A DNA stretch of 64,000 nt, taken from assembly GCF_964355755.1 (NCBI RefSeq), contig NC_092677.1, positions 10,500,101-10,564,100 of the forward strand, written 5' to 3'. Below are positions 1-64,000 of this stretch, in pieces. The stretch is from Antedon mediterranea. Lineage: Eukaryota; Animalia; Echinodermata. The number at the start of each line of letters is the position of its first letter. The first letter of the stretch is position 1. A program made the translations under genes and the position numbers. Under the pieces are notes generated by a model that worked only from the letters and a program-made list of their open reading frames with translations, was not told the origin of the DNA and did not search any database.

Positions 1-524
1 GTCTGTTGTTACTTTGCCAGGTTTCAAGTTAGGAAACTGACTCAGCTTGGAACTTCCGTTGCTGAAAAAAATGAAAAACGACTTTGGATTTTCTGCAGCT
101 GCCCAAGACATGTTCCTAATTATTCAGAGATATCCTATACCAATATTGTACATTAATGATTGTTGATCTATTTTTTTACAAATAATGTGATTCATATGTT
201 GAACGTTTCGCTGGTCCACGGCGAAGCATGCTAAACAGACACATTTTGTTCGCGGAATTCCTATTGCTAAGTTTTGTTTTGATTTTAAATAAACGTACAA
301 GGATTCATATTTATTTTATTTGTATACACTTGCAATTTAACAAAACTAGTAATCGGGTTTACAAAATTATATAAAAGATTTTTGAGGATCCGAATTAACG
401 CACCCTTTGTAACCAAAACCCTCAAAATGTCTATTGATACAATAGAGAAGTTTCGACCAATCCCAAAGCACAAGATGACGTTAATAGACTAAAAACATCA
501 CATGTTATATAATCACGTGTGTTA

Positions 525-622
525 AGCTCTGTCTACATTATCAAATTATATGTGACAAAGAAATGTGATGTGCCCATATATGGGCACGATGGCGTAATCA
601 CATTGACAGTTTAGACATAGTT
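525..622. mobile_element. Degenerate copy of a ~140-bp MITE family (TIR AGCTCTGTCTACACTATCAAA; PIF/Harbinger-like)
   Basis: AGCTCTGTCTACATTATCAAA...GTGATGTGCCCATATATGG...TTGACAGTTTAGACATAGTT; same family as the copies at 19789, 27153 and 29653. Confidence 0.6.
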
Positions 623-1102
623 TTAGACTATTTTAGTTACATCAAAACTGTTTTATGAAATGCATTCAGCTTGTATAGAACAAAGTATTTAATACTCAGG
701 TCAACTAAGGTAAAACATTAATTAATACAGGTAATTTTTGTAATAATTATGTGAAATTATCCAAACTTTAATAGTGACATACATATTTGTTGAAAGTAAT
801 AAACATCAACTTTAAATCGATAAAATGTAAATACCTTAATTTGTAAAACAACATTATATAAAACTAAGTAGGCCTAGAAAACGAAAAAGTTATGTCCACA
901 GACACAGCAAATCAGAAAGTGTATAATGTTAGAGAACTGGTCAGTTCGTTCCATGAAATGTGAACGCATGTAAACGAACATTTAGACCCTGCTGCAATCA
1001 TCATCGGAAACATTATGTATTTTGTTTTTTTAAAGCTTTGAGATATATGACGACAATATTCCCTCAAAAACATTAATGTGCATTATTGCTCGTATCAATC
1101 TC

Positions 1103-2248
1103 TTATATTTTAGAATGTGATCGTCTTGCTTTTTTCCTGGAATATCTGATAAGCACTAACGCTAAGATAACCACTATGGCAACAACTAATAAGACAAACA
1201 CGACGATAACTACCGGATGAAGAGTGCTTTTATCAACCAAAGGTGATTGCATTGTTGGCGCAGCCGTCCATGATGTCGTCGCTGTATCCGTTCCAATTTT
1301 GATCGACATTGCCGCTCCTTTACTCAACCTTCCATCTGGTGTTTCAACTTCACATTCGATCACTGAATTGTTGTCGCTCTGTTTTAAATTGGTTATAGTT
1401 AGTACACGATTGTTTGCTTTCAGTTCAAACCTTCCGGTCATCATTATATCAACATCAACTTTGCTCCAAGAGTATTTGACATTTTCTCCCGATATCTCAC
1501 TACAGACAAACGTAGCATTATCACCTACTTTATAAAATGCCTTGTCAGCTCTGACTGTAGCTACTGGAGATCGTGGAAGAGGTATGATAGTACAGAATGG
1601 TTCGTGAGCAAACGCATTTGAGATGGCTTTGCAACGAAATATGGCACCTTCGTCTGCGCGTTGTAATATCTGATAGTAAGCTAAGGTTGTTGTACCCGCT
1701 TGGTTTAAGACTTCCCGACCGTTAATGTCCCATAACAATGTAGGAGTAGGCATCAGTCCTGATGCTGTTGCTGCTGAGCACGTTAGAGTAATTGTATCCC
1801 CAATTTTTGGTTTAGTTGGAGAGACATCGCAAGTAGGTGCACCTTCCATCGGCACTTCAAGTGTCAGAGTAGCTTGTGCCAATTTCATGAAGGTTTGACG
1901 TGAATCGATATACCCACATTCATAAAGACCACCGTCAATATCTTGAGCATCAGTAATCTGTAGATGGAAATCACGCTTCTTATTGTTCCAAGTGACTTTG
2001 TATCTTCGGCGCAGCTCTGGATCGGTGACATACAGAAGGTGATTTACACTGACATACTTTTCACCAAGGTGCTCTACATGTTTCCAAACAACGGACTCTC
2101 CAGTTTGTATTGATGTCACACTGCATTCCAACGTGGCCGTATTTCCTCTTCTTACTTTCTGACTTATTGGACCTTGTATCAACTGCACTGCAGATGTAAA
2201 ACTTGTTGAGTAAATGAAAAATAGAATGCATGATATTAAAGCCTTCAT
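1103..2248 (-). CDS. Single-exon immunoglobulin-superfamily type I membrane protein (signal peptide, V-set plus two C2/I-like Ig domains, S/T-rich stalk, TM, short basic tail); nectin/CADM/kirre-like architecture
   Basis: 407-aa ORF 1103..2326. The likely start is M27 (ATG at 2248), which opens the signal peptide MKALISCILFFIYSTSFTSA. Ig motifs: ATLECSV..VVW..FHLQITDAQDIDGGLYEC (V-set), ITLTCSA..LLW..IFRCKA, ATFVCSE..YSW..VIECEV. TM VVIVVFVLLVVAIVVILALVLI, then RYSRKKARR. Confidence 0.85.
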   Translation of the reverse strand: MKALISCILFFIYSTSFTSAVQLIQGPISQKVRRGNTATLECSVTSIQTGESVVWKHVEHLGEKYVSVNHLLYVTDPELRRRYKVTWNNKKRDFHLQITDAQDIDGGLYECGYIDSRQTFMKLAQATLTLEVPMEGAPTCDVSPTKPKIGDTITLTCSAATASGLMPTPTLLWDINGREVLNQAGTTTLAYYQILQRADEGAIFRCKAISNAFAHEPFCTIIPLPRSPVATVRADKAFYKVGDNATFVCSEISGENVKYSWSKVDVDIMMTGRFELKANNRVLTITNLKQSDNNSVIECEVETPDGRLSKGAAMSIKIGTDTATTSWTAAPTMQSPLVDKSTLHPVVIVVFVLLVVAIVVILALVLIRYSRKKARRSHSKI

Positions 2249-2610
2249 GATGATGTACTTTGTCAGTGTGCTCCTAAAATCAACGTTTTCACACTGAAGC
2301 ACAAAACGAATATATCTGATTTTCATAGGCCTTCTCTCATAATTTCCGATTTAAGTTAACCAATCAGATGCAGCCAATGAATTGCAATGAAAAATACTCA
2401 CTTAATGTCTTCTGATAAATAATTATGATATGGAAAGTGTGATTTTCCCCCTGAAATGTTACTGTTTTTTGTTTTTATGTAAATAGGAACCTTGCTGCTC
2501 AATTTGCGTTGTATAATTAACAATTAATTAGCAAAACAGTTGTACTGTAATAAGCATAATAATCAATTTAGACAGTTGGGGGTTCAGGAAACTGTAAAGT
2601 GTAGTCTAAA

Positions 2611-2762
2611 GGCCAATTTTCACAGACGAGCGGTAACGGTAAGCGGAAAATCACAGAATCTGTTACATCTATCCTGAGCGGAAACTGCCCGTCCGCTCCG
2701 CGTTGTGCGTAAATGGAATAACCAGGGAGTTGAAAATTACCGCTCGTCTTTGTAAATTGGCT
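2611..2762. mobile_element. MITE with ~26-bp TIRs (Harbinger-like)
   Basis: Left GGCCAATTTTCACAGACGAGCGGTAA; the right end reverse-complements to AGCCAATTTACAAAGACGAGCGGTAA. Confidence 0.65.
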
Positions 2763-3648
2763 TTTAAAACTTAACTTTAAAATGGTACTATAAAGTTATA
2801 TTATCACGGAAGAAAATAAATCGAAGGGTAAATAGTAATGCCTATACCTAAACCAAAGGTAATGATTTTTAAAATGCCGACCGATATACCTACTAAATAT
2901 CGCTTATGTTTGCTACAATAATTATTAATAGCCTAATTCTGAAGATATTAATTTTAGCTCCTACTCTGGATCAAATCGATTTTTTGCTGAATTATTTTAT
3001 TTCAAAATAGATATATATTACAAAAAACATAATATCAACCATAGACAGGTAAAAAAAATAGCTAAATAAGTGATAAAACGTAAAAGTTTTTTTTTGAAAA
3101 GGATGAGTCAGGAACGGAAAATATTACTTTATTTTTTGACCTGATTTAGGTAAAGTGAAAGTAAGCTGACGAGAGAGAAAATGAATTGTTACTATCAGTG
3201 CCAAATTTGATAAAGATGCTATAGGCCTAAGCTAGTAGCTACAATTCCCATTATGAAAGGATTTATTAAACTAACCTCTTTTTATTTATTAAAATGAATA
3301 GGCCTAAGTGATCAGCCTACGTCGTTAATTATATCATAATTAAACGAAGAAGATTAAAATGGTATTGACACATAATTAGACTACCAATGAGGCCTAAACA
3401 AACAAATAAAAAGAAAGTAAAAAGACCATCAAGAAGACAAAAAAATAACGGGTCGATAAACCAAATAAAAAAGATTCAAAAGGAAAACGTATCTTTAGCA
3501 AAATTACAAACCACCAAGCCCACACAAAAAGTATAGAAACAAATTGTGGAAAGTGTAATGTCTGAATGATGGAAAAATTAATTCAAGAGGAGAGAAAGTA
3601 TGTCATAAAATCACAGTAGGCCTACATTGATTGATTACACATTTGTTT

Positions 3649-3649
<1 letters not shown>

Positions 3650-3694
<45 letters not shown>
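3650..3694. repeat. (AAT)n microsatellite
   Basis: About 14 perfect AAT units. Confidence 0.95.
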
Positions 3695-5245
3695 GGCCGA
3701 TGCTATACAAAATACAGTGATAACAAATTACGAGACTATTTCTGACAAAAATGGCGAGTGAGATTGTGAATCTCTGAGAAACTTATTTATAAGATAGTAC
3801 ATTCGAAACAAAGTCTTGAAATTCTTTATTTTTGGAAAGTTTTTCTTATAATATAATGACTAATACATATTGTGACATTACTAATTGACTTTGTCCAATT
3901 ATTAAAGCTTATCGAATTCCATAACCACATTGCAATAATTAATTTCCTGCCAAGGTTTGTCCCTTCCTATATTTAGTTCGTCACGTGTCGTATACGCGTG
4001 CCAAATACGCCCCTGACTCGTCACGAGGGCTCAATCTTAAGAAACTTCCGATGATTTAATGAACAAGGCCTACATGTACAATTTTTATTTTTGGCAGCAA
4101 ATTAATATGACAAAATGTGAATTGATATAGTTCCACGTAATCTGTATATTTCCTCCATGGTTATACCATGGAAAAATGCATAGGCCTACAATTTGAATTT
4201 CCGTAAATTTAACACACGCCGGGAAACTCCGTCGCGAGTGCATTGTAGCAACTACAAAGGAGATGAGGGCCTACCAAGGTTACGGTACAAACAGAAGAAG
4301 GCAATACGTGCAGATAAAAAACCATTGTCGATCATTTCGATTTATATTTTTTTGAAATAGGCCTACACATTTGAAACTGGCACTGACTTCTTGAAAGATA
4401 CCATATTCACATAAAAGTGATTATTAATATTAAACTAACGCGTTTTTTTTTTTAATGAATAAGCAGGTCGTTTCATAAAATCAACGGCAAATTGATTGAT
4501 TACGGTCGATATCATTACAAGGAATTTAATATTTATAATGTTCTTTCAATTTCATAGCAAATATATTAGTATTTTCAAGAACTACAGAGTCCTAAATTTA
4601 ATTTGGTATATTTGACCATAAGCGTGGAAACTCATTTATAGAGGAGTGTTTTAGTACGTATGTACGGGCATACTAGCGGTGTTTAAATGTTAGAACATCT
4701 GGGTATCGTGGATTTATATACTGTAGTATATTGAACACTGTAGACAGTACTTTCCTTTCATAACTCGTTTTCATATCTTTTTGGTGATGCTTTTCACAAA
4801 ATTCATCGAACCACATTTATCTGTTCATACGTAAATTAATAATTTGGTTTAAAATTAAAAATGTTTCACACGTCAGAGTTTATATATTGCCTTGGTACGG
4901 TTTATGAGTTTATGAGCGTTTTTTGTAAGAAATATTCTTACAAAAAACGCTGCTCGCTTATTGTTATTGCTAAGGTCAAGTCTGGGGGTCACTTCATCAT
5001 GTCTAGATACTTCAAGTATCCTATTACAAACAAAAACTTCAATGGACTGTTTTGATAATAATTCAATGATTATCTGACAGTGAATTACAGTAATATCATG
5101 GGACTCATAAATACCAGAAATGCTTTGGGATTTGTCATTAGACTCTTTTCCCAGCCGTTTTTGTTATTCAACAGGTGGTACCTATAAATTATAGTCGAGT
5201 TTCCATTTTAACAAAAATGTCAAAGTGTAGTACTATACTGCTGCT

Positions 5246-5440
5246 TGATTTCATCTAATGAATGAGTCATCTCGTGTGACGTAGCGGGCTAGAGCAGCAG
5301 CGTGAAAACGCCACCTATAACAACAGCGAACAAAAAATGAAGGAATGTTTCGAGACCGGGAACCAGACTAGAGTGTAGCCAATAGGATATCAAAGAGTGT
5401 GCTAAATAAGATCATGTGATGAATAGCGATATGACATCAT
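5246..5440 (+). promoter_or_regulatory. Putative HERPUD proximal promoter with bZIP-type and CCAAT motifs
   Basis: TGAGTCA (AP-1) 5263-5269, TGACGTAG (UPRE/CRE-like) 5277-5284, CCAAT 5379-5383 and TGACATCA ~5432, all 0.4-0.6 kb upstream of the ATG. No canonical ERSE (CCAAT-N9-CCACG) seen. Confidence 0.35.
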
Positions 5441-5874
5441 CATCATCAGGGTTGTTTCGTCGAATTACGTCGCGGTATGGTTGTGTTTTTGTTTTGTTTT
5501 GGGACTAAAAGGAAGTAAAAACTCAATAAACATTTGCAGTTTTGGTGCTATTTTTCGCCAGTAGTGTTACATTGATCTCTATACATACACTTTTATATTT
5601 AATGTGGCAAAAATAAAGTTATTTGTACGTAAAAATCGTAGTTGAGCCTCTCTCACGACGTTCGTAGCAGCAGCCTAGCAAGCCTTCAATAAAGCAGCCT
5701 GGCTGCTGGGCGCGCCACACGATATTCACGCCTGTATGCAGCTGTAATAGATAGGGTATCCTAGCCTATCCTCATCTAGTTATTTTCATTCTGTTGAAGT
5801 TGCAGGTAGTTAGGCTATCCTCTGTAAACTTATAAAAACTACCTCTTAAGAAGTAACTCAACGACAAAAATAAT

Positions 5875-8800
5875 ATGGAGACTGAAGAAGCTAAATTAAC
5901 TGTGGTAGTCAGAACTCCAGACCAGTCTTCAGATGACTTTGTTATAGAATGTAACGAATTATGGACTGTAAAGAAAATCAAATCTTACATTTGTAAATTT
6001 TATCCCACAAAACCGGTAAGTAGGACCGAAAAAATTGATATCAATAATGTTATAGGCTAATGCCAATTCATTAAAAAAGCAACCAAAATGAATTATCTGT
6101 AAAACCACGCACGCACGCATTTAACTTAAATCGCAAATTTTGTGAGTGATTGAAACTCGCGAAAGTTTCATGCCGTGAATCATTTCAGAATGTACTGTAG
6201 GCCTACTACTGCACAATAACAATAGCTTATGTATTAGCACATGGAGTAAGACGTCTTTATAACACAAAGGTCACGCATACAAGATATTGTTACAGTATTT
6301 TAATTTACTTGTACTTTATTTTCAAATTCGCGAAAGTTTTTATGTCTTGAAAATGGCCAATGTAGTTTCATGACAGTTTCTGGTTTTACAGTAATCTCTA
6401 TAATTCTTGATTGAGCCTGAAAGTTTTTGCTAATTAATTCAAAATGATTAATAAATTGTTCATTGCTAAGATAATAAACTACTCTACTTACTTGGGTAAG
6501 TAATGTATTTCAGTATATTCACTTGTGGAAAAAAAGATTTAGGATTGATCTGATTTTTGTTTTCAGGCTGAGAAAAACCAAAAAATTATTTACTCTGGAA
6601 AACTACTAGCAGACAATTCAGTTTTAAAAGATGTATTCCGAGAGGTAAATGTTAAAAGTAACAACAAATATATCATAAGTCATCCTTCAATACAATATGC
6701 TATTTTTTTTTTTTCAAAATAAAGGTCCAATTTGGAAATCACCCACACTTTCTGCAGCATGGAAATGATACAACATGAATTAGATATTGTAAATGGTACT
6801 GGTTCAGACATCTGGTAGCCATTGAAATAAAGTTGGCATTTAGATTAATGATACTACACAATGTTTTTGTTTGTACTGGTGGTACATATACAAGTTACAA
6901 ACAAACTCAAAATGTCCTATGGACAGACATACCAAAAGTATAACAATTACACTACACTAGCAATTTACAAATATAAAACAATTTTAAAATACTAAAAAAG
7001 ACATAATACAGTAAAGTCTCGGTCCAACAAACATGATCGACCTTTGACCCTACTACTTGTGTCATTATTCAAGTACTGTACAATACGGTTGTAACTGTAA
7101 TACAATATAGACAAAGCCACACTTTTAATAATACCTGTAATGTGCCTCTTTTGTACTTATGCCATATGGTGGTTTAGTACGGGTACATAGGATAAGAACT
7201 AAAGTATTGCTGTATCAGTTACAGTGGTCAGCAAACTTATCTTTTTATATTTGATTAAATGTGCCTGAAATATAAAATTATTTTAATACAAGATACTAAA
7301 TAATGGTGGTCTTGAAAATGTAATGTTTAATATTTCCATTCCATACTAAATGTTCAGTAAAAATAAATAAATTTTGTCCAGTCATTTTGACTTAATAGCT
7401 CCGGGCTAGATTGTATTATAATGGCATTTTATTATTTGCTTACGAAAAGCACATTGTCAAAAATATTGTTGTAAATGTAAGGTTTACTTTTAAATCAGAC
7501 TTATTTGTAATATAACTAACTTTGTATATCCCTAACTCTGTATATAAATGAACAATTGCTTTTTCAGCAAGACGACCAACGGCATACAGTACATTTAGTT
7601 TGTTTAAAGACAGCAGAGAGTGTAAAAAGCATTCCTACCCTGCCTGCTACATCCACACTTCCACAATCAAGACCGGTGCCAAGTAGCAGTGTAGGTGATG
7701 CCAGTGGCTCACAGACTGATGGATTAAGACATCGTCCCCCCACGGCAAACTCATCCTATAGCCCATATAATTATCCTTACAAGTGAGTAATAAGGTTTTA
7801 GATTTGATTGAACAGAATTGTTTACTTAAATTCAAGTTATTCTTGTCAGCGTTGTGCAACGAGTCGTCTCTTCAGGTGAAAATTAAACATGTTTAAAGTA
7901 CTTGTGATGAAATAAAAACTACGCCCGATGGAATTCAACTCAGACAGCACTGACAAATCAAGACATATGACGCTGTCTGAGTTGGCCTTAAGATGCAGAG
8001 TTGGACTTATTTTAGTTCCGCATGTTCAAGGATATAGCTAAAGAAATGTTGTAAAAAAGTTAAGGAGGAGTGGGAAAAAAATAAAACCGGTACCCAGAGG
8101 TTTATTGGGTAGGTTATAATTAGGCTGTCATTAATAAGCTTTAGGCTGGGTGCAAGTCAAACATTGGTGGCGTGTCCGCCAACCTCCCCACCAAAATTAC
8201 ATCATTGTATATTTAAATCTTTAAACCACTAAACCAATGAATTGAGTAGCAATAGGTATAGGTGTGTGATGTGTCTAAATATGGTAGTGATATGCCCAAA
8301 TATGGTAGTGATATAACATCATCGTGCCCATATAGTTTGATAGTGTAGCTCAAGAGTATTATTAGATTTTATAGAATTATTTCTTATTTACACCGTTTAG
8401 TTATGGTGGATATCAGATGCAATATGGTGCTAATAATATACCAACATCAACTTACTACCAAGCCTACTGGATGCAACAATATTATGCCCAACAAATGGCG
8501 CAGTATGCTCAATAGTAAGTTCAAAGTTCAAATTAATCATTGTTTATACTAAACAAAACAACATACTGGTATAATAATATACAAACAGTAAACTCTATTT
8601 ACTTTAACTTGATTGAATGCAATTGTTGATTAACTTGATTAGCAATATAAAAAGGAAATTGCCAAAAAAAAACCACTGATTATTCTATCCACTTGGAGCA
8701 AATTAAAAATCGAGAATATATGCTGAAATATATTATTATATTTAATTTATTTAAAAAAAAGACTGACTGATGGATTAAGACATCGTCCCCCAGGGCAAAC

Positions 8801-10155
8801 TCATCCTATAGCCCATATAATTATCCTTACAAGTGAGTAATAAGGTTTTAAAAAGGAAACTGCAAAAAAAAAACCACTGATTATTTTATCCACTTTGAGC
8901 AAATTGAAAATCGAGAGTATATGCTGAAATATATTACTATTGTATTTAATTTATTAAATAAAAAAAACCTATTGTGTATACTTTTTATTTTATGGTTTAA
9001 TAAATACTTTTCACAGTTCAAATCAGCAGATGACATCAACGCCGAATGCACTAAATGCTAACGTGAACCCAGCCCCCGTCGTCAACCTCGCAGCAGCTCA
9101 ACCTGTAGTACCAAATGTAAATATCGCAAACAACGCTCCACCAGCTCAAAACAACGTACGAATGAACGCCGGTGTTGGACCTGCTATTGATGATGATGAC
9201 GACGATCAGATGAACCGTGATTGGCTCGACTGGAGTTACATGTTTTTCCGCGCGACTGTACTTATATCGATTGTTTATTTCTATTCGTCAATGAATAGAT
9301 TCATGATTGTAATTGGATTTATATCATTCTTTTATTTGTAAGTGTTTTTTTTAATTTTAATTTCAGCAGTTAAAAACCAATTCTGTAACCTTGATTACTA
9401 TATAGCTAATTTAATTAATTATAGTCTTGGACAAAAATTGCCAAACTCCATAAAAACTTTTTCAACTAAGGAAAATAATTGCTTACCCCTTTTCTGGTTT
9501 ATTGTTCAGTTATCGTCAAAGACAGCAGACACTTCGAAGACAAGTGGCAGCTGGTGAGGCTGCAGCAGCAGCAGCGGCGGCAGCTGCACCACCACCACAA
9601 GAAGAGGAAATACCTACAGAACAAACAGATGGTGATCAACATGAAAATGAAGAACATACCAATCAGCAGGTACTACCAGTGTTGAATTTATAACTTACTT
9701 TCTCTTTCACAAATCAACAGCTTTACAGGGACATTTTTCTGTGTTCAAAATAAACAAATATAAATATATAACACTACAGCCAACCACTGTTGACGGAACA
9801 CTTAGGTCCTGAATATAATATCAATAATTTTTATTTGGCAAAATTGTTTAAAAGTACGTTTTACATTTCATCTTGCCAGGAGCAAGTAATAGGCATGAGC
9901 CCAAACATATATTTAAAATTAATATAATAATTGTTGTGCATGTTTTTACTTTTTTCACAAACAAAGAACTAATTATTGCTATCATTTTATTTACAGACTG
10001 AGCAACCTGAAAACGAATCGCAGACAGATTCAAATGCAATTGAAACACCGCCCTCACCTCCGCAACCCGGAGTATTTGCAACTGCATGGATATTCTTCAG
10101 TAGTTTCTTTACATCATTAATTCCCCACGAGCCACCCCCAGCAAATTTAAATTAA
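5875..10155 (+). CDS. HERPUD: Homocysteine-responsive ER-resident ubiquitin-like domain protein (HERPUD1/2 family), 7 coding exons
   Basis: Exons 5875-6015, 6567-6644, 7568-7782, 8401-8514, 9017-9337, 9510-9669, 9997-10155, all GT-AG with consistent phases. UBL domain (LVVRTPDQ..WTVKKIK..YPTKP|AEKNQKIIYSGKLL..HTVHLVC), YWMQQYYAQQMAQY, NRDWLDWSY plus TM segments, C-terminus TAWIFFSSFFTSLIPHEPP. Confidence 0.93.
8265..8350. mobile_element. Partial copy of the ~140-bp MITE family
   Basis: GTGATGTG..AAATATGGTAGTGATATGCCCAAATATGGTAGTGAT..TTTGATAGTGTAG. Confidence 0.55.
8650..8968 (+). repeat. Intronic copy of the HERPUD exon 3 3' end and donor, flanked by a ~110-bp direct repeat
   Basis: 8765-8850 is nearly identical to 7714-7800; 8650-8760 is repeated at 8851-8968. 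Confidence 0.85.
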
Positions 10156-12200
10156 TCGAGGAATAATATTGATTAAAAACTTTGGAAGAAAGTTTTTTCT
10201 GTTTTAGTTTATGAATTTAAAAGAGTGTGTTATCATCTGTAAGAAGAAACAAAAATATTGCTTGTTTTTTCATAACATTCCAGAAAGTGGAAGCTGTTTG
10301 ACTTTATTTATGTACAGAAAATAGGGCTGTATTACATCATTTTAAATTCATACTTATTTTAACAAGGTGATTGGAATATTTAAAATTTATTTCGCTTCAA
10401 GTTCAAGTAGAAGATAGAATATTTTGAAAGTAGTCAGAATTATAACAACAAAGTTATTAATATATTAAAAACAAATATTTTAATGTTTTTATCTTATTTA
10501 ATTTCATATTTACTCCATAGTAGTTTTTGTTATATTAAGGTACAATTTAAAGTTTTATTTTAACAAATGGTAGTTTTTATGAATTACTCGATATAAGTAG
10601 GTGTATTTGACTGGTCACTTACGGGCTTCTCAAAACTAATCGTAAAGGATTTACTCTCATTGCTCATATAAAGTGAGGAGTCTGAAGAACTAAATCTTCT
10701 TAAAACAGACCAGTTGGGATAGGCCTATTACTGTAGTTATTATGTGCAACTTACATATAAATGTATATAGCATTTATCTTAGTGTCAGCATTAAGTTTCA
10801 ATTCTGGTTTAAATTTTTGTATTTTCTACTGTGGTTGTAGAAAAAAAACACAAAATCCGAAAATGAGATATTGCATTAAATATACAGTAGAATCCCTATT
10901 AAGTGGAAACTTTTAGGACCCAAAGTGTCCCCTTAATATGGGTGTCCCCTAAATAGGGATGGGATGTATATTGCCACAGAAACATGTTTGTGTCTCAAAA
11001 AATGAGTTACGATACTATTTTTTTAAACACCACACCAATATACATATTTGTATTCATAAGTATAGTGAAAAGAAGATGTGAGTTAACAATAGGCAGAGTA
11101 TGTACAGCATTTAAATGTATTTTATGAAGTTACCTGTTCAAGGTATCAAAATCATGTTTTTGTATCATAAACTGTATAGTTCCAATATGATATATAATAT
11201 ATTTTGTGTATTTTTATTTCTTGTTTGATAATTATTAAAATGATTAATATTGTACAGATTTAAATTATTTAATACTGTAATTGTTTGGGTGTTTAGGAAG
11301 GTATAAGGGGTTCAAAACATTTATATTAACCTAGTATCATTTGATAAATATACAATGTTGGATCCAGATGTGGGGTTGACATATTTCTGCACATCCCCTT
11401 CCCCATATTATATTATCTGAATTTCTTTTTGTCGATGACCTCCCTCCCCGGTCGCTTACGTTTTGCAGCTGTCATATTATGTACAACATAAGGAGGTATC
11501 GCCATGTACCCTCTGAAATTTAAACCATTTTACATAGTATGTACACCAATAAAACAACATTATTTAAAATAAAGTTTATGATTGTCTTCATTAAAGTACT
11601 ATTTTTTTCTAACTTTTATTTTTTCAAATGATATAATGTGTTGAAGAATTTGTTATTTGTCAATTGATACATAATACTGTATACTGTATCACTCATCCCA
11701 TAAATTTCATTCTGCTATTTTATTGTTAGAAATAATCTAGGGATCACTTCATCACAGTAGGATTTCACTGTTGACATTTTCTGGTTCATTGAACATGCTT
11801 AGCCAAGCGTAAAGACAATGGGAAAACAGCTGATAATACAATGTTGATAATGAATGTGACTGAATTATGGTACGATATAATATCAGATACGAAGTCCACG
11901 TCGGAGACTCATGCTGGCTTATTACATCAACCTTGACCCAATATCGGCCTTTGTTTTCCATGCTTATGTTGAAAGCAGTCGTAAAGTGAACTTGAGCTCA
12001 CCAAGTCAAGGAAAGTGTTTCTCCAATCATCAGGAAATTCCTCATCATCAGCTGTCTGCCTACTACTACTCACTCAGTCATCATATAGGCCTATTATATA
12101 CAGTAGCCTACCCTATAGGCCTATAAATCCTACTTATTAAAAAGTCTAAAGCTTTACAGCTCTATTTTTTCTGCTTGCTGAACTTCTTGTGTATTTCGAA

Positions 12201-15200
12201 ATGGCAGATAACCGTAAGTCAAGAGTAATTTTTATTTTCTGATCATTCATAATAAGGCAAAATGAAATTATATTGCCATAGAGTCGATGCTGCCATTTTA
12301 GAACTTATTGAATAGTCATGTAACATCTGTTATAGTACATGATTTGCGCAATTTGAAAATTACACAAGAATTTTCTTGCGTAATTTGTTAATTTTGCAAT
12401 TGCGCCTTTTTGATTAATACCTATTCTATATACCTCCATGATAAGACATAACAATAATAAAGTGTATTGTTGACGTTGCCAATACAAAATAATGCATTAT
12501 ACTAAAGAAAACTTTAAATTACATGCATGGTTGACTGCCAATAGCTTGATTAATTTGCTATTTAAATAATAATTATTATTTCTGCCAGATTATTTATAAT
12601 TTATTCATCTTGATGGGTAAAAATTACTTTTATTAGAAAATGACAAAAGTCGAAAAGATATGTCTGCATTCTGGGAACAACATTCCAAAGAGGCGTCATT
12701 GGAAGAAATGTTTCTGGACTCACAAGCAAAGGAAATTAGTAAAATGGAGGAGAGAGAGATTCTTACCCTGATGTGTGATGTTAAGAAGAAAGATGTTTTG
12801 GAATTGGGAAGTGGAATAGGGTATGTATCAATCATTTTTTAAAATATTAGTGACACATTTTAAGTATTTTTTTCATATTCATTTATTTATCAACAGTTTT
12901 CAACATTTCGAACATAACTTTATCAATCAAAATAAACTAACTATTGACAGGGTAAAACTAGGAGGCAGTGCCTTGTTTCCATGGGGACCCTATGGACAAA
13001 ACAAACGAAATACAACAAGTGAAACTAACATAATATGACTTAATTTTCCATTATGGTAAACTTTTTAAAGAGGTAAACTGTCGAATTTGTTGACGAGTTA
13101 CAATAATAAAAAACTAGCTTCTACAAAGCTTCTACACATTTAAACTGATATTCCTTAGATTATATATTTTTTCACTGTTTTCACAGACGATTCACCGGAA
13201 CGTTAGCTAAAGATGCTAATCATGTGACCAGCCTTGACTTTATGGAACCATTTGTTAGGAAGAACAAGGAGACAAATGGTCACTTGAAAAACATCACATT
13301 TGTGACAGCTGATGTTACTAAACAACACTTTGAACCAAAGAGGTAGAGTATGTTGCCTTTTAAGTAAAAGGTTGGTGGTTGTTGTATAGTCTAGAGTGTG
13401 TTAATATTGCTACAGACTTTAGGAAAGTCAAGCAGACAGACTGGGGCACTGCCACCACAGCCATAACAGTTTCAAGTCACTCCTCGACCATAATTGATAA
13501 TTCTGGTTGTAGATCAAGGCTTCATGTAAAACATAAGCACTTAAAACTGAAGTTCTGACTTGTGTGCACTTTAAATAGCCAGTAAATTTTTAGAAAAGAA
13601 TAGGTGGTTACAATGTTGATGCTGATTCATCTCAGTCCCTGTCACTTAATAATACAGTACAAAGGGAACGAAACTGTAAACTAACTACGCTTTTCCCCCC
13701 AGTTTTGATGTGGTTTTCAGTAACTGGTTACTAATGTATCTCAGTGATGCTGAAGTTAATGAGCTCATAATAAATATAATCAAGTGGATAAAACCTGGTG
13801 GAAAGGTCTTTTTTAGAGAGTCTTGTTTTAGACAATCAGGTAGGTTTAAACTGTTGCCTACAGTGTGTAGTCAGAATAGGCCTATGGCCGCAAATCGCAT
13901 TTCCGGCTATTCTCTTTTGTTTATGAACTATATTGTTGGTGTAATTTCCAGCCCACAAATTTCAATTGCCGACCTTAATATTGCCGACCTTATATTGTCA
14001 GAGGACGGCATTCTCTTGCCGACCGAAATTAGGCTAGATCCCTCCTCCTTTCAAGCCTCCTAGCAACAACATGGTACATTAGGGATCGTATCATTGAGAC
14101 TTTAACAGGCATATTCACCATCATGTGGTGTTTAGGTAAAAAACCATGGAATTAAGATGATTCCTGAATTCACTCAACCATTGCATCTTGCACTTGCGTC
14201 CGTGTGAGCTGCATGCTTTCTCTATCAAGTAGCTGGCTGGGCACGTCACACACGCACGCGGAGACCTGTGTAGGGGAATACCCTGTTATGTCAACCAAAC
14301 AACAACTATGCTCTGTGTACAGCTCGCTAGCTCCAGAACCACGATGTTCAGCAGTTATCAAATAGAACTTATCTTGTAAATTTTAGTGTTAGGTTTTTAT
14401 ATTTTAGTTAAATTTATTAAGGCTTGACTAGGCCTGTAGTGAACAATCGTCGTGTTGTGTTAGTATGCCCAGCAAAAAAAAAGTGGGAGGCCAAGCGGAA
14501 CTCGCTGTTCAGCGGGGGGATCGTACGATCCCCCGATCCCCCCCTGGTTACGGGCCTGTAAAGGGCAGTTGTGGATCCAGGGGGCGGGGGGTAGTTTGTG
14601 GAAGGTTGGTTATGCCTAAAAATGGTAAAATGAAGTGATGTTTTTGTTCTATCTTTTACATTGTAAATTTCGAAATTTCCTTGGATCCACTTTTGAGTGG
14701 TTGTACAGATGAACGACAACCCTGTGTCGATCTGGCCCTCTTGATCTTGAAGAAATAAACATCTAAATATAGTTTTTATTTTGACAACCAACAGGCAATA
14801 CCAAACGAGACTTCAATCCGACCAATTACCGTTCACCGTCAACGTACTGTGCAATGCTTCAACTAGCTAAGGCTGAAACTCCTGCGATGGGGCTAGATAT
14901 TTTGTTTTGTAGAAACATTAAAGCTTACATTGAGGTAATTTTTCATTTCATTTTCTCATTAGAAATAGTTTGATGTTAACAGTAAGAATTGTTTTATTTT
15001 AAATTTAAAAATATGTTTTAAAATTTAAACCTTGTTTATAGAGGAAATCCGTAAACAGCATATGCTGACAATTAAATGGCCCTCACATAAGTAGATAAAA
15101 CAAATTTATCTGTTTTGCTTTAGTTGAAAAAAAATCACCATCAATGTTGCTGGTTGCTGCAGAAAGTTTCTAGAACTACTAGTCACCAAGGTTACGACAC

Positions 15201-18200
15201 TTTCCAGCAGTTTTTAGACAACAAACAGTATACAAAGAATGGTGTTTTAAGATATGAGCGAATATTTGGAGCTGGTTATATCAGTACTGGCGGACAGGAG
15301 ACAACAAAGGTAAGAGGTTAATATTAGGTTACCTAAACTGGTGATGCGGAACAATGGCATTCAATATGTTTAATTTATTTATTTTTTTTTTATTTATTTA
15401 TTTATTACGGTATATATAAAATTACAAAAACAATAGCACATAGCTAATAACGTTTGTATTACAATAAAAAATATTGAAATGAAATCTATAAAAACTACAA
15501 TAATAAATTCGGAATATACAATTACAAAATTTCACAATTATTCACTAAAATTAAAATATTAAGAATCTTAAAATATATACACAATTTTGGAAAATACAAT
15601 TGCACTTTTATTTAAAAAAAAACGAAAAATTTACATTATAATATACTAAAGTAAAACCTATCTGCACTGTTCTTTATTTGATTATTATTATTATTATCTT
15701 TCAGTATAGGTGGCAACATTGCACAATTATTCACTAAAATATTCACAACATTAAAAATCTACAAAAATATATTAAATTTCGGAAAATAAAAGTTTACAGT
15801 ATATATTAATATTAAACGTTGTCTGCAGTGCTCTTCATTTGATTATTTTAGGCGGTAATATTGCACAATCATTTATTATATATTTTTTTAATTTAATTTT
15901 TCACAGGAGGAATTTAATTTGTTTATAATATAGGGAATCGTTGAATTTTTATATCGGTTAGTTTTTATTCTAGGTAATGTAAATCTATTGGGGTTACGTA
16001 ATCTAGATATATTAGGTCTTTCAGCAGGCAGCATATTACGATGTCTCTCTGACTTAAGGATACCTTCTCCAAATTTTAATGTTAATTTTTCTCTACGTTC
16101 AGCAAGGCTGGTAATTTTAAGTTGAGTAAGGGCCGTATCATAGCTCTCATAGTCCTGGCCAAGTATAATTTTGCATGCTCGCTTTTGCAACCTCTCAATT
16201 TCATTGGTCTGATGTTTTGTAATGCTAGAGTGCCAAACAACACATGCATACTCAGTCAGCGGCCGAATATAGAGTTGATAAATACTTAACATGTCACCAA
16301 TAGGTGCACTATATCCTCTCAATGCATAAAGAAGAAACATTCTTCTACTTGCTCTAGAGATAATATTTTTGATTTGGATATCCCAACCTAAATTGTCTTG
16401 TAGCTCAAGACCTAATAATTTCATACTATGTACAGTATCAATTTTTTCACCACTTATAGTAAATTGGGGGTAGTTTATTTGGGATTTCATAAAATTTATA
16501 TTAATAACATGGCACTTCGAAGGCTTGGGTAGCATGTCATTTTGTTTACACCAACAACTCAAGGAATCTAAATGGGATTGAAGTTCTGATGATGTACTAT
16601 TATTTTTTATATCAATTATTTCTCCCAGTGTTAGATCATCCACAAATTTCCAACGATTATCAGTGGTGTTACCCGCATCATTCACCATAACAGTAAATAT
16701 GCTGGGTCCCAGTTTGGTACCCTGGGGGACCCCACACGTTATAGTTCTTAGTCCAGAACAATGTCCCTTAAATTTCACACACTGGGTGCGATTCATCAGA
16801 AAACTGCTAATCGTTGGAATTATCGACGGTCTAACACCAGATTCTATCATCTTTGAAATAGCAACATTATGGTTTATCCTATCAAACGCAGTTGTGAAAT
16901 CAACTGTACATAATGTGGCGTAGGTCCCTGGCACATCAATATTGGATATAACCGTATTCAACATATCTACTAAGTAGTGTGTTGTACTAGTTCCTCTCAC
17001 GTTACCATACTGTTTACAATCCAATACTGGTTCGAAATCCGTTTTTAACCATCCCGCTAGGAATGATTCAAATACTCTACCCAATATTTTAGTTAGTGAA
17101 ATAGGTCGTAATTGGCCAACCATTGTCGGTTTTTTAACTTTAGGTACTGGTACAATTGATGCGGTCTTCCACACAGTTGGAAACACCCCTTCGTTTAGAC
17201 AGGTATTAAAGATTAAAAACAGGGGTTGTGCTATTTCAAAAGAAAACAGCTTAATGAGTTTCACCGGAATATCATCTGGGTGGCCAGATTTATTGGAGTT
17301 TAATTTCTTTAAACTCTTCCAAATTTCTCCATGGTATATTTTGGGGGGTGGTTTTGTAGGCAAGTACGAGGGAAGTGTTTCCAATCTGAGTGGTGGAAGC
17401 TGGCAACATACTCTTGAGAAATGTTCATTAATTTGTTCAGCCTGTTCTTCAACAGATTCACCATAGTTATTTAATTTAACATTGTCTGACTTATTGTTAT
17501 ATCCTGTAATGTTTTTAATTGTTTTATTCCATTTACCGGGTTGTGCATTTTTTAGTCCTTCTATATTATCCTTATAATGTTTCTCTTTAGCTTTGTTAAT
17601 TTCATACTTTACTTTGTTTCTTAGGCTTCGCCATAAATTTATATTATTAGATCTATATGCCTTTTGTCGCTCATCAATCAATTTATGTATGCGATAGTTC
17701 ATCCACGGCTTTTCATTATTTCGTCGTCGAATTACTTTTTGCGGAAAATGTTCTTCGTATTTTTGTTTTAGTATATTTTCAAGGATTTCTGCCATTTTCT
17801 CTCCTGATTCTGCCAAATACACCTCCTCCCATGATTCCTGAGTTATCCATTGGCCCATCGATCGAATACAAGATTCTCTGAATGGCCTTGTGATCAAGGC
17901 TTTTGAGGTAGGCTTGCGAATTTGATTTAAAGGCTTCCAAATGATTACACAGTGGTCACTCTTGCCCAATGGACTGTGTTTTATGGGTGTTTTGTAAACA
18001 TTATCAACATCAGTGACAATTTTGTCCAGGCAATTTTGTTTGCGAGTTGGGAAAAGAACGACTTGTTTAAGTAAGAGATGGTTTTCTAAATCATCAGTAT
18101 CAAATTCATTGAAGTCGCCTAGTATAATAAATGCTGCTTTATTATGTGTTCCTCGAATCTTATCCACTGTTGTAACAATGTGGTCAGAAAGCAGCATTGC

Positions 18201-21053
18201 ATGGTTGCACCTCGGAGGGTAATACACAGCGCATATACATAAGATTGATCCAATACAAGATGGTACTTTAACCTGGATCCACACCACCTCAAGATTTTCG
18301 GGTATCACAGCTTCAGTAATGCTTGCAGATTCTATATGATTACGAATGTATACTGCTACACCACCTCCTTTTTTATTTGCCCGATCTTTACGGTATACTT
18401 CATATTCACATAATTTAAATTTTCCAGATTTTGAACACATATGTTAGTAGCTTTCTATACATGTTTAATCACCAAATCAAAATATAAATGTTTTACTCAG
18501 ATAACAATTATCTTTTATTTAAAGGCAAATTAGGCAATGCAAATACAGATTTAAAAAAAAGCTAAATCAAAATGGTAATGTTAAATCAGGGAGGTATAAA
18601 ATAATACCTCCATGGTTAAACTGCCAGAAAGAAGTTCCGATCTTTTGGAAAACATTACAATATATAATGATTTTCTTTTTAAAAATCTTTTAGGAATTTG
18701 TTGCTACGTTGAATCTGAAGCCTGGACAGAGAGTGTTAGATGTAGGTTCTGGTATTGGTGGAGGGGATTTTTATATGGAAAAGGTAAATTAATGAGACTT
18801 AATTGTTTCTGTAGATTTTCTTTAAATTCTGTATAATTATGTATCATTTCCTTTCTCTGATTAATAAATAGATAATTATTGATTAAAATTAAACGGTTTT
18901 ATGTTCATTTTAAATAAATTCGACTAAATACCTAAACGATAATTCATTTATTCTGTTCTTCTATTCTATTTTTTATTAAAATAAATATATTGTATTTTAC
19001 CTAGAAATATGGTGCTGAAGTGTTTGGCATTGACTTATCAGCTAATGTTGTAGAAATTGCTATGGAACGCTCTCCAGCAGACACAAAGGTATTAATATTA
19101 GATGCTATATATACCTATTGATTTAGAATCAATAATGTGTATTTACAGTACACAAAATGAATGTTTATGAGTTGAAAGATTGACTGTTCTACTATACAGT
19201 AGGCCTACAGTGATTAAGTTCGCTTTTTGAAAATCCTTGGCATTTTACTTTTTTTTTTTTCGATTTCATATAATAAATCAAATCAAAAGGCAACTTTCTG
19301 ATTTTGTAAGCAGAGTAAAACTGTTATAGATGGCGCACACTAATAGTTGGTTTTCTCCCAAAACTAAAAACCTGATATTCCAACATTTTCAGTTGTCTCT
19401 TATATGCTATTTAAAATAAATTGTGAAAATGAATGGTGAGTGCCTCGGACAGAGAACAATTTCATCAATGTAGTATAGTAAATAGCTATACAAAACTTAC
19501 TTACCTTACTGCTAAACATTTAAAATTGTACAATAGCAACAAATATTAGACAAACAAACAAAAACTATGTTCACTAAAAATTTAAAATGACTATTATTAC
19601 AGATTTGTTTGAGAGTATCTATAGTTATTTGATATGTTGTTTTGGTATATTTTAGGTCCAGTTTCAGATCTGTGATGTGACAACAATACAGTTTGAATCA
19701 GAGAGTTTTGATGTTGTATACAGTAGAGATACCTTGCTACATATACCGGATAAGTTTGCAGTCTTTAAGCAATTTTTTGTGAGTTTAAAACTCTGTCTGT
19801 ACACTATCAAACTAACAAAAAAAGTGTGATGTGCCCAAATATGGTAGTAATATGCCCAAATGTGGTATTAATCATCATCATGTTCATATATGGGCACACA
19901 TTTTTTGATAGTGTAGACAGAGCTTAAGAAATGGTATTATAATATTTCACTTGATAATACTTTAGCATTATTAACGATAATATTAATAAAATAAATGATA
20001 ATTATTTTAAAATTTGTAATGCTAATACTATGATAATAATAACTACAATGAATATGATTATCAAATGTTTTAGAATTGTTTTGTTCTTTTTTAAGCATAT
20101 TGTGTGTAAATATTGTCGTATTGGTCATGTAATACATAGTCTACTCACTTTAAAACTAATATATTTTCACTTGCGTTGAGTCTACACATTAGGTCATGTA
20201 TCGATTTTCTTTCAAATTCATAACATTTTTTGTTTTTTCGCATTACAATGTCTTTTTAGAAATGGATGAAACCTGGTGGAAAACTATTTATATCAGATTA
20301 TTGCCATGGTGACTGTGAACATTCCGATAAATTTAAATCATATGTAGCTCAGCGAGGTTATGTTCTGCATACAGTTAAACGATACGGAAAGGTATTTAAA
20401 TGAATTTAAACACAAATTATATTATATTAGTTATATACTGGCACTTTTCAATTCACGGCATCTGATTGGTTAATAGCCGTTGTATAGTTATTGCCTTTCC
20501 CTCAACTCTAAGTTTGCTAAAGAGGACATGCATGCAACATATACCGTATGTATGGTCTTTATACAGTAATACTGTACATTTAAGCTCTTACCTTAAAACC
20601 TCTATACTTGACATTCTCTTTGGACTTACGTATCTCCACCATACCGAGAATGACATCTTGCACCTGTAAATAATTAAAATTTTCTTTAGATGTTAGAAGA
20701 AACAGGTTTTGTCAATGTGAAAGCAGATGATCGTTCAAAACAATTTATTAGAATTTTGAAACAAGAGAAGGCACAAACAGAGACTGCTAAAAATATGTTT
20801 ATAAAGGTAAGGAAAAGAAAGCTACTGTACGTATGTTGCTCTATTATCATTATCTATCAAAGAGCATTAAAAGCAGTTTCCGAATGATCATCCTCTTAAA
20901 AACCTAAAATTTCTAACCCACTTTTAATTTTTACATTAGGATTTTTCTGAAGCTGATTACAATGATATTGTTGGTGGATGGACTGAGAAGTTAGGACGAG
21001 TGGAGCTTGGAGATCAAGCATGGGGCACATTTTATGCCGAAAAACCACTTTAA
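12201..21053 (+). CDS. pmt: Phosphoethanolamine N-methyltransferase, bipartite type (two SAM-dependent methyltransferase domains), 12 coding exons
   Basis: Exons 12201-12213, 12637-12820, 13187-13342, 13703-13839, 14795-14934, 15124-15309, 18694-18783, 19005-19088, 19656-19778, 20260-20391, 20690-20806, 20940-21053; phases join in frame. Motifs: [119 protein letters not shown]. Confidence 0.94.
14500..14697. mobile_element. Fragments of GC-rich hAT-like non-autonomous elements in pmt intron 4
   Basis: End motif CCCCTGGTTACGGGCCTG (~14540-14558, like the ends of 60644-61710), followed by the inverted pair CAGTTGTGGATCCAGG...CCTTGGATCCACTTTTG. Confidence 0.4.
15371..18438 (-). mobile_element. 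5'-truncated non-LTR retrotransposon (CR1/L2-group LINE) in pmt intron 6, antisense to the host gene
   Basis: ORF2 below, ~500-bp AT-rich 3' UTR ending in an (AATA)n/A-rich tail at ~15372-15407, candidate 7-bp TSD ATATGTT at 15364-15370 and 18439-18445. Confidence 0.85.
15888..18440 (-). CDS. LINE ORF2: partial APE endonuclease plus reverse transcriptase (850 aa, uninterrupted)
   Basis: APE motifs YRKDR..GGGVAVY, YYPP, ILGDFN, LDKI, SDH; RT motifs [39 protein letters not shown]. Confidence 0.92.
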   Translation of the reverse strand: MCSKSGKFKLCEYEVYRKDRANKKGGGVAVYIRNHIESASITEAVIPENLEVVWIQVKVPSCIGSILCICAVYYPPRCNHAMLLSDHIVTTVDKIRGTHNKAAFIILGDFNEFDTDDLENHLLLKQVVLFPTRKQNCLDKIVTDVDNVYKTPIKHSPLGKSDHCVIIWKPLNQIRKPTSKALITRPFRESCIRSMGQWITQESWEEVYLAESGEKMAEILENILKQKYEEHFPQKVIRRRNNEKPWMNYRIHKLIDERQKAYRSNNINLWRSLRNKVKYEINKAKEKHYKDNIEGLKNAQPGKWNKTIKNITGYNNKSDNVKLNNYGESVEEQAEQINEHFSRVCCQLPPLRLETLPSYLPTKPPPKIYHGEIWKSLKKLNSNKSGHPDDIPVKLIKLFSFEIAQPLFLIFNTCLNEGVFPTVWKTASIVPVPKVKKPTMVGQLRPISLTKILGRVFESFLAGWLKTDFEPVLDCKQYGNVRGTSTTHYLVDMLNTVISNIDVPGTYATLCTVDFTTAFDRINHNVAISKMIESGVRPSIIPTISSFLMNRTQCVKFKGHCSGLRTITCGVPQGTKLGPSIFTVMVNDAGNTTDNRWKFVDDLTLGEIIDIKNNSTSSELQSHLDSLSCWCKQNDMLPKPSKCHVININFMKSQINYPQFTISGEKIDTVHSMKLLGLELQDNLGWDIQIKNIISRASRRMFLLYALRGYSAPIGDMLSIYQLYIRPLTEYACVVWHSSITKHQTNEIERLQKRACKIILGQDYESYDTALTQLKITSLAERREKLTLKFGEGILKSERHRNMLPAERPNISRLRNPNRFTLPRIKTNRYKNSTIPYIINKLNSSCEKLN
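19789..19924. mobile_element. ~140-bp MITE family copy (PIF/Harbinger-like)
   Basis: CTCTGTCTGTACACTATCAAA...TTTGATAGTGTAGACAGAGCT followed by TAA. Confidence 0.7.
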
Positions 21054-21551
21054 AGTTGGAATAGAAGTTGAGACACAGTTGACTGCATTAGCCCATTTTA
21101 AAATAAAATAAAATCATTTTATAAATCAGCAAAAAATATTTGTATATTGTAAATTACTTGCTGACGACGTTGTCTTCCAGTTCCAGTTATTCTCTTTATA
21201 GTTTCTATGAAACTACTTACCTACTAGACCATTTTGTAATGGTCAGATTTTAGATTGTCTACCTTGCTTAATGTGAATTTATTTTATCCACAATTTTAAT
21301 ACTATAAATAAAATATGTGACATACAAAAATGTGTATTTTCACATTTAAATAATATTAAATTATAGCAGCCTGGATTTCTTTAAATACAGTAAAATTTCA
21401 AAAGCCTAAAATTAAATTACATTCATAAATATATACATTTGATTTTCTGGTGCGCATGCATACAATTGAGGGACTAGTGCTGTTCCGTCATACCACGCCG
21501 AAAGTGTTTAACGTGTCACTCAATCCAATCGAGTTTGAACAATACCATGAA

Positions 21552-21612
21552 AGCCCAGTGGTATAATGGTTAGGAAATCTGCATATTCCAGGTTTGAATC
21601 TCGATTGGGGCA
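21552..21612 (+). mobile_element. Degenerate tRNA-derived SINE head
   Basis: A-box-like GTGGTATAATGG and B-box-like GGTTTGAATC; no complete cloverleaf. Confidence 0.35.
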
Positions 21613-23253
21613 ACTTTTTCTCATTCTCACAGATTTCCTCATCTTATCATTCCAAATTAATTAATACATTTTCAGTATATCAGATATAGTAGAATTTGTT
21701 CTGTGCCTGTGGTATATTTATATATAATTATATACATACAATATTTTAAAATTATTTTTAACAAATATAGACTGATTGTATTAAAAGATTATTTCACAAA
21801 AAATACAATTATATACAGTACATACAATATTTAAAATTATAAAAAAAAAAAATATAGAATGATTGTATTAAAAGCGTATTTCACAAACAATACAATTTTA
21901 TTTAAATGTTTATTGCAAGTTGAAACATGTTGTCCTTTGTATTAGGACCAAGGTGTTGTCGTTATTTAATGGTCATTGCCAGCCATGTTTCAATAATTCT
22001 CGATAAAATAATATTACCACAAATAGTGTTTGTAAAAGAGCATTTATAAATGGAGTTTCTAAAGCAGTTACTGTATGAAAAAGTGTCAATGTTTATATCA
22101 AGTAAATTTCTTGAATCTGGGACCAATTTGGACTAAACTCTGGCTTCAGATGATTTTATAGTCAATGATTACATTTTTTAGAAAATGTTACAATGCTGGT
22201 TAATAAATGTTCATTGTGAACTTATATTACTTGTATACTTTTATCATTGGTGTCACTTGCTGTTTGCTCGATGGTAGATTGAATTTTTTTTAAAATCATG
22301 GATGTATGTTGATTCATTTTCTTATAAATATCAGTCTATATATATTATAGAAGGTGATAGGAAACATCAGATTCTAGAACCATTAGTTAATTACGCCTGG
22401 CTATATCGCAAGTCATGGGCTTTCACCACAGTCAGTTTCATCTCAGCTAGGCCCACCCAAACCCATCCGATTTTCAAGTTTTACCAGGCCATCCTAAGTC
22501 TTTTGGCTGGGTTCTATAAATGTAGCGTGACAGCCGAAGGCCTACATATTATGTCTGGGAGATGGATGATTAATTATTTTGTAAAAGACTTACTTACGTA
22601 TTAGGTCATGTCCTGATTTATGAAAGCAAAAGAAATTCAATACTCTTTAAGGTGAAACAAAATGACTTTATACAAAAAACCACGGCAGGCGATCGTCGTG
22701 TGGTGGTGTTTGTGATTGGTCAGTAGTTCAATAGCAGGATGTACCAATACACATGTGCATATTATGTGTTACCGTGACGATGGAGCGTTTCCTCCACTCA
22801 CGACCAGCCAGCGTGTGCTCTGGGCGTTTGCTCCTAGACCTAGAAATGCATTCCGATCCGTGATGGAAAGAATGTACAGTTGTATACTAGTAATCTTCTA
22901 TTACTCTCTAGTCACGAGCTAAATTAATGATACCCATATTTGTCAAATTACGTTATTTGAATAAATACAAAGTGGACTTACTAGTTACAATTAATTGGCA
23001 CTTTATGTTCCTGTTAATTTAGTCAAACAAATCAAATGAACTTCGAGGCGAATCGAATGGCCCTGTGACGATATCGCGGTAAAAATGAACAATGATTTTA
23101 CAGGCGTGAAAATAAATGAACCGTGAACATTTTAAATCAAAATATTTGCATAAAATTTAAGTGCAATTCATACTGCGTGGTGATTGCTTAGTTAAGGCAG
23201 AGGCAACTCAAACTGCTTTTCAAGTCATTTTGGTTTTCTTACGACCGAAAAAG

Positions 23254-24830
23254 GGTACTAGGACATTTTGCCGAATGCCATTTCGCCGACAGACATTTAG
23301 CCGACAGACATTTAGCCGACCGGACATTTAGTCGACAGGTTATTTGGTCGACAGGACATTTCGCCGACAGGACATTTTGCCGACTGGACATTTCGCCGAC
23401 AGGACAATTCGCCGACAAGACATTTTGCCGACAACTATTTCGCCGAAAGACGACAGACAACTGGCCGACAAGACATTTCGCCGACAACTATTTCGTCGAC
23501 ATAGGACATATTGTCGAATTGACATTACGAATTATTAACACTTACGTCTATGAAACAAATAAGCCTATGTTTTTTTTTTATTTTGTTTGGAATTCGTTGA
23601 TCTGCTACTCAGAAGTAAGGTATGACAAATTATAGCGTATTTATTCGAATAAATGCCCGGGTCGTTTGTTGTTCAGGAGCCGTTCAATCAAGGGAGGCCT
23701 TGATATGATATAATACGATAACATAATGACATTAAATTATCTAGATATAAAAAAAATACAACACAAATTTCAAGAAGAGATAAAAGGTTTAGGCCTATTA
23801 ATTACATGTGTCAGTAATTATTTATATTTATTTTTTATTCTCTTCATTATATTGACAGTATAGTAACACAGTAACACACACTTTAGGTTGGGTCTATTAT
23901 TTCACTAAATTAATGTCTAGAAAAGATCTTCGAATATTTTTATAATTAATATTTTATTTCTCTAAAATTGTCTTACCGGACGAGCCACAGTTTTAGCCAA
24001 CCACAAATTGATCTCTGTGGCATGTTCGTTTATTATCGGTTATTTATTCGCCTCCATGCAGCAGTTTCAATTTGCGTTTTCCGACGTCTTATAGATAGTC
24101 AGTATTAATAGGCGTAGAAAATTCTGTTAAACAAGTGGTTACTTGAAATTGTTAACATTATTTGTTTTTATTTTAAAACACTTTTTATGATACTTATATA
24201 GAACAATATTGATAAAATCTCAAATCGAAATAAAATTACAATTAATTGTTGTTTTTTTGTTTGCATTTTCTATTGACATTGGCTCATCAGACAGTTATCT
24301 AATGTTTTGAAATAGGAAAAATAAATTTAAGGTTTAAAAGAAATTTAATGAAACTGAATTTGAACCATTACCACTTCTAAGTGGCACAAACGTTTGTTTA
24401 AAAAGCGAAAGCACGTGTGAAGATATCGCACTTTTGTTTCCCATGGTAAGGAGGAAAGGATGAAATGTCCGCTCGCTTTTTAGAGACATTTTAGGTGAAG
24501 TTTCTTTAGTCCCTCAGTCCTAGTTTCTATTATTTATCAAGGTTTTTACTCTTCGATGATTTAGAATAGCAAATGTAATGTAAATGTATCCTCTGTAAAT
24601 GTGTCTTGTCGGCCAATAGTCTGTCGGTCAAATGTCTGTCGGCTAATTGTCTGTCGGCGAAATGGTTTTCGGCGAAATGTCCTGTCGGCGAAATGTCTTG
24701 TCGGCGAAATGTCTTGTAGGCGAAATGTCCTGTCGGCGAAATATCTGGTCGGCGAAATGTCCGGTCGGCGAATAGTCTGTCGGTCAGTTGTCTGTCGGCT
24801 AAATGGCGTTCGGCAAAATGTCCCGTTTCC
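23254..24830. mobile_element. Non-autonomous foldback/Mutator (MULE, Phantom-like) element with minisatellite TIRs
   Basis: Left arm 23254-~23520 of 15-16-bp repeats (GGACATTTCGCCGAC); inverted right arm ~24600-24830; aligned termini GGTACTAGGACATTTTGCCGAA and GGAAACGGGACATTTTGCCGAA (rc); perfect 9-bp TSD CCGAAAAAG at 23245-23253 and 24831-24839. Confidence 0.85.
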
Positions 24831-26015
24831 CCGAAAAAGGGATACTGTTGTATACACATTTCATGATTCCTAAAAAATGCATAAATTCCATGGCTCAGAT
24901 CAAATGGCACATATAATGATTTTTATAAATCTATTCATTTGTGTAATTATTATTAGCGTCCAACGCGCAAACAGGGCCTATTAGAAAAGTATAAATTATT
25001 TGATATTACGTTTACCACAGCCCTGATATAAAACAAACTCACTTTTGCCTATACTGTTTATTTATTCGTTATTACAATTTCCAAAACATCATAATACATA
25101 CTATCCTAAACTTCCCCAGATTTTATACGAAAAACAATACTTGAAACAATTGTATACCAGTGTTTAGACATAACACCATTATTATAAAAGTTACTTATTA
25201 ACAAACTTGAAAAAATACTATAAAAATACAAACGGGTTTACCATTAGCTATAAATAATAAATTTACACCAATATAAAACAGTAACTTAGATAGTTTACAC
25301 ATGATTTGCCGAAAAATAAACTTGTTTACAGTTTGCTAACATAAAGTTAAAGTTAAAGTTGGGATTTGTTCACCCAATTTAGAGTTGAGTATGTATTTAC
25401 AATGTATAAAACCTATAAAATCTACACTGTATACTTGGAAACTACTACGATCAGGTTCAGGATACTTTCATAGTTTGCTTTACACATACTATTTTGGCAA
25501 TGTGCATCAGATTTCATTACAATTCATTCCACAAAATAGATTAAGAACGTATGCCAATCCACAATCCATGTGAGCCATGCTATGTATAAGCATTACCAAT
25601 AATACAACACAACATCAAAATGCAAGCATAAGTTGCGGCAACATTAAACAAAAATAATTTGTGCATGTTTTCCTTAAAATCAAATAATAATGTAATATGC
25701 ATCAGTTGTGTGTTACTATTTCAAAAGATTATTACCTGGAACACAAAAATTCAATAGAATTTCACAAGAAATAGTCTTATTTCTAAAATTCAAAGAAGCA
25801 TTTTCATTGATTGCTTTTTTAATACGATATTTAATTCCATGTATAATACATTCAGGTAGAAAAAATAGATATCTAAGCTAAGAAAACAGTACTAAATATA
25901 TAATTTACTAGAAGTAAATACAGTAGGGTAAATTATTTCTAGGTTAAACAATAGTAAAAATAATAACTGTTTAATTTTTTTTTTTTGCATAGTAGTTTAA
26001 ATACAATTTTTATTA

Positions 26016-26227
26016 TTACTGAATTAGAGCAACTTCGTCCTTTCGTAACTCTACATCCGTGTTTGGTATTTTACGGGAGATGATTCGATGTATCATAAAT
26101 ACCAAAGCGAATATTACAATAAGAAGAGTGACCATTGCGATAGTCATATACTGGTTCATAAAATGCTGCTCGGACATCAAGCTGTCGTACAACAAGGTAG
26201 AATCATTATCAATCTTCGTAGAAGAAG
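26016..26227 (-). CDS. Terminal exon of the EGF gene: juxtamembrane segment, TM helix, ~25-aa cytoplasmic tail
   Basis: Phase-1 acceptor; translates [70 protein letters not shown]. Confidence 0.82.
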
Positions 26228-29200
26228 CTAGAAATATTTAAACAAAAATGAGTGTTATTATTAAAAGCATCTATGCCGTCTGTGGGCCAAATCTGGATCA
26301 TATCAATTGTATTTACAAAAAAAAACATAGTTTATTCATTTGAATTCATCTGAAAGAAAGGTAAACCAATAAGAACAGTACCTCTTAACCTGTTAATTAA
26401 GTAAAGAAGTTAATATAGTAATCAGATTTGGGGGTTAACCACTTACTTTGCTGGAATATGCACATCAATAACCAAACATTAAAGAGAACACCATAAAGCT
26501 CTTCTATTGGGCCAATTTAACCATGAAGTAAAAAAAAAAATTGCAAAAACATTTTCTTCCTCCATGATCTAGCAGCTAAAGATATAATACGATCATTCCA
26601 TTACTCTAAAGGGGTGTTCATGTCTTACCTGTCATACAGTTAGCTCCACCATATCCTATTTTACAGTGACACATGAAACCAAGCATTCCGGAGGTTGAAA
26701 GAGGTACACAAGTTCCATCATTAGCGCATGGGTTCGGTTCACAGACATCTATCAAAAGATTTAAATTGTCAGCAATGTGTATTACAAATTGAAAACCTGT
26801 GTTGTGTTACTCACATGAATAAACCAAACCATGCCATTTTATCCAAATAAAAAACACATTTGAGGAAAATAGGTTATAGAAGTGATAATTCCACCGCTTT
26901 AATTTATGCTCCTAAATATGGACACAACTTAAAACTCTTTGGTCAATTCCACTGGCAATGAAATCGGAGTGTAACTCAACAAGCATGCTATGCAAAATGC
27001 TAATAGTAATCACTTCGTTTTAAATGATTAAGATGAGGAAATCTGTAAGAATGATATATTATACAGTATAATTATTTTATTTTATTTTTATTTTATCAAA
27101 GCTACATTTGTGCTTCAAAAAATTTGGCATTTATAATGAAATACAAAGTTTAACCTCTGTCCACACTATCAAACTTTATGTGAAAAAAAATGTGATGTGC
27201 CCATATATGGACATAATGATGTCATAAATCTACCTAATTTGGGCATATCTGTACCTAATTTGGACTTATCACTTTTTGTCAAACTAGTTTGATAGTGTAG
27301 ACAGAACTGAATGAGAATAGATTATAGAAAGATAAACTTACAGTCTTCACAAATGGGACCATAGAATCCTAGAGGACATTCACATGTATTTACGTAGCCA
27401 TCAGTATCCAACACACAACGTCCATTGTTTTCACAATGACAATCAGAATCTATCAAGATAGTATAATCAATTTTAACTGAAGAAATGAGCAACACTGCTG
27501 ACACAATTGTGAAATAAAAAGATAATTATAAACGAGAATATTTCTTTTTTGTTGATCCAATAAATACTACAAAAATTTAGTTTGCTTTCTGGTACACATG
27601 TCACCTTGGTGACAATGTCGCAGAAAAAAAACCACAGCGCTCTCAAAAACACTGAGTTGATGTATTGACCACACTGTAACCAATATGTACTTAGGTCAGT
27701 TGAATAGTTGTAATATTCTTGTTGCTTGTGTTTGCAAACATATGTTCCCTAACTCAAAAATGTGTTGTAGATGGAGAAGTATCCTATATATTTAAGCTTA
27801 GAGTTTGCGAATTTTCTTTTTTCTGCTTGTACGTTTGTTGATATGGATGATTTTTCCGAAATAAAAGAAATTGAATTTAACGTTGTTAACAAAAAAGAAA
27901 AAATATCTAATATAAAATTAGGATCCAAATGAGATTATTTCAAGATGATTATAAACAATTTTAAACTTAGTTATTTTTAGCTACCATTTTTGCAATAATC
28001 AATGCCAAAAACAATAGAAACACATCCATTGTGTGCCAGCTTTTTTAATGAAAATTAAGTAAATTTAAATTCATTTTGTATTCTTAGTCTGATTATGAAG
28101 TTTTATAATACTTCAAAATGAGAGATTTAAATTCCAATTTTATAAATATATTGTAGTATTCCCTTATTTCAAGGACAGTAGGTTACAGGTTGCCTATGTG
28201 CTTCTCAAACTTGTCCTTAAAGCCGATTTTCCACTAGGCGAATTTGTTCGCGCAAATCGAAAGCGTCATACTATGCACATGCGTATTCGCGTTTCTGTCT
28301 GTCATACTGCCTTCTTCGACGAATTCTAGTTTCTTGGATTTTTCGCTTCAGCGAAATTTACTAGTTCGAATTGTTTCTACTTTTTGCGAAGCGAAACATT
28401 GCGCAACCAATCAGAGCTCAGGAAATGAGCTATGACGCTTTCATGAGCACTCATGCGAATCGAAATGCTCAGCAACCACGCGAGGAACATGAACGTCGCA
28501 GCTATTCACTCATGTACTGGAAAGAGAGTAGGCGATTTATTTCTTTTCGAAACGTTGGATTCGCGCGAACAAATTCGCCTAGTGGAAAATCGGCTTCAAG
28601 CTGTAATCGCACTGCTTGGATAGAAACAGCAAGGATTGGAGCAGCTACCTATGTTTTAAATAAAATTCCATAAACTTACATGTACTATTTACAACATCCC
28701 GTCGTCTTCTACTAGCCATACATATGTATAGTGTTCCAGCATAATAACATGTTTGGCCCTCAGAACAGGGATTACTTGTACATGGATTAGCTGTAAAATA
28801 AAAATCGATAATACATAAGTGTGGCTGGAATAACATGACTGTATCTGGATTTTTAAAGAAAAATGATAAACATTAAAGTCCTATAATTTTTTGTAAATGC
28901 ATCATCACTGCATTTATTTATTTATTCCTTTGAGTAGTGTATAATGGTATTAAAGTGTTTTTAAGAATAGAGAAGCATACAAGAGAGTACTGTATGTTGA
29001 AAAACTGGGTCTTATTGGGATGCAACAAAAAGCACATACTGTACAACACATGTGCAATGCAATTTTATTGTAGACATAAACATAATTATGTTTACTCTTC
29101 TGTTGCTCTAATAGTCAATGATAACAATTCACAAATTGAAAAGCCACAAAGCCTATAAATATATGTAGACATTTCAGTTCTGTTGAGCATGTGTGTCAAA

Positions 29201-32200
29201 AGCAAATATTAAAAAACTTCCTTACGATTTTCACAATTAGTTCCAACGTAACCAGATACACATACACAGTTAAAACCAGAACCAGCTACATTACAAGTTC
29301 CACCATTCTGACATGGATTAGACTGACAAGCATTTGCTGTAAATAATAATACATGACAAAAACCAATTAGGTTATATTTAAATAATCAGGAATGACATAA
29401 GGCACGATACATGCACAATCTTAGACGTATGCGCAATGAAATGTACAACGCAAGACACATTAACAATGATAGACATAAGAGTAACGCAAATGCAATGCTA
29501 GACGTATGTGCAACTCGGAACGCATGTATATTAACATTTTAGCAGCACCATCAGTGGGCTAGAGTGTATGTTACTGACACTAGAGTATTATATTTTGTAG
29601 TGTTAGTACCCTAGTGCTTGTTTCCCACTAGGATGCAATACTCAGCACATTAAGCTCTGTCTACATTATCAAACTAGTTTGACAAAAAAGGTGTGATGTG
29701 CCCAAATATGGTAGTGATATTACATTATCAAGTCCATATATGAGCACATCACATATTTTTTGTTCCGTAAAATTTGATAGTGTAGACAGAGGTTAAGATA
29801 TGTAGGACTCAAATTTATGACCTTTTCATAGACCTCAAAGCTTGTACTTATGAATACTGTATTCACCAATCTAAAAAACCCAATTACAGTATGAGCTGAT
29901 GATTGTATTGGTGAAAATTATATTATATAACTATATTTGGGCACATCCTACTTTTTTTGTTAAATAAATAATTTATATTTAATAATTTTATATTTTGTCA
30001 CAGGGCTTTCAAGATTATATAGTTCTAAGCTGGACTGGATCTCAATGGAAATACAAAATAAAATAAGCAAAAAGCTAAATCAAAACGATAAAGTAAAACA
30101 ACCCGAAAAATTTGCAGAGCTTTCGGATAAGTACACTAGCCCTTCATCAGTGCAAGTGAGAGTACAGAGTACAGAGAAAGAATTTACAATATAAAGCAGA
30201 CAAACACTGCCTGAGTGGACTGGTTTAGGAGCAGAAAACAATGAGGACAGCTCACAACAACAACAACAATTTAACAATTTAGGAATGAAACTAAAAACAA
30301 TGGTAAACCAAAACAACTCAAATGGTGGTTAATATTGAAACTTAACTTGGAATAATTTTATCGATTTGTATGTTCCTAATGTTAAGTCCATATACGGTAT
30401 ATAGAGTAGACATATTCTGTCAAAAAAAAAAAAAACAAAATGACTAACTTGTTGTTGGTGTTTGACAAGTAGTTCCACTGAAACCAGTTGTACATTGGCA
30501 AGTAAAACTAGAACCACTTGAAATACAAACTCCACTGTTCAGGCATGGGTTAGGTTGACAAGCATTGGCTGTAAATAATAATAATAATAATAATAGAGAA
30601 ATTTAAAAAAAATCATTAAAAATAACATTTCTGAAAATGGTTTCATGATCTGATCTGAGATTTTAGTATTAACAATTCCACATATATTTATGCTATTTAA
30701 AAATAAAAATTCATTAATCGTAGCTACCTAATACGGGTAGATGTTATGCTCTACTCTACAGTCTTTGGTGTCAAATTTACAATTAAAACGTCCATTCTGA
30801 ACATGTGTGTCAAAACATTAACACAAACATAAACATTTGTCGTATTCGATTTAGACTTCCACCGTTGAGTACAGTTTTTCCGTTGAGTACTTCTTTAACG
30901 GAGTATTTTGAGCGTTGAGATTGTTCTTAACGAAAAAGCTTTCGTTGTCAACGTTTTCTATTCGAATGACTTTCTGTTGAGCACAAATTTACAATTCGAA
31001 TACAAAAAGTACTCAACGAATCTTTACGTTGACAACGAAAGTTCCCAATCGAATACGACAATTAATGACTTTCTTACTTGCTGTTTGACAAGTAGTTCCA
31101 CTGAAACCAGTTGTACATGTACAGAAAAAACTTGCACCGCTTAAATTACAAACTCCACTGTTCTGGCATGGGTTAGGTTGACAAGCATTGGCTGTAATTA
31201 ATAATAATAGAGAAATAATAAAAAAAAATCATTAAAAATAACATTTCTGAAAATGGTTTCATGATCTGATCTGAGTATTAACAAATCCACTTATATTTAT
31301 GCTATTTAAAAAATAAATATTCATTAATCGTAGCTACCTAATACGGGTAGATGTTATGTTCTATCTCAGTCTTTGGTGTCAAATTTACAATTAAAACGTC
31401 TATTCTGAACAATAGACAAAAACAAAAACATTATCACAAACATAAAACATTAATGACTTACTTGTTGATGTTTGACAAGTAGTTCCACTGAAACCAGTTG
31501 TACATGTACAGAAAAAACTTGCACCGCTTAAATTACAAACTCCACTGTTCTGGCATGGGTTAGGTTGACAAGCATTGGCTGTAATTAATAATAATAGAGA
31601 AATAATAAAAAAAAATCATTAAAAATAACATTTCTGAAAATGGTTTCATGATCTGATCTGAGTATTAACAATTCCACTTATATTTATGCTATTTAAAAAA
31701 TAAATATTCATTAATCGTAGCTACCTAATACGGGTAGATGTTATGTTCTATCTCAGTCTTTGGTGTCAAATTTACAATTAAAACGTCTATTCTGAACAAT
31801 AGACAAAAACAAAAACATTATCACAAACATAAAACATTAATGACTTACTTGTTGATGTTTGACAAGTAGTTCCACTGAAACCAGTTGTACATGTACAGAA
31901 AAAACTTGCACCGCTTAAATTACAAACTCCATTGTTCTGGCATGGGTTAGGTTGACAAGCATTGGCTGTACCAGTACCTGCAATAAAAATAACAATAATA
32001 GGAACAATGGGCTTATAATAACAATAATAACATAATTTACAGAATAGAATTATTTTTTATCATAACTATTTATTAATTATAATTTTTTAAATCAACGAAA
32101 GAGATAACATCGTATTAGCAGTCTTGGAACAATGACTGGATTTGAACCAGAGACCCTAGGATTGATTGATAAAAAAGCCCATATATGAACATGATGATGT

Positions 32201-35200
32201 CATATCACTACCATAGTTGGACATATCACTACCATATTTGGGCACATTTGTTTTGTCAAACTAGTTTGATAGTGTAGACAGAGCTTTACAATGATACATA
32301 ATTCAAGCTGGTTTTATTGCATTAAATGCATATTTGATACACATACCTGTTTCACAATTTGTTCCAGAAAATCCAGAGATACATGCACAAGTGTATGAGT
32401 TTCCAGATGCCATGCATGTTCCACCATTTTGGCATGGGTTGGTGGCACAAGGATCTGTGGCTGCAGAAACAATTAGAAAGTTACTCATTATTATAGTGTT
32501 GTATATTTGGGACTGCTCCATAATCTCTTTGCTTTCTTCCTTATATATTTACTCTCATCTATATATAAATTTACGTAAGGGCAAAATTCGGTAAATCGCG
32601 CCTTACTTCTAGAATTTTCACTCGATGGTATGTAAAGTTGGTTCGTACTTTCGGTACTGATTTTAACCGCCTGATGTAACCCTGTTTACTAATTAAATTG
32701 AGTTAGATAATTAGTTATTGACGATTAAAACGAATTTAGGTTCAACGATTTGCCCCAAATAGGGGTGTTTTCCGATCGTGGTATACACTGTCTAATGGAT
32801 GTCCATCTTGAAAAATACCCGCCAAAAAAATGCGAGAAGGCTTCGCATTTTTCTATCTCCTCCTACGATAATTGTTTTTAATAGCTGAAAACCGGTTGAA
32901 CAGCTAGAGTACACCATCATAATGTTGAAGACAGGCCGATTTTCTTTAAAAAATACTATTTTGATAGATTTAATATACGATTATACAAATTTATTGATTT
33001 GCGATGAATGGAACATCCCAATCTCTCAGTCTGCCAGAGTTTGGTTTAACACAAGTACTGTAGGTAAATTTATGAGCCCTTGGTTTAACACATACGGTAG
33101 GTAAATATATGGGCCCTTTGAGAATAAACTTGCAATACTTTGACAATACTGTAAATACCTATTAACTATTTTTCATTTGAATCGAACATTTCTTACTGTG
33201 AATGTTCGTACTGTTAGATGTAATATAAAAATATATACAAATAAACTTTATTACTGAGACTGTGGATAGGCTCTACTGTTAGATATACAAATAAACTTTA
33301 TACTGACAGTTCCTTCTCAACGTTTGTATTAATTAATAATTACCAAAAATATAAACGTCGTAGTGGTGTATCGTGACATGTACTTTAATATTTCAATCGA
33401 TTATGACAGTGACAGTTTTAACAAAGTATTAAATCGCAAATGTTTTAGGCCTACTGTATTTAGAGGTATATTATTTATAGGCCTATAAAACATGAACAAA
33501 ATATTTCGTTACTCAGTGGATAAAGAATATATTTAAAAATTGTTCCTCTTTGTACCTATCCGCTTTCCCATCCCTCAACCCTAATGTTACATAGCGAGGA
33601 GGCTTCGCATTTTCCTATCTCCTCCTACGATAATTGTTTTTAATAGCTGAAAACCGGTTGAACAGCTAGAGTACACCATCATAATGTTGAAGACAGGCCG
33701 ATTTTCTTTAAAAAATACTATTTTGATAGATTGCTAGAGTACACCATCATAATGTTGAAGAAAGGCCAATTTTCTTTAAAAAATACTATTTTGATAGATT
33801 TAATATACGATTATACAAATGTATTGATTTGCGATGAATGGAACATCCCAATCTCTCAGTCTGCCAGAGTTTGGTTTAACACAAGTACTGTAGGTAAATT
33901 TATGAGCCCTTGGTTTAACACATACGGTAGGTAAATATATGGGCCCTTTGAGAATAAACTTGCAATGGGTTCGGAAAATGTTAAAAACCAATTTCTATTA
34001 TTTGAATCGGTAAACAGTTTCCATTTATTATACATTGATAATGAAACATGAAATATTCCTATTTATGTCCCTCGAGGTTCATTACAATTTATATTTAGTA
34101 GTCCCACGGACTTCATCTTAGCCACTCCCCCCGAGTGCTAAGGCCAAATTTATGATACCCTACTTTCTATGTAAACAGCTTGATTACATCATTTTACAGA
34201 CAAACGAAACTTTTTTAAACCTACTGTTTCAATAAATGAGTATAATACTGTATACGTTTTCATAAGTAAGTGCATATACATTTTCGTGTTTTCATTGACG
34301 AGATTGTAATAGTAACTTCAGTAACTATTACAGTACTTATTTATTATACGACACAAGACAATTGTATCTGACAGGTACGTACATTATTCTAAAAAATAAG
34401 TCTAGATAGATCCCTTAGGCGTCATAAATCACAGGCCAACAAATCAGTACTCATGACAGAAATTCGACCCAGTTTGGTTCACACAAATGTTTACAGGAAT
34501 TTCAACACCACAACCGATGATTTGCCCTAAATATTTAGGTAGACTACAGTTTAATTTTTCACTGAATAGGAGCTTGCATTTCCGATTTCCATTTCGCAGA
34601 ATGTCTAGGTCTATTTATTTAGTTTGGTTCTTATAATATATAAATACAATCAACTTTATTACTGCGGTTCCATCACCACCACCACGTGCCACCCAATTCC
34701 CGTACATACATTTCCATTTCTCCCTAATTTCTTTAATCCACATAAATTAATTGTCCTTTATGGAATCCAGTATTGGTTTTGTTGTCTCTATTTCTGAATA
34801 CCCCAATTAGGGGGACACTTCCGTTTTTGTTTAGTGTCCCAAAAAAGTCCCCGTCCGTGGATTCTACTGTATTCGAGAACCATCTGTGAGCACCCCTAGA
34901 TGGTACGCGAGCGAAGCGAGCGTGCCATCTAGTAATTAAAATTTATACTAACATTTCGATGATAATAGTTACTAAGAGATATTTATAATCTAATAATGAA
35001 TTTTATCTCATCGCAATTTATACATAAAATTATACAAACATAATACCATAACCTCAAAAAGAAGCCAATGGACTGCTTCTTTCAAAAGTAATCTTGGGTT
35101 AAATTACCTTATTTCTTTGATATTCAAATAGTCTATATCTATATCTCAAAAAGAAACCCATACCATCTTAAAAAAAACACACAATGGGCTTTTTTCAAGA

Positions 35201-38200
35201 TTATTTTTGAAGACCAAAGAAGAGGCTTCTTTTCAAGGTTTTACGATATCACAAATTATACATCCAAGATTTCATCAAAATGGCAATAAGCAGTTAATGA
35301 AACAAATTGAATGAAATGAAACGTGTAGGCCTACACTTACCCGAGAATGTTTCACAATTTGTGCCAATGTAAAAGTCTGGACAGGTACACGTGTAAATAG
35401 TACCAGAAACCACACATTGTCCGCCATTCTGACATGGTGAACTATCACAAGGTCCTGTTGTTCCTATGAAGGCTATCAACATATAAAAGAATAAATTTAA
35501 GATTCTATAATTGTAATATTGTTTAAAAAAGCTAAACTTCACAATGGACATGTTCATATAAAATATTGTGACTTAGTTATCATTATTATAAGGTTAGCAA
35601 GATAAAGATAAACTATTCATATATATTTATTATCCTTTTATTTTGTTGCATAAAAGCTGAACCAATAAGGTTGTGTGCAATAGTAAATCCAATGCAGTTT
35701 GGTTAAATCTATGTTATGAATTAGTTAATCATGTTTAAACTATGTTTCTATCACCAGAACCATGGAGCGAGTAAGGCTCGAACCCTTGCTGATGTTAATG
35801 GCAGGGTATTACCGTTCCACTATCTAACCGTTTGTCCAGCTTTTTTTACATTTTTCCAAATGTGATATTTGATATTTATTTTATTTTTTTTACAATATGG
35901 TAAACCTGTTTAAAGGGTAAACAAATTAACCACAGAGGCTATGCCGGGAAGCTAAGTAATTCAGATAGGCTGCGGAGTAGAACAGTTATAGATGACATGG
36001 ACTACAGGTTGATTTTCGAATGCGGGTCAGTCAGTAACAATAACAATAAATAATGATCAGGTGTTTATGATATACAGTATCTATGGTGAAAACATAAGAT
36101 TACTTACTTTGACAATTGGTACCAGAGTAGGAAGATGTACAACTACATGTATAAGAATTGGTGTTGCCAATCACATTACAGGTACCACCATTTGAACATG
36201 GATTAGTAGCACATGCATTAGCTACAAAAAGAAAGTAAATAAAGTAATTAATGAGACATTTTGATTTTCCTGATTATGGTAATGACAATGTACTACCTCT
36301 ATTAAGGGGACACCTTCGGGGACCAACAAAGAACAGAGGTGCACATCTTGAATAGATCCGTAGTGTTAAAACATATCTCCTTGTTTGCTTTAAAAGGGTT
36401 GTCACCTTAATAGGGGTGTATTAAAGGAAAAGGCTCTTATCATAGGCCTATTACACAACAGACTTCCACAATCCAACCTACATCATTTCATTTCATCAGT
36501 GTTAGTGTAAATTTTAAGATATTGTAGGTTATTTTTGTGGAAGTTGCTTTTGTTAATTTTCTGGTGAAATTTTTTTCTCTTTTTGTTTTGTATGATTTGT
36601 ATATGGATGTACTATTCCAAATAAAGGAAATGATTAAATGAATATACTGTATAGCTTCCGGTGATGCTACCAAGAACCGCCAGCAAATGTTCCATATAAT
36701 GACCACCTAGTGTGACAACAATCCCAATAATCATGATTTTAAACCGTTGATGTTTTTCTGGGATGGGGTTGTACTGCTTACATAAAATACCCCAAGGTTT
36801 GGAATCAAAAATAAATGCTGTTGTTAATCTACACTTACAAGTAACTTCACAATTGTGGCCAAAGTATGGGCTGACACAATCGCAGAAATAATCAGTTCGT
36901 GATTCGTAACTATGATAACAGTTTTGACACGTCCCACCATTAGCACATGTTGATCTTGATGCAAACGTACATACATCATATGTTGTCTGTAATGCTGCCA
37001 AAAGAAATAATTAATTTAATCATTAGTCATAAATAAGTGTATATTCTAAAAATGTAGGTAGGATAAACATAGCAAAATATTGTCTATTCTATTTAAAAAA
37101 ATGTTTCCTGATGTACGCTATAAATATGTTTGAAAATATGAATACAATATTTTTGTCTTCTCTAAAAAATGTGATGCATTATTTGTGGAGTAGAGTGGAA
37201 TATATGATTCTATTTTAGCTAATATTTGACCATTCTAATTATGAAGAGTTAAATTATGGTAGTGGAGCCATAGTTTGGTGGTTAACATGCTTGTCTTTCA
37301 ATCTAAAGATCTGGCAATAAATGACTTAGTTCCAGGGTTGTTTCTATTCCACTCACTGAGCCTCAAATGATACTTAGTTTATTATAAACACTATATAGTT
37401 TATCCATCCGATAATTGTTACTTTCTATTGGATGCATATGGAAACAAAATTGTATCTACAGTAACTAGACCAACATTAATGTAAACATACCGGACGTTGC
37501 CAAAAATGTGTCACAGTTTGGTCCTGAATAGCCAGAAGCACACACACACGTGTACTGGTTGACATATGGATTGAAGGAGCCAGTGTCACTGCGATAGCTG
37601 TTATAGCAAGTACCTCCATTGGAGCATGTAGTTGTAGTACAAGCCTCATAACTTGGTATAAATACTACAAGTATAGAAAACAAATTAAAATGTCAAATAA
37701 TGTAAATGAATGTATTTCATTTCATTTATTCATGGTGAAACACGGTAAAATACAGTACATGGTTGAAATTACAAAAATGAGGTAAATTAGGAAAAAAAAA
37801 AACAGTTCAATGTGAACAAACTGCAAACAAAAATTTTTCTTAGCCAGTTGTATAAATATTTGAGCGGAAACTTTCTAGTGAAAACAAATTAGAGGCAATA
37901 CAGTATATGTTTTAATATATGGCCAACCCTTGTTAAATATGGTGGTGATATACGCAAATATGGTAGTGATGTGACATCATCATGTCCATATATGGGCACA
38001 TCACATTTTTTGTCACATAAATGTTGATAGTGTAGAAAAGGCTTTATACATATTGAGTGTGGGTATAAAAAAAGACTAATTCGCCTCTTGAGATGCTAGA
38101 AAACAGTTAACATTAAACCTATACAATATATTCTAGTGAGTATGAGGTGATATTCAATCTTAATGACATACCTGTTTGGCTTCCACAGTTAACACCAACA

Positions 38201-41200
38201 AAGCCAGCTGGACAGACACAGATATAGAATGTATCATCCATAGTAAGACAAGAGCCACCATTCAAACAAGGAAAGGTGTTACATGGATTTTCGTTCACAG
38301 TTACCACTAAAGAAAATAATATACTATACTATAATACACAGAATTTTTACATATTTAACAGTTTACAATAAAGATGTATTGTCCCTTTGACTAATTCCAA
38401 AACAATTTTTAAAAAAAGATTTCGAAAAAAGTGGGTCATTTTGAAGTATCATAATAGTTATTAACTTTCACCAAAAATTAGTAAAAAAAAAATAATTTAG
38501 CTGAAATACAGATGTTTTTTGACAGACAGAAGTCAAAGTTTTCGATCAAAACATATCTCATAATGCAACGCGCTTGTTTGGCTACTTTGTATGCATAATC
38601 ATAAAACTTCCTCGTGATCTGTGTGAAAACACCTTCTCAACCGTGACGAGTTGTAAACAATCCTAATTAGCATCAGGCATAATGCATACCCGTAGTTTGA
38701 AATCTTTGTTTACTTTCGCTCGCGACGATTTGTAATCAAATTAATTTACCTGTTAATTACGTAAACTTGTTGTTTTTTGCTCTAATTTTCGACTTAAAGT
38801 GAATAACTTTAATATAACTTTGATATGGCCAATTTAAATTAATTAAATTTATAAATATATTGACCTTCATTTTTTTGTGTTTCAAGGGACAATACATCTT
38901 TAAGTATTCTTAACATTTGGTTAATTTTGTATCAGTGACACAACAAAAAAATTGTAAAATTAAAATTAACTGATTTTAAATTTTATATTATTAGGTAAGC
39001 TTATTTACCATGACTCTGCAGAAAAAAAAATCTTAACTTTTATAAAATCTGAAACATTTTAAAATAATTTAAGTTTACAAATATACAAATAGTACAATAT
39101 TGGTGGACTGATTAATAATAAAAGTTTAAAATAAAATGATTTGATCAATGGGCCAATAGTATTATGAATAAGGAAACGTAGACCATAAGATATTGCATTC
39201 AAATGCGATTTGATTTTTGTTTTTATCAATTATTACTATGTACTTATATGTATTGTTTTTTAAATTGCCTTACGTGAGGTGAATAAAGAATTTGACTTTG
39301 AGTTGAACTTTGACTTTAACTAATTGTCCCATTTTGGTTGATGTTGATGCCAATGTTAATTTTCTACTCTGAAGTAAATTGTAATTAAGAGCAAATACAC
39401 GCACATAAAACTAGTTCTCTTCAACTGATGGCGTATCCCGAAAGTTGTTTTAATACATTTATAAAAGAGGCAGTTTTAACCTATTTGATTAGGATTTTCT
39501 TTTCTCTATCCTGCCTATGCAGCTCTTTCATTCTATTTTGTTATATACTATTCACACATAATGCATGCTAGGCAAGTAATCAGTACTCTCACTACCAGTG
39601 ATTGACCAGGTGGGCTTTTTCGAGATAAACTGTATTTGAATGTCAAAGGAATAGAATTGTGTACGATCGTGTTTACCAAATATCAATATATTAATGACCT
39701 TACCATCCACTTCAATTATCTCAACAATCATGCTTCATATATTTATTTTACAATCTAATCCAAATGGCACTTTGATTAGATTGTATAATTTTGTCTTGTC
39801 TGCTTCTTAGGAAAATATGTAAAATTGGCAGGGAATCTCTAAAAAATCCTATTATTGTAGTAGGAATTTACAACATTAGCAGCATTCTTTTCGAAAAGAA
39901 GCCTGCCACATCCCCCACCCTCTCCCCACTTCAGTTTGCAAAAGTAAAGGTAATCTCAAAAAGAAGCCTGCCACATCCCCCACCCTCTCCCCACTTCAGT
40001 TTGCAAAAGTAAAGGTAATCTCAAAAAGAAGCCTGCCACATCCCCCACCCTCTCCCCACTTCAGTTTGCAAAAGTAAAGGTAATCTCAAAAAGAAGCCCA
40101 CAAATATGGATAATCTCTATTAAGATTTACCTAGTTGACAGTTAATTCCAGTCCATCCTGAAACACACTGACAAGTGTACGAGGTGCTACCACATACACC
40201 ATTGTCAACACATGTTCCTCCATTCTGGCATGGGTTAATAGTAGCACAGGCTAGTTCGAGACCTAGATATAAGAATATAAAATGATTCATCTTACAAATT
40301 GAAACTGACCACCAATTACATAAATATAAGATTTAATCGGTTTAGTTTCAGAGCACTATATGAATTCACAGTTATAACAGGTCATCTGCTAAAATTATTA
40401 TCAGACCAACCAGAGACAACTGTTGGGACAAGAAGTATATTTTGCCATAATTGACCATTCCCATCAAAACTTAAAATATTATTCTGGTCCTCAAGCTTAA
40501 CTGGAAACTGAGGAAATTCGGATTAGGCCTTCCACGGACCCACGGCAGCCAGCAGTGCAGCACCTGGTAGATCAGCACACTGGGAGACGATCCCCTACTC
40601 TTTTCAAATAGTGTACCAAATTCTTTAACATGCACTGGACCAATGGCTTTACATCTGGATGAGGCGATGAGAGTAAAGCATCTTGCCTAAGGATGCAATT
40701 AGTATGGTACAAATAACCTCGAACCCATGCCTATTACATGCTAGTCCGATATTATCATTACACAATTACTATCTGGTGTATACACAGCACTCGCCGCTAT
40801 TTCTAGACGGTGTCTCATCAAGAACGCAATCGGGCCCAACTTGATGTGATGAAAACCGGTGTTTCAACGATGTATGGCCAACATCATGAGATGATCTAAT
40901 CAGCATTTTGATATTAAATATTTTTTGAATTGCAGCTTTCTGTATATGTGGCCATTTCATATTGACGCTCGAATAAAACTAAACTTACGTTGTTGACAAT
41001 TTGCTCCAGTATAGCATGATTGACATGTACATGTGTATGTAGAACAACCTGTATTTACAGTACCAGCTATACAAACTCCTCCATTCTGACATGGGTTGCC
41101 TGCACATCCATTATTTACTGAAACCAAAAACGAACGTCAGTCTAATAAATCAGCCTAAAATTGTTCCAGCTAAAATTTATTTCAGTATACATAGTGATAG

Positions 41201-44200
41201 GGTCAAGTAGCATAGTATTTTTTAACAGTTGAATTTAAATTCACTAAATGTCACATCAAAATTATTTTTGTGATGGCATTATTTTAATGTATAGTCAATG
41301 AAGTTAATGAGAAAAATAAATAATAAAAAACAGCTAAAAAATAATGCATATTACAAGCATATATTGTAGGTAAAGCTATAGAAAGGGTTTTCAGTACTGT
41401 ACAGCAGTTAGTAAAAGACACAAAGACTTACCAGTAGAACAGAAAGCTCCACTAAAACAGCCAGAACATTGGCAAGTGTAACCATCGCAAGTTGAACCTG
41501 TGGCTACGCACACAGCCCCATTTTGGCATGAATTATTTTCGCAGGCATCAGATACTATAACATAGTTTAAAAAACATTATTAATTTTATTACTTTATTAC
41601 AAACATATATTTTAGGCTCCACAATGTTGAATGGATGAAAAATATTCCCATTTTCAATTCATGATCATTCATTCAACACACATTTTAGTGAAAGGTTTGC
41701 AAACAAATTGATCAAATGAAGGTGGACGGTTAAACTAGTTTTTTGTTAATGATCAACTATAGAAAGATGTAAAACCTACGTGTTTGACAGAATTGGCCAC
41801 TATAGCACGTGGGGCAGTTGCATTGGTAAGTGGTACATCCACTGCCTACATTGGCACAGGCAGCACCATTCATACACTGATGATTGTCACAGGCAGAAAC
41901 AGCTACAAAATAGAGAAAATATAAAAACATTTGTTCAGATGCCATTTATAAACAATCTGTAACATGGTGGGACCAAACCCTATTAGTCACACAGGCTATT
42001 CACCCCTTACTATCCTCGATGCCTACATAACTTGGAACACTACATTCCTGAGGTGGGTCTTCCAAGTAAAGTAAATCAGGATGTGGTACCATTTAATTAT
42101 TCATCCTTCCTGTCCACTTAATATAAATATATATTTTGTAGTTAAGTTAGTTAGTTCGGGTATTGATTCTTGAGACTATCACATCAGTCAGAATCACTAC
42201 ATTTTCACATTGTTTTATAATCTTACTTTTGATTGAATAAATAGTATATTTTGTACATTGAATACTTTTGTGCCATCGTTATTGTCTATGCCCTCGACAC
42301 GACTACCGTTACACAATCATACACATTTACACTAATCTACACTATTACACCAAATCTTATATTTAAATAAAATTGTTTTTTTAGTTGGAACAAGCACTCA
42401 ACACTAAAATAAACAATGTATTTAGAAAATTATGTAAGATAGAAAAACATTGATAGTAAAAACAAATACAATAATTGTTTATTTTACAGTTGGTTAGTGT
42501 CAACTGTATGAAAAATAACTGAAACTCACATGTTTCACAGAATTGTCCAGTGTAGCAATTTGGACAAGAACATGTGTATGCTGTACAGGAACCAGAAACT
42601 TGGACACAACCACCTCCATTCTGACAAGCATTGTTAGAGCAAGCATTCAACACTGATAAAACAAACATGACATGAATTACACACATTGTGTACTAGACTA
42701 ATAAGAGTAACAATTTAGATTGACTATGAATAATGATATACAAGTAGAAAAGAAAATGAAACTCACAAGTTTCACAGAATGTTCCAGTATAACAATTTGG
42801 ACAAGAACATGTGTATGCTGTACAGGAACCAGAAACCTGGACACAAGCAGCTCCATTCTGACAAGCATTGTTAGAGCAAGCATTTAACACTGATAAAACA
42901 AACATGACATGAATTACACACATTGTGTACTAGACTAGGAAGAGTAACACTTTAGATTGACTATGAATAATGATATACAAGTAGAAATATAAATGAATTG
43001 AAACTCACAAGTTTCACAGAATTGTCCAGTGTAGCAATTTGGACAAGAACATGTGTATGCTGTACAGGAACCAGAAACCTGAACACAACCAGCTCCATTT
43101 TGACAAGCATTGTTATCACAAGCATTCAGTACTAAAATAACAAAACAATGTACTTAGAAAATATGTAACATAGAAACATCTAATATAAATTATAAAGTGT
43201 GAATAAAAATATACAAATCATTTTTGTTATAGTTGTTTAATCAACTGGATGCAATATGAATGAAACTTACAAGTTTCACAGAATTGTCCAGTGTAGCAAT
43301 TTGGACAGGTACATGTGTATGCTGTACAGGAACCAGAAACCTGGACACAACCAGCTCCATTCTGACAAGCATTGTTAGAGCAGGCATTCAACACTAAAAC
43401 ATGATGACGAAACAATAATAAGTAACAGAAAACACATGGCAAACTATTACAAACACTAATATTAAGAAAAGATAATTATATAGCAAAATTGCGATATATG
43501 AATCGTAATAGGAAATGTACTGTAGCTCCATTGTAAAAAGCACTGGATTAGTTCTCACTTTGCAAAATATGTACCATAGAATAAAAATAACAATAATAAT
43601 ATGAAAATAAAAGAGTTTATAAATGTTTATATAGATAAAGATGGCTTAGTGATCTGGAGGTCGTGGGGGTCGTGGGGGTCGAGTTCAACTTGAGAATTAC
43701 TTGCAAATATCATTGCAAGTATTTTCAAATGTACTTAGTATTTTGTCAGATTAATATTAATATTAATCTTTATCATATGATAACAATATTGACAAAAATA
43801 GTTAAGATATTTGTTAAATAAAATGTATTGGTATATATTGTTTATAACTATTAAGTAGAAAGATAAAGTTAACATAATTTACAAAATGAAACATAAAATA
43901 TGTAAAATTCATAAATTAACGAAACTTACAAGTTTCACAGAATGTTCCGGTGTAGCAGCCTGGACAAGAACATGTGTATGCTGTACAGGAACCAGCAACC
44001 TGGACACAAGCACCTCCATTCTGACAAGCGTTGTTGTCACAAGCATTCAACACTATATAAAAAATATTTCAAAATGTCAAATTTCAAACTATATTTTGAA
44101 ATAATGTAATTATCTATTTTGCTAATAACAATAAGCACAGCAATATTAAGTACTGCAAAAATATAAAAGATAAATGTTAAATATGCGAACATAAGAACTA

Positions 44201-47200
44201 GCATATAATACAAATATCAAGTGATTAACTTACAAGTTTCACAGAATTGTCCGGTGTAACATGATGGACAGGTACATGTGTATGCTGTACAGGAACCAGA
44301 AACCTGGACACAACCACCTCCATTCTGACAAGCATTGTTGGTACAAGCATTCAACACTAAATAATAAAACAATGTACTTAGAAAATATGTAACCGAAATC
44401 TTGTATTATGTATTGTCAATTTAGAATTGGTTATGAAGGATTTACAGTTGTTTAGTCAACTGTGTGAAAATAAATGAAACATACAAGTTTCGCAGAATTG
44501 TCCAGTATAACAGTTTGGACAAGAACATGTGTATGCTGTACAGGAACCAGAAACTTGGACACAACCAGCTCCATTCTGACAAGCATTGTTGGAACAAGCA
44601 TTCAATACTGGAATAACAAGAAATAATAAAATAATGCACAAATATGTAACATAGAAACATCTAATATAAAATATACTGGATGCAACATGAATGACACGTA
44701 CAAGTTTCACAGAATTGTCCAGTGTAACATGATGGACAAGAACATGTGTATGCTGTACAGGAACCAGAAACCTGGACACAACCAGCTCCATTCTGACAAG
44801 CATGGTTAGAGCAAGTATTCAACACTGATAAAACAAACATGACATGAATTACACACATTGTGTACTAGACTAAGAAGAGTAACAATTAAGAGTGAATTTG
44901 AGTAATGATATGTAAGTAGAAATGAAAATGAAAGTCAAAAGTTTCAAAGAATGTTCCAGTATAACAATTTGGACAAGAACATGTGTATGCTGTACAGGAA
45001 CCTGAAACCTGGACACAACCAGCTCCATTCTGACAAGCATTGTTGGAGCAGGCATTCAACACAGATAAAACAAACATGACATGAATTACACACTTTGTGT
45101 ACTAGACTAAGAAGAGTAACAATTTAGATTGACTATGAATAATGATATGCAAGTAGAAATATAAATGAATTGAAACTCACAAGTTTCACAGAATGTTCCA
45201 GTGTAACAATTTGGACAAGAACATGTGTATGCTGTACAGGAACCAGAAACCTGGACACAACCAGCTCCATTCTGACAAGCATGGTTAGAGCAAGCATTCA
45301 ACACTGATTAAACAAACATGACATGAATTACACACATTGTGTACTAGACTAAGAAGAGTAACAATTAAGAGTTACTATGAAAAATGATATGCAAGTAGAA
45401 ATGTAAATGATACTAACAAGTTTCACAAAATTGTCCAGTAAAACAATTTGGACAAGAGCATGTGTATGCTGTACAGGAACCAGAAACCTGGACACAACCA
45501 GCTCCATTTTGACAAGCGTTGTTGGAACAAGCATTCAACACTACCAATGCGTGGTAATTAATTTAAGCATAGTATTTGAAATCTTTTATAGTATTTTTAG
45601 TTTATAGGCCTACTCAATTAAAATAATAAATATGGACATATTTTTTGACTTACAAGTTTCACAAAATTGTCCAGTATAACATGATGGACAAGAACACGTA
45701 TATGCTGTACAGGAACCAGAAACCTGGACACAACCAGCTCCATTCTGACAAGCGTTGTTGGAACAAGCATTCAACACTGAAATAATAAAATAATGCACTT
45801 AGAAAATATGTAACATAGAAACATCTAAAATAAAATATACAGGATGCAACATGAATGAAACGTACAAGTTTCACAGAATTGTCCAGTGTAACATGATGGA
45901 CAAGAACATGTGTATGCTGTACAGGAACCAGAAACCTGGACACAACCAGCTCCATTCTGACAAGCATTGTTGGAGCAGGCATTCAACACTGATAAAACAA
46001 ACATGACATGAATTACACACATTGTGTACTAGACTAAGAAGAGTAACAATTTAGATTGACTATGAATAATGATATGCAAGTAGAAATATAAATGAATTGA
46101 AACTCACAAGTTTCACAGAATGTTCCAGTGTAACAATTTGGACAAGAACATGTGTATGCTGTACAGGAACCAGAAACCTGGACACAACCAGCTCCATTCT
46201 GACAAGCATTGTTGTCACATGCATTCAACACTGAAAAAAGCAAATATAAAATTATTTAAAATGTCACAGAATTTTTGTATTTCAAACTATTTAGAAATAA
46301 TGTAAATATCTATTTTGCTAATAACAATAAGCACAACAATATTAAGTACTGGAAAAAGATAAAAGATAAATGTTAAATATGCGAACATAAGAACTAGCAT
46401 ATAATACAAATATCAAGTGATTAACTTACAAGTTTCACAGAATTGTCCGGTGTAACATGATGGACAGGTACATGTGTATGCTGTACAGGAACCAGAAACC
46501 TGGACACAACCACCTCCATTCTGACAAGCATTGTTGGTACAAGCATTCAACACTAAATAATAAAACAATGTACTTAGAAAATATGTAACCGAAATCTTGT
46601 ATTATGTATTGTCAATTTAGAATTGGTTATGAAGGATTTACAGTTGTTTAGTCAACTGTGTGAAAATAAATGAAACTTACAAGTTTCGCAGAATTGTCCA
46701 GTATAACAGTTTGGACAAGAACATGTGTATGCTGTACAGGAACCAGAAACTTGGACACAACCAGCTCCATTCTGACAAGCATTGTTGGAACAAGCATTCA
46801 ATACTGAAATAATAAAATAATGCACAAATATGTAACATAGAAACATCTAATATAAAATATACTGGATGCAACATGAATTAAACGTACAAGTTTCACAGAA
46901 TTGTCCAGTGTAACATGATGGACAAGAAAATGTGTATGCTATACAGGAACCAGAAACCTGGACACAACCAGCTCCATTCTGACAAGCATGGTTAGAGCAA
47001 GCATTCAACACTGATAAAACAAACATGACATGAATTACACACATTGTGTACTAGACTAAGAAGAGTAACAATTAAGAGTGAATTTGAGTAATGATATGTA
47101 AGTAGAAATGAAAATGAAAGTCACAAGTTTCACAGAATGTTCCAGTATAACAATTTGGACAAGAACATGTGTATGCTGTACAGGAACCTGAAACCTGGAC

Positions 47201-50200
47201 ACAACCAGCTCCATTCTGACAAGCGTTGTTGGAGCAGGCATTCAACACAGATAAAACAAACATGACATGAATTACACACATTGTGTACTAGACTAAGAAT
47301 AGTAACAATTTAGATTGACTATGAATAATGATATGCAAGTAGAAATATAAATGAATTGAAACTCACAAGTTTCACAGAATGTTCCAGTGTAACAATTTGG
47401 ACAAGAACATGTGTATGCTGTACAGGAACCAGAAACCTGGACACAACCAGCTCCATTCTGACAAGCATGGTTAGAGCAAGCATTCAACACTGATAAAACA
47501 AACATGACATGAATTACACACATTGTGTACTAGACTAAGAAGAGTAACAATTAAGAGTTACTATCAAAAATGATATGCAAGTAGAAATGTAAATGATACT
47601 AACAAATTTCACAAAATTGTCCAGTAAAACAATTTGGACAAGAACATGTGTATGCTGTACAGGAACCAGAAACCTGGACACAACCAGCTCCATTTTGACA
47701 AGCGTTGTTGGAACAAGCATTCAACACTACCAATGCGTGGTAATTAATTTAAGCATAGTATTTGAAATCTTTTATAGTATTTTTAGTTTATAGGCCTAAT
47801 CAATTAAAATAATAAATATGGACATATTTTTTGACTTACAAGTTTCACAAAATTGTCCAGTATAACATGATGGACAAGAACACGTATATGCTGTACAGGA
47901 ACCAGAAACCTGGACACAACCAGCTCCATTCTGACAAGCGTTGTTGGAACAAGCATTCAACACTGAAATAATAGAATAATGCACTTAGGAAATATGTAAC
48001 ATAGAAACATCTAAAATAAAATATACTGGATGCAACATGAATGAAACATACAAATTTCACAGAATTGTCCAGTGTAACATGATGGACAAGAACATGTGTA
48101 TGCAGTACAGGAACTAGAAACCAGGACACAACCAGCTCCATTCTGACAAGCATTGTTAGAGCAAGCATTCAACACTGATAAAACAAACATGACATGAATT
48201 ACACACATTGTGTACTAGACTAAGAAGAGTAACACTTTAGATTGACTATGAATAATGATATGCAAGTAGAAATATAAATGAAACTTACAAGTTTCACAGA
48301 ATTGTCCAGTGTAACAATTTGGACAAGAACATGTGTATGCTGTACAGGAACCAGAAACCTGAACACAACCAGCTCCATTTTGACAAGCATTGTTATCACA
48401 AGCATTCAGTACTAAAATAACAAAAAAATGTACTTAGAAAATATGTAACATAGAAACATCTAATATAAAATATAAAGAGTGAATAAAAATATACAAATCA
48501 TTTTTTATATAGTTGTTTAGTCAACTGGATGCAATGCAACATGAATGAAACTTACAAGTTTCACAGAATTGTCCAGTGTAGCAATTTGGACAAGAACATG
48601 TGTATGCTGTACAGGAACCAGAAACCTGGACACAACCAGCTCCATTCTGACATGCATTGTTGGAGCAGGCATTCAACACTGAAACAACAAACATGACATG
48701 AATTACACACATTGTGTACTAGACTAAGAAGAGTAACAATTTAGAATGACTATGAATAATGATATACAAGTAGAAATGTAAATGAAACTCACAAGTTTCA
48801 CAGAATGTTCCAGTATAACAATTTGGACAAGAACATGTGTATGCTGTACAGGAACCAGAAACCTGGACACAACCAGCTCCATTCTGACAAGCATTGTTGG
48901 AGCAGGCATTCAACACTGAAACAAAAAACATGACATGAATTACACACATTGTGTACTAGACTAAGAATAGTAACAATTTAGATTGACTATGAATAATGAT
49001 ATGCAAGTAGATATGTAAATGAAACTCACAAGTTTCACAGAATTGTCCAGTGTAGCAATTTGGACAAGAACATGTGTATGCTGTACAGGAACCAGAAACT
49101 TGGACACAACCACCTCCATTCTGACAAGCATTGTTAGAGCAAGCATTCAACACTGATAAAACAAACATGACATGAATTACACACATTATGTACTAGACTA
49201 AGAAGAGTAACAATTTAGATTGACTATGAATAATGATATGCAAGTAGATATGTAAATGAAACTCACAAGTTTCACAGAATTGTCCAGTGTAGCAATTTGG
49301 ACAAGAACATGTGTATGCTGTACAGGAACCAGAAACCTGAACACAACCAGCTCCATTTTGACAAACATTGTTATCACAAGCATTCAGTACTAAAATAACA
49401 AAACAATGTACTTAGAAAATATGTAACATAGAAACATCTAATATAAAATATAAAGAGTGAATAAAAATATACAAATCATATTTGTTATTAGTTGTTTAAT
49501 CAACTGGATGCAATATGAATGAAACTTACAAGTTTCACAGAATTGTCCAGTGTAGCAATTTGGACAAGAACATGTGTATGCTGTACAGGAACCAGAAACC
49601 TGGACACAACCAGCTCCATTCTGACAAGCATGGTTAGAGCAAGCATTCAACACTGATAAAACAAACATGACATGAATTACACACATTGTGTACTAGACTA
49701 AGAAGAGTAACACTTTAGATTGACTATGAATAATGATATACAAGTAGAAATATAAATGAAACTCACAAGTTTCACAGAATGTTCCAGTATAACAATTTGG
49801 ACAAGAACATGTGTATGCTGTACAGGAACCAGAAACCTGGACACAAGCAGCTCCATTCTGACAAGCATTGTTAGAGCAAGCATTTAACACTGATAAAACA
49901 AACATGACATGAATTACACACATTGTGTACTAGACTAAGAAGAGTAACAATTAAGAGTGAATTTGAGTAATGATATGTAAGTAGAAATATAAATGAAACT
50001 AACAAGTTTCACAAAATGTTCCAGTATAACAATTTGGACAAGAACTTGTGTATGCTGTACATGAACCAGAAACCTGAATACAACCAGCTCCATTCTGACA
50101 AGCGTTGTTGGAGCAAGCATTCAACACTACCAATGCGTGGAAATTAATTTAAGCATAGTATTTGATATCTTTTATAGTATTTTTAGTTTATAATAGGCAT

Positions 50201-53200
50201 AATCAATTACATTTATCAATATGGACATATTTTTTGACTTACAAGTTTCACAGAATTGTCCAGTATAACATGATGGACAAGAACACGTGTATGCTGTACA
50301 GGAACCAGAAACCTGGACACAGCCAGCTCCATTCTGACAAGCATGGTTAGAGCAAGCATTCAACACTGATAAAACAAACATAACATGAATTACACACATT
50401 GTGTACTACACTAAGAAGAGTAACAATTTAGATTGACTATGAAAAATGATATACAAGTAGAAATGAAAATGAAACTCACAAGTTTCACAGAATGTTCCAG
50501 TATAACAATTTGGACAAGAACATGTGTATGCTGTACAGGAACCAGAAACCTGGACACAACCACCTCCATTCTGACAAGCATGGTTAGAGCAAGCATTCAA
50601 CACTGATAAAACAAACATGACATGAATTACACACATTGTGTACTAGACTAAGAAGAGTAACACTTTAGATTGACTATGAATAATGATATACAAGTAGAAA
50701 TATAAATAAAACTTACAAGTTTCACAGAATTGTCCAGTGTAACAATTTGGACAAGAACATGTGTATGCTGTACAGGAACCAGAAACCTGCACACAACCAG
50801 CTCCATTTTGACAAGCATTGTTATCACAAGCATTCAGTACTAAAATAACAAAACAATGTACTTAGAAAATATGAAACATAGAAACATCTAATATAAAATA
50901 TAAAGAGTGAATAAAAATATACAAATCATTTTTGTTATAGTTGTTTAATCAACTGGATGCAATATGAATGAAACTTACAAGTTTCACAGAATTGTCCAGT
51001 GTAGCAATTTGGACAAGAACATGTGTATGCTGTACAGGAACCAGAAACCTGGACACAACCAGCTCCATTCTGACAAGCATGGTTAGAGCAAGCATTCAAC
51101 ACTGATAAAACAAACATGACATGAATTACACACATTGTGTACTAGACTAAGAAGTGTAACAATTTAGATTGACTATGAATAATGATATACAAGTAGAAAT
51201 ATAAATGAAACTCACAAGTTTCACAGAATGTTCCAGTATAACAATTTGGACAAGAACATGTGTATGCTGTACAGGAACCAGAAACCTGGACACAAGCAGC
51301 TCCATTCTGACAAGCATTGTTAGAGCAAGCATTTAACACTGATAAAACAAACATGACATGAATTACACACATTGTGTACTAGACTAAGAAGTGTAACACT
51401 TTAGATTGACTATGAAAAATGATATGTAAGTAGAAATATAAATGAAACTAACAAGTTTCACAAAATGTTCCAGTATAACAATTTGGACAAGAACTTGTGT
51501 ATGCTGTACATGAACCAGAAACCTGAATACAACCAGCTCCATTCTGACAAGCGTTGTTGGAGCAAGCATTCAACACTACCAATGCGTGGAAATTAATTTA
51601 AGCATAGTATTTGATATCTTTTATAGTATTTTTAGTTTATAATAGGCATAATCAATTAAATTGATCAATATGGACATATTTTTTGACTTACAAGTTTCAC
51701 AGAATTGTCCAGTATAACATGATGGACAAGAACATGTGTATGCTGTACAGGAACCAGAAACCTGGACACAACCAGCTCCATTCTGACAAGCATTGTTATC
51801 ACAAGCATTCAGTACTAAAATAACAAAACAATGTACTTAGAAAATATGTAACATAGAAACATCTAATATAAAATATAAAGAGTGAATAAAAATATACAAA
51901 TCATTTTTGTTATAGTTGTTTAATCAACTGGATGCAATATGAATGAAACTTACAAGTTTCACAGAATTGTCCAGTGTAGCAATTTGGACAAGAACATGTG
52001 TATGCTGTACAGGAACCAGAAACCTGGACACAACCAGCTCCATTCTGACAAGCATGGTTAGAGCAAGCATTCAACACTGATAAAACAAACATGACATGAA
52101 TTACACACATTGTGTACTAGACTAAGAAGAGTAACACTTTAGATTGACTATGAACAATGATATACAAGTAGAAATATAAATGAAACTTACAAGTTTCACA
52201 GAATGTTCCAGTATAACAATTTGGACAAGAACATGTGTATGCTGTACAGGAACCAGAAACTTGGACACAACCACCTCCATTCTGACAAGCATTGTTGGTA
52301 CAAGCATTCAATACTGGAATAACAAGAAAGATAAATGGTTAAAAGAGATAAGTATAAATGTAGTTGTGCTATGTACAGTAGTTGTTTAAAACAATCGCAA
52401 TCGCAGAAACTTACAAGTTTCACAGAATTGTCCGGTATAACACGATGGACAGGTACATGTGTATGCTGTACAGGAACCAGAAACCTGGACACAGGTAGCT
52501 CCATTCTGACAAGCGCTGTTAGAACAAGCATTCAACACTGCAAAATATAGGAAATTATATGCATTCTTTACTTTCTAATCATCTTTGTTATGTTAAAAAA
52601 ATTTGATCCTTCTTTTGAGATGTAAAAGAATAAAGAATTACATAAACTTACAAGTTTCACAGAATTGTCCAGTGTAACAATTTGGACAAGAACATGTGTA
52701 TGCTGTACAGGAACCAGAAACCTGGACACAACCGCCTCCATTCTGACAAGCATTGTTATCACAAGCATTCAACACTGTAAAATAAAAGAAAAACATTTTT
52801 AAATCGTCGTTTTTTTTTTAATTATTACCATTGTTAATTAATTAGTAGATTATTTAATAGTATAACAAATGCAAGAAAAAGAGACACCACCAGCAATAAT
52901 ACTGAAAATGAATAAATGTAAAGAAGTATTATGTTGGACAAGTTTTCAGTAAAAATAACTCACATGTTTCACAAAATTGTCCAGTGTAACATGTTGGACA
53001 AGAACATGTGTATGCTGTACAGGAACCAGAAACCTGGACACAAAAAGCTCCATTCTGACAAGCATTGTTGGAGCAAGCATTCAACACTACCAATGCATGA
53101 GAATTTAAGCATAGCATATATAAAATCTTATATAGTATAGGTATTTTATAATAGGCCTGAAAAATTCATGCAATTCTGACAAGAATTATTCGAATCCATG

Positions 53201-56200
53201 GAAATTTAAGAATAGTATATTAAACCTATATGTAGGCCTACTAATTTAAATTTCTAAGTAACGACATAGGTTTAAACTCACATGTTTCGCAGAATTGTCC
53301 TGTATAACAATTTGGACAAGAACATGTGTATGCTGTACAGGAACCAGACACCTGGACACAACCAGCTCCATTCTGACAAGCATTGTTGGTACAAGCATTC
53401 AATACTGGAATAACAAGAAAGATAAAGTGGTTAAAAGAGATAAATATAAATGTAGTTGTGCTATGTACAGTAGTTGTTTAAAACAATCGCAGAAACTCAC
53501 AAGTTTCACAGAATTGTCCGGTATAACACGATGGACAGGTGCATGTGTATGCTGTACAGGAACCAGAAACCTGGACACAGGTAGCTCCATTCTGACAAGC
53601 GCTGTTAGAACAAGCATTCAACACTGCAAAATATAGGAAATTATATGCATTCTTTACCTTCTAATCATCTTTGTTATGTTAAAAAAAATTTGATCCTTTT
53701 TTTGAGATGTAAAAAAATAAAGAATTACAGAAACTTACAAGTTTCACAGAATGTTCCAGTATAACATGATGGACAAGAACATGTGTATGCTGTACAGGAA
53801 CCAGAAACCTGGACACAACCGCCTCCATTCTGACAAGCATTGTTATCACAAGCATTCAACACTGTAAAATAAAAGAAAAACATTTTTAAATTGTCATTGT
53901 TTTGTAATTATTACCATTGTTAATTAATTAGTATATTATTTAATAGTATAACAAATGCAAGAAAAAGAGACACCACCAGCAATAATACTGAAAATGAATA
54001 AATGTTAAGAAGTATTATATTGGACAAGTTTTCAGTAAAAATAACTCACATGTTTCACAAAATTGTCCAGTGTAACATGTTGGACAAGAACATGTGTATG
54101 CTGTACAGGAACCAGAAACCTGGACACAAAAGGCTCCATTCTGACAAGCATTGTTGGAACAAGCATTCAACACTACCAATGCATGGGAATTTAAGCATAG
54201 CATATATAAAATCTTATATAGTATAGGTATTTTATAATAGGCCTGAAAAATTCATGCAATTCTGACAAGAATTATTCGAGTCCATGGAAATTTAAGAATA
54301 GTATATTAAACCTATATGTAGGCCTACTAATTTAAATTTCTAAGTAACGACATAGGTTTAAACTCACATGTTTCGCAGAATTGTCCTGTATAACAATTTG
54401 GACAAGAACATGTGTATGCTGTACAGGAACCAGACACCTGGACACAACCAGCTCCATTCTGACAAGCATTGTTGGTACAAGCATTCAATACTGGAATAAC
54501 AAGAAAGATAAAGTGGTTAAAAGAGATAAATATAAATGTAGTTGTGCTATGTACAGTAGTTGTTTAAAACAATCGCAGAAACTCACAAGTTTCACAGAAT
54601 TGTCCGGTATAACACGATGGACAGGTGCATGTGTATGCTGTACAGGAACCAGAAACCTGGACACAGGTAGCTCCATTCTGACAAGCGCTGTTAGAACAAG
54701 CATTCAACACTGCAAAATATAGGAAATTATATGCATTCTTTACCTTCTAATCATCTTTGTTTGGTTTTAAAAATTTGATCCTTCTTTTGAGATGTAAAAG
54801 AATAAAGAATTACATAAACTTACAAGTTTCACAGAATGTTCCAGTATAACATGATGGACAAGAACATGTGTATGCTGTACAGGAACCAGAAACCTGGACA
54901 CAACCACCTCCATTCTGACAAGCATTGTTATCACAAGCATTCAACACTGTAAAATAAAAGAAAAACATTTTTAAATTGTCATTGTTTTGTAATTATTACC
55001 ATTGTTAATTAATTAGTAGATTATTTAATAGTATAACAAAAGCAAGAAAAAGAGACACCACCAGCAATAATACTGAAAATGAATAAATGTAAAGAAGTAT
55101 TATATTGGACAAGTTTTCAGTAAAAATAACTCACATGTTTCACAAAATTGTCCAGTGTAACATGTTGGACAAGAACATGTGTATGCTGTACAGGAACCAG
55201 AAACCTGGACACAAAAGGCTCCATTCTGACAAGCATTGTTGGAGCAAGCATTCAACACTACCAATGCATGGGAATTTAAGCATAGCATATATAAAATCTT
55301 ATATAGTATAGGTATTTTATAATAGGCCTGAAAAATTCATGCAATTCTGACAAGCATTATTCAAATCCATGGAAATTTAAGAATAGTATATTAAACCTAT
55401 ATGTAGGCCTACTAATTTAAATTTCTAAGTAACGACATAGGTTTAAACTCACAAGTTTCGCAGAATTGTCCAGTATAACAATTTGGACAAGAACATGTGT
55501 ATGCTGTACAGGAACCAGACACCTGGACACAACCACCTCCATTCTGACAAGCATTGTTGGTACAAGCATTCAATACTGGAATAACAAGAAAGATAAATGG
55601 TTAAAAGAGATAAATATAAATGTAATTGTGCTATGTACAGTAGTTGTTTAAAACAATTGCAGAAACTCACAAGTTTCACAGAATTGTCCGGTATAACACG
55701 ATGGACAGGTGCATGTGTATGCTGTACAGGAACCAGAAACCTGGACACAGGTAGCTCCATTCTGACAAGCGCTGTTAGAACAAGCATTCAACACTGCAAA
55801 ATATAGGAAATTATATGCATTCTTTACCTTCTAATCATCTTTTTGATGTTTTAAAAAATTTGATCCTTCTTTTGAGATGTAAAAGAATAAAGAATTACAT
55901 AAACTTACAAGTTTCACAGAATGTTCCAGTATAACATGATGGACAAGAACATGTGTATGCTGTACAGGAACCAGAAACCTGGACACAACCAGCTCCATTC
56001 TGACAAGCATGGTTAGAGCAAGCATTTAACACTGAAATAAAAAAAAACAATGTATTTTGGAAAAAATGTAAAATAGAAATATCTATTTAAAAAATATAAC
56101 ATGTGAAGAAAAACATAAAATCATTTATAGTTGTTTAGTCAACTGAATAAAACAAAAATGAAACTTACAGGTTTCACAGAATGTTCCAGTGTAACATGAA

Positions 56201-59200
56201 GGACAGGCACATGTGTATGCTGTACAGGAACCAGAAACCTGGATACAATTAGCTCCATTCTGGCAAGCATGGCTGGAACAGGCATTCAACACTGAGTATA
56301 TGCAAAAAGTTATTATAATTATTGTATCAATATACATAACATAAAAACGAAGCCAAAATGTGTAATCTTTACCTGAAATTCTTAAAGAGTAATTGTGTTA
56401 AAACATATATGTACTATCTTTAATCATAAATCTATAGTGCCACAGTTTCTGTAAAATGCTAATTATATAACAAACTTGGTTTAGGTCTAACTCTAATACC
56501 AATGCTGGCACAATTGAACTTACAAGTTTCACAAAATTGTCCAGTGTAGCAATTTGGACAAGAACATGTGTATGCTGTACAGGAACCAGAAACCTGGACA
56601 CAACCAGCTCCATTCTGACAAGCATTGTTGGTACAAGCATTCAATACTTGAATAACAAGAAAGATAAGGGCGTTAAAAGAGATAAATATAAATGTAATTA
56701 CGTTTCATGTTCAAACCAAATAGTAGGACCTTCTGGTAATTATGTTATCACAGATCGTATTACGTGCACCACTAGAAATCTAGTTTATTGTATTTCGTGT
56801 ACTAAATGTAATATGCTTTATATTGGTGAAACTAAACGCAGGTTAGGTGATTCTAAAGACTCCCGGATTACCTATAGCCACCCATTTTTGTAATAATGAG
56901 CATTCCCTTTCGGATATTACAATTTCTGGTGTTAAAGTATGTAATTGTTCTGAGACATCTCGTAGAATTATAGAAGAAAGAATAATTGTAAAGCTTGGCA
57001 CTCTTGCCCCTACCGGCATAAATGTACAATTTAGATCCTTTAAACATTAATTTTGCCAGAGACATTCACATATTAACAATTATTTACACTTGAAGCTTTT
57101 GTCTTTGTTTTAAATTTCCTGCTTTATAAGCAACCATTCCTGCTTTGTACCCCATAGCTTTTGGAGGCGTGCCTTTATAACTATGCCTTTTGTTTGTTAA
57201 CATCTTTGATTGGCTGATTTGTTTTATTATGTAATTTTGTGACTTATATATGTTATCCTTTGTTACAATTCTTTTCACCTGATGATGGGCTATGCCCGAA
57301 ACATGTCGTTAAAATAAATCTATATTGAGGCAGTTTTAACTTATTTGACCTTGTTTTTTTTCTATATCCTGCCTATGCAGCTCTTTGATTTATAAATATA
57401 AATGTAGTTGTGCTATGTACAGTAGTTGTTTAAAACAATCGCAGAAACTCACAAGTTTCACAGAATTGTCCGGTATAACACGATGGACAGGTGCATGTGT
57501 ATGCTGTACAGGAACCAGAAACCTGGACACAGGTAGCTCCATTTTGACAAGCGCTGTTCGAACAAGCATTTAACACTGATAAAATACAGAGAGTAATATG
57601 TAATCTGTTGAAATATTTTGAAACATTTGTGGCTGAATGATAACACATCTTTTGTGATTTAACCGGTTCTACTCTCAAGATAATCTGGGGTTATTTTTAA
57701 TAAACTTCACAAATCATAAATAAAAAAAAAAAGTGAATACAAATAAATAAATTATCAGTTTTTACAGTTATTTAGTCAATTGTACAGAAGAAACTTACAA
57801 GTTTCACAGAATTGCCCTGTATAACACGATGGGCAGGCACATGTGTATGCTGTACAGGAACCAGAAACCTGGACACAACCAGCTCCATTCTGACAAGCAT
57901 TGCTGGTACAAGCATTTAATACTGTAAGGAAAATGCAAAATTAAAGTGAAATGTCCCCAATATAAAACAGAAAATTTATATTATAAATGTTTACTTTTAC
58001 TGCTACATTAGTCGATTTATCAGACACCATCATCTAAAATTTTAACAATTATAAATGAAAACTTACATGTTTCACAGAATTGTCCAGTGTAGCAATTTGG
58101 ACAAGAACATGTGTATGCTGTACAGGAACCAGAAACCTGGAGACAACCAGCTCCATTCTGACAGGCATTGTTATCACAAGCATTCAATACTAAAAAAAAA
58201 ACAATGATATGAACACACTAACATGAAGAGATTGATATAATTATAAAACGTTGTTGTTATATAGCACTTGATGCACAAAGCGCTTCACATTATAATTCTC
58301 TGGTAATTTTTGATCAAATATATATAGAAAAATGCTTCCATAATGTTGTAACTAGTAATCAGCTCAGCCTATGCTTTGACCTTACCAGGTACCCATTTGT
58401 ACACCTGCTAGGGGAGAATTAAATGTAAGTAAAGTGTCTTGCCTAAGGACACAAGCAATGCGACAAGGATTGGATTCCCATTCCCGATCAGAAGGCCACA
58501 CGCTCTCACACATATATTGACACACAAGCCAGCCTCAGAGTAGATAGATGGAAAACTAAGAAACTTACAATCTTTCATAGAACTTACATGTTTCGCAATA
58601 TCGACCAGTATAACATGATGGACATGTACATGTGTAAAGCTCACATGAACCAGAAACCTGGACACAAGCAGCTCCATTCTGACAAGCATGAGTGGTACAA
58701 GCATTCAACACTATTAAGAAAACACGAATTTAGACACAATGTTTATGTAGAAGCAATTAAAATATTTGAATATTAATATTAATGTTTTACATACAACTGA
58801 TTCTTAAAAAACCATTACTTTTTCGCTCTCTACTACTGGAGAAAAGTAGAACTATTATTATTACTACGTTGTATGATTTACACTTAACAACAATTTACAT
58901 CAAAATCCTGTACATTAAAGACAAAAATAAAGAGTGAAATAGTGATATGGAGCCAACCAAGAAGAAATTGATTTGATTTGGACACATGACTTACACCATA
59001 GTGGGTAAAGATACTATTGACTATGCATTATTAGTTGGTGATGAAAACATTGAAACTTACAAGTTTCACAAAATTGCCCTGTATAACATGATGGACAGGC
59101 GCATGTGTATGCTGTACAGGAACCAGAAACCTGGACACAACCAGCTCCATTCTGACAAGCATTGCTGGAACAAGCATTCAATACTGAAATAAAACAGTAT

Positions 59201-62200
59201 GTAAAAACAAATGCATTGATTTACTATAATTCTATTAACATATCCACTATAGAAATTAAAACTCACAAGTTTCACAAAATTGCCCTGTATAACAAGATGG
59301 ACAGCTACATGTGTATGCTGTACAGGAACCAGAAACCTGGACACAACCAGCTCCATTCTGACAAGCATTGTTATTACAAGCATTCAACACTGAAATAAAT
59401 ATTAGAAAACAGTAAAAATACATACTAAATATATTGTGGTTAGCTGATTAAAATATCAAAATATTATATAGATAAAAATAGAACCTTACAAGTTTCGCAG
59501 AATGTTCCAGTATAACAGTTTGGACAAGAACATGTGTATGCTGTACAGGAACCAGAGACCTGGACACAAGCACCACCATTCTGACAAGCATTGTTGTTAC
59601 ATGCATTCAACACTGTGAAAAAAGTAAGAAAATATCTAAGTTAAATATAGAAATAATTGAACTGAAATGACTACTGTGAACAAATCAAATATGATACAAC
59701 AAACAAAGATGAAAATAGAATCTTACAAGTTTCACAGAATGTTCCAGTGTAACAAGTTTGACAGGTACATGTGTATGCTGTACAGGAACCAGAAACCTGG
59801 ACACATCCAGCTCCATTCTGGCAAGCATTGTTGGTACAAGCATTCAACACTGAAATAATATTAGAAAACAGTAAAAGTACATATTAAATATATTGTGGTT
59901 AGCTGATTAAAATGTTAAAATATTATATAGATAAAAATAGAATCTTACAAGTTTCGCAGAATGTTCCAGTGTAACAAGTTTGACAGGTACATGTGTATGC
60001 TGTACAGGAACCAGAAACCTGGACACAACCAGCTCCATTCTGACAAGCATTGTTGGTACAAGCATTCAACACTGCAATAGTTACAAATTATTTTGTTAAC
60101 AAGAAACATAGGGGTAAATAAAACAGGTAAATATAAATCTATTTGTCCTATCGTTGTTGGAAAAAATACACCAACGTAATGCAACCGACGCAACATAAGA
60201 AAATGTCTTTCCAATAAATGTGTTTGCCTCCACGTGCGTGAAATCAAACCTGCTTGTTGCGCGTCAAAGTTAGCATTCAGTAGACTTTGACCCCGCATAC
60301 TTTTGTGTATGCGCCGTACTATGTTTTTTTGTCTTGCATTGTGTTGGTTAATAATAATAATATCCTGGATTTATATAGCACCTAATGTTGTGAAACCTCT
60401 AAGCGCTGAACATTATTACCCCAATCATTTTTTGGATCAAACACGTATGGAAACATACTCCCATAATGCAGCTAGTAATCAGCGCAAAGTTGTGTCTTGA
60501 TCTAACCAGGTACCCATTTATACACCTGGGTGGAGAGAGGCAAACCTAAGTAAAGTATCTTGCCTAAGGATACAAGCAATGTAGCAAGAGTTGGATTCGA
60601 ACCTCGATCTCACGATCAGTTGTCCAACGTCCGACACACTGCGCAGGCCCGTAGCCAGGGGGGGTTTTTATGGTTCGGGCGAACCCCCCTTTACAGCGAA
60701 CCCCCCTTAACCAACTGCGAACCCCCATCCCCGACATGCCCAATACCTCACCCTCATCTCCAAAAATCCTCCAAATACGTGCCCCACAGCACAAAAAGTT
60801 GTTTGTAAATTGAAAAATTCGTAAACTTGTTCGTGAACCTTCTTCTCTGTATGAGCGTCAACTAGTGATACGTGTCTGTAAATTTCTAAAAGCTGCAAAT
60901 GAATTGCCGATTTTAACCTGAAAAATAAATGTTTGGTCCCTGCATGTAACATGATATTGACGCGTCTCATAGCGAGCTGGCGCACGAACGATTCGTACAA
61001 AGGACACCGCCAGACAAACTGCGTACCTATAATTGTTTAGATCACTGGCAGTCAGGCAGCATGCATAAAGTATATAGCCTTCCGACGTACATCAGTATTT
61101 ATGTGTGACTATGAAGTATAATGTATCATAGAGGATTATAGTGAATATTAATATTTTACACTATAATATCTATGGTATCAAGTACTGTAGTTCACATTAT
61201 GGCATCCGATTATTTTTTTCTAGACCACCAGTCGATACGTACTAAAATGTATCAATATCACCTATTTACATATTTATATTCCTCAACAAATTTCTGTAAA
61301 TAAATATTATAGATAGAGCTATCAAATAGCATTTGCCTTCGCCCAGTGTGCTTTTTTCGGGGCTGCTCCTAGATATACGTTCGCATTGAACTTGAACGCA
61401 AAACAAAATACGGAGTAAATGATCAAACAATCGGCAGTCCCGCACAGAGCACGCGCATCTAACATACGGCAACAAATAGTTATCGTCATTTAAATTATCG
61501 ACGTGTTTGAGGAGGAGGAAAAAAGTACGATCTTTTTGCTCATTGGTTATATAGCATGCTGCACGAGAGTGTCTTTTCCGGCCATCTAGGGGTGTCATTT
61601 AACAAAATTCGCTTCGCATCAGGCTGGGGGAGGGGGAAGGGGGGGGGGGGGGGTTGACCCAAATATTTAGTGTCCGAACCCCCCCTTGACAGATCCTGGC
61701 TACGGCCCTGCTGCGCCACATGCCCACTTATGATTACGCAATACAAGACTTTGCTTTGTGTTCTAGTAAGAACCACGCTTTAGATGACAATGGAACAAGT
61801 AAAAGAAATAGAAAATTGTAAAACAACCTACATGTTTCACAGAATTGTCCAGTATAACATGATGGGCAAGAACATGTGTATGCTGTACAGGAACCAGAAA
61901 CCTGGACACAAGCAGCTCCATTCTGACAAGTACTGGTTTCACAAGCATTTATCACTTAAATAATAAATATTTACCAAAAATTAACAATATTCTGGCGGAA
62001 AGATTTAAATACTAAAAACATACTTGACTATTTAATCAAAATTATGCATAGACCTAATTTATATAGTATAAACATTTGAGAAAACGATTGAAATAACAAA
62101 TACACTTACATTCATCACAAAAGTTTCCTCGATAGCAAGTTGGACAACTACAGGCATATGTTACACAGCTTCCATCGATCCCAGTACATCCAGCTCCGTT

Positions 62201-63902
62201 GGCACATTGATTACCATCACAGGCATTTATTACTGCAATAAACATGTAATACATTCCTAAAATTCCATGGTAATCTTGATAGAAGATATAGACGTACTGG
62301 GCAACTAAATAGCTCACTACTAGTTATTATATATTTTTTTTCTTATGCCAAAGCCCTAAAGTTAATTTGTTACTCTATGATATTTATATTGGATAGCAGG
62401 CGGTAAGTGCCCCTTAAATCAAACCATAGAAAACAGGGCATCATGCTGACATCCCTGCTCAACGCTTACGCGATTATGCTTTTGAATTAGCACCTTCCAT
62501 AACAGAATTGTTTAATAGTGCATTAAAACAAGGAATTTTCAAAGATATTTTAAAAAATAAATTCAGCCTTGTATTGGTCTCCGGAATTATTGGAGATACT
62601 GATTTCAATGACCTCCACCGTTAGCAAGACATTTTAGATATTTGAGAATAATTAGATGGTACCCGTCTATTGGTTGACGGGTAATATTATTAATACTTTA
62701 TGCTCAAACACAATGTTTTAAAATAAGTCTCTTGATTCTAGGATATTGTATTCTACTTACAAGCTTCACAAAATTGTCCAGTGTAACATGATGGACAAGA
62801 ACACGTGTATGCTGTACAGGAACCAGCAACCTGGACACAACCACCTCCATTCTGGCAAGCATGGTTAGAACAAGCATTCAACACTGATAAAAAAAACATG
62901 ACATGAATTACACACATTGTGTACTAGACTAAGAAGAATAACAATTTAGATTGACTATGAATAATGGTATACAAGTAGAAATGAAAATAAAACTCACAAG
63001 TTTCACAGAATGTTCCAGTATAACATGATGGACAAGAACATGTGTATGCTGTACAGGAACCAGAAACCTGAACACAACCAGCCCCATTCTGACAAGCATT
63101 ATTAGAGCAAGCATTCAACACTGAAACAAAAACAATATAAACAATGGGTATCATAAACAATGGGTATCATAAGCATTCAGCAATGCAATAATAATAAATA
63201 TGAAAAAACAATCAACAAAGCCAGATAAAATTGAAATATAAATGTATTCTTTTTATGTACATCATTAAGATGAAGAATGGACAACCAAAGAAACTCACAA
63301 GTTTCACAGAATTGTCCAGTGTAACATGATGAACAAGAACATGTGTATGCTGTACAGGAACCAGAAACTTGGACACAACCAGCTCCATTCTGACAAGCAT
63401 GGTTAGAGCAAGCATTCAACACTGTTAAAACAAACATGACATGAATTACACACATTGTGTACTAGACTAAGAAGAGTAACAATTTAGATTGACTATGAAT
63501 AATGATATACAAGTAGAAATGAAAATGAAACTCACAAGTTTCACAGAAAGTTCCAGTGTAACATGATGGACAAGAACATGTGTATGCTGTACAGGAACCA
63601 GAAACCTGGACACAACCAGCTCCATTCTGGCAAGCGTTGTTGCTACAAGCATTCAACACTAACATAGAGAAACATTAAAAAACAAATTGATAACAGACAA
63701 ACATTAAACAATTAGACACATTGTAAACCAGACTCCTTTATAATGAGTATACGTTCTTTAAGAAAAACTGGGATCTTACAAGTTTCACAGAATGTTCCAG
63801 TGTAACATGATGGACAAGTACATGTGTATGCTGTACAGGAACCAGAAACCTGGACACAAAATGCTCCATTCTGACAAGCGTTGTTGTTACATGCATTCAA
63901 TA
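26016..63902 (-). CDS. Giant multi-EGF type I membrane protein (fibropellin/Notch-like EGF repeats); 3' portion only, 5' end lies beyond the window
   Basis: About 89 single-EGF phase 1-1 exons plus a terminal TM exon. Proximal exons: 26016-26227 (TM and tail), 26629-26748, 27342-27449, 28680-28790, 29226-29336, 30449-30568, 31078-31191, 31462-31578, 31849-31977, 32347-32460, 35341-35463, 36108-36221, 36839-36994, 37491-37664, 38172-38306, 40131-40262, 40989-41117, 41432-41554, 41780-41902; then ~71 123-nt exons from 42530-42652 to 63780-63902. No ankyrin, LNR, DSL or avidin domain seen. Confidence 0.88.
27153..27308. mobile_element. ~140-bp MITE family copy
   Basis: ACCTCTGTCCACACTATCAAA...TTTGATAGTGTAGACAGAACT. 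Confidence 0.7.
28221..28595. mobile_element. 375-bp MITE with perfect 33-bp TIRs (Harbinger-like)
   Basis: AGCCGATTTTCCACTAGGCGAATTTGTTCGCGC at 28221-28253 and its exact reverse complement at 28563-28595; flanks TAA / TCA. Confidence 0.85.
28680..28790 (-). CDS. Half-EGF exon (4 Cys) ending in a furin/proprotein convertase site
   Basis: [37 protein letters not shown]; intact AG/GT, 111 nt, phase 1-1. Confidence 0.8.
29653..29793. mobile_element. ~140-bp MITE family copy (further partial copies at ~32177-32285 and ~37935-38043)
   Basis: TTA-AGCTCTGTCTACATTATCAAA...TTTGATAGTGTAGACAGAGGT-TAA. Confidence 0.75.
30112..30155 (-). ncRNA. Minimal type I hammerhead ribozyme (Penelope-associated)
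   Basis: Minus strand TTGCA CTGATGA A GGG ctagtgtactta TCC GAAA GC TC TGCAA: conserved core boxes, perfect stem I (TTGCA/TGCAA), palindromic AGCT stem III, NUH site CUC. Confidence 0.75.
30838..31060. mobile_element. 223-bp MITE with 14-bp TIRs and 3-bp (ATT) target duplication
   Basis: TGTCGTATTCGATT...AATCGAATACGACA; the paralogous introns at ~31447 and ~31834 show the empty site AACATTAATGAC. Confidence 0.8.
31078..31970 (-). repeat. 387-bp tandem exon+intron duplication (6-Cys [22 protein letters not shown]), plus a diverged copy at 30449-30837
   Basis: Near-identical exon and intron sequence with period 387 (31191, 31578, 31965). Confidence 0.9.
32558..34932 (+). mobile_element. Non-autonomous Helitron-like element with internal ~300-bp direct duplication
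   Basis: 5' A|TCTATATATAAAT; 3' GC-rich hairpin CTAGATGGTACGC..GCGTGCCATCTAG (34896-34932) ending CTAG|T; ~32833-33136 repeated at ~33595-33965. Confidence 0.65.
38372..38899. mobile_element. Kolobok-like non-autonomous DNA transposon
   Basis: TIR AGATGTATTGTCCCT / AGGGACAATACATCT; flanks ATAA and TTAA (degenerate TTAA target). Confidence 0.65.
39421..39530 (+). mobile_element. Degenerate 3' end of the same Penelope-like family as 56697-57391
   Basis: GAGGCAGTTTTAAC.TATTTGA...TATCCTGCCTATGCAGCTCTTT matches 57327-57386; decayed hammerhead CTGATG..CCCGAAAG at 39425-39444. Confidence 0.65.
39894..40098. repeat. 65-bp tandem repeat, 3 copies
   Basis: AAAAGAAGCCTGCCACATCCCCCACCCTCTCCCCACTTCAGTTTGCAAAAGTAAAGGTAATCTC; GCCTG at 39901, 39966, 40031. 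Confidence 0.92.
40570..40760 (-). mobile_element. tRNA-derived SINE remnant (Meta-domain-like core)
   Basis: CCCCTACTCTTTTCAAATAGTGT..TTCTTTAACATGCAC..GTAAAGCATCTTGCCTAAGG..CTCGAACCC (reverse-complement B box). Confidence 0.5.
44939..45061 (-). pseudogene. Dead EGF exon (acceptor AG>TG, donor GT>TT, C6>F)
   Basis: Plus strand reads TTCAACACAGATAAA instead of TTCAACACTGATAAA, and AAAGTCAAAAGTTTCAAAG instead of ..TCACAAGTTTCACAG. Confidence 0.8.
47125..47247 (-). pseudogene. Probable dead EGF exon (acceptor AG>TG), paralogue of 44939-45061
   Basis: Same TTCAACACAGATAAA lesion 2186 bp away; donor and cysteines still intact. Confidence 0.7.
56697..57391 (+). mobile_element. 5'-truncated Penelope-like retroelement (GIY-YIG endonuclease remnant plus 3' UTR) in an intron of the EGF array
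   Basis: [29 protein letters not shown], then frameshifted [26 protein letters not shown]; 15-bp TSD ATAAATATAAATGTA at 56682-56696 and 57392-57406; empty site in paralogous introns (e.g. ~54527). Confidence 0.88.
57272..57314 (+). ncRNA. Minimal type I hammerhead ribozyme in the Penelope 3' end
   Basis: TTTTCAC CTGATGA T GGGC TAT GCCC GAAAC AT GTC GTTAAAA: core boxes, 4-bp stem II, palindromic ACATGT stem III, GUC cleavage triplet 57305-57307, stem I 6/7 paired. Confidence 0.8.
58255..58500 (-). mobile_element. tRNA-derived SINE (Deu/Nin-domain-like), degenerate
   Basis: TTATATAGCAC..AAGCGCT..CCAGGTACCCATTTGTACACCTG..GTAAAGTGTCTTGCCTAAGGACACAA; same family as 60350-61728. Confidence 0.6.
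60350..61728 (-). mobile_element. tRNA-derived SINE (Deu/Nin-domain-like), split by a DNA transposon
   Basis: (AAT)n tail, CCAGGTACCCATTTATACACCTGGGTGGAGAGAGG core, rc B box GGATTCGAACC at ~60592-60603; the head resumes after 61710 (CTGCGCCACATGCCC). Confidence 0.7.
60644..61710. mobile_element. 1067-bp non-autonomous hAT-like element with 5-bp TSD
   Basis: TIRs CAGGCCCGTAGCCAGG / CCTGGCTACGGCCCTG, subterminal CGAACCCCCC motifs, TSD CTGCG at 60639-60643 and 61711-61715. Confidence 0.8.
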
Positions 63903-64000
63903 CTAACATAGAGAAATATTAAGAACAAATTGATATCACACAAACATGAAATAATTAGACACATTGTGAACCGGATTGAGAAGACATTACTTTATACTGA

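What the first reader, a model, noticed from the sequence alone, without database searches (positions are those of the whole stretch)
42530..63902. Expandable exon-cassette array: ~71 near-identical frame-neutral EGF exons in one gene (candidate length- and isoform-variable surface or matrix protein system)
Seen: over 21 kb, running off the window edge, of 123-nt phase 1-1 exons separated mostly by 85-230-nt introns that are themselves copied. Variation is concentrated at about six positions (C-[S/D/T/N]-N-[N/H/S]; NG-[A/G]-[G/A/F/T]; P-[N/S/T]; G-[Q/T]) that reassort between copies, as expected from gene conversion and unequal crossover. Any subset of exons can be skipped, gained or lost in frame. 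With all exons included, this window alone encodes roughly 3,700 aa. Inference: either (a) a constitutive giant rod whose length varies by allele, like a molecular ruler or VERL/EBR1-type concertedly evolving recognition repeat, or (b) a Dscam-like splicing diversifier. Near-identity of the exons favours (a). This is the best candidate for an undescribed system in the window.
Basis: partly seen in the sequence, partly recalled or inferred. Interest (0 to 1): 0.88.

Follow-up and report, generated by a model that had tools for sequence, protein, structure and literature searches.

The report
Feather-star hyalin relative, giant EGF stalk
At least 71 near-identical small exons, copied together with their introns, sit in one gene with a spliced transcript, likely of a feather star, and likely build a very long stalk on a membrane-anchored, probably shed surface protein related to the hyalin-like proteins of sea urchins and sea stars, which lengthen the same region with other repeats.

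Summary
Observation confirmed: 71 exons of 123 nt (phase 1-1, minus strand, 42530-63902), each encoding an 8-cysteine EGF; 69 of 71 keep AG/GT; 53 of 70 introns have a copy at 85% or more; higher-order units of 1.1, 1.45 and 2.2 kb. With 19 downstream exons they give one open 3,734-aa frame ending in an RRRR site, two EGFs, a transmembrane helix and a short tail. That 3' part is colinear with uncharacterised 'hyalin-like' membrane proteins of sea stars, urchins, brittle stars and an acorn worm. These carry about four divergent 8-Cys EGFs and expand HYR or another EGF instead; here the first 8-Cys EGF was amplified, and no HYR lies in the window. A spliced contig matches the 3' model, and four joints link array exons to each other, which argues against Dscam-type one-of-N choice. 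Repeats are as close to Anneissia repeats as to each other, which argues against a VERL/EBR1-type species badge. Best reading: a length-variable extracellular stalk grown by unequal crossing-over and conversion; function, tissue and allele length are untested. New variant of a known kind.

The parts
42530..63902 (-). Array of 71 phase 1-1 exons of 123 nt, each one 8-cysteine EGF (40 aa plus junction Leu); probably continues 5' beyond the window
   Evidence: EGF fold
52183..56049 (-). Higher-order repeat: four-exon unit of about 1,090 bp, about 3.5 copies, 97.2% identical over 2,788 bp
   Evidence: (intron families C,D,G,H)
48787..51827 (-). Higher-order duplication, offset 1,450 bp, 96.0% identical; carries the two Cys-to-Ser exons 51575-51453 and 50126-50004 (donor GTTAGT)
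43911..48424 (-). Higher-order duplication, offset 2,177 bp, 95.8% identical; carries the two exons without an acceptor
47125..47247 (-). Array exon 54: acceptor reads TG, not AG; nearest upstream AGs 40 and 45 nt away; likely skipped
44939..45061 (-). Array exon 63: acceptor TG, donor TT, last Cys lost; likely pseudo-exon
62110..62232 (-). Divergent 8-Cys EGF exon inside the array (array exon 6), scores equally with ancestral slots -4 and -5
40131..41902 (-). Four divergent EGF exons (41902-41780, 41554-41432, 41117-40989: 8 Cys; 40262-40131) at ancestral cassette positions -4 to -1
   Evidence: (spliced contig)
36839..38306 (-). Three family-diagnostic EGF exons (38306-38172, 37664-37491, 36994-36839)
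   Evidence: best hits among 381 fetched EGF-rich proteins are family members (72%, 49-54%, 48% identity); spliced in record 20
29226..36221 (-). Eight ordinary 6-Cys EGF exons, including a small recent triplication (31977-31078, period 387 bp, 98% matches)
   Evidence: model; AG/GT intact
28680..28790 (-). Truncated EGF followed by RRRR-D, a predicted furin-type cleavage site conserved in relatives
26629..27449 (-). Two membrane-proximal EGF exons (27449-27342, acceptor choice uncertain; 26748-26629)
26016..26227 (-). Last coding exon: transmembrane helix (19-residue hydropathy 2.92), short tail ending DEVALIQ, stop codon
   Evidence: relatives end DEVAIIR, DEVAIVQ, DEIPIMQ

Best explanation
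The array is the repeat region of one gene with a spliced transcript, likely of a feather star, that is predicted to encode a giant single-pass membrane protein of the echinoderm/acorn-worm hyalin-like family, and it likely acts as a long extracellular stalk that is probably shed at a furin-type site. Shown: exon structure, open 3,734-aa frame, spliced 3' exons, array-to-array joints, colinearity of the 3' core with the family, purifying selection. Inferred: one ancestral 8-Cys EGF exon (cassette position -5) was amplified by unequal crossing-over of exon-plus-intron units, first singly and then as blocks of 4-9 exons, with gene conversion keeping exons alike even where introns are unrelated. 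Most mRNAs would carry many repeats, giving a disulfide-rich rod above 200 nm if extended (about 2.5-3 nm per EGF, recalled). Dead and weak exons would drop out in frame, and length would vary by allele and by cassette skipping. The cut ectodomain would join an apical matrix (cuticle, glycocalyx or egg/embryo coat), holding an unseen N-terminal head (EGF-CUB in relatives) away from the cell.
For: Colinear core, RxRR-D site, TM and tail shared with P0205, P0231, P0279, P0187, P0284, P0306, P0304, P0318, P0327 and Saccoglossus P0191. In the 13 relatives examined the 8-Cys EGFs occupy four slots (mutual identity about 45-54%); 68 of 71 array exons score best with slot -5. Relatives expand other modules upstream of the same core: 38 of 49 regex-found HYR units in Asterias P0380 and 32 of 37 in Patiria P0304 have a partner at 90% or more (4 of 8 proteins tested show this, 4 do not), and P0191 has 7 near-identical 6-Cys EGFs. 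An exchangeable module suggests length matters more than sequence. Database isoforms of relatives often differ in steps of 84 aa, one HYR. Spliced contig offsets 279, 540, 675 and 849 match the model exactly. Four joints between array exons have canonical ends; two match consecutive pairs and one is within 2 mismatches of one. pN/pS is about 0.32. Fourfold sites differ by only 12.5% between exons whose flanking introns are unrelated.
Against: No functional, tissue or protein data. The 5' end, signal peptide and head are outside the window. The number of repeats per mRNA was not measured: a junction type present four times in the array has contig depth 254, no higher than the 283 of single-copy 3' exons, which could mean 3' bias, contig fragmentation or heavy skipping. 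No HYR or CUB in the window (HYR tested), so the link to hyalin proper is indirect. The repeat consensus is conserved in Anneissia (86% mean, up to 97%), more than a passive spacer needs. No crinoid orthologue was found. The run is only guessed to be RNA by the tool.
Confidence: 0.62

Rival explanations
1. The repeats are themselves the working surface: a multivalent binding or self-assembling adhesive or matrix polymer in which each 8-Cys EGF binds a ligand or a neighbour, so copy number sets avidity rather than reach.
For: Consensus and the same variant vocabulary occur in five Anneissia repeats; purifying selection; tandem EGF proteins are common in echinoderm adhesives (PMC9382459 passages); hyalin has multiple cell-binding sites on its filament (PMC2289348 abstract).
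Against: Relatives use HYR or a different EGF in the same region; the repeat is nearly uncharged and lacks the calcium-binding consensus (recalled consensus; composition); the sea-star footprint proteins were not shown to be homologues.
Confidence: 0.16
2. The expansion is largely neutral: a frame-neutral exon multiplied by recombination in a tolerant extracellular region, kept open only by weak selection against misfolding.
For: 2 of 71 exons are dead and 4 lost a cysteine; nested recent block duplications; transposon-like inserts in several introns; similar arrays noted by this scan in shark, ray and octopus genes (unchecked).
Against: No stop or frameshift in 71 of 71 exons; 67 of 71 keep all eight cysteines; pN well below pS; independent expansions next to the same core in several lineages.
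Confidence: 0.1
3. VERL/EBR1-type gamete or self-recognition repeat that is homogenised within a species and diverges between species.
For: Within-gene homogenisation and reassortment; hyalin-labelled genes are over-represented in introgressed regions of Strongylocentrotus (PMC11212366 passages); an EBR1-like protein shows positive selection in HYR domains (PMC5521101 passage).
Against: Anneissia-to-window identity (0.856) equals Anneissia-to-Anneissia (0.849) and is close to window-to-window (0.888), whereas EBR1's homogenised repeats share no significant identity between species (PMC13672419 passages). Only 5 repeats from a non-orthologous model were compared.
Confidence: 0.07
4. Dscam-like diversifier: one exon, or few, chosen per mRNA to give a recognition repertoire.
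For: 45 distinct peptides from combinatorial variants; one RNA joint fits a skip of two exons; low array junction depth.
Against: Array exons are spliced to each other; shortest intron 83 nt; no complementarity to the downstream intron (9.17 vs 8.92 +/- 0.32 nt in shuffles) and no shared intron motif beyond AT-rich words in at most 12 of 27 intron lineages; variants are few and conservative. An upstream docking site could not be tested.
Confidence: 0.03
5. Assembly artefact: a few exons expanded by mis-assembly.
For: No whole genome is held for this window; the best DNA holders may be the source sample.
Against: 59 distinct exon sequences, 27 intron lineages, block copies only 96-97% identical; a second organism holds the locus, and its contig over the 3.5-copy unit has about three times single-copy depth (622 vs 204-218; weak).
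Confidence: 0.02

Closest known systems
Uncharacterised echinoderm HYR/EGF membrane proteins labelled hyalin, hyalin-like or mucin-like (Asterias rubens XP_033626662.1 and XP_033625680.1, Lytechinus variegatus 'hyalin isoform X45' XP_041472953.1, Patiria XP_038068280.1, Amphiura XP_072051694.1)
   Same: Same ordered EGF core, truncated EGF plus RxRR-D site, membrane-proximal EGFs, TM helix and tail motif; giant size; in several members a near-identical repeat stalk.
   Different: They have about four divergent 8-Cys EGFs and tens of HYR domains; this gene has at least 71 homogenised 8-Cys EGFs, plain EGFs where they have the second HYR block, and no HYR in the window.
Saccoglossus kowalevskii XP_006818169.1 (partial)
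   Same: Same core, RRRR-D site, TM; no HYR by Pfam; near-identical EGF array (7 copies seen) upstream of the core.
   Different: A 6-Cys EGF of a different position is amplified; a CUB follows the cleavage site.
Anneissia japonica XP_033111997.1 (adhesion GPCR G7-like, partial)
   Same: Five copies of the same 8-Cys repeat, 85-97% best identity to window repeats.
   Different: Annotated on a 7TM receptor, without the hyalin-like core; may be a paralogous use or a mis-joined model.
Sea-urchin hyalin (hyaline layer protein)
   Same: Large filamentous extracellular adhesion protein built from repeats; the database gives its name to one relative.
   Different: Described as consisting of HYR repeats (PMC9382459 passage); none in this window; localisation here unknown.
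Drosophila Dumpy; mammalian tenascin EGF and tenascin-X repeats; sea-urchin EBR1; abalone VERL
   Same: Giant extracellular proteins with repeats homogenised by unequal crossing-over or conversion; Dumpy is also membrane-anchored and alternatively spliced (PMC2930355 passages).
   Different: Unrelated cores; Dumpy's homogenised repeats lie in one large exon; EBR1 has 6-9 homogenised units; here each of 71 or more repeats is its own exon.

Membership tests
EGF-like domain | Six-cysteine pattern and EGF fold | tested here: met
   Pfam EGF 16.7 bits, below the 21.5 cut-off; profile hits Notch/Delta EGFs in PDB; model pLDDT 82, Foldseek probability 1.0, TM 0.77-0.81, E only 3e-3 or weaker
EGF-like domain | Extra cysteine pair forms a fourth disulfide | not testable with these tools
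   Both extra Cys are kept in 71 of 71 exons; the tool gives no coordinates
Calcium-binding EGF arrays (Notch, fibrillin, fibropellin type) | Acidic calcium-binding consensus before Cys1 and D/N after Cys3 (recalled) | tested here: not met
   Linker is T-L-L-N-A and Cys3 is followed by V-Q; no EGF_CA hit
Ambulacrarian hyalin-like EGF/HYR membrane proteins (unnamed family) | Ordered core: 8-Cys EGFs, then three diagnostic EGFs | tested here: met
Ambulacrarian hyalin-like EGF/HYR membrane proteins (unnamed family) | Truncated EGF plus RxRR-D site, membrane-proximal EGFs, TM, D/E-E-hydrophobic tail | tested here: met
   a basic site in 13 of 14 relatives listed; tails such as DEVAIIR, DEVAIVQ against DEVALIQ here
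Ambulacrarian hyalin-like EGF/HYR membrane proteins (unnamed family) | Signal peptide, EGF, CUB at the N terminus | not testable with these tools
   5' end lies outside the window; no genome held
Hyalin in the strict sense | HYR repeats | tested here: not met
   HYR profile from 60 of 89 family repeats finds nothing in six frames of the window (best E 1.7; controls score 67-1080 bits); the 5' part is unseen
Hyalin in the strict sense | Cortical-granule release and hyaline-layer localisation | not testable with these tools
   no tissue data
Dscam-type mutually exclusive exon cluster | Variant exons are never spliced to each other | tested here: not met
   four array-to-array joints with canonical ends
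Dscam-type mutually exclusive exon cluster | Docking/selector complementarity | tested here: inconclusive
   none with the downstream intron; upstream intron not in the window
VERL/EBR1-type concerted recognition repeat | Homogeneous within the gene | tested here: met
VERL/EBR1-type concerted recognition repeat | Divergent between species | tested here: not met
   0.856 between vs 0.849 and 0.888 within; 5 repeats of a non-orthologous model only
VERL/EBR1-type concerted recognition repeat | Egg-surface expression and sperm binding | not testable with these tools
   no tissue label on the run

The most novel reading that the evidence does not exclude
This gene exposes an ambulacrarian 'swappable stalk' system: one ancient furin-shed membrane protein family, which may include the true full-length hyalin, whose stalk has been rebuilt independently from HYR (sea stars, urchins), a 6-Cys EGF (acorn worm) and an 8-Cys EGF (this crinoid), always as frame-neutral cassette exons, so that coat thickness is tuned both by allele and by regulated exon skipping over tens of nanometres.
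Probability: 0.25. Interest if true: 0.75.

Novelty: new variant of a known kind. Interest (0 to 1): 0.5.

Why it matters
It places an unannotated giant gene in a family that databases mislabel and that I found no paper describing, and shows that lineages built its long region from different modules, a natural test of whether length or sequence is selected. It suggests that proteins labelled hyalin are made as membrane-anchored precursors with a furin-type site, which is testable in sea urchins. The 21-kb array with short introns, nested block duplications and dead exons is small enough for single long reads, so rates of unequal crossing-over, exon-restricted conversion and in-frame skipping can be measured directly. 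It is not a new kind of diversifier: homogenised exon arrays are known.

Tried and rejected
No whole genome is held, so the 5' end and paralogues could not be read. No RNA holder was listed on record; one run is guessed RNA. Contig depth along the array was not used to count exons per transcript or copies. The joint 58636-58067 at depth 283.1 is read as the spliced 3' contig laid on the wrong copies because its true exons lay outside that stretch. A search with the diagnostic exon 36840-36992 found no candidate of 91-2000 aa, and the best 120 of 545 hits for 1731-5511 aa held no crinoid orthologue; both are weak negatives. Among 381 fetched proteins the longest run of 8-Cys EGFs by regex was 4 (the regex misses some, and P0017 has 5). 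The Atlas gave only generic EGF clusters. The recombination signal by distance is modest (neighbour incompatibility 0.526 vs 0.602, p 0.026), and recurrent mutation may add to it. Glycosylation toggling is minor: 5 of 71 repeats have an O-fucose-type site, 3 an O-glucose-type site, none an N-glycan sequon (recalled consensus). Notch, fibrillin, fibropellin and adhesion-GPCR identities were rejected for the window gene: no such domains, and one TM exon with a stop. Ten paper searches found no description of this gene or family; the library lacks most subscription papers, and the supplement of PMC9382459, which might list homologous footprint proteins, could not be read. No complex prediction was run.

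Full report
Observation. A six-frame motif scan and a blastn with one exon found 71 copies of a 123-nt exon on the minus strand from 63902 to 42530. None has a stop; 69 have AG and GT; exon 54 (47247-47125) lacks AG and exon 63 (45061-44939) lacks both and has lost a cysteine; 4 of 71 have seven cysteines. Each encodes a 40-aa EGF with eight cysteines. Pfam scores it below cut-off, but a profile of 13 exons hits Notch and Delta EGFs in the PDB and the model (pLDDT 82) matches EGF folds. Mean identity is 88.6% in DNA; pS 0.240 and pN 0.078 over 59 distinct sequences (non-independent pairs). 64 of 70 introns are 83-232 nt and 53 of 70 fall into 10 families.

How it grew. Intron families recur in blocks, and self-alignment gives units with offsets of 1,091 bp (97.2%), 1,450 bp (96.0%) and 2,177 bp (95.8%): the signature expected from unequal crossing-over (inferred). 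Both acceptor-less exons sit at matching places of the 2,177-bp duplication. All 21 of 21 pairs among seven variable residues show four combinations, and neighbouring sites are slightly more compatible than shuffled ones (p 0.026). Fourfold sites differ by 5.5% between exons with related flanks (86 pairs) and only 12.5% with unrelated flanks (1,839 pairs), while most singleton introns have best partners of about 54-63%. That points to conversion confined to exons, or to codon constraint.

The gene. Nineteen further exons with intact splice sites continue the frame to a stop at 26016; the 90-exon model is open for 3,734 aa. It ends in a truncated EGF with RRRR-D, two EGFs, a transmembrane helix and the tail DEVALIQ. 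In run X8 (guessed RNA) one 1,607-nt contig lies in pieces on exons 41117, 38306, 37664 and 36994 with offsets that match the model exactly, leaving 278 nt in front for two exons plus 32 nt of the last array exon; intronic pieces of that run have depth 3-6 against 283. In the array, 4 of the 14 joints listed link one array exon's end to another's start with canonical ends; most others lie in intronic repeats. Two match consecutive pairs, one is within two mismatches of a consecutive pair, and one has no consecutive match over 30 nt and fits a skip over exons 54-55 or 63-64, the dead exon and its neighbour; with a 20-nt short side and another individual, this is only a hint. A second organism holds the locus at about 2% substitution (21 of 1,156 nt).

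Relatives. The closest repeat match is Anneissia japonica XP_033111997.1 (88%), so the window is likely a crinoid; a neighbouring Ig protein of the window is alone in its 90% cluster on a 28.6-Mb contig, unlike the short Anneissia contigs, so a different species is likely (inferred). The 3' part is colinear with giant proteins of sea stars, urchins, brittle stars and Saccoglossus, named hyalin, hyalin-like, mucin-like or uncharacterised. Their layout is EGF-CUB-(HYR)n-EGF core-(HYR)m-cleavage site-EGFs-TM. In 13 members the core has four 8-Cys slots; 68 of 71 array exons score best with the first. No HYR lies in the window. The echinoderm relatives expand HYR instead, near-identically in 4 of 8 proteins tested, with database isoforms often differing by 84 aa; the acorn-worm member expands a 6-Cys EGF. 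A profile search of 1.84 billion representatives gave no protein with a long array of this repeat among the best 150.

Mechanism. Most likely (0.62) a membrane-anchored, furin-shed stalk whose length is set by repeat number and trimmed by in-frame skipping; cleavage, rod shape, tissue and allele variation are inferred, not shown. Rivals: multivalent binding by the repeats (0.16), neutral expansion (0.10), species-specific recognition (0.07; Anneissia repeats are as close to these as to each other), Dscam-type choice (0.03, and no docking signal), artefact (0.02). The main result against the best reading is that a junction type present four times has depth 254, not a multiple of 283; contigs cannot settle this.

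Literature. Seen as passages: PMC2930355 (dumpy: about 40 homogenised repeats, TM, alternative splicing), PMC2267704 (tenascin EGF homogenisation, citing Hughes 1999, which I did not read), PMC13672419 (EBR1 repeats 97-100% within, no identity between species), PMC8830517, PMC11212366 (21 hyalin-labelled genes in S. purpuratus), PMC5521101, PMC9382459 and PMC7037938 (EGF and hyalin domains in adhesives), PMC10381214 (no mention of hyalin). Abstract only: PMC2289348 (hyalin a 75-nm filament with a head). Ten searches found no description of this gene or family. Dscam features, calcium-binding and glycosylation consensus motifs, the furin motif and EGF length are recalled. Earlier scan notes of similar EGF exon arrays in shark, ray and octopus are unchecked but suggest the phenomenon recurs.

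Verdict. Real and striking, but a new variant of a known kind: a homogenised one-exon-per-domain array in a recognisable, uncharacterised family. The interest lies in the module swap across lineages and the link to hyalin. Interest 0.5.

Noticed in passing
P0187, P0205, P0231 (fetched proteins): Proteins that databases call hyalin or hyalin-like end in an RxRR-D site and a TM helix, so hyalin may be made as a membrane precursor and shed; whether XP_041472953.1 is the characterised hyalin was not tested.
   Followed up: partly
P0017 (Anneissia XP_033111997.1): Five copies of the same 8-Cys repeat annotated at the front of an adhesion GPCR: either exon shuffling into a receptor or a mis-joined model.
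   Followed up: partly
window 61916-63863, run X8 (table 5c): Contigs at depth 66-110 carry related exon starts with a different linker that is absent from the window, pointing to more repeat types upstream or in a paralogue.
   Followed up: no
window 23260-24823: Two arrays of a 16-bp repeat in inverted orientation (arms 23261-23418 and 24666-24823, 85% complementary, 1.25 kb apart): a foldback/MITE-like element downstream of the gene.
   Followed up: partly
window 15888-18443 (-): Uninterrupted 851-aa frame with endonuclease and reverse-transcriptase domains (non-LTR retrotransposon), apparently inside an intron of the methyltransferase gene.
   Followed up: partly
window 12600-21200 (+): Multi-exon methyltransferase gene (Pfam Methyltransf_11 hit); reads like phosphoethanolamine N-methyltransferase (label recalled, not tested).
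   Followed up: partly
window 5850-10160 (+): Exon-like frames that resemble a HERPUD-type ER protein (recalled; two frames gave no Pfam hit).
   Followed up: no
window 1103-2248 (-): Single-frame 381-aa membrane protein with three Ig domains, present in the protein collection and alone in its 90% cluster.
   Followed up: partly
window 31061-31970 (-): A second, small and recent exon triplication (387-bp period, 98% matches) of a plain EGF in the same gene.
   Followed up: partly
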